A stretch of 64,000 nt of DNA from Eledone cirrhosa (taxonomy: Eukaryota). A program made the translations under genes and the position numbers. The first letter of the stretch is position 1, and every line of letters starts with the position of its first letter. The stretch covers positions 67,456,001 through 67,520,000 of the forward strand of contig OZ024742.1 of the NCBI GenBank assembly GCA_964016885.1, given 5' to 3'. Under the pieces are notes generated by a model. That model did no database searches. It worked only from the letters and a program-made list of their open reading frames with translations, and was not told the DNA's origin. Positions 1-64,000 of the stretch are shown here, piece by piece.

Positions 1-3000
1 GGGAGGCGGCTTGATCATTACAATAGACTCGGTGGTCAACCGGATCGGTCCCACCCTTGACAGCAGTTGTTCGACATAGCCCCACAGATCGGCTACGCCC
101 GAGCAGTGTACCAATGCGTGTGCAACGGTTTCCTCGTCGCACACGCATCTGGGACAGATCTTTTTGGCGGGGTCCCTACCCGGGCGCCCGTGTCTGTAGA
201 GCCTTTCTCGAACGGGTAAAGCCCCTCGGTAGCACTGCCAGGCCAGGGACTTCTGGAAGTTGTCCATAGGTCCCGGGCTGAATGTCCTACCGAACAGGCT
301 GGCCAGTTCGTCCTCCTCCATGTCTAGGGCTTCTCCGAGGGTGTCGTCGCACCTGCTGCGTACCAGCCCTCTATAGAATGTTGCGGTGGAGTCTCCACTG
401 ATAACCGGATCCGCCTGCCAGAGGGCGGTGAGCGCCTGGGCACACTCAGTGTGCCAGGCGCCCAGTTTTCTCGGTCTTTGCTTGACCCAGGATTGCAGCT
501 CGGTGAGTGAGACGAGTCTGGGAAAGGTTCGTCTCACAAACGAGGCCCACACCGGTTGTCCGGTGAGGAATACGTAAAGGTGCCGTAGCCTTAATGCGTG
601 TTTACGCATCATTAGCCACGGCATCCCCAGCCCTCCTTTCGAAGGGTGTTGACAGCAGATGGATCTCCTCACCATAGGAGCCCGCCTCTTCCAAAGGAAT
701 TGGAAGAGCGCGCGCTCCATCTTGGTGAGGGTTTCCCTTGGGCAGGGCACTACGGTCAGGCGGTAGTAGATGACGGACGCTATGTAAGTGTTCGCCACCT
801 CCGCCCGACCTTTCAGGGATAGTTTGCAACTGGCCCACTTCTGGGTCAGTGCAAACACCCTGTTCGTAACCTCCGCCCAGTTTTTCTCCACCTGGAGGTC
901 CGGTCCGAACCAGACCCCGAGCAACTTCACCGGGCCCTCCGTCCAGCGTCCGACGACGCCATCGGAGGGCATCGGTCTGCCCCTCCACGTGCCGAGTTGC
1001 AAACCGATCGACTTGTCCCGGTTCAGCTTAGCCCCTGTGAACTTTTCGTACTCCTCCAGTAAGGTGCCGACCGCCTCGATTTCGGAGGCCGTCGACACCA
1101 TTACTGTCACATCATCGGCGTAGGCTGACACCGCTTTCCGCAATCCCGGTTCCAAAGGGATGCCCTGCAACAACTCCAACTTCCGCAGTAGTGGCTCGAG
1201 AGTCAACACATACAGAAGGGAGGAGAGAGGGCACCCTTGTCGGATGGACCGCGCGATTTTGAACGGCTCCGAGAGGTAGCCGTTCACCTTGACCCTAGAG
1301 CAGATGCGGCTGCTGTGCATAGCAGTGATCCAGCCCCTGAAAACGGGTCCGAAGCCTGCCGCCGCTAGCACCGCATCCAGGTAACCATGGTCGACCCTAT
1401 CGAACGCCTTAGATTGATCCAAGTTGATCAGAGCCCCACCAAAGCCGGGTTCGTTCCCAACCCTCTCTATGATGTATCGCATGAGGTGGAGGTTGTCATG
1501 GATGGACCTGGACGGGATAGCGCATGTCTGCGCATCTCCCACCAGGTTGCCCACGACAAGCGCCAACCTCTTTGCTAGCACCTTGGCCAAAATCTGTAAC
1601 TCTGTATTTAGCAGTGTTATGGGCCTGAAGTTACTTATTTCGTCCCCCTTGTTCTCGTCCTTCCTCACTAGCGTGACTACGCCCTTGGTCACAGTACAGG
1701 GAATTCTCCCGTTCTGTTGCCAGTTGCAGTCGACCGCCTCGAGGAGATCGGGGAACAAGTCCGGCATAGCTAGATATAATTCGTAAGGAAGACCATCGAG
1801 ACCCGGGGATTTGCGTTTGCCGCATTGGCTCAGCACGTCCTCTATCTCAGCGGCCGAAATCGGCTCCTCGCAGGACTTCGCCTCCCTGTCCGAGAGGCGC
1901 GGCAGGCCGTCGAGGTATGGACCGAAGTCCACGTTCCCAACCGGCTCCCCGCCCCTCCCGAACAGTCAGGCAAAGTGCCTTTGAAAGGCCTCACACATCT
2001 GCTTAGGCTCAAGAATCGCCCGTCCATCCAGGTCTCGCAAAGACCGGATGGTGGATTTAGTTCCACTGTTGGCCTCTGTCACGCGGGCCCAGCTAACAGC
2101 TTTGGTCCCCTCGTTCCCTAGAGCACGTATTTTACTTCGGACAACGCAGCCTTCGTGCTTCGCGTCGAAAAACTGGCTCAAAGCCGTTCTCGACGCTAGC
2201 ACTCTGGCCACGTCGCCGCTTCTAATTGCCTCTTCTACTCTATCTATTAGCTCCCTTTCCTTCCTATTCCTATCCGCAGCTAGAACCTTACTAAATTCTA
2301 TCGAGACTACTCTAATCTCTCTCTTTAGAGATACCCACCACCTGCTGTTGACGATCGCTCCAGTCAACCGTTCCTTAACTAACGTACTAATCCGATTCCT
2401 GTAGGCTCTACTTGCCGGCAAGGACAAGTTGAGCTTCCAGTAACCGGGGCCCTGTCTATGGGTTCTGTCAAGGTTGACCATGCAGGTCACTAATTTGTGG
2501 TCTGAATAGCCAACCATGCGCATTTTTGGACAACTTAAAAAGTCCTTATCCTTAATTCTAACTAAGAACCTATCTAGGTACGACCTAGATGATCCACTAC
2601 GATTTGCCCAAGTCCAGGTTGGCGCAGTCGGAAAATCTAGTCGATATCTATCGGCCAGGTCAAATCGACCGATTAACCCTTTGAGGCTATTACACCCCTC
2701 TCTATCGGGGCAGGCCCCTACGTAGTCCCAGCGTGCATCTAGGATACCATTCCAGTCCCCCACTAATAGCAAGGAGCGGGACGTCCCTAGAAAAGTCTCC
2801 AGACGATGGAAGAAGTCCGGCCGCATTGACCCGAAAGGGCCGTAGGCGGCTACCAACCTAAACGCTCCGCCTTTACCACTGCCAAGGTCCAGAACCACTA
2901 GTCGACCCTCCGGGTCCAAATGTACCATCTGTGTTGCGAGACCCAGATGTTTTTGCAGCAGAACGACAACTCCACCCCCACCTCCGGGCTGACAGAGAGA

Positions 3001-3201
3001 TGCGTGCATCTCAAAGTCATCAAAGGTGGGGGCCAGCTGTCGCACGTTGCTGATCCGGGCCTCGCAAATAACCATCACATCTATACGTTGTGACCTGAGG
3101 TCATTTAGAAGCATTGCTTGCTTCCAAGTTGAGCCCAGGCCACGCGCATTTAAACAGCCTACTCTTAGCATAGCCGTGTTGGTGGTGAAGAGAAAAGGCA
3201 C
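1..3201 (-). pseudogene. LINE ORF2 (APE endonuclease + reverse transcriptase), disrupted
   Basis: LNARGL, VGDWN, SYLDRF, SDHK, GPGYWKLN in ORF 1966-3201; other frames give LDQSKAFDRVDH (~1385-1420), SIRQGCPLS (~1225-1250), AYADD (~1110-1125). Confidence 0.9.
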
Positions 3202-3499
3202 TTACCTCTCTGCGTCCCGGGTATCGGACTGCACAATTTCCATTAGGGTGGGGGATGGGTTGTTGGGTGGGGTGGTGGTTTGTGGAAGTGTGGGGGCATC
3301 AGTGTGTTGTGTGGTTGGGGAGTTTGGAGTTGTGTGGGTGTTTGGGGAGGGGGTGGGATAGTTTTTTAGGAGGACGCGGTTAATGGGCCCGACGCAGGGG
3401 GGACCCACGTCCTCTTTAAAATTGTTTTTTAAAGTTTTATAGGTGTCCTGTGGGGCCTTAATCATTTTGAGGTGGGGGAAATCCCCTGCCTGGGTGAAG

Positions 3500-4997
3500 T
3501 TAGGCCCTTGTGTTTTTATTAGATTGTTGTTGTACACAATGTTTAACAGTTTTTTGTTTCTTGTATTTATGTATGTGTATGCATGTTTTTGTTTTTGTGT
3601 GGTGTTTTTTGTTTGCTGTTGTTGTGAGCTCTTTTGTGTTGGTGTCAGTGTTATATTTTGGGGGGGGGGGGGGTTTCATTTGTGTGTCTGAGGTGTGTTT
3701 TCTTTTTTTTCTTTTGATTGTGTGGAAGTGCTCCTCCTCGTCTGACGACGAACTAGGGTCATCTTCCGCGTTGGAGGGGAGGGGTATATTTTCGGGTTGT
3801 GTTTGCGGTACGGGTGTTTTGGAAATTGTTTTTGTTTTTTGAGTGGAGGGGATGGGTTGGACATTGTTTTGTTTTGGTTTCAGCTGTGGTGGTTGTTTTT
3901 GTAGTGGTAGTTGTGGTGATTGTGTTGGTTGTGCAGTTGTTGGTGGTGTAGGCAGGATTGGGGTTTTCTTATTAAGTTGGGGACAGACAGCCCTCAGGTG
4001 ACCTCTGGTTCCGCAGAGGTAACACGAGGGCCGTCTACCCTCAACGGTAATGTTGATGAAGGTTAGATCATCCAGTATGACGCGTTCAGGGATCTGGGCG
4101 ATCCTTTCGGGCCTCATTTGAACTACAAGTTCGAGGCTCGTTCCACTGAACGCGTCACCCGATGCCTTTCCCATGGACACCAGCATGTCATCCTCCAGGT
4201 CCAGAAAACCTGTCAAAACCCACCATATGTCCATAATCGGCAGGATGGTGTGGATTTTTATTTTTTGTGTTCTTCTACCCATGTACGTAGGGTAGAAGGT
4301 GTATGCGGTGGATGTGATTGGTTTGATGGACAGTTTCACTGCTGTGTCCCTGTCCTTCATGAGAATGGATAGACTCCCGTAGAGTCTATCCTTCTGAATG
4401 AAGGTGATGTCCTTCATGACGTCTTTTAAAACCAGCTCTATCTCGCTCTGTGATGGTTGAGCTGGTTTTTTACTTTTGTTCGAGATTGTCCTCAACATGA
4501 CCGTGTTTAGGAGTCTCTGGCTTTTTAGTTCCGGGGGGGGAATGGATTGTGAATGAACCATTTTCCCCGTACACTATATATTTTTTCGCATCCGCCAGTA
4601 GTTCCTTCGCTTTTGTTATATCTACTGGCAGATAGTCGAGGGTTTTCCTTGTCGTCTCGGCGAAGGAGAAATTTTGTTTGTTTGTGTTGTTGTTGTCGTT
4701 GGTGGTGTTGTTGTTATCATTGTTGTTGTTGTCACCGTTATTGGTCTTGTTGTTGTTGTTATTGTTATTGTTATTGGTGTTGTTTTCGTTCGTCGCATTG
4801 TTGTTGTTGTTGCTGTTGCTGCTGGTTCTTTGGGTTGTTGCCATGGCAACGTCAAGTTGTCGGTTAACAGGTGGAGAGAATTCTTCCTCTGGCTGACCTT
4901 TCTTCTTGACCTCTGCTACTGTGACAGTGGAAGGGGGAAGCTGTAAGTTCATCTTCCTCTTTCCTCCTTCGAATTTTGGTGAAGAAGCTTCGGCCAT
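3500..4997 (-). pseudogene. LINE ORF1 (gag-like), split by a frameshift into 4470-4997 and 3500-4561
   Basis: CYLCGTRGHLRAVC zinc knuckle preceded by VEGRRP; N-terminal poly-Asn; basic/acidic C-terminal tail. Confidence 0.8.
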
Positions 4998-5527
4998 TTA
5001 AAAAAATATTGACTTTTCAACAAGAAAAAACTTCTTTTTTTTTGTTTAACTATTTCGCCTAAAGGCGTAGAATATTTTGAGAGACTGACCAGATCAAAGT
5101 TTGACCTGGCAGTCCCTCTACAAAATGGTACAAAAATTAAAGTTATCAGACAAGAATTTCTATAGAAATTTAAACAGAACTTACTCAGCAAGTTATACGC
5201 GTGTGTCCATCCCAGAGATAGATAGATAGATAGATAGATACATATATATGTGCGTGTGTGTGCGTGCGTATGCATGTGTGAGAGTGTGTGCCTGTGTCTT
5301 TCTTTATGCAGAGGCAAATAGAGTATTGTACATGTCTATACAAATTTACACATGGAGTATTTAGATATAAAAATGCCAGACTCATTTATTTACAGGAAAA
5401 TTGAACGAATAATAAGCAGCTCTATAAGATTTTCGAAATGTTGGGCTTCTCAACAGAAGTTATATATACCAGCTAAATAACCCCAAGAAAATGCATATCT
5501 AGATGTGAATGATGCATGTAAATTCAT

Positions 5528-5609
5528 TTATCTGGAGAGGTGTCAAAGAAGATCGGATTTCGATCGCCAGGATTACACTCGAGCCGATCGATATTAAAAC
5601 AATTGTAAT
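5528..5609 (+). ncRNA. Decayed type-I hammerhead-like motif
   Basis: tat-CTGGAGA-stem II (ggtgtc..gatcgg/ccgatc.gatatt)-AAAA-caattg-TA-ata; both core segments mutated. Confidence 0.35.
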
Positions 5610-5664
5610 ACGCGAATAATGTTTCCCTATATGCTGCAAATTTGACTTCAATGAGGTTCACTAT

Positions 5665-5698
<34 letters not shown>

Positions 5699-5732
5699 TT
5701 GTATATATATATATATACCGTGTATATAATAA

Positions 5733-5792
<60 letters not shown>

Positions 5793-5821
5793 ATATATAT
5801 ATTATACCGTGTATATAATAA

Positions 5822-5872
<51 letters not shown>

Positions 5873-5929
5873 TATAAGTATATAAGTATATAAGTATATA
5901 TATAAGTATATAAGTATATATATATATAA

Positions 5930-5991
<62 letters not shown>

Positions 5992-6248
5992 TTGCGAGGT
6001 TTTTTATATGAAATCGTGTGTCCAGACAAATATTTTTCTACTTGGGGAGGGTCATATTTGTGTAATATTGCCAGAATTAATAACAGAACACACTCACTGT
6101 TTGGTTGGTTTTCGCTTTTCGCTTCTGTGTCTTTTATATCGGTAATCTAATATAATATAATATACTCGGTCCTCAATGTTGCCATTGACTGACCGACGGT
6201 CAAAAATAATACAGATACAATATAGACACAAACACATATATATAGTTT

Positions 6249-6290
6249 ATCATAAATCTTTCGTTGCACATCTGCAACATCGTCAGTGGT
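6249..6290 (-). ncRNA. Minimal hammerhead ribozyme in PLE-A pLTR
   Basis: Reverse complement of 11947-11988. Confidence 0.7.
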
Positions 6291-6605
6291 TCTATTGTTT
6301 CCTCCTGTTGAATTGTATGGCTACGCCATTTTTATTCAGTCTGTTTATATATTTATTTATTTATTTGCTTGTTTGTTTATTTTATTTTGTCTTCTTTGCG
6401 CATGCGTTTGCGTGTGTGTATAGTGTTTTGTTTGATGTGTGATGTGTGTTCGTGATTGGGTGACTAATGTGTGTTTATGTGTTTGTTGTTATAGTGCTTG
6501 TGTATGTATTTATTTATTTATTTATTTATTTTATTTTATTTTATTTTATTTACTTATTTATACTTCTCTTAGGTCAGTGTTGTTTGTTTGGGTGTTGTTG
6601 TTATT

Positions 6606-9435
6606 TCATTCATTCTTTCTGTTTAGTCTTGGTCTTCTAATTTCTATTTCACTGGCCTCTCTGATTTGCCTATCTGCTGGGTAATTTCTATGTTTAGATA
6701 TTATTCTAATTTCTATGTTGTCTATGTTACCGTCATGTTGTTGTCTGGCATGTTGGTATAGTACTGAACCGTTATTTCGTCCTTTTAGTTCCCCCCAGTG
6801 TTGGTCTATCCTTTCACCTATGCTACGAGCTGTCTCACCTATGTATGTTGTTGTCATGTTTCTGCAGGTACCCTCTGTACATCTCATGCTATAGACTACG
6901 TTTCTAGTTTTACAGTTTATCCGGGGGTTTACCTTACATATGATACATTTCCTATTGGTACAGTGGGTTTTCTTAAAAGGGTAGGTTTTGCTGATCAGGG
7001 ATTTTATGGTGGTTCCTGGCTTTTCTACCACCTTAATTTTTAAGTGGGTCTTTCTCAGGGCCTATTTACACTGGTTAGCTAATTTCCCTCCAGGGGTAGC
7101 GTCCACAAACATGACACTCTGGTATATCTGGTTGTCGTACCAATTGGTGGCTTTCCCTATCTTATGTCTAGCCCTATCTAAGCTATTCCATGATTTGCTC
7201 CTGTATAATGGGCAAATTCCTTTCATGTCCAGTTCTATGAGGGTCTTATACTTCTCCAAGGCTCCTTCGTATACTCTGACTCTGTCTCTTTGGTTGTAGC
7301 CAGAGAACTGCATGCGGTTGATGAAGTGTTGGATGTGTATTTCCATTTCTGTTGGGTCGCAAATGCGGGATACATTCTTCATCACTCGTACCAAATCTGC
7401 GATCAAAATATTAAACTTAGCACTACTGGACATTGCTGAGTTTTTGAGTATCAGGTATTTGGAGGCCATGGGTTTAGTATAGTGTGAGTGGAGAATTTGG
7501 GCTATCTCATCTAAAGTGTTAATCCAGAGTTCTGTGTCTAATACAGGTAGTCTATTGTTAGGGTGTTTGGAACGGAAGTCGATAGTTACAGTTATACTCT
7601 GGTGTATGGAATTAGCTATCTGCTGGATGCTTTCCATTGTGCTACGTTCTAAATCAAACTTGTTAGTGCTCTCTCTCTAGTGGGGATGTTCTTATAACTA
7701 TATTGATATCGTCTACATAACGAGAGTACATGATGAGGTCTATGGAGCTCTCATTAAGGAGATATTTAAGTCTACTTTCCCACCATACCATGAAAAGGTT
7801 GGCAACATCACCAGCTATGCTGACGCCAATGGCTGCTCCTTCATTCTGGGTGTAGATCTTCTCGTTGAACTTAAATATGTGGCCCTTGAGGGTAGTTTTG
7901 ATACTAGCCCCTATTGCATGTGCGACCATTTTTCTTACCTGATCATTGTTTTGGGGGGTCCGTATAGCTTTGGTCCACCCAATCCACCTTCCCATGGGAG
8001 TCTTTTTTGCCATTAAGGTTATGGTCGGGGGTCTACCCCTTATGGGTATACTAGGGCAGAAACGTCCAAGGTCGTAGCTGTCTAGGTAGTCAGTGTCGTA
8101 GGTAAGTCTAAGTAGGAGGCCCAGTTTGTCTGTGTCGATGTTGCAGAACTCCACCTCTCTCTCAATGATCATCTCCACACATCTTTTCACAGCAAAATCA
8201 ATGTTAATGGATGGGTACAGTGACACCACATCCATGCAGCCTATTATGCAGTTGGATAGGTTCCTGTTTTTGTTGCACTCACTGATTCTGCTGAGGAGGT
8301 CCTCTGTACTGTCACATACATCCGGGGACATCTTGATTATGGGGCGTATAACCATGGAGAGGAAGTAGTAGATCCTGTAGTTACTAGCTACATTAGCTCC
8401 GCATACGGGTCTTGTTGGTGGTCCTGTTGTCGGGTCGTCGACTGTCTTGTGGTCTTTGCGGAGCCCATAAAAGGGTGGTATGCCATTGTTAGACGCCTGG
8501 AAGTTGTTCACAGTGCGTCTGCTTGGCTTTAGGATATCAGTCCACATCATCATGTGAGCGTTGAGGATTTTCTCTCTCCCATCGTGTGTTTGTTGTGCAA
8601 TTTCGCTCGTGTTGGTGATGTGGGATTGCATAGCCTTGATGTAGTTCGGCAGGCTATCTATTGACATCCTACCAGACTTATCCGTGGGTAGACATACTGC
8701 CTCACCATCCCTTGTGCGCTGCTTGAGGCTAACCAAGCCTTCTACAGGTTTCCTCCCAAGTTGTTGGGACTCTGGTCTGCTCTGTCTCTCAGTATACCTG
8801 TCTACTATTTGTCTAATCTTATTTCTAGCTATGGTGAACTGTGCCTCTGTCTCGTTATCTATTTGTTGTGGTATGCAAACTCTTTTATTAAAGCGTAACC
8901 TCGTAGGATAGATATTACCCATCTTATATGTTTTGTCAGCTGGGTTGAAAAATAGTTTCTCTAAGGAGTTGTCATTATATCTATCGTCATAGTTGTGTGT
9001 GTTGCTATTATTGTTATCATGGTGGTTGTTGTTGTTCCTATCATTAGCATTATTATTATTGTAATGATTGCTAGATGTATTGTTGGTTACTTCACCGTTA
9101 TTGTTGTTGTTACTGTTATTTCTACCGTTGTGGTTGTTACTATTATTATGTTTCTTGTTTTTGTTGTGTCTATCATTAATGTTGCTACATGTATTATTTC
9201 CATTATTACCACTGTGGTTATTGTTGTTGTTGTTCGTATTGTTACCGTTATTACTACTGTGGTTGCTGCTGCTGTGTCTGTGGTTAATGTTTCTATTATT
9301 ATTGTGGTTGTTGTTGTTCTGTCTATCGTTAGTATTATTACCCTTATTACTATTTCTCACTTTCCTGTTATTTTTATTGTTATGGCTGTTATTTCTATAC
9401 TCAGAGTTATTGTTTATATTACTACTACCGTTATT

Positions 9436-9490
<55 letters not shown>

Positions 9491-10210
9491 GTTGTTGTTG
9501 TTGTTGTTTACCTTTGCATTCCAACGTATTTTTGTGAAACACTTTTCCAGCCCCGTTTTGCACTCCATAGGGTTAATCTTCTTGTAGATGGCAAATTTTG
9601 GTGGTAGCTGCAGGATTTGTTGTTCTTGTTCACTGATTAAAGTGTTCCCATAAATATTTACTGTGTGGTCATTGGTAAATTCTTCCGGTAGTTTTATATC
9701 AGTCATGCGGATATTGTCGATGTTATCTGGATATTTTTGAGAATATTCTATTTTCCTTTCTAGTAGTTTTTTTCTTATTCATCCATTCTAATTTCTTATT
9801 GAAGTGCCTATTGCATTGGTTTCGGGCGTATTTCGTTTCACGTCGGATGACGCTCATGAAGTTATCCCTCTCGTTTGGTGTGGTGAGATTTCGGACTTCC
9901 TTACCGTTAATGCGTTTCTGTCTGTAAAGTTCGTTGACTTTTGTGTATGTTGTTCTTTTCATATTAACTGTTATTGTGTGTTTTAGTCGTTCAGCTTGTG
10001 TTTTGTTCAATAATAAATTATTTACTTGTTTTGATATGTTTGTTGTGTATATTTTGGAGGAAACACAGTGTTTTAAGAAGCGGATTTGATCTGTTGTTAT
10101 TGTAGTTTTTATATAACAGAAATAACCTTTCAGCTTGGCACAAGCTAATGCCATAACGGCGATGAATTAGTTTTGCGAAGTTTTTTATATGAAATCGTGT
10201 GTCGAAACAC
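6606..10210 (-). pseudogene. PLE polyprotein (N-terminus, RT, thumb, Cys linker, GIY-YIG endonuclease), with stops and frameshifts
   Basis: PTDKSG, TRPVCG, MDVVSLYPSI, GAAIGVSIAG, RYVDDI, LPVLD, CTNRKCIIC linker, NVVY..C..YIGETARS..ERI..H. Confidence 0.9.
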
Positions 10211-10591
10211 ATAACCTCAATGGCAAAAAAGACTCCCATGGGAAGGTGGATTGGGTGGACCAAAGCTATACGGACCCCTGAAAACAATGATCAGGTAAGA
10301 AAAATGGTCGCACATGCAATAGGGGCTAGTATCAAAACTACCCTCAAGGGCCACATATTTAAGTTCAACGAGAAGATCTACTCCCAAAATGAAGGAGCAG
10401 CCATTGGCGTCAGCATAGCTGGTGATGTTGCCAACCTTTTCATGGTATGGTGAGAAAGTAGACTTAAAGATCTCCTTAATAAGAGCTCCATAGACCTCAT
10501 CATATACTCTCGTTATGTAGACGATATCAATATAGTTATAAGAACATCCCCACTAGAGGGCACTAACAAGTTTGATTTAGAACGTAGCACA

Positions 10592-11668
10592 ATGGAAAGC
10601 ATCCAGCAGATAGCTAATTCCATACACCAGAGTATAACTGTAACTATCGACTTCCGTTCCAAACACCCTAACAATAGACTACCTGTATTAGACACAGAAC
10701 TCTGGATTAACACTATAGATGAGATAGCCCAAATTCTCCACTCACACTATGCTAAACCCATGGCCTCCAAATACCTGATGCTCAAAAACTCAGCAATGTC
10801 CAGTAGTGCTAAGTTTAATATTCTGATCGCAGATTTGGTACGAGTGATGAAGAATGTGTCCCGCATGTGCGACCCAACAGAAATGGAAAGACACATCCAA
10901 CACTTCATCATCCGCATGCAGTTCTCTGGCTACAACCAAAGAGACAGAGTCAGAGTACACGAAGGAGCCATGGAGAAGTATAAGACCCTCATAGAACTGG
11001 ACATGAAAGGAATTTGCCCATTATACAGGAGCAAATCATGGAATAGCTTAGATAGGGCTAGACATAAGATAGGTAAAGCCACCTCATGGTACGACAACCA
11101 GAGATACCAGAGTGTCATGTTTGTGGACGCTACCCCTGGAGGGAAATTAGCTAACCAGTGTAAAAAGGCCCTGAGAAAGACCCACTTAAAAATTAAGGTG
11201 GTAGAAAAGACAGGAACCACCATAAAATCCCTGATCAACAAAACCTACCCTTTTAAGAAAACCCACTGTACCAATAGGAAATGTATCATATGTAAGGTAA
11301 ACCCCCGGATAAACTGTAAAACTAGAAACGTAGTCTATAGCATAATATGTACAGAGGGTACCTGCAGAAACATGACAACAACATACAGAGGTGAGACAGC
11401 TCGTAGCATTGGTGAAAGGATAGACCAACACTGGGGGGAACTAAAAGGACGAAAAAAAGGTTCTGTACTATACCAACATGCCAGACAACAACATGACGGT
11501 AACCTAGACAACATAGAAATTAGAATAATATCTAGACATAGAAATTACCCAGCAGATAGGCAAATCAGAGAGGCCAGTGAAATAGAAATTAGAAGACCAA
11601 GACTAAACAGAAATAATGAATGGAATAACAACACCCAAACAAACAACACTGACCTAAGAGAAGTATAA
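10592..11668 (+). CDS. PLE C-terminal ORF (RT thumb + GIY-YIG) in the inverted arm; 5'-truncated
   Basis: 358-aa ORF nearly identical to the minus-strand fragments; YIG reads YRG; upstream RT fragment 10211-10590 has a stop. Confidence 0.8.
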   Translation: MESIQQIANSIHQSITVTIDFRSKHPNNRLPVLDTELWINTIDEIAQILHSHYAKPMASKYLMLKNSAMSSSAKFNILIADLVRVMKNVSRMCDPTEMERHIQHFIIRMQFSGYNQRDRVRVHEGAMEKYKTLIELDMKGICPLYRSKSWNSLDRARHKIGKATSWYDNQRYQSVMFVDATPGGKLANQCKKALRKTHLKIKVVEKTGTTIKSLINKTYPFKKTHCTNRKCIICKVNPRINCKTRNVVYSIICTEGTCRNMTTTYRGETARSIGERIDQHWGELKGRKKGSVLYQHARQQHDGNLDNIEIRIISRHRNYPADRQIREASEIEIRRPRLNRNNEWNNNTQTNNTDLREV

Positions 11669-11692
11669 ATAAGTAAATAAAATAAAATAAAA

Positions 11693-11731
<39 letters not shown>

Positions 11732-11946
11732 ATACACAAGCACAATAACAACAAACACATAAACACACATTAGTCACCCAATCACGAACACACATCACAC
11801 ATCAAACAAAACACTATACACACACGCAAACGCCTGCGCAAAGAAGACACAATAAAATAAACAAACAAGCAAATAAATAAATAAATATATAGACAGACTG
11901 AATAAAAATGGCGTAGCCATACAATTCAACAGGAGGAAACAATAGA

Positions 11947-11988
11947 ACCACTGACGATGTTGCAGATGTGCAACGAAAGATTTATGAT
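11947..11988 (+). ncRNA. Minimal hammerhead ribozyme in PLE-A pLTR
   Basis: acca-CTGACGA-t-GTTGCA gatg TGCAAC-GAAA-gatt-TA-tgat; stem I weak. Confidence 0.7.
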
Positions 11989-12227
11989 AAACTATATATA
12001 TGTGTTTGTGTCTATATTGTACCTGTATTATTTTTGACCGTCGGTCAGTCAATGGCAACATTGAGGACCGAGTATATTATATTATATTAGATTACCGATA
12101 TAAAAGACACAGAAGCGAAAAGCGAAAACCAACCAAACAGTGAGTGTGTTCTGTTATTAATTCTGGCAATATTACACAAATATGACCCTCCCCAAGTATA
12201 ACAATATATATATATATATATATATAT

Positions 12228-12749
12228 AGTGTATTTTGCAATACACTGTATGCTTAATTAAAAGCATTTCGAACACCTTACGCTATTGTTTTAGAGTAGT
12301 GACAGTCTCACTTACTTTAAATTTTTAGTAAACAGGGGAGATAAAGCTGACAGATCTCTGTTTCGTACTTTTTGGTACTTATAAAAGCTAACTACTCCAC
12401 CTGTTTGCTGAAAATCATGAATGTTTGATTCTTATAGAATTCTAGTAATAATCAGGAACTGATTATACAGAGCGGTTGCCTGATTATTACTAGAATTCTA
12501 TAAGAATCAAACATTCATGAATTTCTGCAAACAGGTGGAGTACTTAACTTTGATAAGTACCAAAAAGTACGAAACAGATCTCTCTCAGCTTTATCTCCCC
12601 TGTTTGCTGAAAATTTAAATTAAGTGAGACTGTGACTACTCTAAAACAATAGCGTAAGGTCTTCGAAATGCTTTTAATTAAGCATACAGTGTATTGCAAA
12701 ATACACTATATATACATTCTTATATATATCGCTATTTCAAAGCACCAAT

Positions 12750-12752
<3 letters not shown>
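12228..12752. mobile_element. Fold-back retrozyme-like element, ~320-nt family (U3-A8 HHR)
   Basis: Arms 12228-12456 and 12479-12710 are inverted; HHR motifs at 12345-12389 (-) and 12546-12590 (+); homologous to 36644-37258 and 53454-53962. Confidence 0.8.
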
Positions 12753-12823
<71 letters not shown>

Positions 12824-13629
12824 GTGTAGATAATAAGTCTCTTATACCTTGAAGGTTACGTTATAACAGCGCAAGAATAAACCGGTTTAAGCAATCCGAA
12901 CCCACTTCACGTTATTAATGTATCTCTAGTGAAAATTTTGTGATTAGGTGCGACGGAGTTTCCGTTTAAGCATTGTTGTTAAGACATGATTAGTTTTATA
13001 TAAATGTTTCATTGCAGAATATATATTTCAGTGACAAGTTTATGTAAGGGTTATATCATTGACAGTCAGTCTGCATTTGACATTATCAGATGCTCATACA
13101 ATTACGAGGCGTAGTTATGCAAATATGCTTCTATGCTGCTTGTCATGTATTCCCATGCTGTGGTGATGCGAGCGAACATTTGAGATACTGAGTCTCGTTC
13201 CAAGTTAATGTCTAGTGGCAGCTGTATCTGCGCTTTAATTGGTGAAATTTGGAGGCTCTGTGAAAGTGTCCTTAATGCCAATGTTGACAAATTCTTCCTT
13301 CTAGTTGACGTAGTCTGTTTAGTCTCTAGTCTCTCGTTTATATGTTGAATCAGCCGCCAGTCCTGTCTCGGCATCTTCCATTTATCGCCGTCCTTTTTAT
13401 CACTACAACGCCGCCGTCGCTGTGCCAACAAGAGCTACAGTGAGTCCAACCCAAACTACTTCGCCAACAATAAGTATGTTGAGGATTGCTTTGATGAGAG
13501 TGATAAATCCACCACCACCACCACCAACAATTACAACGACAACAACAACAACAATAACTATAATAGTAATAATAATAAAACATCAAAGAAGATATAGGGT
13601 CGATAAAGTGTGTGTTTTTTTCTCTTCTC

Positions 13630-15290
13630 TCTTTCCAGCGGGACCTGTCAGAAGGAACTGTCTCCAGCTGATCCGGCTGGATCCCCAAGCGAGACCAGCT
13701 AGGCTCAAGAATTTTATCCAGGCATTATGCCCAGGATCTACCCCTGAATCTCCTGCCTGTTGGTTCTACCCGTAACATCTAACCGAATGCCTATAATTTC
13801 GGAGCTGTGATCTCTCAATTCGGGGAAGTAGCGGCTCTACGTGGAATGATTACCTGAGCTCCGAGCTACGCACTCCATTGAGTAACGTTACTCCAAAACC
13901 CTTCGGAGGAACACATTTTCGACTGCTTGTATTCGTGATCGTATTCTTTCGGCATTACCCAAGATTCATGACAATAGGAAACGGTTGGCACAAAGACCGA
14001 ATTGAAAATAGCGTGTCTGGCTCTTACGCCTACTTCTATTCTTCTGATTACTGAATGCTAAAATATTACTGCACCAGCGCCTACAATTCTTACATTTAAT
14101 TTACCCTCCTGATTCGATCACTCGTGAATACGGCCACGTGATACTTCAAATTCTCTACCAGCTTCGGCAGGAACTCCATTTCAATATAGACGCAGTGCAC
14201 AGTGTTCCTTGAGAGGACGAGTATCTCAGTTTTCGCAGATCTGATTTTAGTTCCAACCATGCAACAATCGGCATCGATCCTACCGAGAGCAAGTCGAAGA
14301 CGAATATCTGCCGAATTAAAAAACACTATCTTGTTTCCAAATTCCAGTCGACTGATTTTACACACGCTAGTCATGATACCACTTCCAACCCGGTTGCGCA
14401 TGTCAAACCTGTTCATGTAAATAATGAATGGGATAGGTGATAGTAGGCACCCTTGGCGTATTCCGACTACCACCTTAAATGATTTCGAGTTAGCACCATT
14501 CATCCGAACACAAATATTCGGGCATTGTATAGAGATATCAGGGTAGCAGGAAGCTGACCATCGATCCCGTACTCCAGCAGACCCTTCCACAGCAGGTCTC
14601 TAGGAACGTGGTCATATGCGTTTTCAATGTGAAGTAAACAAGATCATACCTCCTGACAATACTCCCACGATTACTCGAAGACCTGTCACAGTGTGAATAT
14701 TTGGTCGGCTGTGCTATATCCGGGGCAAAAGCCACACTGTATCAGCTAGATTGGACTCGACAAACTCCCTGGATCTCTTTGCCAGACACTTATTATAGAC
14801 TTTACCGGGGGGCGCTTAACGAGGTGATCCTTCTGTAATTGGAACAATCTTTCTTGTCACCATTTTTGAAAATTGAGATTATCACTTCCGATTGCCATTG
14901 CATAGGTGCCTTTCCTGAGATCCGGGCTACACGGCATTCATGAGTCAGCCAGAGAATACCTTCTCTATTTAAGAGGTTTAATACCTCAGTCTGGATTTCA
15001 TCTTCCCCAGCGGCGTTGCCACATTTGAGCTCATAACTGCTCTTCTGACCTCAGTCTCTGAAAGATTACACGTTGCTTCCAGATGGACTTCCTATACAGC
15101 AGAATATGCTGTTGTGATCGGGTTTAGGAGATCAGCAAAGTATTATTCCCACCTCGTGGGGATGCACTTCTCTGAAGAGAGGAGAACCCCAGACGCGTTT
15201 TTGATAGCCGGTATGGAGGAGGGCTTCTTATTATGAAGTCGTTGGATGTTCTACAAGAACACTTTATTTGCTGATCTGAAGTCGGATTCT
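13630..15290 (-). mobile_element. Degenerate RTE-clade (Rex3/Expander-like) LINE, 5'-truncated
   Basis: VRMNGANSKSF..VGIRQGCLLSPIPFIIYM and KIRSAKTEILVLSR in ORF 14096-14590; boundaries approximate. Confidence 0.75.
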
Positions 15291-16244
15291 AGCTTAACCG
15301 CAAATACCTCCCATGTGTTAAATTTGGTGTCTCTGGTTTTTGTGAAAAACAGAATTTATACAGACACTCAGAAAATAAAGATTTCAGATCGGATTTAGAG
15401 GACAGAAAAACACTCAAAGTTGGTTGGTAACAAGGAAAAACAGAGTAACGTATGATGAATTTTGATGCCACCTCAATTGAAATTTGAACGACTGCGCATC
15501 CCCTGAAGCAAACATTGAAATATTCTGATAGAATCAATTCAAAATTGAAGATATCACTTTTTATGTCTCTTATTCTCTTATTCTCTCTCATATTTTTTAA
15601 TGCCTGATTATCTACTTGGTCTATATTTCCCCCTTTCTTTACTGCTTTTCTCTCATTCTCTTTTCTCTCATTCATTCATTTATTATCTCATCTCCACTTA
15701 ATTTAAAATGAAACCTGCAGCTGGAAATATAAAGTAAAAATTGTAAATCATACGTCACAAATTTGTAGTGTATTAAATTATGTAACATATAACTAAAGTG
15801 AATACCAGCACTGCCTTATGCAGCAAAATAATATGCTCCGGTATAACGAAGCCAAACTACTTGTCTACTGTCGATTCAATTTACCATATGTAACTCGAGA
15901 ATATAAATACTTTAAACATATTTACAACAACGTAATCAGCAGCAATATAAAGGCACATGTATTCAAATGGGTAGCAACGTGTGCAGAAAAACTAATAAAA
16001 GAAAATAGTTTCCATATATAGAACAAATTATATTTTTGAAATATATGTCAGGAAGATTTAGGTCACGCAAAATGAAGTCAAGTATATTTGATGCATAGTT
16101 GTTTAGAAAAGTGCTGAAACTAATATTGTTTTCTGAAATACGCTAATGTCATTTTCACTATTAGTTATTTTAATAAAATACTGTTTTAAATGATGTTTTA
16201 ATAAACGCTATTTTAAATGGATTTAAATTTATTTGTATTTATCA

Positions 16245-16775
16245 GAGTATACAAAAAGCCACGGAGATATATAAGACCGTCATAGAAATGGACATGAAAG
16301 GAATTTGGACATTATACAGGAGCAAATCATGGAATAGCTTATATAGGCTTAAGCATAAGATAGAGAAAGCCACTTCAGGCTACGACAACCAGAGTGTCAT
16401 GTTCGTGGATGCTACCCCTACAGGAAAATTAGCTAAGCAATTTAGAAAGGCCATAACAAAGATCCATCTAAAGATTAAAGTGGTAGAAAAGCCAGGAACT
16501 ACCATAAAATCCCTGATCACAAGACATACCCCTTTAAGAAAACCCAGTGTACGAATAATAAATGTAGTCTATAACATAAGATGTACAGAGGCTACTTGCA
16601 GAAACATGACAACAACATACATAGGTGAAACAGCTCGAAGCATAGGAAAGCAATACTGGGGGGGACTAAAAGGACAAAAGATGGTTCAGTACTATATGAA
16701 CACGCCAGACAATGACATGACGGTAATATAGACAGCATAGAAATTAAAATAATATCCAAGCATAGAAATTACTCA
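16245..16775 (+). mobile_element. PLE family A fragment (GIY-YIG region), diverged
   Basis: ORF 16288-16731 matches the 10592-11668 protein (SVMFVDATP, YIGETARS). Confidence 0.85.
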
Positions 16776-16799
16776 ACATTATCGCTTGGGGTTTATTGC

Positions 16800-17133
<334 letters not shown>

Positions 17134-17202
17134 TAACAGATTACAGTTTAAGCAAAGAATCGCTGCTTTCACCCTTATATATTATTACTATATATATACG
17201 AT

Positions 17203-17385
17203 AATAATTGTTTCTACTTTTGGCACAAGGCCACCAATTATCCCAGTGTATTACTGGTACTTTATTTTATCGACCCCGTAAGGATGAAAGGCAAAGTTAA
17301 CCTCGGTGTGAGTTGAACTCTGACCGTAAAAGGCCGTAACTCTGTGCTGCAAAGCATGGCGTTCGACCCTCAAACGATTACTTTG
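17203..17385 (-). mobile_element. tRNA-derived SINE (octopus OR/Nin-domain-like)
   Basis: Conserved core tttgcctttcatcctt.cggggtcgataaa..aagtacca; B-box gagttcaa; several copies in the window. Confidence 0.85.
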
Positions 17386-18068
17386 AAAGCACTACTGCAC
17401 CTAAATAATGGCCGTAAAAACGTAAAACTTATACAATGAGTGAATGTTATTATTAAGTAATGCTTGAAACTTGTACTATGATCATTTTCAGCATTGCGTA
17501 CACTTTAGCATGAAAGATTCGCAGCAACGCCTATTTAGAAAACATTCAGTCGACCCGATTAAAGCATGAAACCCTGAAGAACCAGGCGATATAACATGAT
17601 AGTGGTATCTAAGAAATATCTTGAAAATATATGTCAAAACAAATTTTCATGAATCAAAAGTGAGATAAAGTGTATATGTATGTGTATGTGGGTATACGCA
17701 TGTGCACCTACATGAGTATGAGCCTCCCAACGTTCTTTCCCCATAAAACTCAATCTAATATTTTAATGATGGTACAACCTTACGGTACCATGTCTGCAAA
17801 GGCAGTAGCTCATTGGAGCATCATAATATTTAATACTTATTTGTTCTTACAACGGAATAGACAGGGTATTTCCATGGAGTACAATCTGGTCGCCTATACA
17901 AATTTATACAGACATATGTAGCCATATACGAAAATATATAGATACACACATAGAGACCTGGGCTCAACATATCTACACACACACATACAATATACACATA
18001 CACACACACTCATATAAAAGTGTGCATCTGTGCAAGTACACACACATACACACGCATATGAACACACT

Positions 18069-18114
<46 letters not shown>

Positions 18115-18171
18115 AACACAGACACATACACATACACACATGGATTGTTCAACCAAAGAAACAAACGCAGT

Positions 18172-18214
<43 letters not shown>

Positions 18215-18981
18215 GCACATACACACATATATATATACAGGTACATACATACCTATGTCTATACACAAATTGACAGTGGTTTGAGTTTAACAACAATGTT
18301 AGCGACCTTATTGGTCGTATTAATGTGATAATGTTTGCTGATATTGCTTCTAGGAGGTTACCTGTTGTTAGTCAGCATATATATTGTTTTACTGTTTACT
18401 GGTGTGCAGGTATGGTGATTGGGCACAAAGATAATTATGTCACAAGTATGTGGCAGTGTGTCTGTTTGGGTGATATTTAAGGTTTTTTGTTGAATGTTAA
18501 ATAGAAGAAAGTATTTCCTTTTGAGTTGTCTGCAGTTTACAATTATCTCGGATTAATCATCTTGGATTTTAACTTAATGGTTTCAGCCGATTCAATAAAT
18601 ATATATACACATACATATACATATATATGTGCGTAAAATTGAGAGAAGGTATGTATAATTTTCTTGTCTATGCGGTAAATTACATAATACTTCTTTTAAA
18701 CTCAGGTTGAATTTTGCAATTTGGTATTCAATGCTGCATATTCAATTCCTTTAATTTTCACTAAAAAGTTGTCTGCGTTTAAATTCTCATCAGATATTTA
18801 TTTAGCAAACTAGCAAACGACAAAACCAATTTGTCATTCTAGTCAGTTCATTGCCTGCCACACTACATTTATTTTCTCATTTTTGTGTAAACTGAACTGT
18901 AAATGACATATTACAATTTCATATAAGGATAAAATAAAATGATTGAAAGGAGAAATAACTAGTATGAGACACACACACACT

Positions 18982-19013
<32 letters not shown>

Positions 19014-19166
19014 AGAATGTATACTTATATATATATATGCATATATGTGTTTGTATATATATATATACCCACATCTTACGTTAACTATTTTCCATTTTGA
19101 CGTAATAGTCACTTATATATTATGGAATACTGTTGGCTTCTTGCTACAATAATTTCTATACTTTTC

Positions 19167-19212
<46 letters not shown>

Positions 19213-19217
<5 letters not shown>

Positions 19218-19403
19218 TTCAAAATATTAATAAATATAGACATTTATGTAATCAAATATATTTTATTATATATATTTCGGAGGTACTGTGCTGTTTCCTC
19301 AGTACGTCCTCATCAGATAAAATATATAAGTTGATGTATGAAATACCTCAACTATGCTGATGGTTCAATTCCAGTCTTCCAAGACTGGAATTGAACCATC
19401 AGC

Positions 19404-19407
<4 letters not shown>
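19213..19407 (-). mobile_element. Short HHR-bearing element (same family as the 3' end at 49823-49990) ending in a perfect hairpin
   Basis: Shares attaattcaaaatattaa...agtacgtcctcatcagataaaat with 49823-49935; hairpin 19355-19404; (TA)n on both sides. Confidence 0.75.
19257..19326 (-). ncRNA. Type-I hammerhead ribozyme, intact core
   Basis: tatattttat-CTGATGA-ggacgtactg..cagtacctcc-GAAA-tatata-TA-ataaaatata. Confidence 0.85.
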
Positions 19408-19456
<49 letters not shown>

Positions 19457-20487
19457 CGTGTGTGTTTGTGTAAGTATGTATATTTAAAGACAGAGAAGAA
19501 TTACTTCACTGGTGGTTATTATCCTGTAGTAGTTCGAATCTTTACAGTAAGTCGTCATTGATATTTTTTCTGGTCAGAGACCTCGAATAGATTGCAAACT
19601 CTTGCTTGAACATTTCTTGTAGATGGGAATATAACTTCTTCTCTTACAGACCCTTATCGCGTGTTGCATGTTTTGGGACTACCTTTGGGCCCATGGCCGT
19701 TCATCTTATTCATAAATAAAAGGCGTTTTCAAAGAGGAAGTGTTTATTCCCGAATACTATTTCCAGTTCTTGCAGAATAAAGTATTTTCGGAATTTCCCT
19801 GGGATGTAATCTGGGTGTTTTACCATCCAAGAATATGCAGTATCAAAATTATTAAATTGTCTGCTCTATTTCTATATAAACCTGTTAATACTCCTCACCC
19901 CTCCCCTTACAATTTCAGGCTATTAACGACAGAAACTGAATAAAAAGATGGTACAAACAAGCTAAAACGTTTCCTCTAATTTCCAAGGTTTTTTTTTACT
20001 TCTCATAAAGAGATTTCATCTCAGAAATTAAGGTCGTATTTGAATACGAAATCAGGTAAAACAGAGGAGTTGTATTACCTTTTATCTTAAATCGTAACAC
20101 ATCATATGCATTGTCGCACCCTTCGAATTATATACTTTATTATATTTTTATTATTCATAGACAAATATTTTGCTAAATTAGTTGTGGTGAAGAAAGATAA
20201 TTTAATATTACTTTTATTTATTATGCTATCGTATATACGTCTTTAGATACATTTTCTTTCTAAAATGGTAAAATATCTGTAAAATATATAGGACTCTATT
20301 TGAACTCCATCTGAAAGATTGAACCATATACAAGTTTTTCTTTACTATTTTCTTTTTCATTTATTTATTTGATTCACTAAATTTGTCAAGACATGTCCGA
20401 ATGGATTAGTTTTAATAATATTCTTTTAATATATATACCCACATTCATGACATACACACAGACATATTCATACGTGCAGACACACAT

Positions 20488-20528
<41 letters not shown>

Positions 20529-20713
20529 CATCTTATTTAGAATTAAAACGACGTAAACCACAAGAGATATGTTTTGGTAGGAATTTCAGATAAAGTCCAA
20601 TTTACATAGAATATTGTCTCCAATTTTCTACTGATACTAAAAGTTAGAAAGACACAAATAAGCTTCACTCGACAAGATAGGAGAGCGAGAGAGAGAGAGA
20701 GAAAGGGAGGTAG

Positions 20714-20782
<69 letters not shown>

Positions 20783-21979
20783 CCTGTGTTAAGAAGTAGA
20801 AATCTCTCCGATAGATAGACGTTCTGAAGGAAAAGGATAGACAGACAGGCGTAAAATGCGAGAGTGATAAATTAAAAAAATTTCGTTAGAATAAAATACT
20901 GACACAAATATAAAAAGGAAATGTTATAAAAAGATTAAGTACACTTTGTAGTACAATGTTTCTAAAGCGATAATTGTACCAATTATACAATATATGTGAA
21001 TGTGTGTATGTGCATGTGTGTATGTGCGTGTGTGTTTGTGTGTGTCATTGTAGTTATGTACATAGGTGTGCGTATATAATATTACAACAATTATTTATGT
21101 ATGCCAAATGTTCGTCAGAAAAAGCACTTTTACAAGACAGTTTAATATTTATAAATCAGTCATAGTACACAAGATTATAATGAATCAAATTGAATAAGAA
21201 AATGGTTATATATATATATTGTAATACAAAGTAGCTTTCTTGAGCACGTTCCTGTGTTTCTAGTTTTAATGAGGCATTTAATTGATCATTGATTTTCTGC
21301 GAACAACATTGGTAAAAACAAGCTGTGGTTAATTATTTCATTTCTTCTGTTATCAGTGCATGCCAGAATGTTTCGGTATGTTTCTTGATAAAATATTGGA
21401 ATATATGTATTTCGTCATACGACCGTTTCAGAAACGACCGTATCAAATAAAAATCGTGTTCTATCAATTGAAAATATATGAAGAAGTTAATAATATAACG
21501 TGCCAATAGATTATTTTCTACAAACAAACAAAAATAAAAATGTTTAAGTCCAACCATGAATAGACTCCTGAATCTACTTCAGAGATGGATATTGAAGGGA
21601 CGTCACCACATTATCGCAATTCATTTGGTCATTGTTTCCAAGCAAAGAGATAACATAATATTAGAGGAGTACAAAGGATAATCCATTGAATTTCTAACAT
21701 AAAATTTTGTATGAATGTCCTTATATAAATATGTGTAAGATGTAGACATAAATAGCAAAGCAAACAGTACACTAACGAAATGTTTCTGTTTAACTCTTCA
21801 ATTAACAGGAAAAGAATCGGAAAAGAACGTTTCGGACACTATTCCTTCACCAGAGGATAGAATTAGAAATAAAAGATAAACTAGAAAGATAAAGAATGAG
21901 AAAAGGAGGGAACGGAAAAAGATGAGGAAAAAATATATATATATGTGTGTGTCTGTGTGTGTGTGCATATATATGTATA

Positions 21980-22046
<67 letters not shown>

Positions 22047-22086
22047 ATATATACATATATATATACACATATATATATACACACCC

Positions 22087-22132
<46 letters not shown>

Positions 22133-22944
22133 ATGTGTGTACGTGTGTATCTTTGTATACATATGTGTATGTACTTCAATGCGTGTTTGTGTGTGAGCGA
22201 GAGGGAACACGAATGCCGGTGTAATCGTGTCAGGTAAGCCTGTCCTTCTATACTATTATTTCAGAAGTAAGATTTTCTGTTTTATTTTCGTATTCCCTAA
22301 ATTCTGAAAGACTATGTTATAATGTAATTTATCCACATATATTTTCTTTGAATTATTCATAATTACATTCTCTCAACCACATACATTGCTAAAGCAAGTA
22401 TGGAGAATTCACAACGTGCGCACACACAAAGGTAAAATAAATTCACAACAACCATATTTATTAAATAGATAAATAAATATACAAAACTAGCTCCAAGTTA
22501 CTATTGAAATAACCGTTGTAAAAATGTGTTCTTTCTACAAATTCACTTAGTATTTTTTTATGAAGCCTCATTTTGAAATACCTTCAGTTAACAATTCTTT
22601 CAAAACGTATATCGACCGGCCATTTTGTTTTCATGTTTTTTCTCCTTCCATTACAATATTCCTGGTAGATATATTTTATTTCTATTGTTGCAGTTTTATA
22701 TTATACTTTGCGAGTTCTTTTCCCATAACTCCACCAATAAGTACATTTTCTTCTTTTCGCCATAAACAAGCGAATAGGTAACTGAATAACAGTTATAAGA
22801 GTAGATATATAAATACGAATATGGGCAAATAAATTTGCACGAATAAAGAAAATAAAACTACATTTGGCAGGTATATTGGTGTTAGGAATACTAAATGATG
22901 TATTTTTTCTGTTTTGATTTTTATATATATAAAGTATTAATGAC

Positions 22945-23047
<103 letters not shown>

Positions 23048-23302
23048 ATAAGGGTGTGATGGCTAGATAGATATGGACATACATATATTGTGCGAAAGAG
23101 AAAGAGAGAGGAAACAGACAGAGGGGGTAGGGGTGGGAGAGAGAGAAAGACAGAGAGAGAGCGAGAAAGAAATACGCGTAACGAGTCTACCCGGAATTGG
23201 AATGAATATGTTCATATGTATATGCATATAGATAGCTCTCTATCTATCTATCTCTCTCTCTCTATATATATATATGTGTGTGTGTATGTATGTATGTATA
23301 TA

Positions 23303-23472
<170 letters not shown>

Positions 23473-26257
23473 CACACATATATGCATATACATATATAGA
23501 CACAGAAATGGCATCCTCACACAGTTTTATATTATAAGTGTCACAGCTTCCCTTTTTTATTAAGTTCAATTTATGCTTCTACTCTATATTTCATTACTAT
23601 ATTGTATATTCAGTGTCCTATTCGTCTAAAAATTAATTGTGACTCAATGTCATTTATTAGATTAGGTTTTCAGAAATCAGCTTTGCGATACAGCGTGTGC
23701 TTGAATTCATTAATTCTTATTTCCATGATTTCATAGTTGCAGTTTCAAAATACAGTTTGAAATCCTATGATCGGGACACCTTGTTAATTTCACTAGGTTT
23801 TCTAGGTCAAGGTTTTCCTTAGCACTCACATGATACAACGGCTCTCTGGATGCCTCTAAGCTTCAAATCGTTCAGTCGATCATCTCTGTGTAATTCAATG
23901 CTTTGTTTTTTCCTACATACAATATCTTTAGAAAAAAATCTTCTTTTCAACGCATTTGCTGAAATGCAGACCTCAGAACAGTTGATATAACAATCGTCAG
24001 TTGAATCCATTGGGGCCTCTGAATCCTCCCTATTGACGGGATCCTACTTACTAACATCAAGAATGTGACTAATTCGTACTAAATCGGTAGAGTCAATTAC
24101 ATTTCTCAAAGAAACTGGGTGATTTCAAGATAGTTTTAAAGCGTTAGAGACAATTACGTTTCTCAATGATTTCACGAGTTGCTCTACGGCTATCAGTATG
24201 TAGAAATCAATATCTATTAACTTTTTTCTTTTAATATTATTAGATTAGCCATTTCCCGCAACATTGACTCCACTTTCAAAATATTTTCGGAGTGATTTTC
24301 ACAATAGAAAATCTAATATTTTCCATTGGCTCAACCATCTATAGTTAAGACATTAATATAACTATCATGATTACCTTTTAATGTGTTAAATGCTGCTTTG
24401 TTAGTTAAACCATTTATATGATGTTAGGTGTTTTTACATTACTGACCTAATATCGAAACCATTCTAGCAATAACAATCACGTAATCTTCTCCGCAAACAT
24501 AAGTTAACTAAAACAGCATTATCCCTCCTTTTAAAAGACTGTCAATATGATTTTCCCCATGTTTGATTGCTACGTGACTAAAGAATTTATCGCTGTTTGA
24601 AATAATTTGGTCGATTTTTAGTGATTTGGGACGTTAGAGACTATTCGTTGTTGTTTGTTTATATCTCTGGAGGTTTAGGTGCTGCTTATTATGTTTTTCT
24701 ACCTAAAATTATCTTTAATTTTCAATGCACACATCTATTTATTATAATTAAAACTAAAGTTAGTATATGCAAGGATGTTTTAATGTTATAACTCATGTAA
24801 AACAACTCACCTGGGAATGCATCTGACACACTCCACTTGATCCCTATAAAATTGGGTAGAAATAAACAAAAGGCAATGCTTCCTATTCAAAGTGGTACCC
24901 ATGTTTCTGCTTCTGCTTCCCGTGCTTATCATTTTCTTTCATATAACCTTCCCTATTGTTTCATGATTAAGTTGTGTTTTAATTTAATGTGTTTATATAT
25001 GTCTATTAATTATGAATATTGCTAGGTCAAATCTGTTGTGTGTTGTTTGTACATAAAATGTATACTACTGTAAACAATATGTGTGGCAAACTTTCAGTTT
25101 TCGTTTTGGTATTTTATATATAAATTTAATATCCTGTTTACATTTTGTGGTTTCATTCGTTTATGTGATGCTATCTATTTCTACCTCTCTCTCTATCTCT
25201 ATATATGTGTGTGTGTGTTTGTGCATATCTGTAAATACATATAGATACAGAAGCACAGGCACACATACACACACACACGCACACGCAAACATGTTTGCGT
25301 ATGTATGTATGCGTTTATATGCGGTGTTTGTTATATTACATACCATAATAATACTAACAGTTTATTATATACTTTCCCCACACCTTCTGTCTTCTTTTTT
25401 AATATGTGTCAATTTCATTTTTTATATCATCTTTAGCTCACCTATTTGGTTTTCTGTCTGTTTTCTTAATTCACTCGACCTGACCTTAAAACATCACTAC
25501 CATTTAATTGCTCAGCTTCATTTATAAGCCAAACGTTGTAGCCGACACATAATATAATTAATAGAAAGACCACTGGAAACAAAGATTCCTTGGACCAATG
25601 CGACCATTACCTATTTTTATTCAAATATTTTTCATAAACCATTAAAAGCCTCTTTCCCTCATTTTGCTCCTTTCCAGTTAAATCATAAGACTTTGCTCAC
25701 TTTTGATGCGATATTTTCCTCCAGTCCTATATCTAACATTTCACATTAGTTTTTCATGTCTGTCATTTGGTACATGTTTTACTGTGTCTGTAGTATTAGT
25801 TTCTATTTTTCAAAAAAGATCAAGCATCAAAACCTTGAAGTTTTTCATTCCATGGGGAAAAACAGAGTAACCCAAAAGTCACTAGACGTATTCAAAAATA
25901 TAATTACCTTTTTTTAATTAAATATTCTCATTCATTTTTTTTAAATGATAAATACACTTATTATATTTTACAAAGTGACTATTGGGCCAGACTCTTTAGA
26001 AACTATTAATTCAACATGTAGTTAATAACATTTCTAGCAGTTTTGGGAGTCATTTTATTTTTAAAATGTCATATTTACTAATTAAAATTTACACAATAAT
26101 AACAGCATTTTTATTTCATTTTAAACATATATTATCAAAATGTATGTTGTTTTCAGAAAGAATCATACATCTCTTGCTTCATGTTATTTTAGAAGTCCCA
26201 AACGAATCATAAAGACATTAATTCATTTCATAAATTTCAAAACAACTTTATTATAAC

Positions 26258-26475
26258 CGGGGTGGTGGTTTGACAGAATTGGTAGAGCGTCGGACAACAT
26301 GCTTAGCATCATAGCGTTACAGTCCTTTAGGTTCTGATGTCAAATCCCACCGATGTCAGCTTTGCCTTTCATCCTTAGAGGGTCGATAAATAAAGTACCA
26401 ATAATGCATTGGGGTCGACTAATCGATTTTCCCGTCTCCTAAAATTATTGGCATTGTCCATAAATCAGAAAAGAT
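26258..26475 (+). mobile_element. tRNA-derived SINE copy
   Basis: A-box tgacagaattgg, B-box-like gtcaaatccc, conserved tttgcctttcatcc..gggtcgataaataaagtacca core. Confidence 0.8.
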
Positions 26476-27021
26476 TATTATTATAGAAGTTGATGTTCAC
26501 ATTATTCTTTATATCATAGTAACCGTCATTTCTCAAATGTTGTTGTTTTCTCAATTACAATTTATTTTACAGTCATTAATGTGCTGATGCACCAAATAAA
26601 ATCGCAGAATGGCACTTTTCTTTTTCTTAAGTGATTGAAAACATTTTCACAAAAAAGCAAAGGAACATTATCATTTTATATTTGGTAATAGTATAAATAT
26701 TATTTCTTCTTATTCAAGCTGTTATTCTTGCTTGTCCTTAACATGTATATGCTAGCTAAATTGATGGCAGTGTTTGTATGACGATGTTCTTCTGTTCATT
26801 GTTAAAATAGATGTAGTTTTGTTGGTGTTTGTTGGTATCATGGTAACAATTTTATCGCTGTAGATATGTTGATGTTCATGGTGATGATTTGCAACGTTTC
26901 GATATATCAAAAGTTACTTATATCATTTCTTCAGTAGTGGTACCAATACATACATAGCTATAATACATGTACATGCACACATAACCCAAACACGGCTTCA
27001 AACGTACACACACACACACTC

Positions 27022-27118
<97 letters not shown>

Positions 27119-27359
27119 TCTTCCTTTTTTCTTTCTTTTTTATTTCCTCCTATCTATTTATATCTTTCTTTTCTACATACATTTCTCTCTCTCTCTCCGA
27201 TATTTCTCCAGGTTTTCTTTTTCTCTCTCTCCTTCTTTTTCTCTCTCCTCTCTCTCTCCGTTTTTTCTTTCTCTCCGTCTTTTTCTAACTGTGCTTAACA
27301 CTATAACTAATAAATAAATTATAAAGATCTCACTATCCAGACAGCTTCCAAAAATAATG

Positions 27360-27520
27360 GTTGCATTTAATAGGGTACGTCAAAATTATTTATAAAACTG
27401 TTTATATATTGTATTTTGTCAGATGAAGGCATACCATATTTTAATTTGGTATCCCTGAAATATGTATAATGGAATAAATATGGTTTTATAAATATAGTTT
27501 CTATATATTTAATATCGTAT
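27360..27520 (+). mobile_element. Diverged copy of the HHR family seen at 44945 and 54618
   Basis: gatgaaggcatacca..tggtatccctGAAAtatgtataatg..aatatcgta. Confidence 0.55.
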
Positions 27521-27611
27521 ATATATATATATATATATACAATATTTGCTTATATGTACATGTATGTACATATAGACACGGAAACACACCACATGCATAT
27601 ATATATATATA

Positions 27612-28511
27612 TATATAAAAGTAGCGAAACAAACGGTTATTAAACAATTTTCTAAATAAATTAAAAAATGATTAAATAATCACCTGTTCAGATGCTGTTA
27701 CCGACGGTTTCATCATTCCGAAAGATTGGAAATCCAACGAATTTCCAAAGGAAAGAAATGGATCTTCAGACAGCCCTATTTCCACGCTATAAGGTATAGC
27801 AAGTAAATATTATGCTCCCTGCCCAACGCATGCGGTCAAGCCGTTAAAGTGACACACACGCAAATCAGGTCGCTGATAAAAGCTGGATATTATAATCATT
27901 TTTTAATTTATTTAGAAAATTGTTTAATAACCGTTTGTTTCGCTACTTTTATATTGTTCTGGTATCTCGAATTAGTGCCATTGAACCACATGTATTATAA
28001 ACAACTTGAATATTTCTCCAAGTACATTGTACCTGTCGAAGTATCCATCCACTTCTATAATTTATTCTCCTTACGTAGAGAACAAAACGTTGAATAATGC
28101 CGCTAATTTTAGTGGCAATTCGACATGTTTATAATATCCAGCTTTTATCAGCGACCTGATTTGCGTGTGTGTCACTTTAACGGCTTGACCACATGCGTTG
28201 GGCAGGGAGCATAATATTTACTTGCTATACCTTATAGCGTGGAAATAGGGCTGTCTGAAGATTCATTTCTTTCCATTGGAAATTCGTTGGATTTCCAATC
28301 TTTCGGAATGATGAAACCGTCGGTAACAGCATCTGAACAGGTGATTATTTAATCATTTTTTTATTTATTTAGAAAATTGTTTAATAACCGTTTGTTTCGC
28401 TACTTTTATATTGTTCAGGTATCTCGAATTAGTGCCATTGAACCACATGTATTATAAACAACTTGAATATTTCTACAAGTACATTGTACCTGTCGTAGTA
28501 TCCATCCACTT

Positions 28512-28519
<8 letters not shown>
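27612..28519. mobile_element. Fold-back retrozyme-like element, ~457-nt monomer family
   Basis: Inverted segment 27612-27895, then 1.4 tandem monomers (27893-28060 repeats at 28350-28519); (TA)n flanks. Confidence 0.8.
28250..28330 (+). ncRNA. Type-I hammerhead ribozyme, intact core (inverted copy at 27694-27774)
   Basis: gctgt-CTGAAGA-extended stem II (tcattt..ttggaaat/atttccaa..gaatga)-GAAA-ccg t cgg-TA-acagc. Confidence 0.85.
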
Positions 28520-28542
<23 letters not shown>

Positions 28543-28596
28543 TGTGGCTGGACGGTCGCTTTAGATTCTTTTAGTGTTGTCTGAAATGTATAGCCT

Positions 28597-28668
28597 TACA
28601 ACGCTGATGAAGCATAGGCTAATCATTTCTATGAACAAATTAGTTGGTGAAACAGATCCTGTTGGATT
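28597..28668 (+). ncRNA. Decayed hammerhead-like motif of another family
   Basis: CTGATGA-(gctaat/attagt)-GAAA-cagatcctg-TT; stem I poor. Confidence 0.4.
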
Positions 28669-28929
28669 TGTACGTGTGTGTTAGATAGGTATCAAGGTAC
28701 GTATTTTCACTTTGATTTATACTTTGAATTTTGTGTGTCTACTTTGCCTTCCATGGGCTATAGATTCCATACACTGGTGGTTTTTCCCTGTTTGACTGCT
28801 GGCGCACTATATCTCTCTCTGGAGTGTTATCTTTTTCTACATATTATATTATAAAAAGCTCGGGATTCCTTCTCCTTTGGGCACATTAATGACAGGGTAT
28901 AACGAGAGTCTGTGGCTCCGTTAATTTAT

Positions 28930-28959
<30 letters not shown>

Positions 28960-28967
<8 letters not shown>

Positions 28968-29915
28968 AAATAATAAAATAAGTCAAATGTTTCAAATTTG
29001 GCTTCGTTTATTACTGCTATATATATTTTGGTGACAGCCATCTTTGGCTGTGACCTCTTCAGGCAGTCCGAATTAGTGTGGTAGAGACTAGTACACATGT
29101 TGTTTAGGTGTATAACTTTGTCAATACTCTGATATGCCCAGTTCCGGGTTGGGTTGTTATATCACTGAGGAACTGGAATCATATGAATTCAAACAAACAA
29201 ATTTCAGAGTCAAAGGGCCTCTTCTCCTCTCACTGGTCAGTTGTTAGAACATTCCTCAGTCAAAAGTCTATAGCAATTCGTTCTGAGGCAAGCCAATCTG
29301 TAGTTGTTGTTCTTGTTATTGTTAGGTACATCTGACCTCTATTCTTGGTTGGTAGTGATGTTATTGTTGGAGTCAGCTAAAAAAGAAATGTGATAAACAC
29401 ATTTTTTTTTAGCTGACTCCAACAATAACACCACTACCAACACAAGAATAGAGGATGGATGTACCTAAGAATAACAAGAACAGCAACTAGAGATTGGATT
29501 GCCTCAGAACGAATTTCTATAGACTTTTGACTGAGGAATGTTCTAACAACTGACCAATGAGAGGAGAAGAGGCCCTTTGACTCTGAAATTTGTTTGTTTG
29601 AATTCATATGATTCCAGTTCCTCAGTGAAATAACAACCCAACCAGGAACTGGGCATATCAGAGTATTGACAAAGTTATACACCTAAACAACATGTGTACT
29701 CGTCTCTACCACACTAATTCGGACTGCCTGAAGATGTCACAACCAAAGATAGCTGTCACCGAAATATATATAGCAGTAATAAACAAAGCCAAATTTTAAA
29801 CATTTGACTTATTTATTTTATTTTACATTACTCCGGAGTAACCAAACCAACCTGCGCACTTCGTCGAGTGCCCCAATATGCATACTGAGGTGTTGGTATA
29901 CAACCAACATATACT
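28960..29915. mobile_element. Fold-back HHR-bearing element, ~425-bp inverted arms plus 3' extension
   Basis: 28960-29385 is the reverse complement of 29402-29825; HHR motifs at 29013-29067 (-) and 29723-29777 (+). Confidence 0.8.
29723..29777 (+). ncRNA. Type-I hammerhead ribozyme
   Basis: actgc-CTGAAGA-stem II (imperfect)-GAAA-tatata-TA-gcagt. Confidence 0.8.
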
Positions 29916-30201
29916 AAAAAAAAAAAATATATATACAGATATATCTGTATTAATACTACTACACCAAACGACCAGCCCTGTCCATTGTTCAATTGGTCAA
30001 ATATAGATTAAAATAGGCACTCCCAAAAATTCTTATTTAGATAAAATAAACCATATACTCATTGTATTCTCATTAAAAACCTTCTATATACTTGTTTACC
30101 AGTAAATTGAATTGCCATCTGTCATATACTATCCCCTCTCTTCTTCCTTTCTTACAACTAATATAAATACTTCAATTTTTTTGACTTTTCCAATTTATCC
30201 A

Positions 30202-30321
30202 ATATCTCTGAAGAAGTGACAACTGATTATACATTTGCTATCGAATACTTACTAACATTATATGATTACGCAAGCAGCGATACATAGGTATTCCGTCTGT
30301 TACAGAAACATATGTCAATAC
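30202..30321 (+). ncRNA. Hammerhead-like motif with ~90-nt stem II insertion
   Basis: CTGAAGA-a-gtgaca...tgttac-a-GAAA-catatg-TC-aata. Confidence 0.55.
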
Positions 30322-30414
30322 CTAATAAATTCCTGTATAAAAGCACTTTCATTTTAAATTCATCTTTTCTATATATATATATATATATATAAGAAATGTG
30401 TTATATGTAAAGTA

Positions 30415-31078
30415 AAGCCCCAGATAAAATGTAAAACTAGAAATGTAGTCTATAGCATAAGATGTACAGAGGGTACTTGCAGAAACATGACAACAACATA
30501 CATAGGTAAGACAGCTCGAAGCTTAGGTGAAAGAATAGACCAACACTGGAGGGTTTTTAAAAGGACAAAAAACGGTTTAGTACTATACGAACACGCTAGA
30601 TAACAGCATGACGGTAACATAGACAAGATATAAATTAAAATAATATCTAAACATAGAAATGACCCAACAGGTAAGTAAATCAGAGAAGCAAGCGAAATAA
30701 AGGTTAGAAAGCCAAAGCTAAACAGAAAAAAATGAATGGAATAACAACACCCAAACAAACAATACTGACTTAAGAGAAACATAAATAAATAAATAAATAA
30801 ATAGACAAGCACAATACACTACAAACACATATAATCACATACTAATAAACTAAGATATAATACAATAACCAAAATACAATCACCCAAACGCGAATACATA
30901 CGCCAAACACTATACACACACGCAAACGCATACGCAGAGACGAAGAAAAAAAATAAAATAAATAAATAAATAGATAAAATAAAAATGGCGTAGACATACA
31001 ATAAAACAGGCGGAAACATAATAGTACCACTGATGATGTTGCAGATTTGCAACGAAAGAATTTTGTTAGACTATATAT
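30415..31078 (+). mobile_element. PLE family A 3' fragment (GIY-YIG end, 3'UTR, HHR at ~31026-31068)
   Basis: Colinear with 11310-11995; ctgatgatgttgcagatttgcaacgaaa. Confidence 0.85.
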
Positions 31079-31094
31079 ATATGTATTTATATCT

Positions 31095-31572
31095 ATTCAA
31101 AATGAAATTAAGGGTGTCATGCCCGAGATATGCGCCATATCCACTGTAGAATATGCTCAAAGATCCGAACATTTTATATCAACTAGAAATTGATTGACAT
31201 ATATATATATATATAATAAACACATGGAAAAATCACAGGGGATAACTTGTAAAGTGTGTAAGCACAGACAGCTAGCCAGGTAACTAATTAAAGTTTACTA
31301 GAACTTCAAAAATAGATACCTTTTAAAATGATTAATCTCCCTTGTATATATTTCATTAAAGAAATATATTTCACCATTAATCCGTAAACTCACAGTAGTC
31401 AAATCCCGTATTTTCAACAAGGGAGAATATTTAACTATCTATGTTTACACAGCAAATGCAAATCTGCGAATGACCCGTCGCACGTGTTGCATTTTAAAAA
31501 AAATACACACATCTCTTCTACAGTGGATATGGCGCATGTCTCGGACATGATACCCTTAATTTAATTTTGGAT
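31095..31572. mobile_element. MITE-like element with ~55-bp terminal inverted repeats
   Basis: 31095-31150 versus 31517-31572 inverted (aattaagggtgtcatg..gcgccatatccactgtaga); TA-rich flanks. Confidence 0.6.
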
Positions 31573-31709
31573 ATATATACGGCTCCTTAATTGTAGAGAT
31601 AACTCATTTGAAAGGACTAGGCTGCTATTTCTAGCTGTCGATAATCCTATTCATGCCACTAGGATGACGCTAGTACGATGTGTGTATTTAAAAAAAAATG
31701 CAACAGTAG

Positions 31710-31900
31710 GGCGGTGGGTTGACAGTATCGGTAGAGGGTCGGGCGTCAGGCTTTGCAGCAAAGAGTTACGGCTCGTTATGGTTTGAGTTCAAATCCCGCC
31801 GAGGTTAACTTTGCCTTTCATCCTTATGGGGTCGATAAAATAAAGTACCAGTAATACACTGGGATAATTGCTGGCCTGTGCCAAAAGTAGAAACAATTAT
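31710..31900 (+). mobile_element. tRNA-derived SINE copy
   Basis: B-box gagttcaaatccc, conserved core, 3' gtgccaaaagtagaaacaattatt. Confidence 0.85.
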
Positions 31901-32102
31901 TTCTGGGGCAATATTATTACAACAATATGACCCTCCCCAAGTTTAACAATATATACATATATATAGTAATAATAATAATTTTGAAGACTAAAATCCAAAG
32001 AGGGCTCGATAAGGATAAATATATATCAAATATATATATTTTAATAATATATATATATATATATTTACTTGTAGTACGTGTTCTATTTGACATATATATA
32101 TA

Positions 32103-32190
<88 letters not shown>

Positions 32191-33020
32191 TGTGTGTGAG
32201 TGTGTGTGTGTGTGAAAAGTGAACAGAAATTATAAAGCAAATGGCACAGTATATTGACGAAACGTGTTAGCTTAACGATTGAAATAACAGGAAAAGTGTC
32301 TTAACAATTCGCACCCTTGTCAGAAGATACAATTAGCAATAAAAGTTGGAGTAGAAAGATAAAAAGTGGAAAGAGGAAAGGACAGAAAAAAATGCCATGT
32401 GCGTGTATGTTTTTGTGTGTGTGTGTGTGCGTGTGTGTGTGTGTGCGTGTGTGTGTGTGTGCGCGCATGTTTATTACCATTTTATGCTTGCATATCTGTA
32501 CATTCACATACATACCACCGCAACTCAAGCAGGGGGCGTCGGGTGGGGGTGGCTTGGTATGACACATTTTTTCTCAGTACCGTACATAACTGATGGAAAA
32601 GAGAATGCAGTGTATATTTTCTGAAGAGAATAGTGTCAGTGACTTCAAGTTTCAGTTTAGTCTCCTCATCAGTCTGCGTATTGTATCAGAGAGAATGTTT
32701 GCTTATATATTTTACAACAATAGTTTTGTACGTTCATATACTTATGATTTTCTGCTATTAGTGTATATCAGATTAACTGTAAATGCGGATACACTTTATT
32801 AGAGGCGGACCATTTAAAAGCAGGCTTTTCATCAGATAAATACAATGCACATACACAAGCACACACACATGAACTCACGCACACACACACAGACGCACAC
32901 ACACAAATGCAAACATAAACATATGGACATGCACAGAGAGGCAGAAAGAGAAATTTAGCATGTAGAAGCATATAACAATGAATGGTTAGACACACACACA
33001 CATACACAGAAGGTGAGAGA

Positions 33021-33088
<68 letters not shown>

Positions 33089-35499
33089 CATACATGTATT
33101 GTCAGTATTATGGATAACCATTGTATGTATTTGTATTGTTGCAGATTTACCATATTATGGGAAATGAAGGAGAGCATTTTTTGTGGATGATGTCCTTTTT
33201 GCCAGAAGTGTTTGACTTTTTTACATGTCCAACATAAAATAAAATAGTGATCCATTAATACTGGCAGTGAGGGAAGTAATAAAATACATCCAACATGTGA
33301 CGAGAACGGCAATGATCATACAACAATCAAGAATGACATTTATAACAAAAATGTCAACGAAAATATTTACGATCCATGATAATTATAATAATAGGAATGC
33401 AGTAGTGTTATAGAAATCCGATGCTTCAACATGCAAGAAATATCCCTCAAACCACATGCTACACTATTAAAAGTATTAATTGCTCGTTAGGTAAAATTAC
33501 ATGATCCAGGTCGAAGCTTTTTCATTATAGGCCCGCTCAAGTAGAGCATATATGCAACAGCTACTAGAAGTACCTGCACTGCAACACCATGGGAAAATAT
33601 ATTTCAGTACGGCATTGATGCCAAAACTTCATAAAAAGATACGAGATACAAAAACACATATAAGCAGAAACATTACATCAACATTACTACAAAAAAGTAT
33701 TAAATATGACAGCTATCACAATGTCAGAAAACTTGCAAATAAGGATGCAATTTTCCAAGAAAGTAAGACAGAAATATATCCCGTCTAACGTAATAACATT
33801 GTCAGGGAATAGGCTTCAGTTAGTGAAACGGAAGGGAGTTAATTGCCACTATATTCGGATGGGTGAAAGCAGGGTAGAACATTTCATCATCGTTCAAAGA
33901 AAATAATGCCAGGGCACTGGTGAAGTGGACAATTTCTTTCTTTACATGAAGAATAAACTATTTCGTTGATGGTTTACGTAGGAACAAACAAATAAGCCCT
34001 TTTGAATCCACCATACTACAGAGAACATATGTGAAATATGTTTCAAGAAGTATCTGGTGGTCAGTGCCTAGAATATGACCAGAAATATATAGTCATGAAG
34101 ATCATTTTTACGAAAGTATTTCCAATGTAATCTTACGATTGTATGGTAAAATTTAGAAGGCATTGACAAGTACCAAATTTCAAGTGTTTATAACACTCGA
34201 GAGAGACATATTGGCGTGGGAGATGTGCGCTAGAAGAAAGAGCGTGTCGGCGGTTCTCGTGTGATAATACAGATCACCTTATGTAATTGCATCCGCCAAT
34301 GTTAGAATTATAGTCGTTAAACTGATAGCAAATGCCACCATCATGCCAAAGCCCGGAAACTGTGGAGAAACAATCTCCAAATATCGCAGCAATACCAGTA
34401 ACAGAACAATCAACTGATATACTGAATTCAAAATATAAACATTGCAGGAGACAAACTTACAAACACATCAAGCAATACACTCCGCACTAACTCTCAGTAA
34501 AGTTAAGACGAGGAACTACTGCGATCTTTCGAAGATCCCCTGAAAGCAGACACATATATCCTGCCCAACAAGGCAAAAACATATGCCGCTTATAACACTA
34601 ATCAACGAATATATATTATTTTTCTACAGAGGATTCTTGGTGAAGCAGAAAGTCATTTTATTACTGGCAAACTTCCCTCGATATTTTAGATAGTGTTTAG
34701 ATAAATTCTTTTATCATGTTTATATTGGAAATACTCTTTATTTTTTCAGAATATTTGCTTCGGTTATTGACATTTTCTAGACATGCAGCGTGAATATAGA
34801 ATATTAAAGATTCGTAAGCATGTTAATGGATATGTGAAAGCTTTCTCGGTAATAAATACCTTCTGTATGGTGGCTGATCATTGTTTAAAACTATATCGCA
34901 AGGATTTATGCCTATCATATTCACAGCACTTTTAAACATTTCTATCGTGTATATTATTCAAATAAATATGTGTATAATTGAGTCTATGGTATCAAAATAC
35001 ATCTAAATGCAATTACATATTAATTCACAAAATGAATTCTATGAGTTTGGTTTCAAACAATAAAGACTTTGTATATAATGTTGTTCAATGCATCTTAATT
35101 ACTGAATCTATTGAGAAATATAGAAATCGAAACTGCTATTTCAAAACCATATATGCGTTGGGGATATATTAATTATATATTTGGAATAAGAGTCTAAAAT
35201 TCATTCCGAACCTGAATTCTATTTCGATTATATATAATTGATCACTATATATGTATAGACATGTATGTATATGTATATACGTCAACAATGTACGCTAGGC
35301 ATTACGAAGGGAAAGTGGGCCAACACTTTCTAGAAAAGAACGTATATAAATTTATGTAAAAACAAGATGAGAAAGGAGGTTATTTAAGTTTCATTAAACA
35401 TTGATAAGCTGCTGGATTAACCAATACTAGATCAAACTAAAGGGAAATGAGCCAATGGCAGAGCTACTATGTTGTCGGATATATATATATATATATATA

Positions 35500-35810
35500 A
35501 ACACTGAGTTATATGCTTTGTTGATAAATATTCAAGAGGGTTATGTTAATATCAGATATGAAACACCCTACAAAAAATGTTATCTGGAGTATTATAATAT
35601 TAATTATAAATGGAAAATATCACTATAGCATCATATTTATTTTATTATACAGTCAGCTTACAGTGCCCGCTGGACGTTTATACTTTGGGTATGTCACTAT
35701 CTTATCCATCAAATATTGTATTTTATCTGATGAAACCATACCATAATTTGGCATCCTTGAAATCTAAACTATAATCAAGTAAGGAGTGCGGGACTGCGTC
35801 CAGAATATTT
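35500..35810 (+). mobile_element. Decayed HHR-bearing repeat
   Basis: ttttat-CTGATGA-..ataccataatttggcat..-GAAA at ~35721-35775; 35590-35650 also occurs inverted at 41935-41995. Confidence 0.45.
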
Positions 35811-35856
35811 TTTTTTTTATCTCGTTTGTAAAATAAGTTGGATTACTTTGAATAAA

Positions 35857-36048
35857 TAATTGTTTCTACTGTTGGCGCAAGGCCAGCAATTACCCAGTGC
35901 ATTACTGGTACTTTATTTTATCGACCCCGTAAGGATTAAAGGCAAAGTTAACCCCGGCGGGATTTGAACTCAGAATGGCAAGGACCGTAACCCTATGCGT
36001 CAAAGCATGTCAACCGACCCTCTACAGATACTGCCAATCCACAGCACA
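35857..36048 (-). mobile_element. tRNA-derived SINE copy
   Basis: Same family as 17203 and 31710. Confidence 0.85.
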
Positions 36049-36363
36049 TGAATAAATAATGAATGAATATTACATAATTTATCAACTAAATTTCGTAACA
36101 CATCATTAAACATATATTAAAAATATTAATGCATTGTTCAAGATTCACTTCTTTTAAAAGATACAAATTTCAATACTTCCGGTATATCTATACTATATAT
36201 AGAGAGAAAGAGTGAAAGAGAAAGATAAAGAGATTTGGATTTTTTTCAACACGCTGATGTGCATGCGTGTGCGTGTGAGTATGTTGTTGTTCTTTGATTT
36301 TATAAAATCGCTAGAGCGAGAAAGAGAGATTGTATCTGTGAGTATATAAAGAGAAGCGTGACT

Positions 36364-36438
<75 letters not shown>

Positions 36439-36643
36439 GTTGTTTTCATACGCGTTTTGCTGCTACCACTGTTGTAGTGACTACTTCATACTACTCTATA
36501 TATAAATATATGGTGTATGGAGTAGCAGTACATCGGTCTTTCATAACGTTTATAATATTCCGTCTCTCATTTATTTCAAACATGAATTTATTTCAGCGAT
36601 TTCTTTTCTCCGTGTCAGCTATATATATATATATATATATATA

Positions 36644-37258
36644 TTAGAATTGGAGCTTTGAAATAGCAATATATATATGGATGTATATATAATGTATTTT
36701 GCAATACACTTTATGCTTAATTAAAAGCATTTTGAAGACCGTATGCTATTGTTTTAGAGTAGTGACAAATTCACTTACTTTAATCTCAGCAAACAGGGGA
36801 GATAAGCCACCAAGTCCTTGTTTCGCTTTTGTTGAAGCTTATCAAGGCTAACTACCCCTCCTGTCTACTGAGATTACTGATGTTATATTCTTATAGAATT
36901 CTAGTAAATAATCAGGAACTGGTTATACAGAGCGATTGTTGGTCAGGCAGAAATTAAAAATTAGAATTGGAGCTCTGAAATAGCAATACATATATGGATG
37001 TATATATAATGTATTTTGCAATACACTTTATGCTTAATTAAAAGCATTTTGAAGACCGTATGCTACTGGAATTCTATAAGAATATAACATCAGTAATCTC
37101 AGTAGACAGGAGGGGTAGTTAGCCTTGATAAGCTTCAACAAAAGCGAAACAAGGCCTTGTCGGCTTATCTCCCCTGTTAGCTGAGATTAAAGTAAGTGAA
37201 TTTGTCACTACTCTAAAACAATAGCATACAGTCTTCAAAATGCTTTTAATTAAGCATA
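36644..37258. mobile_element. Fold-back retrozyme-like element, 317-nt monomer (U3-A8 HHR)
   Basis: ttagaattggagct at 36644 and 36961 (period 317); inverted segment 37066-37258; (TA)n flanks. Confidence 0.85.
37121..37165 (+). ncRNA. Minimal hammerhead ribozyme with U3-A8 core variant
   Basis: agcc-TTGATAA-gctt caacaa aagc-GAAA-caag gc cttg-TC-ggct; the inverted copy 36805-36849 has a mutated cleavage triplet. Confidence 0.85.
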
Positions 37259-37339
37259 TATATATATATTGTTTTTTTTTAACATATATTTATTTCTACC
37301 ATTTCACCGTAGAGATAACATATATTTATACATACATGG

Positions 37340-40300
37340 CAGAAAGTGAACATGGGACGCAGAAAACATTTTTCATCTAAACCCCAACGCATGGCAGTAG
37401 ACGCACAACGAGAAAGAGAGATGAGGCCAAATCAATTAAACAATAATCGCCCTACAACATCCCAACAAATTTCGACAAATGTAATTCAGTTAACACACCA
37501 ACAACAACTTGCAAAAATACACCAAACGTTCAGAGGAAGGAACAGGTCAATTGAAGGTCTGGCAAAGAATCTTACCTTTCCAAGAGCAACATGCTCTTTC
37601 CATAATGCCACAACATAATGCGGGGAGTCAAATCTTATCGCTGGCCACATGAACCCAAATCTCTGTGGGTGCTTCCAGGGAGAAGTGAAACTCCCTCGAC
37701 TTGCCCGTTCTCCACCTAAAATACTGAAATATTTCGATATCACTAAAGCAGGAAATTCTTTTCTCCATAAGATACGTGATAAAACAATGTGCTCGCTTTA
37801 GCTTCAATTGGTTGCCAAGAGATTAAAGCAGCAGGATTTAGTCCCACATTTAAGATCCAAAGTAAGATTTGTCCTATTATTGGATCACTATTTCGAAGTG
37901 ATGCTTCACCCAAGTTTGCGCAGCTTTACTTCTATGATACTTCCTGAGCTTCAGAATCGCTTGCATCATGTTAATATCGATGCTGCTGCCGTGCAGGACG
38001 TGCAAGAAGAATTGCACTACTGCAACATCTATATAAGAAGGTTCAAGACGGTCATTGAAATGCCAGTCTCTGAAAATGTGAATATTGTCCTACATTCTGA
38101 CAAAGCAAAACCCACTGATTTTCATTGTCGCACATATAATCTTCCCATGGCATCTGAGATTGCTGTTATTCAGCGTGATACAGCATTAGGTCTTTTGGAT
38201 GTCATCATTCATAAAAGAGATGGTGGTCATCAGAGGATTCATCAGTTGCACCGTTCTTATGATCCTCTGCATTATGTGCTCTTGTTTCCTTGGGGGGAAT
38301 GATGGGTTTCAGGTCGGTTTGAAAAGGATTGACTACAACCACACACACACACACCCACTGATTTCTACTGTTATCGGTTTCAGGTTAGGCAAGGTGACTG
38401 TAACATTATCATGAAGAGCAGGCGGCTGATGCAACAATATGTTGTAGATGCCCAGGCAAAAATAGAACATTGTCGCCTCAAATGGTCCCGCAACAATCAA
38501 ACCATGATACGAGCTGAAAAGTATGAGGGTTTGTATGATGCCGTGGCTGAGGGAGATTCAGTAAATGCAGGCCGGAGAATTGTTCTTCTTCCTTCAATCT
38601 ATGGTTCCACTCGTTTCTACAGTGAGTGCTTTAAGAATTCGATGATTGTGGTTCGACACATGGAAAAGCCAACTTATTTCATCACTGTAACAACTAACCC
38701 TAACTGGGATGAAATGAAAAATAGTTTGCACCCTGGTGAAGAACATAGAGACCGTCCTGGTGTTTGTGCAAGAGTCTTCAAGATCAAGTATGACAGCCTC
38801 ATGGATGACATAACAAAGAAAATGTCCTAGGAAAAGTTGTGGCTCATTCTGCTACAATAGAGTGGCAGAAACGAGGCCTCACTCATGCTCATATTCTGCG
38901 GATATTGGCTGAAGATAGCATCCTGCAACATTCATGGCCCATGTGGACAAGCTTATATGATGTGTTCATGCATGGAAGGGCTAGGACAACAACGCCATTG
39001 CTCAAAAGATTATCCCAAGGCATTCAGACAAACCACATTTGTTGCCGAAAGTTCCTTTCCGGAGTATAGAAGAAGGGATAGACAGCAGAGTGGTCACACC
39101 CATACAATCAAGGTCAAGAATTTACTGTTGATAATCGTTAGATTGTTCCATACAACCCTTTCCTCTCATTGAGATATCAGTGTCACATCAATTGTGAGGT
39201 TGTCCACAGTGTCAGGGCTGTTAAGTACTTATATAGGTCATCACAACAGGATCAGACAAGATCACTTTCACTATTAAGGATGATCAAGAAAATTGTGTCC
39301 GTGCCCAAAATGAGATTGAGACCTATATCAATGCACGGTACATCTCAGCCAGTGAGGCATTCTGGAGAATCTATAAATTTCCATTACATCATCGAAAACC
39401 GCTAGTTGAAAGGTTGCCTTGCCATTTCTCTGGGGAACAAATGGTCGTGTATGAGCGAGGGCAGAAAGAAAGTGTTGTTTCTAGGGGACAGCCAATGACT
39501 AAGTTGACGGAACATTTTAAACTGAATATCATAGACCCACTGCCACAAAACATATTATATATTGATATTCCTAAATATTTCACTAGGACAAACAAGAAGT
39601 GGCAAAGAAGAAAAAAGGGACATCGGGATGGGGATCAACAATTTATGTGTGGACGCATTCCAACAGCATCTCTCAGTAGCCATCAATCTGAATTATATTA
39701 TCTCAGAATGATCCTACATGACAAGGATGGGGCAACTTCATACAAATATTTGAGGACAATTGAAGGAGTTGAATTTCCAACATACCAAGAAGCATGCAGG
39801 AAACTTGGTCTGTTAGATGAAGATAGAGAAAAAGATAAAGCTATGGAAGAGGACTCATCCATTACGCTTGGTCCTCAGCTGCGAGAGATATTCTGCACCA
39901 TTTTATTGCACAGCATGCCAAATGACCATCTGCAGTTCTGGGAGAAATGAAAGAATTGTCTTGCAGAGGATATCATGCATGAACGTCATGAGGAAATCAT
40001 GTCCATGCAAACCGTGCGGATTTTTCTACAGAAGATCCAACAAAGGCTTCAGCATGATAGCTTGGACATCTATGCCAAATATGGACTTCCTCGGCCAGAC
40101 CCAACTATTGTTGCCATACCAGAAATCAACAGGGTTCTTATGGCAGAAACTGATTTCAATACACACCAACTGCAAGCAGATATAAATGAACTTCTGCCAA
40201 CATTGAATCCTTAGCAACCTGATATTTTTCACAAAGTAATCACCTCTGAAAATGAAAATTAAGGCAGAATGTTCTGCTTGCATGTAAGTGCAGGCACAGG

Positions 40301-41933
40301 AAAGACATAAATATCCTATTGGATTACCTCCGATCTAAAAATAAATTACACTTATCACTGCCATATCTGGAATAGCAGCCACTTTGCTTCACAAAGGTAG
40401 AACTCAAACGCAGAATTCCAAGTACAAGATTCCTCTCAATGTGACTGGTGAATCAACTTGCTTCTTCACAAAGAGTGATGTCACAGGTAAACCTATGCAA
40501 AAAACTGACCTGCTAATCATTGATGAGATAGGTATGGGATATAAGCATATCTTTGAATGCCTTGACAGGAGCTTCAAAGATGTTGTAAAAAGCCATTTGG
40601 TGGTCTAACAGTATTACTATTAGTGACTGGAGGCAGATTCTTCCAGTTGTACGTCATGGTGCTAGACCACAAATAGTTGAGGCAACCATCAAGAGATCCT
40701 ATATCTGGGAGTATGTGGAAACCGGTTAATTAATGCAAACTACTTTCTTGATGTGGGAAATTGTAACATTCCAACTTTTCCAACTGTAGGGGCATTCACA
40801 ATTCTTCTGCCAAGTGAAATTTGTGTGGAAGATGGTAATGTGTCTGGACTGTGTGATTTTGTGTATACAAATAGTCCAGGAAACTACACAAACCCACAAG
40901 ATTGGTGAATGAGTCATGGTCATCAAGTTCCCTGGTCATGAAATAATTCACAGAAGCTCTGATACAGTAGATAATGAACTGCCATATCCAATTGAGTTCA
41001 TCAACAAAATTACCTCCATCAGGCTTCCCAACACACGTACTTAAACTGAAGAAAGTCAGTTGCGTCATGCTTCTCAGAAATCTGGATTCTCTAAACGGGC
41101 ATTGCAATGGTACAGGCTTCATCATCATCAGTTTACATAATCATGTAATTGAAGTTGAAGTGGCATTCGGTCCCAATGCTGGAACAAGTTTGCTAATCCC
41201 AATGATATCACATGTATCTCAAGAGCTTGAGTTCCCTTTCACCTTTACTCGCAAGCAATTTCCTGTCAAACCAGCATTTGCCATTACATGCAACAAGGCG
41301 CAAGGTCAGACATTTGAAAAGATAGGTGTATATCTACCAACACAATTCTTCTCACATTGTCAGACGTATGTTACATTGTCACGATTACAAAAAAAGAAAA
41401 TATAAAAATATTAAATGAAAGGCGTCTGTTTGCTGACAACTGTGTCTACAAAGAAATTCTAGAGTATTGTGAAACAGCTATCACTCTCTTTTAGTTGAAA
41501 TACATTTCAGTTTCTTTTTAACTGCTAGAAAAGGTACACTACAAAAACTTAAGAAGTCTATATGGGAATACAGTAAAAAAACAATATAGCGAAGGTCAAC
41601 TCTTCATATTGGTAAATGTAATTCATTCATTCATACCAGCAGCATCTATTTTCAAATTCACTGCTTGAAGCTTCCCATCGACATTCTCAAGTGAATATTC
41701 ATGAACATTTTCCGTCAACAGTTTCATCGCTTTTCCATCTCCATTATCGCCTTTTTTTAAATGTATCATGGATAATTTTCTGATTACAGAAGTAAGTGTA
41801 ACACAGTCGTTGTTCAGTTTATGTGCATATTGTCAATTTACGTATCATATCTATGTGCATATATATTTGCGTATATCAATATGCACACTACATATACTAG
41901 CAGAAAACCACGCGAGGGTGGTTCTTCTGCTAG
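37340..41933 (+). mobile_element. Helitron, decayed autonomous element
   Basis: RepHel motifs in order; candidate 3' hairpin + CTAG at 41896-41933; 5' end not defined. Confidence 0.85.
37560..41465 (+). pseudogene. Helitron Rep/PIF1-like helicase, many frameshifts and stops
   Basis: HRSYDPLHYVLLFP, QQYVVD, YFITVTTNPNW, IEWQKRGLTHAH (HUH), AVKYLY, GTGKT, IIDEIGM, CNGT, RKQFPVKPAFAITCNKAQGQT. Confidence 0.92.
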
Positions 41934-43681
41934 TATGTATAATATAATAAATATGATATTATGGTGATATTTTCCATTTATTACTATTATTAATATATAT
42001 ATATATAATGAAGGAAGTGTGGTAAGGAACCAGGTGAAACCATAACGCACCAAAGTACTCAATATTTAGGGTAGTAGAGTGGGTAATACGAAAATGTTCA
42101 AAACCCAGACGGCAGAGCTCAAGCCGTTTCGGCGGCTAATTCTGGACCAGAAATAGCCGTAGAAATGGTTTGAACTCTGCCATCGCGGTCTTGAAACATT
42201 TCCCTATATATATATATATAAATATATATATATAAATATATATATATAAATATATATATATAAATATATATATGAAAGGTGAAAGGTATTTCTAAAAACG
42301 AAACAATACCTCCTACGTTAACCAAGAACTCCTAAGACCTACCCAACAACCAACAACTTAATTTATAAAATAATTTTTTTTAAGAAAAATTCTTTTTGGA
42401 TTTTGTGAAGAAAATAAATTTGTTGAAAGCACAAGTGAAGCCATTTTTTCTTCCCCCCTGTCTTCATATATATATATATGCGAAAGAGATAGTTACATAG
42501 ATAGTTAAATAAAATAATTGGTAGATAGATAGAGAAAGAGAGAGGGGAAGGATGTGAGAGATAGGTAGATATAATATATATATAGAGAGAGAAAGGGGAT
42601 AGAAGATGTTTGTTAAATCCGTGTGAATTTCTTATATAGCCGCGAAGAGTTAAATTCACCAACGCATCAGGTTAGAGCACATCGGCAACGTATAGATGTA
42701 CTTAATTATACCCCTTGGATTCAACTATGATTCTTGACGTTTCGATTGTGTTGGCTTGGTAGACCACCATACAAGCATCAATTAATAAATTTCAGTCATA
42801 TTCATGGTCAGATATAAAGAAAATAAACCCTCCCTCAAATTGTCAGATTTTGGCCACGAATTTAAAATCAATATAATAATTAACAATGCTCTCCCTTATT
42901 TTGCATGGTCAAGTGATATCACTAAGATATCATTATTGTTATTAAATAAGCGAATACAAAATAGTAATTGGATTTATCATTTTCACTTTGTATCTTATCC
43001 AGTTTATTAATATCATTTCCAATTAGAAGAGATGACATCTATACACATTTCCTCATAAATCTAGTTTTGTGTTTCCGATAATAAAATTGTCATATTTCAA
43101 AAGAATTGCCATAGAACACTGTGAAAAAAACTTATCACCGTATCAGGTGAAATACTGCTTAAAAATAACAGATTGGGGGAAGGAATGATTTACAGTAATT
43201 TAGTTACAATACAGTAATTTTCAGTTTTGTATAATAACATGGTCGACAGTGCATTTAAATAAATGAAGAATATAGAGATATTGTAGGTACATTGTCGAAG
43301 TATCACACGAAGAATATTATTGCAAAACTGAAAATGTTGGCCAGAAACCAAGGAAATTAAATCGAAACTTTTAAGAAACCCAACGAAAGAAATATGTTGA
43401 AAAATATGAAAATATAAATTATTAAAAAAAATAAATATATGAAAAAGATGTTAAATTCTGTAAGTAAATATATTATGTAAATTTAAAGAGATTAGAAGGG
43501 TGAAATAAAGGAAATTTTGCATATAATATATTTCTTTATAATACACGCACACACATACTTACGCAAACAAACACAGGCGTTTAGAAAAAACACTCACAAA
43601 CTCACATTCACCCCCACCCCAGTATATATATATATATATATATTGGATTCTGTCGATCGATTTGTTATTGATTAGGCGATA

Positions 43682-43790
43682 CCCGCTGATGAAGCCGCAT
43701 AAGCCGATTGTGGATTGTTTCATAATATATGCAGACAGATGGTGCAATGCACCTTACTGTGCATTAGTGCGGCAGAAACTCGAGACCGGG
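43682..43790 (+). ncRNA. Hammerhead motif with long stem II; cleavage triplet mutated
   Basis: cccg-CTGATGA-a-gccgca..~70 nt..tgcggc-a-GAAA-ctcgag-AC-cggg, inside a ~290-bp unit between (TA)n tracts. Confidence 0.7.
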
Positions 43791-43934
43791 AACCTTATAG
43801 GCACCCGCTTTACGTGTGTTGTGTTGAGGCAAATAACTCTGTGTATACTCTGGTAATGTATCTTACATTGCCCATTGAGTGCGCTGAGATACAACCGGTA
43901 CTGGCATTGATAAATATGCTGGGTCCGTCAACCC

Positions 43935-43998
<64 letters not shown>

Positions 43999-44156
43999 AA
44001 GAAAAGTGTGTACAGTTAAGAAAGAAAATAATATTTGTAAAAGAATGTTATTACATTTTTTGTGAAAATAATATTTTAATCATATTTTCTTTAGTTTTCT
44101 CTAGAGAATTATATTTTAGATAATGAAAGTTTGAGATACAAAAACTATTGTCAACA

Positions 44157-44553
44157 AATTATAAGTGATATCATTAATGTTAGTATATATGCTTGCGAGG
44201 TTAATCAGTTCTCTCCCTTATAAATTGGTTCTAGTTCAGTACAGGGGTTTACATTTGGGTGACCGATTCAGCGTGCAAGCCCGTTCTATATACAGGGAGC
44301 TAATGTGTGTGTGTGTGCGTGCGTGTATGTGTTATGTATATGTATTGCACCAAATTATAAGTGATATCATTAATGTTAGTATATATGCTTGCGAGGTTAA
44401 TCAGTTCTCTCCCTTATAAATTGGTTCTAGTTTAGTACAGGAGTGTTAAATTTGGGTGACCGATTCAGCGTGTAAGCCCGTTCTATATACAGGGAACTAA
44501 TGTGTGTGTGTGTGTGCGCGTGCGTTTATGTGTTATGTATATGTATTGCACCA
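44157..44553. repeat. Direct tandem duplication, ~195-bp unit x2
   Basis: aaattataagtgatatcattaatg...gtatatgtattgcacc occurs twice. Confidence 0.9.
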
Positions 44554-44824
44554 TTGTCTATGTGTACGTATGATTCTCAATAGATTGAAGGCATCATATT
44601 TGTAGTGATTTCTATTTTATAGTATTTATACTATATAGTAGAAAGACCAAGAATTGGGAGAAAGAGCGTGAGAGACAGAATTAGAAGTGAAATTGATAAG
44701 ACAAATGTTTAAATTGTAAAGGTACATAAAAAAATCTGACAATAATTTCAACGGCTTAAACCTGCCTAGCTGCATGCGTGTGTATGTGTGTAGACACGCA
44801 CACACACATATATATATATGTATG

Positions 44825-44898
<74 letters not shown>

Positions 44899-44902
44899 TG
44901 TT

Positions 44903-44944
<42 letters not shown>

Positions 44945-44945
<1 letters not shown>

Positions 44946-45149
44946 GTAAACGTTCTATTTAAATTGTTGGGATACAACAAGCAAATATTTTTATAACTGA
45001 TATAAAGCACTCAACAAATATTTGGAGTAAAAATACGATATTAACAAATATAACTGATGAAAGCACACCATAATTTAACTTGGTGTCCTTGAAATATGTA
45101 TAATGAAATAAATATGGGTTTATAAATATAGTTTCCATTTGTTAATATC

Positions 45150-45152
<3 letters not shown>
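44945..45152. mobile_element. Short HHR-bearing element with inverted part; HHR motif ~45048-45105 (+)
   Basis: CTGATGA-aag.acacca..tggtgt.ctt-GAAA-tatgta; tacgatattaacaaat/atttgttaatatcgta inverted; homolog at 54618-54890. Confidence 0.7.
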
Positions 45153-45180
<28 letters not shown>

Positions 45181-45183
<3 letters not shown>

Positions 45184-45635
45184 CAAGGACGAATGGTTAC
45201 TCCTTTATTACGTTTATTCGTTGTTGATGCGCGTTTCGCTACTGATCAGCTCAAGGTTTGATCTATATCGATCTGGCCCGACTGTTTCTACTTTTGGCAG
45301 AAGGCCAGCAATTACACAGTACATTGCTGGTACTTGTACTGGGTAATTGCTGGCCTTGTGCCAAAAGTAGAAACAATTATTACTACAGAGATCCGACGAT
45401 CTTTTGATTCCAGAGTCGGGCCAGATTGATATAGATCAAACCTCTGTAATAATAATGACAGTATATCGATAGAGATCGAACTTTGAGCTGATCAGTAGCG
45501 AAACGCGCATCACAAACCAATAAACGTAGTGATGAAGTAACCATTCGTCATTGTATTACACTCTGTCTAGCTCTACACCCCGATACTCGAGTGCTCATCC
45601 GGGTGAAACTACAGCAACTTCGCATCACCCTACAT
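45181..45635. repeat. Fold-back element with a SINE 3' end at the inversion centre
   Basis: 45181-45281 inverted versus 45416-45557; SINE tail on both strands at 45283-45382; related sequence at 63845-63915. Confidence 0.7.
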
Positions 45636-45692
<57 letters not shown>

Positions 45693-46433
45693 AGATAACA
45701 CGTCGAAATTACTTCATGCCGACTGTATTATTAATATTTCCAATCATGATTGCAACGTGTAGAAACTCGACATCAGTTTCACGTGTACATCGAATTGTAT
45801 TTTAATAGACACAAATCTATCATATGGCTTTAATGATAAACACATACACATGGTAGACTATAAATATGAAAATCTTTGGATGTCTTCGTATCAATTTTCT
45901 GCTCGTATTAATATCGGGTTCTACTCGTAACATTTGGATCTTATCTGTATCCCTATTAGAAATGATAATAAAAATCTTGAGATGAAACGATTATGTAGTT
46001 GAGAGGATCTCTTGTACATTACTTGCTATTCAGGATACTGTGTATATTGGTATTCGATTTCACTGCTTGGTCTCTTGACTAAATAACATTACCATAATAT
46101 TTAACTAACCTTTGTAATTGAAAGGTGATAAGAAACATTCAATAAACACGACAGATGTATTGTATTCCAGTTTTGTGATGTATTGTATCCCGTTGATTCT
46201 ACGTGAGAATTTCCTTAACGATGCACACGTTTATGAAATAGACAACCACATACATATTAATCACTAGACTGGTTTTCAGTTAATCGCAGGTCTATATGCC
46301 ACACTCGGAAATCAATAACGTTTCTAACTAAAGATATACCTAATAAAAATAATGAAAGTACAACTTTCATAGTGTCATATTGGGACAAAAATCTGATAAC
46401 TCCATAACCTTGCCATTTACTTTGCCTTTCTTT

Positions 46434-46466
<33 letters not shown>

Positions 46467-46924
46467 TGCATTCTCGCAATATTATACACAACTGAATCAT
46501 TCGCAAACAAGAAGTGTTGCCTCCCTTGCTGAACTCCACGTGGGGTCAGTAATAGACACTCTTATCTATAGCATCCTAGAACAAAACCCGTTGATAACAC
46601 GACTTCCTTGTTCATCATCTTACCTGAAGCCAAGCATTCTTTATGGAGGGGGAAAATACCTGATTTTGGAGTCGCAGAAACCAAATACTGGATTTTACCA
46701 TCATTCCAGGGTCCGGGAAAGTATCAACACATATATTTTTATTGTTTGACCCGAATTACTTGGTCGTTTGTTTTGGCTGTGCGGATGATATGTTTAACCA
46801 TCATCTCAGTGTGTTTGGCCCTTAACGTATGTTGTAGCTCTGATTCACTGAATCATCGAGTGCTTGCCACACATATCGGATGTTGATTTTCGTTAATTCC
46901 TGTGCTGAAATACGATTCTCGCTA

Positions 46925-46963
<39 letters not shown>

Positions 46964-47114
46964 TAAATATACACGTTCAATTAACACTTAACATTTAATA
47001 GTCTACCATACTATTTCATTCTAATACCATTATACATTTTAAAGGATTGTAAATAAAACGAGTAAATTAGACAAAGTTGGAATTCCTTTTATTAATATAT
47101 ATTTATATATATAT

Positions 47115-47400
47115 ATTGTTATACTCTGGGAAGTTCATGTTGCCAATAAGAAACACACGTACTAGTTGCTTTCACTCCAATTTATTATGAATTAAATTAT
47201 AAATTTAAAAATTTATAAATTTCCTGTTGGTTGGTTGATTCCAAAACCGGACGGCTGTTCATATATTGTTAAAGTTCTTTCGTCACATATTCTGTGACCT
47301 CTTCAGTGACTGGGGATTATTTTCTTTGTTTTGTGCCTCTCCTTTGTTCTGTCCTACGCCATCTAGTTTTTGTGTGTGTTGAACGCAAAATATGATGATG
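47115..47400 (-). mobile_element. Solo pLTR fragment of PLE family B with HHR (~47267-47311)
   Basis: Colinear with 54972-55260; cagtca-CTGAAGA-g-gtcaca..tgtgac-GAAA. Confidence 0.8.
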
Positions 47401-49049
47401 TACACTTCCTAGTTTTTCCATGAGGCTTTGCTAGAATCTTTTTTATAAAAGAAATTTATGGAATTTTCCTTCAATATTTCCATTAAGGGTCCACGGCAGA
47501 GGTTTCTTAAATGGAGAAAAAATGATTTCATTTTCTGAGGTTAATTATGTATGACTCCTATATTATGGTATCTAAAAAGAAAACATAACAAATAGATAAA
47601 TAAAAAAGATGATTGAGCAAGAAACCCATTTGAACGTAGAACAGGCCTGCTATAAAACAGAAATACTATTCTCGTAAGAATATTTAGCCAAAACATCTCA
47701 GTAAGGTTCTGTTAAAAGTAGCTAAACAGACAAGGGTTAATAAAACTATTTTTCTATCAAACGATGAGATTAGATATACAAGTCACATACATTGAATATT
47801 ATCTTAGTAAATCATGTCACAAGGGTAACTATTTTTTTCCTTTAGTTTCGAATTTTATCATGGTGAATTATAATCGAGAACAAATACTTTCCCATTAAAA
47901 ATTCTGTTTCAGGAAATAATATAAATACAACAACTATAAAAGCAGCATGAACAAATATAAATGTAATATATAATGAGATGCAACAGAGACATATATAACT
48001 GACATCTGTATTCACAGCATTGTTCTTGGTAAACAAGCTAATTTGTCTGTCACTTAATTATGTTGAATTATGTTCTGCTTTTTTCACTAACTGAAACAGC
48101 CACGAACACAGTTCCGAGCACCACCACACTTGTAACTGGAAATAACGCCATCTACAACAACGAAATCACAATGACTGACAATATTTCTACAACCAAGAAT
48201 ACATGTGGCGCCACTAGATTCTGAAGCAGTACTTAAAAATTATTCAAACCAGCATCACCACCGACACTACACCCAACAACAAGCTGGCAACTTGAAATTC
48301 CATAAACACTGCCAGCACAACCACTCCAGCAAATAGAACTCACGTTTAAGAACACTACTCTCAGCATGTCCACCAGTATCCTCACCATTGTTACAAAACC
48401 AACAACCAGAAAATACATACAAAACATTACAATCAACTCGAAATAGCAGCACTACAAACAGCTTTAATAATACACACTTGCAACTGTAATTTACACCCCC
48501 AAACAAAACCATACAGGATACGAAAATCTGCACATATAGAAAAATCAGTAAAAGATCACATTATCGAAAAATTAGAGTACAGTCCACCAAAGCGAAAGCT
48601 AAACTTAAAATTAAAAGACTCTATCGCCGGATATAGAACACACCTTCTAAAACACTGCTGCACATACTGAACAGCAATAATCCCAATAGTAGCGCAAGAA
48701 TAGAGAATCAAATAATATGATGTGAATTGCTATAAAAAATTGTTATAGTTTCCACTGACAGACAAAATGACAGGTGTAATATATATACGCAAGGGAGAAC
48801 AGGGTCATTGGTCGCCAGGAGATGAAGGGAGCCCACCTACATATAAAATGCTATCATTTAATTTTTACAATGAATAAATAACATTTTCAAAAAATACATA
48901 AGTGGAAACAAAATGGTGCAATAAACTTTTTGAGGAAAAATATCTTATATCTTCCAATAAAAAAATATGTATTTTGCGAAATCCAGAAACTTTCAATAAT
49001 GAACTTTGGTCGCTCACACTCACTCAGTATATATATATATATATATATA

Positions 49050-49570
49050 TATAGGAATAATTAGGTTGTTACCAAAGTGCCTTAGGATTTGCAAGTCGAC
49101 CCTAAATATGAGTAATAGCTCTAGGAAAGCAATAAACAACACCACATTTTTAATTTGATTTTGAAAGTAGGTTTATAATTATTAATTTTCATTATACGTT
49201 TGTAGCTGTCTCGGTGGCCTAGATGGCGGTTGTGATCCTAGTCTGGAGTTCGATCCTGGTCGGGAGTAGGATTCCCGGAAAGCCTTTTCAGATTTTTTTC
49301 TATAGGTTGTAAAATAAAACTTTAAAGATTACATGTGTCTCTTGACCAGGATTGAACCCAACGCCAGGATTTCCACCGGCACTTCCAGTTACCGATAGGC
49401 CACAGAGAAAACTACGAAAATCTTATGAAAATTCATACTTATAAACCTACTTTCAAAATTTTCAAAACAAATAGATATGGAGTCTTTCATGTCTTTCTTA
49501 ATGTTATTGCTCCTACTTAAGTTAGACTTCTAAATCATTTGGGTGTTCCATAAACTACATCCTCATTTTG
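49050..49570. mobile_element. Palindromic repeat with two convergent tRNA-like Pol III heads
   Basis: ttttgaaagtaggtttataa inverted at ~49159 and ~49439; A/B boxes at 49204-49266 (+) and 49338-49408 (-); second copy at 54205-54550. Confidence 0.65.
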
Positions 49571-49625
49571 TTTCTCATCTATACAAACTATATTCTAGCC
49601 TGTAATCCATGTTCCATTTTTCTTG

Positions 49626-49702
<77 letters not shown>

Positions 49703-49822
49703 TTCCCTCTGTGATATTTGAATCTACTATGATTTGGGCTTACTTAATTCATATATATATGTTATTGTATGTCAGATTCAAACTTACAATGATTGGCATT
49801 ATATATATATATATATATATAT

Positions 49823-52800
49823 ATTAATTCAAAATATTAACAAAGTAGATATTCTTGTGATCAAGTATATTTTATAATACATATTTCTGAGGTTATGAGT
49901 TAACTTAAACAGTACGTCCTCATCAGATAAAATAAGATGATACATGACATACCCTGACATAGTAGATGGTTAAGATTCTGTCATTGTAGTGAGTAATATA
50001 TGACAAAACTCAATATTTAAATACCTTAATATTGAAAACATGAAAAAAACTACATTTAATACATATAATAGAGGGGTGCATGTGACAAAGCTTAAAAAAT
50101 ACATGGCAGCAATATAACTGTTAAATATTCAAATAATTTAAATTACTGAAGAAAAAGGAAAGAAAAGAAATGCATAGAGGAAGAAACAGATGAGGGGATA
50201 ATATAGCTAGTAGGAGGCTAGAAAACAAAGGAGAGTTGATTACAGAGAGAGGGATAAATAGGAATAACTTATATAGTGTAATAATATAGGGAGATATTAA
50301 ATTAGAACAACATTTGGGCTTAGCTTTAGGAAAAAGGAAAAAACTCAATTCATTGAATTATTGAAATATCTAAAATTATTCATCAATCGGAATTTTAAAT
50401 ATAATTGGGTGTATTCATATGAAGGTTAATACCAAGTCTTTAGACAATTATCTATATATACAATATATATCCAAAACATATCTGGTTGACCGTTAACATT
50501 CAAATCATTTAATTTAAGTTAGTTCAGGGTAATGAATAATATTTTATGTTATAAAAGTTAATAAATATCTGTATTAATATTAAAGTATACTATCATATTT
50601 AATTTCTAAAATCAAATTTTATGAAATCAAATTTAAAGGATTTACAAACACGAGAAAGAAAACATAATGTTTTTACAACCTGAGAAGGTAAACTTTACTA
50701 AATGTATTATATAATATTAAATTATTTATATTATATTGAGAACAGTTTATATTATATATTTTAGAAAATAATTACAGTTATAATTTTTTGAAGAATTTTA
50801 AGATTAACAATTTCAATGCCTAAAGGATCAACAGGCCTTATAATTAAAATTTAAAAAGTCTGATTATTAAATTATATATATGCGTTTATCAAAAAAATAC
50901 ACAAAGATTATATTGTCTAAAGACTTAAGATGATACCTCTCAAATAGACATAACATAATACAATACAATAAATAAGTTACTGAAAATATTGTTAAAATTA
51001 ATGTTTTAGATCGATTATTGTAATAGGATCATTAAATAGATATATACTATACATATACAAGTCAGAACTTCATGAGTCCTAAGGATAAGCACTAGATACA
51101 AAATAAAAAGTGAAAAAAGTAAAAATAATGAATTGTTTGCGATCATAAAAGTGCCCAATATTAAAAAATATAGTTTAAAATGCAAGAGGGTTTTTTTTAA
51201 ATGTATATAGTAGACAAACAACACTTCTAAAGTGTCCACGAAGATGATAGAAAGAGGAGCTAAGGATTTGAATGAGTCGAAGGTAAACCGAATTTAATTA
51301 AAATAAATTAAATTAAGTAATAATCGTTATATAATTTAGAACATTAAGGAAATATCTAACAATTATAACAATTGAGTGTCATTTGAGTATCCAAATTACT
51401 TATAAATGTAACTAGGAGCATGTTATTATACTAGATAAACAAATTTGTTCAAATATATAGAGAGAGTATTATAGGTATTAGTGAAACGATATACATATAA
51501 TAAATAAATAATTACAATCATTATTAGTGATGTTATAATTGTAATTTTACCTCCAGTTCAGTGGAAAGAAAGACCAATATTTGTCGATTAGTATGATTTG
51601 TGACATTTATACCTAAATATATATAAAAAATATATATATACAAATCTAACTTTCTGAATCCTAAAACATACCCAAAATGAGTAAAATATATAAATGCATG
51701 ATTTACGGTTCAATTATAACCAGTAATCATACAAGTTATATATCGAAATTATATATTTAAAACAAAGACAAATATATAAGTATCCCAATCTAAATTATAT
51801 ATATCTAAAATAATCCAAAGGTGTGCATATTCATCAAGAGAACAAGTTAACAAATAATATGTTTATATACCTAAACAGGACCCTTCAATCTAACATTAAT
51901 TCTATCATAAATGAATAGAAAATAAAATATTATTAAAGTTTTATAATCTGTTATAACGTTTTAGGTACAACAGTTGATAAGAGACGTCAAAAATTAAAAC
52001 CTGTTTATTTAGTGTTTTTTTCTAACTTTTTGCGAGGCTTGGAATGTAGATAAAGCTTTATGAAGGCAGTTTGAGAAAAATTCACTTTTTTGGTTAATTA
52101 AGTTTTCATAATTAGTAATTATTAATAGGTTATCCATAGTACAGAGGTTGCAGTTAGGTGATATTGACGAATTCGAGTAGATTCTACTATTACAGAGCTT
52201 CGTCCAAAAAATCGAGTATTTTAAATTTTTGTCTTTTAATGACCATATAAGTTGTGATAAAGAAGTCAAAGACTTCCTATTAGGATTCGAAAAAGAGCAT
52301 TTGTGATTCCCAAATCTAGATTTAAATGTCGAAGAAGTTGCCCCTATGTAGTTGTATGTGATGTTATTTGCTTTTACGGTGCATTTATACACCAAATTTC
52401 TATCCAGACAATTATTTTGCAGAGGGAAATCTGGTTTATTTCTACAATTACATTTCGAATTACTATTATTATAATTTATATTAACACTATTATTACTTCG
52501 AAATGTTCTATTGATAGTGCTTATATTGTTGTTAATGTTATTCGTAGTATCAATATTGTTATTGTTATTATATTCATTATTGTTAAAAATATGCTGATTC
52601 TAGTTTAGAATTTTACTATTTAGTTTAGCGATAGTTTGGGCCATATTCATAGTTGTAGAATAAGAAAGCTTAATTGTGTGCCTATTAAATATGGAACGGT
52701 ATTTATGTTGATTAGGGAAGGAATTATCTAAAGCTTTAAATACTAGATTAGCTAGTGGTGTTTTTATTGCTATAGAAGCAGGGGGGGGGGACCATATAAC

Positions 52801-53450
52801 TGATTTAGTTGTGGGTTTTTTCCCCGATTTATTCACAGTACAGGTGTTTGAATTATAATTTTTAGAATTTCGTTTATACATGTCAGTCATATTATTATTT
52901 TTATCAGGATTAAGATTCAAATTATTATTGTCTATATATTCTATATTATTTTTATAACCTGCCTTTCTTAGCGCATCATTTTAATATCCTGCTTTTTCAT
53001 CAAATATGAATTTATTAGCAGATATTCTAGTTATGCATTTTCCACAGATTTAGGGTGATTAGAGTAATAACGAACGTAATTTAAGTTTTCATTGGGCTTA
53101 TGGAAAGGGTAATAAAAACCAGAGTTTAAGTTAAGAGTAACATCAAGGAAATTAACTATTTTGGTACCACTTTCAACCACTAATTTCAGGTCGTAATTTT
53201 TAAAGAATTCAATTATATTTTTCTTAATCTTATTTAGTTCTGTATTGCTGTGTTTGACAACCGTAAATGAAATATCGTCCCTATAGAAACCACCGGCCAT
53301 CTCTAGCAGTTTTCTATTTACCATATTTAAGATGAAAATCCCAGAAGATACGTGACTTGCGCTGAGTCCGATGATCCCATGGTAAAGTCAAAGTTTCTAT
53401 TTCTATCCGAGCGGGTCCAATACTCATTGTTGAAATTAATTAGAGTTATT
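49823..53450 (-). mobile_element. Naiad-like Penelope element, 5'-truncated, with a long AT-rich 3' region and HHR at ~49867-49934
   Basis: RT and GIY-YIG remnants at 52009-53430; continuity with the terminal HHR is inferred from the shared strand and absence of intervening microsatellites. Confidence 0.65.
52009..53430 (-). pseudogene. Naiad-type PLE RT + GIY-YIG remnant
   Basis: FYRDD, VNFLDVTLNL, HKPN..LNYV..SNHP, IFNRHTIKLSYS, CNCR..PL..CL..NLVY, YIGATSSTFKSRFGNH, CNLC, C-terminal CLH. Confidence 0.85.
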
Positions 53451-53453
53451 CGA

Positions 53454-53962
53454 AAACATTTCGAAGACCTTATGCTATTCTTTTAGAGTAGTGACAGTCT
53501 CACTTACTTTAAATCCCCTGTTTGCTGAAAATGTTAAGTAAGTGAGACTGTCACTACTCTAAAACAATAGCATAAGGTCTTCGAAATGGTTTTAATTAAG
53601 CATACAGTGTATTGCAAAATACACTATATATACATTCATATATTTATCGTTATTTCAGAGCGCCAATTCTAATTTTCAATTTCTGCTTGACCGGCAACCC
53701 CTCTGAATAATCAGTTCCTGATTATTACTAGACATTCTATAAGAATCAAACATTCATGATTTTCAGCAAACAGGTGGAGTACTTGGCTTTGATAAGTACC
53801 AATCAGTAAGAAACATAGCTCTGTCAGCTTTATCTCCCCTGTTTGCTGAAAATTTAAAGTAAGTGAGACTGTCACTACTCTAAAACAATAGCATAAGGTC
53901 TTCGAAATGCTTTTAATTAAGGAGACAGTGTATTGCAAAATACACTATATATACATTCATAT
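53454..53962. mobile_element. Retrozyme-like element, ~320-nt family (U3-A8 HHR at 53785-53829, stem II damaged)
   Basis: Inverted 53454-53513, then tcccctgtttgctg at 53514 and 53835 (period ~321). Confidence 0.85.
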
Positions 53963-53972
53963 ATTATATATA

Positions 53973-54132
<160 letters not shown>

Positions 54133-54204
54133 TATATATATATGTGTGTGTGTGTATTATTTGTTTGTTAAATTAATCAACTTAAATTAAATCAACAGTT
54201 AAAC

Positions 54205-54550
54205 ACACATAGGAATAATAAGATTGTTACCAAAGAACCAGAAGATTGCCAAGTCGACCTTAAATATGACTAATAGCTCCAGCAGAGCCAGAAACGACAC
54301 CACATATTTTTAACTTTGGTTTTGAAAGTAGGTTTATAATAATTAATTTTCATTATACTTTTGTAGCTGTCTCGATGGCTTAGTTGGAGGAATTGTGTAC
54401 GTTTGTGATCCTGGTCTGAAGTTCGATCATAGTTGGGAGTATGGTTACCGGTAAACCTTTTCAGTTTTTTTTTCTACGGGTTGTAAAATAAAAACTTAAA
54501 ATATTACATGTGCCTCTTGACCAGGATTGAATCCAACACCAGGATGTCCA
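54205..54550. mobile_element. Second, truncated copy of the convergent tRNA-head repeat
   Basis: Colinear with 49050-49370. Confidence 0.7.
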
Positions 54551-54586
54551 ACTTATACAAAAATCCCTAGGGATCTAATCGACATC

Positions 54587-54617
<31 letters not shown>

Positions 54618-54621
<4 letters not shown>

Positions 54622-54890
54622 AAAGTTCTATTTAAATTGTTTGGATACAGCAAGCAAATATTTTTATAACTGATATAAAGCACTCAGTAAATATTTGGAG
54701 TAAAAATACGATATTAACAAATGTAAACTATATTTATAAAACTATATTTATTTCATTATACATATTTCAAGGACACCAAGTTGAATTAAATGATGAAAGC
54801 ACACCATAATTTAACTTGGTGTCCTTGAAATATGTATAATGAAATAAATATGGTTTTATAAATATAGTTTCCATTTGTTAATATCGTATA
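54618..54890. mobile_element. Fold-back copy of the 44945 HHR family
   Basis: 54708-54789 inverted versus 54808-54890; both outer ends match the 44945-45152 copy. Confidence 0.7.
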
Positions 54891-55383
54891 TATATATATA
54901 TATATATATATATTTCGTTTCTGAATTTGTTTAGCAAGACTCTTTATCTGAAATCGTGTGTTGAAACCGATATTGTTATACTTTGGGAGGGTCATGTTGC
55001 CAATAAGAAACACACGCACCAGTTGCTTTCACTTCAATTTATTATATATTTATAAATTTATAAATTTACGAATCTACAAATTTATAAATTTCTGGTTGGT
55101 TGGTTGGTTCCACAACCATATAGTTGTTTATATATAGTCATAGTCCTTTCGTCACACACTCTGTGACATCTTCAGTGACTGGGGATTCCTTTCTTTGTTT
55201 CTGTGCTTTCCTTTCTTCTGTCCGACGCCATTTTGTTTCTGTGTGTGTGTTGTGTGCACAGTTTGCGCATGCGCCACATCCGGGTGCCTGTGTGTGTTTG
55301 TGTTCATTTATCTATTTGTTTATTTATTTACATGTTATTGGTTGGTTGTTTGTTCTATGTGTGTGTGTGTTTTCATTTTGTCC

Positions 55384-56046
55384 TTAATTGTAAGTTGTGA
55401 TGTTGCTGTTCCACTCATATTTTCTATTTAATTTTGGTTGTAATTCTTTTATGTTTATTGCCTCTGTAATTTGTCTAAACATTGCATCTTTTCTGTGTGT
55501 AGATTCTATTTTTATTTCTATGTTCTCTAATTTACCCTTGTGTTCTATCTTAGCATGTTGGTAGAGTACAGATGATTCTTTATTATCTTGAAGGTCTCGC
55601 CAGTGTTCATTTATCCGTTCCCCTATACTACGAGCTGTCTCACCTATGTACACTATATTTTTGTTTCTACATTGTCCTTCAGTACATCTTATGCTATACA
55701 CTACATTTCTAGTTTTACAGTTAATATGGGGACTTATTTTACAGGTTATACATTTCTTATATATACATGAGGGTCTTTGGAACGGGTATGTCTTGCTAAT
55801 AAGTGTTTTTACGGAGGTACCTGGTCTTTCTACTATCTTAATATTGAGTTTATGTTTATTTAGGGCCCTTCTAAATGTGTAGGCTAGTTCGCCTCTAGGG
55901 GTTGTATCGATGAACATTACACTCTGGTATTTATTGCTATCATACCATGAGTTTATTCTATTGGCCTTGTTCCTAGTTCTTTCTATTCTATTCCAAAATT
56001 TGCTCCTATACAAGGGGCAGGTCCCATTTATGTCATTATTTAACAT
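55384..56046 (-). CDS. PLE-B GIY-YIG C-terminal ORF (inverted arm)
   Basis: CIYKKCITC linker, NVVYSIRC, YIGETARSIGERINEH. Confidence 0.8.
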   Translation of the reverse strand: MLNNDINGTCPLYRSKFWNRIERTRNKANRINSWYDSNKYQSVMFIDTTPRGELAYTFRRALNKHKLNIKIVERPGTSVKTLISKTYPFQRPSCIYKKCITCKISPHINCKTRNVVYSIRCTEGQCRNKNIVYIGETARSIGERINEHWRDLQDNKESSVLYQHAKIEHKGKLENIEIKIESTHRKDAMFRQITEAINIKELQPKLNRKYEWNSNITTYN

Positions 56047-56139
56047 TTTATTTTTTTCCCCATTTGGTTCTGGCTCCTCTATACACTCTGATTCTATCTC
56101 TCTGTACCTAACCAGAGCTCTGTGTCTAGTACAGGTAAT

Positions 56140-57232
56140 CGATGAGACCAGTCAGGAACTAGAGAAAAACACAATGGAAAGCGTCCAGCAAATAGCAAAC
56201 TCCATCCACCAGAGCATTAGAGTTACTATAGACTACCCAAGTAGACACCCCAACCATCGATTACCTGTACTAGACACAGAGCTCTGGTTAGGTACCATTA
56301 ACAACCAAAAACAAATCCTCCATTCCCATTATGCCAAACCCATGACTTCCAAACATCTGATCCACAGAAACTCGGCCATTTCGGACCATACCAAAATCAA
56401 CATACTGATTGCGGATTTGATACGGGTGATGAGAAATGTGTCCCGCATGTGCAACCCCGAAGAACTAGAGAGACACATACAACACTTCATCCACCGTATG
56501 CAGTTCTCTGGCTACAATCAGAGGGATAGAATCAGAGTGTATAGAGGAGCCAGAACCAAATGGTAAAAAATGTTAAATAATGACATAAATGGGACCTGCC
56601 CCTTGTATAGGAGCAAATTTTGGAATAGAATAGAAAGAACTAGGAACAAGGCCAATAGAATAAACTCATGGTATGATAGCAATAAATACCAGAGTGTAAT
56701 GTTCATCGATACAACCCCTAGAGGCGAACTAGCCTACAAATTTAGAAGGGCCCTAAATAAACATAAACTCAATATTAAGATAGTAGAAAGACCAGGTACC
56801 TCCGTAAAAACACTTATTAGCAAGACATACCCGTTCCAAAGACCCTCATGTATAGATAAGAAATGTATAACCTGCAAAATAAGCCCCCATATTAACTGTA
56901 AAACTAGAAATGTAGTGTATAGCATAAGATGTACTGAAGGACAATGTAGAAACAAAAATATAGTGTACATAGGTGAGACAGCTCGTAGTATAGGGGAACG
57001 GATAAATGAACACTGGCGAGACCTTCAAGATAATAAAGAATCATCTGTACTCTACCAACATGCTAAGATAGAACACAAGGGTAAATTAGAGAACATAGAA
57101 ATAAAAATAGAATCTACACACAGAAAAGATGCAATGTTTAGACAAATTACAGAGGCAATAAACATAAAAGAATTACAACAAAAATTAAATAGAAAATATG
57201 AGTGGAACAGCAACATCACAACTTACAATTAA
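56140..57232 (+). pseudogene. PLE-B RT thumb + GIY-YIG, one in-frame stop at 56564-56566
   Basis: LPVLDTELW, SHYAKPM, YIGETARS; clearly homologous to family A. Confidence 0.85.
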
Positions 57233-57436
57233 GGACAAAATGAAAACACACGCACACATAGAACAAATAACCAACCAATAACATGTAAATAAATAAACAA
57301 ATAGATAAATGAACACAAACACACACAGACACCCGGATGTGGCGCATGCGCAAACTGAGCACACAACACACACACAGAAACAAAATGGTGTAGGACAGAA
57401 GAAAGGAAAGGCACAGAAACAAAGAAAGGAATCCCC

Positions 57437-57481
57437 AGTCACTGAAGAGGTCACAGAGTGTGTGACGAAAGGACTATGACT
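57437..57481 (+). ncRNA. Minimal hammerhead ribozyme in PLE-B pLTR (inverted copy at 55136-55180)
   Basis: agtca-CTGAAGA-g-GTCACA gagtg TGTGAC-GAAA-ggac-TA-tgact. Confidence 0.85.
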
Positions 57482-57639
57482 ATATATAAACAACTATCTG
57501 GTTGTGGAACCAACCAACCAACCAGAAATTTATAAATTTGTAGATTTGTAACTTTATAAATTTATAAATATATAATAAATTGAAGTGAAAGCAACTGGTG
57601 CGTGTGTTTCTTATTGGCAACATGACCCTCCCAAAGTAT

Positions 57640-57699
<60 letters not shown>

Positions 57700-57776
57700 G
57701 TTTACATATATATATATACATACATACATACATACATACATACATACATACATACATACATACATACATACATACA

Positions 57777-57808
<32 letters not shown>

Positions 57809-57907
57809 CGTGTTTTGCAACGGGTAACTTTATGGCTCAATTAAAAGTTAGTAAATTAAATAATCAGAGCTATATTACATAAAACATGTCTATAGACATG
57901 TTTTATG

Positions 57908-57955
<48 letters not shown>

Positions 57956-58007
57956 TCGTGTGTATATATATGTATATATGTATGTATACGTATGTGTGCA
58001 TGTGTAA

Positions 58008-58053
<46 letters not shown>

Positions 58054-58105
58054 TCGTGTGTATATATATGTATATATGTATGTATACGTATGTGTGCATG
58101 TGTAA

Positions 58106-58186
<81 letters not shown>

Positions 58187-58187
<1 letters not shown>

Positions 58188-58540
58188 TAGCCGAATTACC
58201 CGCGCGTTGCTGTGTTCACACATTTTTCTTTTTTTTTTTGTAAGAAAATGATGATTGATTTTAAATCAGTTATATAATTTATGAAGAATATTACTAATTA
58301 AAATGTAATGCATCAAAAATTGGAAAACAACATTTTTTGTAAAATATGAAATCAAAATTACATTATAAAATCTTATTCTTATTTTGTTTCTTGTAAATAA
58401 TTCTTTTCAAAATATCTTTTCAAAACTTGATCATATCATATTTGTGTAAAGCATTATTTTCAAATTATAAATTCAAAGTTCTGGGCTTCCAAAATGTTCA
58501 CTATAGGGGGATTAACCCCCATTGGGGTGTCTTAGTATTA
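58187..58540 (-). mobile_element. Possible non-autonomous Helitron 3' end
   Basis: Minus strand ends gcaacgcgcgggtaattcggCTAG; extent uncertain. Confidence 0.45.
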
Positions 58541-58543
58541 TTG

Positions 58544-58589
<46 letters not shown>

Positions 58590-58591
<2 letters not shown>

Positions 58592-58948
58592 ACCTTGATC
58601 ACATTGAGCGACCAGTCTGTCGAGGCCGCTGGTCACAGCACGTTGCTGTTTTAGCCATACGATGACGCCATCCCACTGGCTGGGCGGACCGTACGTCTAA
58701 AGTCTGTCTTAAGTCAGAAGGCTAATTTGGTCGGTGCTTATCCCAGCTTCATGGCGTGAAGCGACTGAGAGCACGAGACACCCACCAGGACGCCAGTCCA
58801 TCGCAGGGTTAAACCTCCAGCCATTGCTGGTACTCATTTTCAGCTGAGTAAACTGGAGCAACGTGAAATAAAGTGTATTGCTCAAGGAAACTACACCTCA
58901 CCCAGTCCGAGAATTGAACTCACAACCATTCTATTACAAGCCCAATGT
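58590..58948 (-). mobile_element. tRNA-derived SINE of a second (CORE-like) family
   Basis: Minus strand B-box gagttcaattctc, then ccttgagcaatacactttatttcacgttgctccagtttactcagctgaaaatgagtacc. Confidence 0.7.
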
Positions 58949-58967
58949 TCTCTCTTTCTCTCTCTCT

Positions 58968-59017
<50 letters not shown>

Positions 59018-59744
59018 GAAAAAAATGAAATTTTATTTCTCACTCTAAGTACGGCTGTTACTTAAATATAAGTATGCATACGTACATATATATATGTATA
59101 CAGACGTACAGTAGTATGTATGCAGACTCATAAATGATGTGTTCGTGGAGAAACGATACGCAAATAAAACAAGTTAATACCGATAAAGATCAAAGTAATC
59201 TAATAAGTTAATTATTTTATGTTTAAAATGTTTAAAACACTAAACTTTAAAACACTAAATTTTCAGCGGTTACATCATAACAGTTGCGAACCGTGTTAAT
59301 TACAATTGATAATCTGCAAAATAGGCACAAGGTCTCATCGACAGACTGTCCTAATAAAAAGCGAAAGCCTATGTCACCCTAGTGAGAGCTAAATCAAAGC
59401 CTGCTATCCGCTCACGTTCTGGGACAGAAATGTCTAAACAGTTTGTGTCTATATTTCTGTGTGTGTGTGCGTATGTGGGTGTGTGGGTGTGTATGTGTGG
59501 GTGTGTCTTGGGTGTATATGTGGGCGTGTGGGTGTATGGCTGTGTGTGTGTGTGTGCGTGTGTGTGTGCGTGTGTGTGCGTGTGTGTATATACAAATGAA
59601 TTTAATTCGATATAGAAAACATCAACTCGCCGTATTATAAACACACATTTCGGCGTTAAAATATCCAGAAACAGAGAGCACTCATAAACGATAATATTAT
59701 ATGGACACAACATTTTAATATCTTGCAAACAAAACAGTAAAAAT

Positions 59745-59905
59745 ATTCTTATATTTTGAGTGTGTCCTGTTGCCAATAAAAACGCACGCACCTGTGGTTT
59801 TCACTTCAATTTATTATAAACTTACCGTCGGTTGGCTGGTTGGTTGGTTGGTTCGATAACCGTAAGATTGTTTATATATTGTCAAAGCTCTTTTGTCACA
59901 CAACC
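59745..59905 (-). mobile_element. Diverged PLE-B pLTR fragment
   Basis: tgttgccaataaaaacgcacgcacc..ttcacttcaatttattata..ggttggttggtt matches 54995-55155. Confidence 0.7.
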
Positions 59906-62900
59906 GGAAATTTCTCAAAGTATAAGGATATCTGTTTCAACACACGTTTTCAGAAAAGAATTCTCGCAAAACAAATTGAAAAACGAAGTAAAAATATTAC
60001 TTAAGTTATATTAGTAACATAGGAATATATTACCCTATTCATATTCATACGTATTGCATTTGTTACACCTTAAATGAATATTTATATCTAAAACAAATAA
60101 AACGAGACGTGTGTTTTGAGACAATTTCTTTCATTGGGGAATATCATTAAATTCTATTGGCCAAATGCAGATAGCAACCATGTGACTACTACTCTTATGT
60201 TCATGCAAGGCCTTTTCAGTTCATTTTAATCGCTAAACACTACAGTAGAATTTTTCTAAATTTCATCCGTTGGCATTATGAGGTATCATACGCTTTAGGC
60301 TCTGAACGTCAGAGATTCAGATCGAACGAAAGCTTGGGATGGAGGTTTCGGTGTAGTCTTGTTGGTATTTCATTGACTGATTCGTGCTGTTATCGTTGTA
60401 CACTACATACAAATATGCACGCTTACATTAATACATGTTTCTATCATTGAACAATTAACAGCATCACATTGTAAATATAATGAAATATTAAAATCATTAG
60501 TAAAAATAAACAATAATTAATGAATAAATGAACATGTAATGTGCGTGTCTCTGTGTGTGTGAGTGCATATGTGTGAATATGTATGTGTGTGTACACATAA
60601 GTAATTCAGTATTTTAAATTATATAAGACTTCATAGATGTATGTGTTTTCGTGACGTACACATGCATATACGCAAGTAAATGTATTTAATAATTATATTT
60701 TACCTTGTAACTTATGAACAATGGCGTCATTAGGTACACATTTTCAACAAGTGAATCACTAATGCACTACATTTTGTTAAAGTTAGTTATTGGCTCTGAG
60801 AAACAAAAAGTGGTTACGGAATATGTGTTGGAGGGGTTCATGGGAGCACGTTGTCATTTATGAAGTTACATACGGTACAAAATAATGGCAAACCAATTAG
60901 TCGATGATTTAATTAAATACGTAAACAATTTAATACGTAATTAATTACTTAAGAAATTACCTAATTGATTGATAATGAAACCTAAGAAAAATACAACCAA
61001 TGCGTGTGCATTTATTGGTAACTTGTATTTCTTGAATTACAACAATATTTAGTTCAACAAGTGATTTTACATCAAGAATTTTGCAAAGAACATACAAAAA
61101 ACAGAATACCTATACTTATTTTATTACATTTTGATATCGTATATTCTAGAACGTTTCCTCCCACCCTCGGCATTCTTATATGGATTATGTTTTCTTTCTC
61201 GTATTCTGTTGAACCTACATAGCAAATCCTTATAGTTGGATATTTTCCCCATTTATTTTAGAGGTAACATTATCGTATGTATGGAACAATTCTCTTATCA
61301 GAAGTTATTTTACGCCTGTGGGATGCTTAGACACAATATTCAACCGATTTATATTATCTCCTTCTGTTTAATACCAGGGTGAAATTCATTTTATAGCGTA
61401 ATTTTAACCACCTCCTTTCTGCAGGCATTTTCTAATGCTAACAGTATTTCTATTATTATATAAAAATTCTACTTTGTTCTAACTCTAAAAGTAATTATTT
61501 CTATCAAACCTTCACACGAATTAGAGTTACTTAATGCATTATGATTTCGACGGTTTCTGGTGTTAGGGGTTTTATTCTGTGTTGCAATTAATTCTCTTCG
61601 GACGCAACGTTAAAGCATACGCTTCTTAACCAATATTGCGATTTATATTTCTCTGATTCCATTCTATTCACTATTTACACCTAATTGCCATCTAGAAATT
61701 TTTGTTGGCACAAATTTCAAATGGCAATATGCAACCAAATTTTGTAGAAAAGATTGTTTTGTTTTGTTGTTTTTGTTTTGTTTTCAATAACTATAATCAA
61801 TTTTTCCATTCCCCTGATATTTGTTTCTTTCTTTCAGCCTTTATTTTCTGCTTGTAATTGATGGCTTCCTTGAAAACAAAATTTTATTTTCTGGCTTTGA
61901 CCTATATTTTTAGCTATTTGCAGTAATTTTCGATCCTTTACCAGATATCTTCACAGATCAACAGTGAGTAATTCATAGTATTTTCCACGTTTCATAAAAC
62001 CCTATTCCCTTGTATTCCTGGTAGATATGATTTTCTTATGTCAAATTTACGCTGTTGTATTCCAGAATTTTGCAAGCGTCCAGTTTGAAATATATATACA
62101 TCTTATTAGGAGTTAGAATATTAATGCATATTAGCACTTTTGCATTTGACTCTGTTTTAAGTATTAATCTAATAAATGCATATTATCTGCCCAGCACCCA
62201 AGTTTGTTTCATTTGTGTATATTGTAATCTATCTATTCGTTGTCAATATATGTTTACGTTTATACTTGTTCTGATCCCCTTCCCCTAAGAGATATTAATG
62301 TTTTTTAATAATGTTTTATTCTCGATTTTAATCACATCTCCAGTCAAACGATATCTTAAATACGTGATTCTATTGGTTTATCATCTGCAACATTTCAAAA
62401 TCTTACATGTGAAATAAGGATTCAGGTTCATCCCATAACATGTATATGCAAATTTGGTCTGGTTTATCAATCTTGTAATTTGATAATGGCGCTACTAACA
62501 GACGGAGTGTGTTGCAGTTGATTGAGATGAGGAGATTTTTTGCAGTACTATTTTGGCTCTGTATCGAAAGAAAAGTTTGCAACTTACACCTGAAGCATAT
62601 AATATCTCTGCTTGTTATTGGTGTTTCCTTACGCAAGGTTAATATTTCCAGGATGCTTATGAGGTGTACACTCAAAGGCATTTCAATGCGTTATCCATTA
62701 CATGTTCACTCTCAATTAATTTTTCCAGTCTTTCGCTGACGCGTCCTTGCCTGATATATCATTTTCCGGACTATATAGGACTTGCTACATCATATTTGCT
62801 CTTCTGAAAATCAGTTTTATTTATTTGCAGAAATGTATGCATCCTGCGAGAAAGAAGGTTATGGACCTAGAGCTTTAATTTGTTGTTTCGTAATTTCTGT

Positions 62901-63059
62901 GAATTGTCGCGTTTCCCATAAGGAAAACAATCTGGTCCGTCTATATCCTATTAAGCGAAACTTCTAAAATATTATGTCGTTGTGGGGTTATTTTCTAGGT
63001 GCATGACAAATATTCTCTATTGCAGCGTCTGCCATGATGACCATCTTTTTACAAAGACC

Positions 63060-63144
63060 TTCTTCTTCTTCTTCTTCTTCTTCTTCTTCTTCTTCTTCTT
63101 CTTCTTCTTCTTCTTCTTCTTCTTCTTCTTCTTCTTCTTCTTCT
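63060..63144. repeat. (TTC)n microsatellite
   Basis: Perfect trinucleotide run. Confidence 0.95.
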
Positions 63145-63611
63145 ACTGCAGAGAATTTAAGATAATGAGAATGTATAGTCAACGATTTTCACACAAGCGT
63201 TCCCAGAGATCATACTTCAAAGTATCTGCTGCTTTGATTAAACACAGAATGTGTCGGGTTTTCTTTTAAAATATAACATTTTGGTATATAGTCTGAATTT
63301 TCTATACATTAAAATATTGTATTATTGGAACGCAACATGTGCTTTTTCTCTTTTACTCGGTTTTTCATCTATGGAATGAGATATGATCCCGATTCTAAGA
63401 TAACATTATAGTGTTGATGAACCCTGATATCTCTCCAAAATCGATCTAGTGTTCAGTTAATCATGTTGATATAAGCATGGTGACCTTGACTGTTGAATAT
63501 CCATAACTTTTAACAAGAGTCTTGCGCCGATTACACAACAAATATCACAAACATGTAAACAAAACTTCCTCGTTTTTTTCTAATATATACACATTGATAC
63601 GTATATATAGC

Positions 63612-63785
63612 AATAATTGTTTCTACTTTAGGCACAAGGCCAGCAATTTACCCAGTGCATTACTGGTACTTTATTTTATCGACCCCGTAAGGATGAAAGG
63701 CATAGTCAACCTCGGCGGGATTTGAACTCAGATCGTAAAGGGACGTAACTATGCTGGAAAGCATGGCGTCCGACCCTCTACCGTA
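63612..63785 (-). mobile_element. tRNA-derived SINE copy
   Basis: Same family as 17203 and 35857. Confidence 0.85.
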
Positions 63786-64000
63786 TATATAGCAATAATA
63801 CGTATCAAAGAGGTGTCAAATTATATTTAAGTTTATTCAGGGGTGACGCGCAGTTCAAAATTGATTAGCTCAAGGTTCGATCTCTATTGATCGGGGCCGA
63901 TCTGGAATCAAAAGTTCACCAAACAATCACAGACAAATCATTCGAGGAATCAATGCTCCAGCACCTATGTACATAGAAGTAAATCGCAAAACGTAGATTC

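Follow-up and report, generated by a model that had tools for sequence, protein, structure and literature searches.

The window, meaning the whole 64-kb stretch that was analysed, consists of AT-rich, microsatellite-rich DNA of eukaryotic appearance. It contains an insertion in which an inverted arm of 283 nt meets a plus arm of 626 nt head-to-head, with a (TA)n tract on either flank (Table 1). The element's 3′ ends lie outermost on both sides and run into the (TA)n through the element's own AT-rich letters. The inverted arm shows 4 differences in 283 nt from its counterpart at 28129-28411. The first 169 nt of the plus arm recur 457 nt downstream, again with 4 differences, and this arm starts at 27893, 24 nt downstream of the expected cleavage point of the previous unit. 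The original prediction had described this order of (TA)n, inverted hammerhead segment, plus-strand run and (TA)n, together with the repetition of the first ~170 bp at a distance of 457 bp, and the coordinates confirm both.

The 457-nt unit has a GC content of 35% and contains no long open reading frame (ORF), the longest stop-free frame of the circularised unit being 69 aa. Comparison of the unit with the window by tblastx returned low-complexity matches only. The ORF for a reverse transcriptase (RT) plus GIY-YIG nuclease that marks an autonomous Penelope-like element (PLE) is absent.

Table 1. Coordinates of the 457-nt insertion and its parts
Feature	Positions	Strand	Remarks
Left (TA)n target tract	about 27597-27616		overlaps the ATAT end of the inverted arm
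Inverted 5′-truncated arm	27613-27895	-	equals 28129-28411, without the tail; 3′ end faces the left (TA)n
Inverted-arm hammerhead	27694-27774	-	core letters intact; U·U at the stem II base and a C·A mismatch
Head-to-head junction	27893-27899		exact fit to both arms over 3 nt; over 7 nt, 6 fit and one is a mismatch
Plus arm	27893-28518	+	626 nt, or 1.37 copies of the 457-nt unit
First, 5′-truncated copy of the unit end (pseudo-LTR-like repeat)	27893-28061	+	169 nt
Rest of plus arm	28066-28518	+	with the preceding 4 nt, one whole 457-nt unit
Type I hammerhead	28250-28330	+	cleavage predicted after 28325
“Tail”	28412-28518	+	107 nt, between the two 3′ end points; plus arm only
Right (TA)n target tract	28513-28542		overlaps the AT-rich end of the plus arm

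The hammerhead motif and the folding of the unit

On the plus strand, stem I is formed by 5 bp between 28250-54 and 28326-30. The core reads CUGAAGA (28255-61), GAAA (28312-15) and GUA (28323-25), the last being exactly where the cleavage triplet had been placed beforehand. Stem II spans 28262-28311, about 51 nt, and stem III is short and quasi-palindromic, with 2 bp and a 3-nt loop. Stem II opens with U·U in both arms. In the inverted arm there is an extra C·A mismatch beside the U·U and one change in the upper stem II hairpin. Strict hammerhead scans missed the inverted copy because of these stem II mismatches. The description of both cores as intact with a long stem II thus holds for the core letters and the length of the stem, but not for its base.

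A relaxed type I scan gives 8 rows in the window, as against 0-1 in each of 20 block-shuffled windows. The region 28245-28335 folds with a z of -3.2, with 1 of 200 shuffles as good. Rfam returns no hammerhead match at the locus, either at the gathering score or at E up to 10; over the whole window it gives one weak HH9 match only (37111-37182, E 0.17). A published core search uses a spacer of 7-17 nt (PMC8557442), and the 51-nt stem II lies outside it. Families with a long stem II may be undercounted, as they fall outside both this spacer and Rfam. A literature search with one narrow phrase found no paper on an extended stem II in metazoan type I hammerheads. Five pattern matches in metagenomes were rejected as chance (19-20 nt, in GC-richer DNA), and a pattern scan of viral contigs gave 0 matches.

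The U·U seems to be the family state, since no variant at 28262 or 28311 occurs among the 40 variant rows listed of 54 from four mapped runs. The same U·U is known from the stem II base of the axolotl motif HHR_Amex2, whose stem III likewise has 2 bp; this motif is reported to cleave weakly alone and better as a dimer (PMC7229834). Pairing of stem III between two copies has been described for metazoan type I motifs (PMC4209133), and for the present motif the computed value with a second copy is -8.9 kcal/mol.

The circularised unit folds with a z of -4.7 on the ribozyme strand (0 of 60 shuffles as good) versus -1.7 on the other strand (5 of 60). The region 5′ of the ribozyme is structured (z -3.1), with all 12 control stretches between -1.9 and +2.9. 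There is no folding signal in the 3′ third of the unit (z -0.4). The ribozyme is found on one polarity of the unit only. In the isolated motif, the active fold lies 4.9 kcal/mol above the minimum fold, and it is absent from the minimum fold of the circularised unit; the predicted ribozyme activity is therefore not assured. It has been reported that only one of nine predicted retrozymes cleaved in vitro (bioRxiv 10.64898/2026.07.22.740005).

Copies of the unit in public runs

Part of the stretch is contained in nine of 15 public runs, which carry three organism labels, and six hold at least half its words. Four of the 15 (X1, X2, X3 and X13) were mapped onto one unit, the small-share run X9 being left out. 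None of the 15 is listed as an RNA run, which has no bearing on expression. Run X3 yields 197 contigs in four identity bands (35, 33, 85 and 44). The deepest listed body contigs in this run stand at 1301 and 1402 and the unit-to-unit joint at 938, these being mapping depths and not copy numbers. Run X13 provides 5376 reads with many variants at intermediate shares. These contig and read counts, together with the variants, rule out a single locus. The unit is multicopy and variable, and not a one-off duplication.

The 457-nt unit-to-unit joint is present in all four mapped runs. Run X2 has the unit closed into an unbranched contig of 487 nt (457+30; depth 3), an outcome expected of a tandem repeat as much as of a circle. 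The inverted arm's end point recurs in X1, where one contig stops at 28411 in (AT)n.

Run X13 also contains five opposite-strand joint rows at four places: 28119/28498, 28152/28302, 28171/28312 and 28237/28311-13. All differ from the window's 28129/28350, and their read geometry fits a head-to-head arrangement; each is carried by 3-6 reads with two starts, in a reduced-representation run with ligation artefacts, and 28119/28498 lies at a cut site. The window's own head-to-head junction is not among the X13 joints listed. Breakpoints fixed in all copies, the alternative originally weighed against mobility, are thus unlikely, on the thin evidence of these few reads. Pile-ups and loose ends of X13 at 28105, 28117, 28192-95 and 28284 were rejected as biological ends, as they coincide with AATT and GCATGC sites, which we take to be the cut sites of the enzymes used for the library. 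Read ends at 28518 were not counted as termini, as they may be reads crossing the unit joint.

A sister family is represented by one X1 contig of 463 nt, in which the stem II hairpin region alone is common to the 457-nt family. By eye, stem I and the base of stem II are changed on both sides and the core is kept. Its stem II is G-C-based and its stem I compensated, and its 3′ side is common to 12 X3 contigs. These paired changes speak in favour of selection on the putative ribozyme.

Other two-armed insertions in the window

Two coding elements in the window, at 5988-12207 and 54913-57647, are also two-armed, with both ends in (TA)n and broken frames. In their frames lie the RT motifs YVDD and DKSG, a CX4CXXC linker of the Neptune/Nematis type and a nuclease stretch reading VVY...YxGET. 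This stretch is GIY-YIG-like, with CCHH spacing when compared by eye with the published description (PMC8557442). There is a weak RVT_1 match (E 2e-4), and Atlas clusters with HTH_animal/GIY-YIG are found at 0.94-0.96, RVT_1 also occurring among the Atlas neighbours. Pfam gives no GIY-YIG match on the coding neighbours, and the PHROGs and PDB sequence searches gave no significant match. The single-sequence fold of one neighbour's nuclease part has a pLDDT of 42 and was left out of the evidence. An asparagine-rich low-complexity stretch precedes the RT in 5988-12207.

A tail is carried by exactly one arm in each of the five two-armed insertions measured, with lengths of 106, 47, 60, 48 and 68 nt versus 0-2 nt on the other arm. 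The five are the 457-nt insertion, the two coding elements (tails of about 47 and 60 nt) and two copies of a 320-nt family; the count leaves out 28958-29828 and the 320-nt copy at 53453-54052, whose inverted arm does not end in (TA)n. The rule that the tail is always on the longer arm was discarded: it is true in three of the five, another has arms of nearly equal length, and in the coding element PLE-B the longer arm is without the tail.

The original prediction that the 457-nt family is unrelated in sequence to the 320-nt family is borne out, with z values of -0.2 to -1.4 in four of four local alignments (the positive control scored 340 versus 27). No similarity was found between the unit and the 320-nt family plus 10 other window elements (24 comparisons, best z 2.6). 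Nor was any found with four coding-element ends in both orientations, where the best z of 2.6 was on the wrong strand; this comparison covers the 64 kb.

One coding element contains minimal hammerheads in both arms. In PLE-B, the hammerhead is about 170 nt from the 3′ end, similar to the 86 and 193 nt measured in the 457-nt insertion. This raises the possibility that the unit is a terminal repeat (pLTR or 3′ UTR) of a coding PLE family absent from the window, locally amplified and carrying a PLE hammerhead, with no independent short RNA cycle of its own. In the account of Li et al., retrozymes arise from pLTRs that are then amplified locally (bioRxiv 10.64898/2026.07.22.740005). Against this, the 457-nt period is family-wide, as the X3 joint depth beside the body contigs indicates, and among the X3 loose ends listed (113 more exist) none enters a common coding sequence. 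The motif is also without the G10.1-C11.1 pair and the extra base described for PLE minimal hammerheads (PMC4209133), both of which PLE-B has. A terminal-repeat origin of this kind is consequently considered improbable.

Tracts of (TA)n and hairpins are fragile. The inversion and partial repeat could stem from a DNA rearrangement at this one locus, with a stalled fork or fold-back at (TA)n, or else from misassembly, and no contig or read in the mapped runs spans the whole insertion. Such an event would have to contend with arms that differ at 4 of 283 and at 4 of 169 positions, with a footprint that recurs in four other window insertions of unrelated sequence, and with a multicopy family with other junctions. 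It is given very little credence.

A number of further elements were noted in the window. The core of the 320-nt family reads UUGAUAA and not CUGANGA, the 3-8 pair being swapped from C-G to U-A; such cores lie at 37125-37161 (+), inside the weak HH9 match, and 53789-53825 (+), and copies at about 12.2-12.75 kb and 36.6-37.3 kb. To the right of the insertion, in the same (TA)n cluster, is an element at 28545-28933 with a CUGAUGA...GAAA hammerhead-like core near 28605-28655. The same cluster holds a near-perfect 870-nt fold-back with degenerate cores at 28958-29828. These two elements suggest repeated insertion into one (TA)n tract. A short element between (TA)n tracts at 19215-19405 has a minus-strand type I hammerhead-like motif (core 19316) and a 52-nt palindrome. 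Additional non-autonomous families may be represented by short repeats at 44146-44553, 44915-45385 and 54588-54913, in which (TA)n tracts enclose pieces in tandem (196-nt period) or in inverted orientation. A broken Helitron remnant lies at 37802-41405 (Helitron_like_N and Pif1 2B matches). At 600-5000 (-) there is a GC-richer LINE-like element with a zinc-knuckle-type ORF1 and an endonuclease/exonuclease/phosphatase frame.

Relation to known elements and proposed route of insertion

The hallmarks reported for PLEs are a partial tandem, an adjacent inverted 5′-truncated copy, a one-ended tail and a (TA)n bias (Craig et al. 2021, PMC8557442). The insertion resembles endonuclease-bearing PLEs, of the Neptune/Nematis type by the CX2-5CxxC linker (PMC8557442, PMC11167929), in all four, as well as in the lack of a discernible target duplication and in the hammerhead within the repeated end. 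It differs from them in being without an ORF, in a unit of 457 nt as opposed to kilobases, and in its non-minimal hammerhead. The tail of 107 nt compares with 30-40 nt for PLEs in the literature, and there is no similarity to the end sequences of the window's coding PLEs. The non-autonomous PLE MRC1 of Chlamydomonas (PMC8557442) offers a precedent for a non-coding, PLE-moved class with pLTRs and head-to-tail copies. However, MRC1-type elements, as that source presents them, share 3′ sequence with an autonomous family and are mostly without hammerheads; no such partner was found for the unit in the 64 kb.

The features in common with the metazoan non-LTR retrozymes described by Cervera and de la Pena (2020, PMC7229834) are a short protein-free tandem unit, a type I hammerhead, low GC, many copies and the presence of PLEs alongside. 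The unit is longer than the 170-400 nt given there, but falls inside the 51-972 bp of a later survey (bioRxiv 10.64898/2026.07.22.740005). Stem II is also longer, at 51 nt as compared with 4 bp plus loop. In place of the arrays of metazoan retrozymes, this locus holds 1.37 units with an inverted arm and a tail. The insertion agrees with a PLE insertion in each footprint feature tested, and its sequence features are those of a retrozyme family. The family looks new and its kind has been published, the unusual traits being the long stem II and the long tail.

The most convincing account is one insertion of a non-autonomous, hammerhead-bearing 457-nt retroelement of the animal non-LTR retrozyme type, probably moved in trans by a Penelope-like RT/GIY-YIG protein. 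The origin of retrozymes from PLEs, and their mobilisation by them, has been proposed (Li, Clavereau, Pollet 2026, bioRxiv 10.64898/2026.07.22.740005). The original prediction spoke of an independent replicon using the same integration machinery. An independent multicopy family is indeed present, with a footprint common to the 320-nt family and the coding PLEs, while “replicon” was an overstatement: as the layout is that of a PLE, the unit is a non-autonomous retroelement and not a self-standing replicon.

According to Frangieh et al. (2024, PMC11167929), a PLE protein cuts AT-rich DNA on both strands and extends them, starting at two internal sites by which the tail is defined. For the present insertion, a source array would first be transcribed into a longer-than-unit RNA, either a multimer or a circle formed through hammerhead cleavage and ligation. 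The PLE protein would then nick both strands of the (TA)n tract. From each 3′-OH, reverse transcription would start at an internal AU-rich site, of which there would be two (past 28411 and past 28518), and base pairing of 4-5 nt with the target would help. Both cDNAs would end prematurely and be joined head-to-head over 3-7 nt of microhomology. This would result in two outward-facing 3′ ends, a partial tandem in one arm and a tail at a single end. Both arms run through the cleavage site, and the template RNA was therefore uncleaved or religated there. Ribozyme cleavage is described as dispensable in vitro for the reaction of the PLE protein (PMC11167929).

Three of the window's arms exceed one unit in length; they begin 24 nt (the 457-nt insertion), 3-10 nt and about 61 nt downstream of the previous-unit cleavage site. 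None of the three crosses two cleavage sites. For these starts, a linear precursor whose 5′ end was made by the ribozyme is no worse an explanation than a circle (n=3). Plain truncation, which favours short duplications, is an alternative account of them. Three read junctions fall 13-24 nt upstream of a cleavage site, which places them at the stem II base; stalling there is likewise plausible.

The arm starts bear, too, on whether the unit is a viroid-like circular RNA that replicates as RNA, with integration by the PLE machinery as a secondary event. The structured ribozyme strand and the unbranched closure of the unit in X2 would agree with such a circle, and related animal retrozymes accumulate as circles (PMC7229834). 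The closure, however, is at depth 3 in a run whose type is not known, and a tandem DNA repeat gives the same contig. The ribozyme is on a single polarity, the arms start just past one cleavage site without crossing a second, and RNA-RNA replication is merely suggested in the account of the animal retrozymes (PMC7229834). There is accordingly little expectation that replication of this type operates here.

Under the preferred PLE-mobilised reading, the locus itself is a dead end for circle production and an inactive derivative. It cannot release a unit-length RNA because there is one sense ribozyme per strand and the arms fold back; in a transcript they would pair over 280 of 283 nt (computed). 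Two consecutive units with complete hammerheads, by which Li et al. define an “active” retrozyme, are not found here.

A broader proposal is that sequence-unrelated hammerhead RNAs (the 457-nt, the 320-nt and others) share one Neptune-type PLE enzyme, which would prime both cut (TA)n strands without a common signal. The ribozyme would set the length of the insert, and the 457-nt RNA would be present abundantly in circular form, its exceptionally long stem II hiding the ribozyme from standard searches. If the template were a partly self-cleaved longer-than-unit RNA, arms would for that reason end just past the next cleavage site, as all three such arms here do, and “1.4-mers” would result. Taken as a whole, this proposal is tentative and rather unlikely. 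Were it true, the PLE-associated hammerhead would gain a role, and the enzyme moving animal retrozymes would be settled.

Which enzyme mobilises animal retrozymes has so far been argued from co-occurrence and pLTR similarity (PMC7229834; bioRxiv 10.64898/2026.07.22.740005). No description of an inverted arm plus tail on retrozymes was found in the literature searched, which lay outside most subscription journals and supplements; the supplements might show similar insertions. A retrozyme-type unit with the full PLE footprint, beside coding PLEs of the same footprint, addresses the matter more directly. What the insertion contributes is structural evidence for the movement of retrozymes by PLE enzymes, and the question becomes testable through the ends of hundreds of copies.

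Follow-up and report, generated by a model that had tools for sequence, protein, structure and literature searches.

Metazoan retrozyme units have been shown as circular RNA in coral, mussel and axolotl, with Penelope-like elements (PLEs) named as their likely helpers (PMC7229834; Cervera and de la Pena 2020). Li et al. 2026 (bioRxiv 10.64898/2026.07.22.740005) argue for PLE help from co-occurrence and from trees of pLTRs, and the word "tail" is not used in the part of that text that is accessible; they report that 24 of 57 Xenopus retrozyme families match transposable elements and that 8 of 9 Xenopus retrozyme dimers failed to cleave in vitro. The PLEs that carry an endonuclease (EN+) are marked by partial tandems, an inverted 5'-truncated partner, an optional tail of 30 to 40 nt at one end and (TA)n targets (PMC8557442, PMC3846280). 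Purified PLE enzyme cuts and extends both strands, and its reverse transcriptase (RT) starts at two internal sites, used on both strands, the spacing of which is the tail (PMC11167929). The same report, the sole in vitro study of a PLE, found the hammerhead dispensable: the Poseidon (Anolis) PLE favours unprocessed RNA, an active hammerhead is not required, and no ends of RNA-seq reads were found at the cut site of this PLE. Non-autonomous PLE dependants have been described in algae (PMC8557442). Circular PLE templates have already been proposed, with opposite-strand hammerhead pairs noted in truncated PLEs, Schistosoma PLEs have a U3-A8 hammerhead variant, and dimer cleavage is said to be possible through palindromic stem III loops (PMC4209133). 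Two open questions are addressed here, namely, by which route animal retrozymes enter genomes and whether circular or linear RNA is the PLE template.

The window, a 64-kb stretch of the Eledone cirrhosa genome, contains three copies of a short repeat (Table 1). Its reference unit, in ribozyme sense, is the reverse complement of positions 36644-36960 and is numbered q1-317. The unit measures 317 or 321 nt, has a low GC content (33-34%) and is non-coding, the longest ATG frame in either subfamily being 28 codons. The first-pass annotation had placed related copies at 12228, 36644 and 53454, two of them with 1.3 to 1.4 tandem units of periods 317 and ~321 and no ORF, and all of this was borne out: the copies starting at 36644 and 53453 hold 1.34 and 1.44 units, with direct repeats of period 317 (36638-36751 versus 36955-37068, 96%) and 321 (53507-53644 versus 53828-53965, 95%). 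Absent from that annotation were the inverted arms, the (TA)n target and the PLE partner. Every copy in the window is a head-to-head inverted structure, with arms 97% complementary at 36712-36906/37064-37258, 93% at 12206-12456/12479-12729 and 90% at 53446-53514/53531-53599; the arms of the focal insertion overlap by 5 nt at their junction. A crude test with patterns for the Pol III A and B boxes, the mark of a tRNA- or 7SL-type SINE, gave no match on either strand of the unit.

Table 1. Features of the retrozyme copies and coding PLEs in the window
Feature	Position	Strand	Remarks
Focal insertion, left arm	36644..37068	-	1.34 units in tandem at a 317-nt period; tail-class 3' end at 36644
(TA)n run adjoining the left-arm 3' end	36620-36644		
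Degenerate hammerhead core, left arm	36809..36845	-	Triplet GGU, not GUC, and stem III loop change (variants C146A, T151G, C152T)
Focal insertion, right (inverted) arm	37064..37258	+	0.62 unit; non-canonical 3' end at AT microhomology, then (TA)n
Intact type I hammerhead, right arm	37120..37166	+	U3-A8 core 37125-37131; activity is predicted only
Stem II; GAAA; palindromic stem III	37132-37145; 37146-37149; 37149-37160	+	
Predicted cut after GUC	37161	+	Extended stem I spans 37094-37189
Second copy	12206..12752	head-to-head	In the (TA)n flank of the coding PLE 5989-12207
Second copy, minus arm	12206-12478	-	No-tail end, merging into (TA)n run
Second copy, plus arm	12479-12752	+	Tail end
Third copy	53453..53969	head-to-head	
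Third copy, short minus arm	53453-53514	-	
Third copy, plus arm	53507-53969	+	Holds 1.44 units at a 321-nt period; ends in (TA)n without a tail
Remnant of older related family	16790..16990	inverted	Tail-type end before (TA)n
Coding PLE, candidate helper family	5989..12207	head-to-head	RT and C-terminal GIY-YIG, C-x4-C-x2-C linker; Neptune/Nematis type
Coding PLE, minus arm	10213-5989	-	Tail, in (TA)n
Coding PLE, plus arm	10210-12207	+	No tail, in (TA)n
Second coding PLE family	54913..57645	5'-truncated head-to-head pair	Tail and no-tail ends in (TA)n

The piece near 16800, at first taken for a fragment of the same family, belongs to an older related one and has 71% identity to the unit over 91 nt. 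It abuts a truncated PLE piece, to which it is antisense. Its interpretation as the untranslated region of the PLE fragment at 16242-16778 was rejected because 39 other copies of that PLE stretch lose the match at its end, and its membership in a separate, older repeat family also rules this out. Older relatives elsewhere (L084-L103; L192:4413-6281) are 85-92% identical to each other and about 70% identical to the young unit. Their layout, tandem and inverted, and their core variant are those of the young unit, which suggests that the lineage spread in several waves.

The sense strand of the unit carries a type I hammerhead with a UUGAUAA core (U3-A8 replacing C3-G8), a 4-bp stem II, a GAAA and a palindromic stem III, with a predicted cut after q152, at a GUC triplet, and with stem I prolonged by a 12-bp helix. 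An Rfam scan of the window returned 0 matches at the gathering score and missed this hammerhead, whereas the exact core pattern has 2,882 matches in the 3.0-Gb genome, against 1 for a reversed-pattern control. In an alignment of 17 related copies, 14 of them picked by the core pattern and one aligned poorly, 94.5% of the stem cells pair and 27 cells show changes in both partners, compared with 9.2 for shuffles and no more than 2 for slid-partner controls; whole pairs are swapped between the subfamilies in stems I, II and III. Such covariation implies that the predicted ribozyme is under selection for cutting. The identification as a retrozyme, made in the first pass, is supported by the core counts, the covariation and the short non-coding tandem unit. 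Judged by its sequence, the unit combines what characterizes metazoan non-LTR retrozymes, namely, a short tandem unit, a type I hammerhead and the lack of coding capacity.

The claim that the hammerhead is intact in mid-unit of the tandem copies had to be given up. In the tandem part of the 36644 copy, where the ribozyme reads on the minus strand, the triplet is GGU; stem II of the 53454 copy lacks its closing pair, and the 12228 copy has core or triplet changes in both ribozymes. The only hammerhead in the window copies predicted to be intact lies in the inverted arm at 37064-37258. The long extension of stem I and the further hairpins named in the first pass do appear in the predicted folds, which have z scores of −5.1 and −4.9. 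In circular mode the scores are −6.5 and −5.8, which indicates structure, not circularity, and the cleaved linear form folds lower than the circular one (−86 versus −79 kcal/mol).

DNA searches gave 1,337 and 1,831 candidates for the two subfamilies, 39 of each being scored, and the repeat is present at over a thousand places in the genome. The mapped set of 110 loci comprised the 60 best DNA matches, the first 30 pattern matches and 20 hand-picked places; removal of 15 duplicates and 4 side matches left 95 loci with 166 arms, a sample that favours long arms, as arm lengths were pushed upward by the queries. The 3' ends are canonical in 141 of the 166 arms and fall at two sites 25-35 nt apart: 64 are no-tail ends at q292, 77 are tail ends at q312-q10, chiefly q1 or q6, and 25 lie elsewhere. 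At 64 of the 95 loci, two arms lie head-to-head with both 3' ends outward, and 28 loci are single-arm copies. Where both ends are canonical (48 loci), a tail end is paired with a no-tail end in 44, three being tail-tail and one no-tail twice, while about half would be expected to be mixed by chance. A (TA)n run follows 68 of 77 tail ends and 47 of 64 no-tail ends (115 of the 141 canonical ends overall), compared with 3 of 25 other 3' ends and just 4 of 28 single-arm 5' junctions. The inner (5') ends are about uniformly spread round the unit (KS P = 0.09), the two arms often overlap by a few nucleotides at their junction, and arms range from 0.1 to 17 units, with more than one unit in 112 of 166. 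A complex word of 9 or more nt common to both flanks was found at 1 of 48 loci, (TA)n targets being such that target duplications are masked; in metazoan non-LTR retrozymes, such duplications exceed 4 bp when present.

The copies are therefore not circularly permuted, since their 3' ends are fixed and only the 5' ends vary: synthesis has fixed starts and variable stops. The earlier statement that copies start and stop at differing points of the monomer holds for the inner ends and fails for the outer ones, and the check proposed with it, a comparison of the copies with the unit for permuted ends, revealed no permutation across the 95 loci. Fixed ends like those of a MITE had been named as an observation that would speak against a retrozyme. 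The ends are indeed fixed, but they correspond to PLE tail and no-tail start sites in mid-monomer and are thus compatible with an internally primed circle. A MITE, a fold-back DNA transposon or a plain satellite, whose terminal inverted repeats would be the inverted arms, would explain these arms, the fixed outer ends and the TA-rich targets. It is nevertheless extremely unlikely, as the two outer ends differ by the tail, the inner ends are near uniform, arms span 0.1 to 17 units, 28 of 95 loci have a single arm and the ribozyme covaries; rather than matching inverted repeats around a core of fixed length, the copies present ends, lengths and junctions that vary.

Because the insertions share the tail/no-tail anatomy of PLEs in (TA)n, the unit is likely copied by a PLE enzyme, and its mobilisation by PLEs can be held with high confidence. 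The window itself contains a near full-length PLE at 5989-12207, about 90% identical to a full-length copy elsewhere and with an interrupted ORF. Its placement is provisional, the C-x4-C-x2-C linker being a mark of Neptune and Nematis (PMC8557442). Pfam retrieved nothing on whole PLE ORFs and a sub-threshold RVT_1 match on one part, and a PDB search of the PLE ORF gave weak RT matches. This family also ends at two sites, about 45 nt apart, in 18 and 6 of 53 contexts, the remaining contexts being 24 without a TA run within 70 nt and 5 that end elsewhere. The second family (54913-57645) has about 60% protein identity to the first, and an open frame of 1,213 amino acids with RT and GIY-YIG is present in a separate PLE (L054). 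At 4 of the 95 loci (L184, L185, L186, L187), the inner end of the retrozyme is joined directly to a PLE arm, head-to-head in three cases and collinearly in one, and these junctions are possible template switches; at L185, one end carries a retrozyme tail and the opposite one is a PLE end of the no-tail class. The four fused loci are suggestive of a link to PLEs and could also be due to chance, PLE DNA being near 22 of the 95 loci.

Further observations concern these PLEs. The copy at 5989-12207 has a long Asn-rich region upstream of the RT and a minimal C3-G8 hammerhead-like motif of its own near 11950-11980, within the terminal repeat. In many copies of the abundant PLE (e.g., L051:5975-5995 and L052), one stop interrupts the GIY-YIG region where a G run varies in length, whereas L054 reads through; the stop may represent a slippage hot spot, an assembly error or a non-autonomous subfamily. 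Additional PLE fragments lie at 30389-31096 and 16242-16778, and PLE DNA makes up roughly 15% of the window as a sum of matches. In the flanks of five loci (L007, L019, L109, L112 and L141), another repeat has two end points at (TA)n, separated by about 28 nt, and is possibly a further PLE-type family with a tail.

Comparison of the unit with the PLEs gave no blastn match to the copies L051-L055. Local alignments with the ends of the second family are at shuffle level, and those with the ends of the first score above most shuffles (4, 7 and 0 of 200), although they contain many gaps and cross TA tracts. The unit is therefore not convincingly homologous to the termini of either coding PLE family compared, and sequence does not single out a helper. 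That only two coding families were covered leaves room for the copies to be truncated pLTRs of an autonomous PLE yet to be found, and not a self-standing family; tail and no-tail ends and inverted arms are indeed pLTR features (PMC8557442, PMC3846280). We consider this very doubtful, because the units abut at a period of 317-321 nt without an intervening ORF, more than one unit is present in 112 of 166 arms, no locus continues into a matching ORF, save the four junctions to unrelated PLE families, and coding capacity is absent from all of the several subfamilies, whose identity ranges from 99% to about 70%. An ancestral origin of the unit from a pLTR is possible.

The predicted folds place a domain of three hairpins, closed by a 7-bp helix, at q211-q299. 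The no-tail site is located just inside the 3' edge of this domain, in an AU run, and the tail site just outside. Modelled in this way, the AU run could pair with a (TA)n primer, and the domain is a likely RT-binding element.

The start of synthesis lies 140-175 nt downstream of the cut, and arms copied from a cleaved linear monomer would accordingly stop at q153. The cut is crossed by 151 of 166 arms, twice or more by 63, and 6 of the 166 5' ends lie within 5 nt of it, against 5.7 expected. Among the shorter arms, which are not query-selected, 45 of 51 reach the cut and 1 of these 45 stops there. The cut is thus read through with no pile-up of ends, which argues that the template was either ligated or uncut. 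RT jumping end-to-end between cleaved linear monomers would likewise produce tandem cDNA with the cut read through, with no circle involved and with some mixing of variants within a locus, but run-off at the cut in just 1 of 45 arms and the lack of a clear excess of changes within 3 nt of it (substitutions of 1.9% versus 1.1% in subfamily A and 3.2% versus 2.5% in subfamily B, on small counts) make this route most improbable.

Between ligated and uncut templates, and given PLE mobilisation, the balance is tipped to a fair degree towards a circular one, because the ribozyme appears to be under selection, so that cut ends should exist, because variants are mostly locus-wide and because long arms consist of units of equal divergence. 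The variants that distinguish subfamilies mostly occur in all units of both arms of a locus. The 14 units of L166, which begin at a canonical 3' end, diverge by 13% whatever their separation (rho −0.13) and have a near-star spectrum, and divergence is likewise flat in the 6 units of L164; L165 (17 units) and, less so, L166 show an excess of multi-unit variants over a uniform star. The argument from long arrays to rolling-circle copying was retained only in part: L170, L019 and L118 present one-period duplications at the DNA level after insertion, so an RT origin is not required. Of the first-pass proposal that RT ran more than once round a ligated circle, copying over several turns stands, and the argument from permuted ends does not.

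PLE-driven insertion from an uncleaved linear multimer, transcribed from long genomic arrays with a hammerhead that is rarely active or acts at another step, is an unlikely source of these arms, though one with evidence in its favour. Variants present in exactly two of at least three units fall in the same monomer of opposite arms in 7 of 12 cases, with 4 expected (P = 0.066; cut-site register, 36 loci, long arrays left out, 10 other variants being in all units); an earlier version of the test gave 8 of 14 (P = 0.058). This hints at a multi-unit template or at conversion between arms. DNA-level duplication of units can build long source arrays, and unprocessed RNA was the main in vitro substrate of the Anolis PLE, at whose cut no read ends (PMC11167929). 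Several points speak against such a multimer: the stems covary across subfamilies, which implies selection for cutting; 5' ends, which multimers cut in part should deposit at the cut, do not pile up there; and the star-like arms of 6 and 14 units need a homogeneous template. Moreover, without a circle, arm length only shrinks with each generation unless arrays regrow. Five locus pairs have both inner ends matching within 3 nt, where about 2 are expected by our own estimate. Inheritance was considered for the exact pair L010/L026 and set aside; its inner ends fall on the stem I palindrome and are read as microhomology.

Contigs of four sequencing runs of unrecorded kind contain pieces in 25, 12, 7 and 23 of 30 bins and are uninformative on strand, ends and circle. 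One run (X6) is labelled with a different organism; its contigs cover 23 of the 30 bins, mostly at 90-95% identity, and its source is a related species or a mixed sample.

Overall, the repeat is probably a non-autonomous retrozyme with PLE-type insertion anatomy, copied in trans by a Penelope-type enzyme from circular monomer RNA. Tandem copies would be transcribed, and the predicted hammerhead, alone or as a dimer through its palindromic stem III, would release monomers of ~320 nt, which a host ligase would close into circles, as in other animal retrozymes. The insertion anatomy suggests that the GIY-YIG domain of the PLE cuts both strands of a (TA)n run and that each end primes RT inside the RNA, one at the no-tail site about 140 nt past the cut and the other at the tail site 25-35 nt further on. 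As seen in the copies, the arm would then run back through the cut, usually for 0.5 to 2.5 turns and up to 14 to 17, before a variable stop, and the two arms would join head-to-head, often with an overlap of a few nucleotides. Some arrays, as at three loci, would later gain a unit by duplication at the DNA level. Chances are about even that PLE RT performs rolling-circle copying of a viroid-sized RNA circle from two internal sites at both (TA)n ends, for up to 14 turns, the circle having no sequence kinship to its helper and parasitising PLEs by mimicry of their start sites. If true, this would also explain PLE tandems and tails generally.

The Eledone cirrhosa unit resembles metazoan non-LTR retrozymes (PMC7229834; Li et al. 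2026) in being non-coding, low in GC and of the 170- to 400-nt class, with one type I hammerhead per unit, a strong fold, tandem copies, thousands of copies per genome and co-resident PLEs. It differs from them in the U3-A8 core and the 4-bp palindromic stem III. Its copies differ as well: most lie head-to-head, a tail end being paired with a no-tail end in (TA)n, and target duplications are not detectable. Unlike the Xenopus families that match transposable elements (24 of 57), the unit is without convincing homology to the pLTRs of two co-resident PLEs, and in contrast to the retrozymes seen as circular RNA (PMC7229834), it is known here from genomic copies. Like EN+ PLEs of the Neptune, Nematis and Naiad type (PMC8557442, PMC3846280, PMC11167929), it occurs as partial tandems with a 5'-truncated partner in inverted orientation, may have a tail at one of its ends, targets (TA)n and has a hammerhead upstream of the start sites, but it has no ORF, and its tail measures 25-35 nt, compared with about 45 nt in the co-resident PLE. 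While the Anolis PLE starts at non-homologous sites (PMC11167929), the no-tail site of the unit lies in an AU run that would be able to pair with a (TA)n primer. The Chlamys MRC1-like elements (PMC8557442) are similar in being non-autonomous PLE dependants with pLTRs and multicopy head-to-tail insertions. The hammerhead of the Schistosoma mansoni PLE Cercyon (PMC4209133) has the same covariation of the U3-A8 core; its motif is minimal, located in PLE termini and mostly single, whereas the unit carries the full three-stem motif in every repeat.

The kind of element is thus already known, and what the present copies contribute is unusually direct evidence of PLE mobilisation. PLE help has so far been argued from co-occurrence and pLTR phylogeny, and here the insertion scars match the two-start-site signature in thousands of young copies. 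Paired tail and no-tail head-to-head insertions of a retrozyme were not found described in the literature, as far as its accessible text goes and outside subscription papers, supplements and Repbase. A 320-nt substrate and a PLE with an open frame of 1,213 amino acids in one genome make the question of circle versus linear template testable in vitro.

The window contains other repeats. Two tandem copies of a 196-nt unit, 93% matching, lie at 44146-44553, with no blastn relation to the retrozyme unit. A very common short repeat is present at 17213-17300 and in many locus flanks; we take it to resemble octopod SINEs, the host group being a guess. On the minus strand, positions 14000-15360 look like a decayed LINE-type RT coding stretch.
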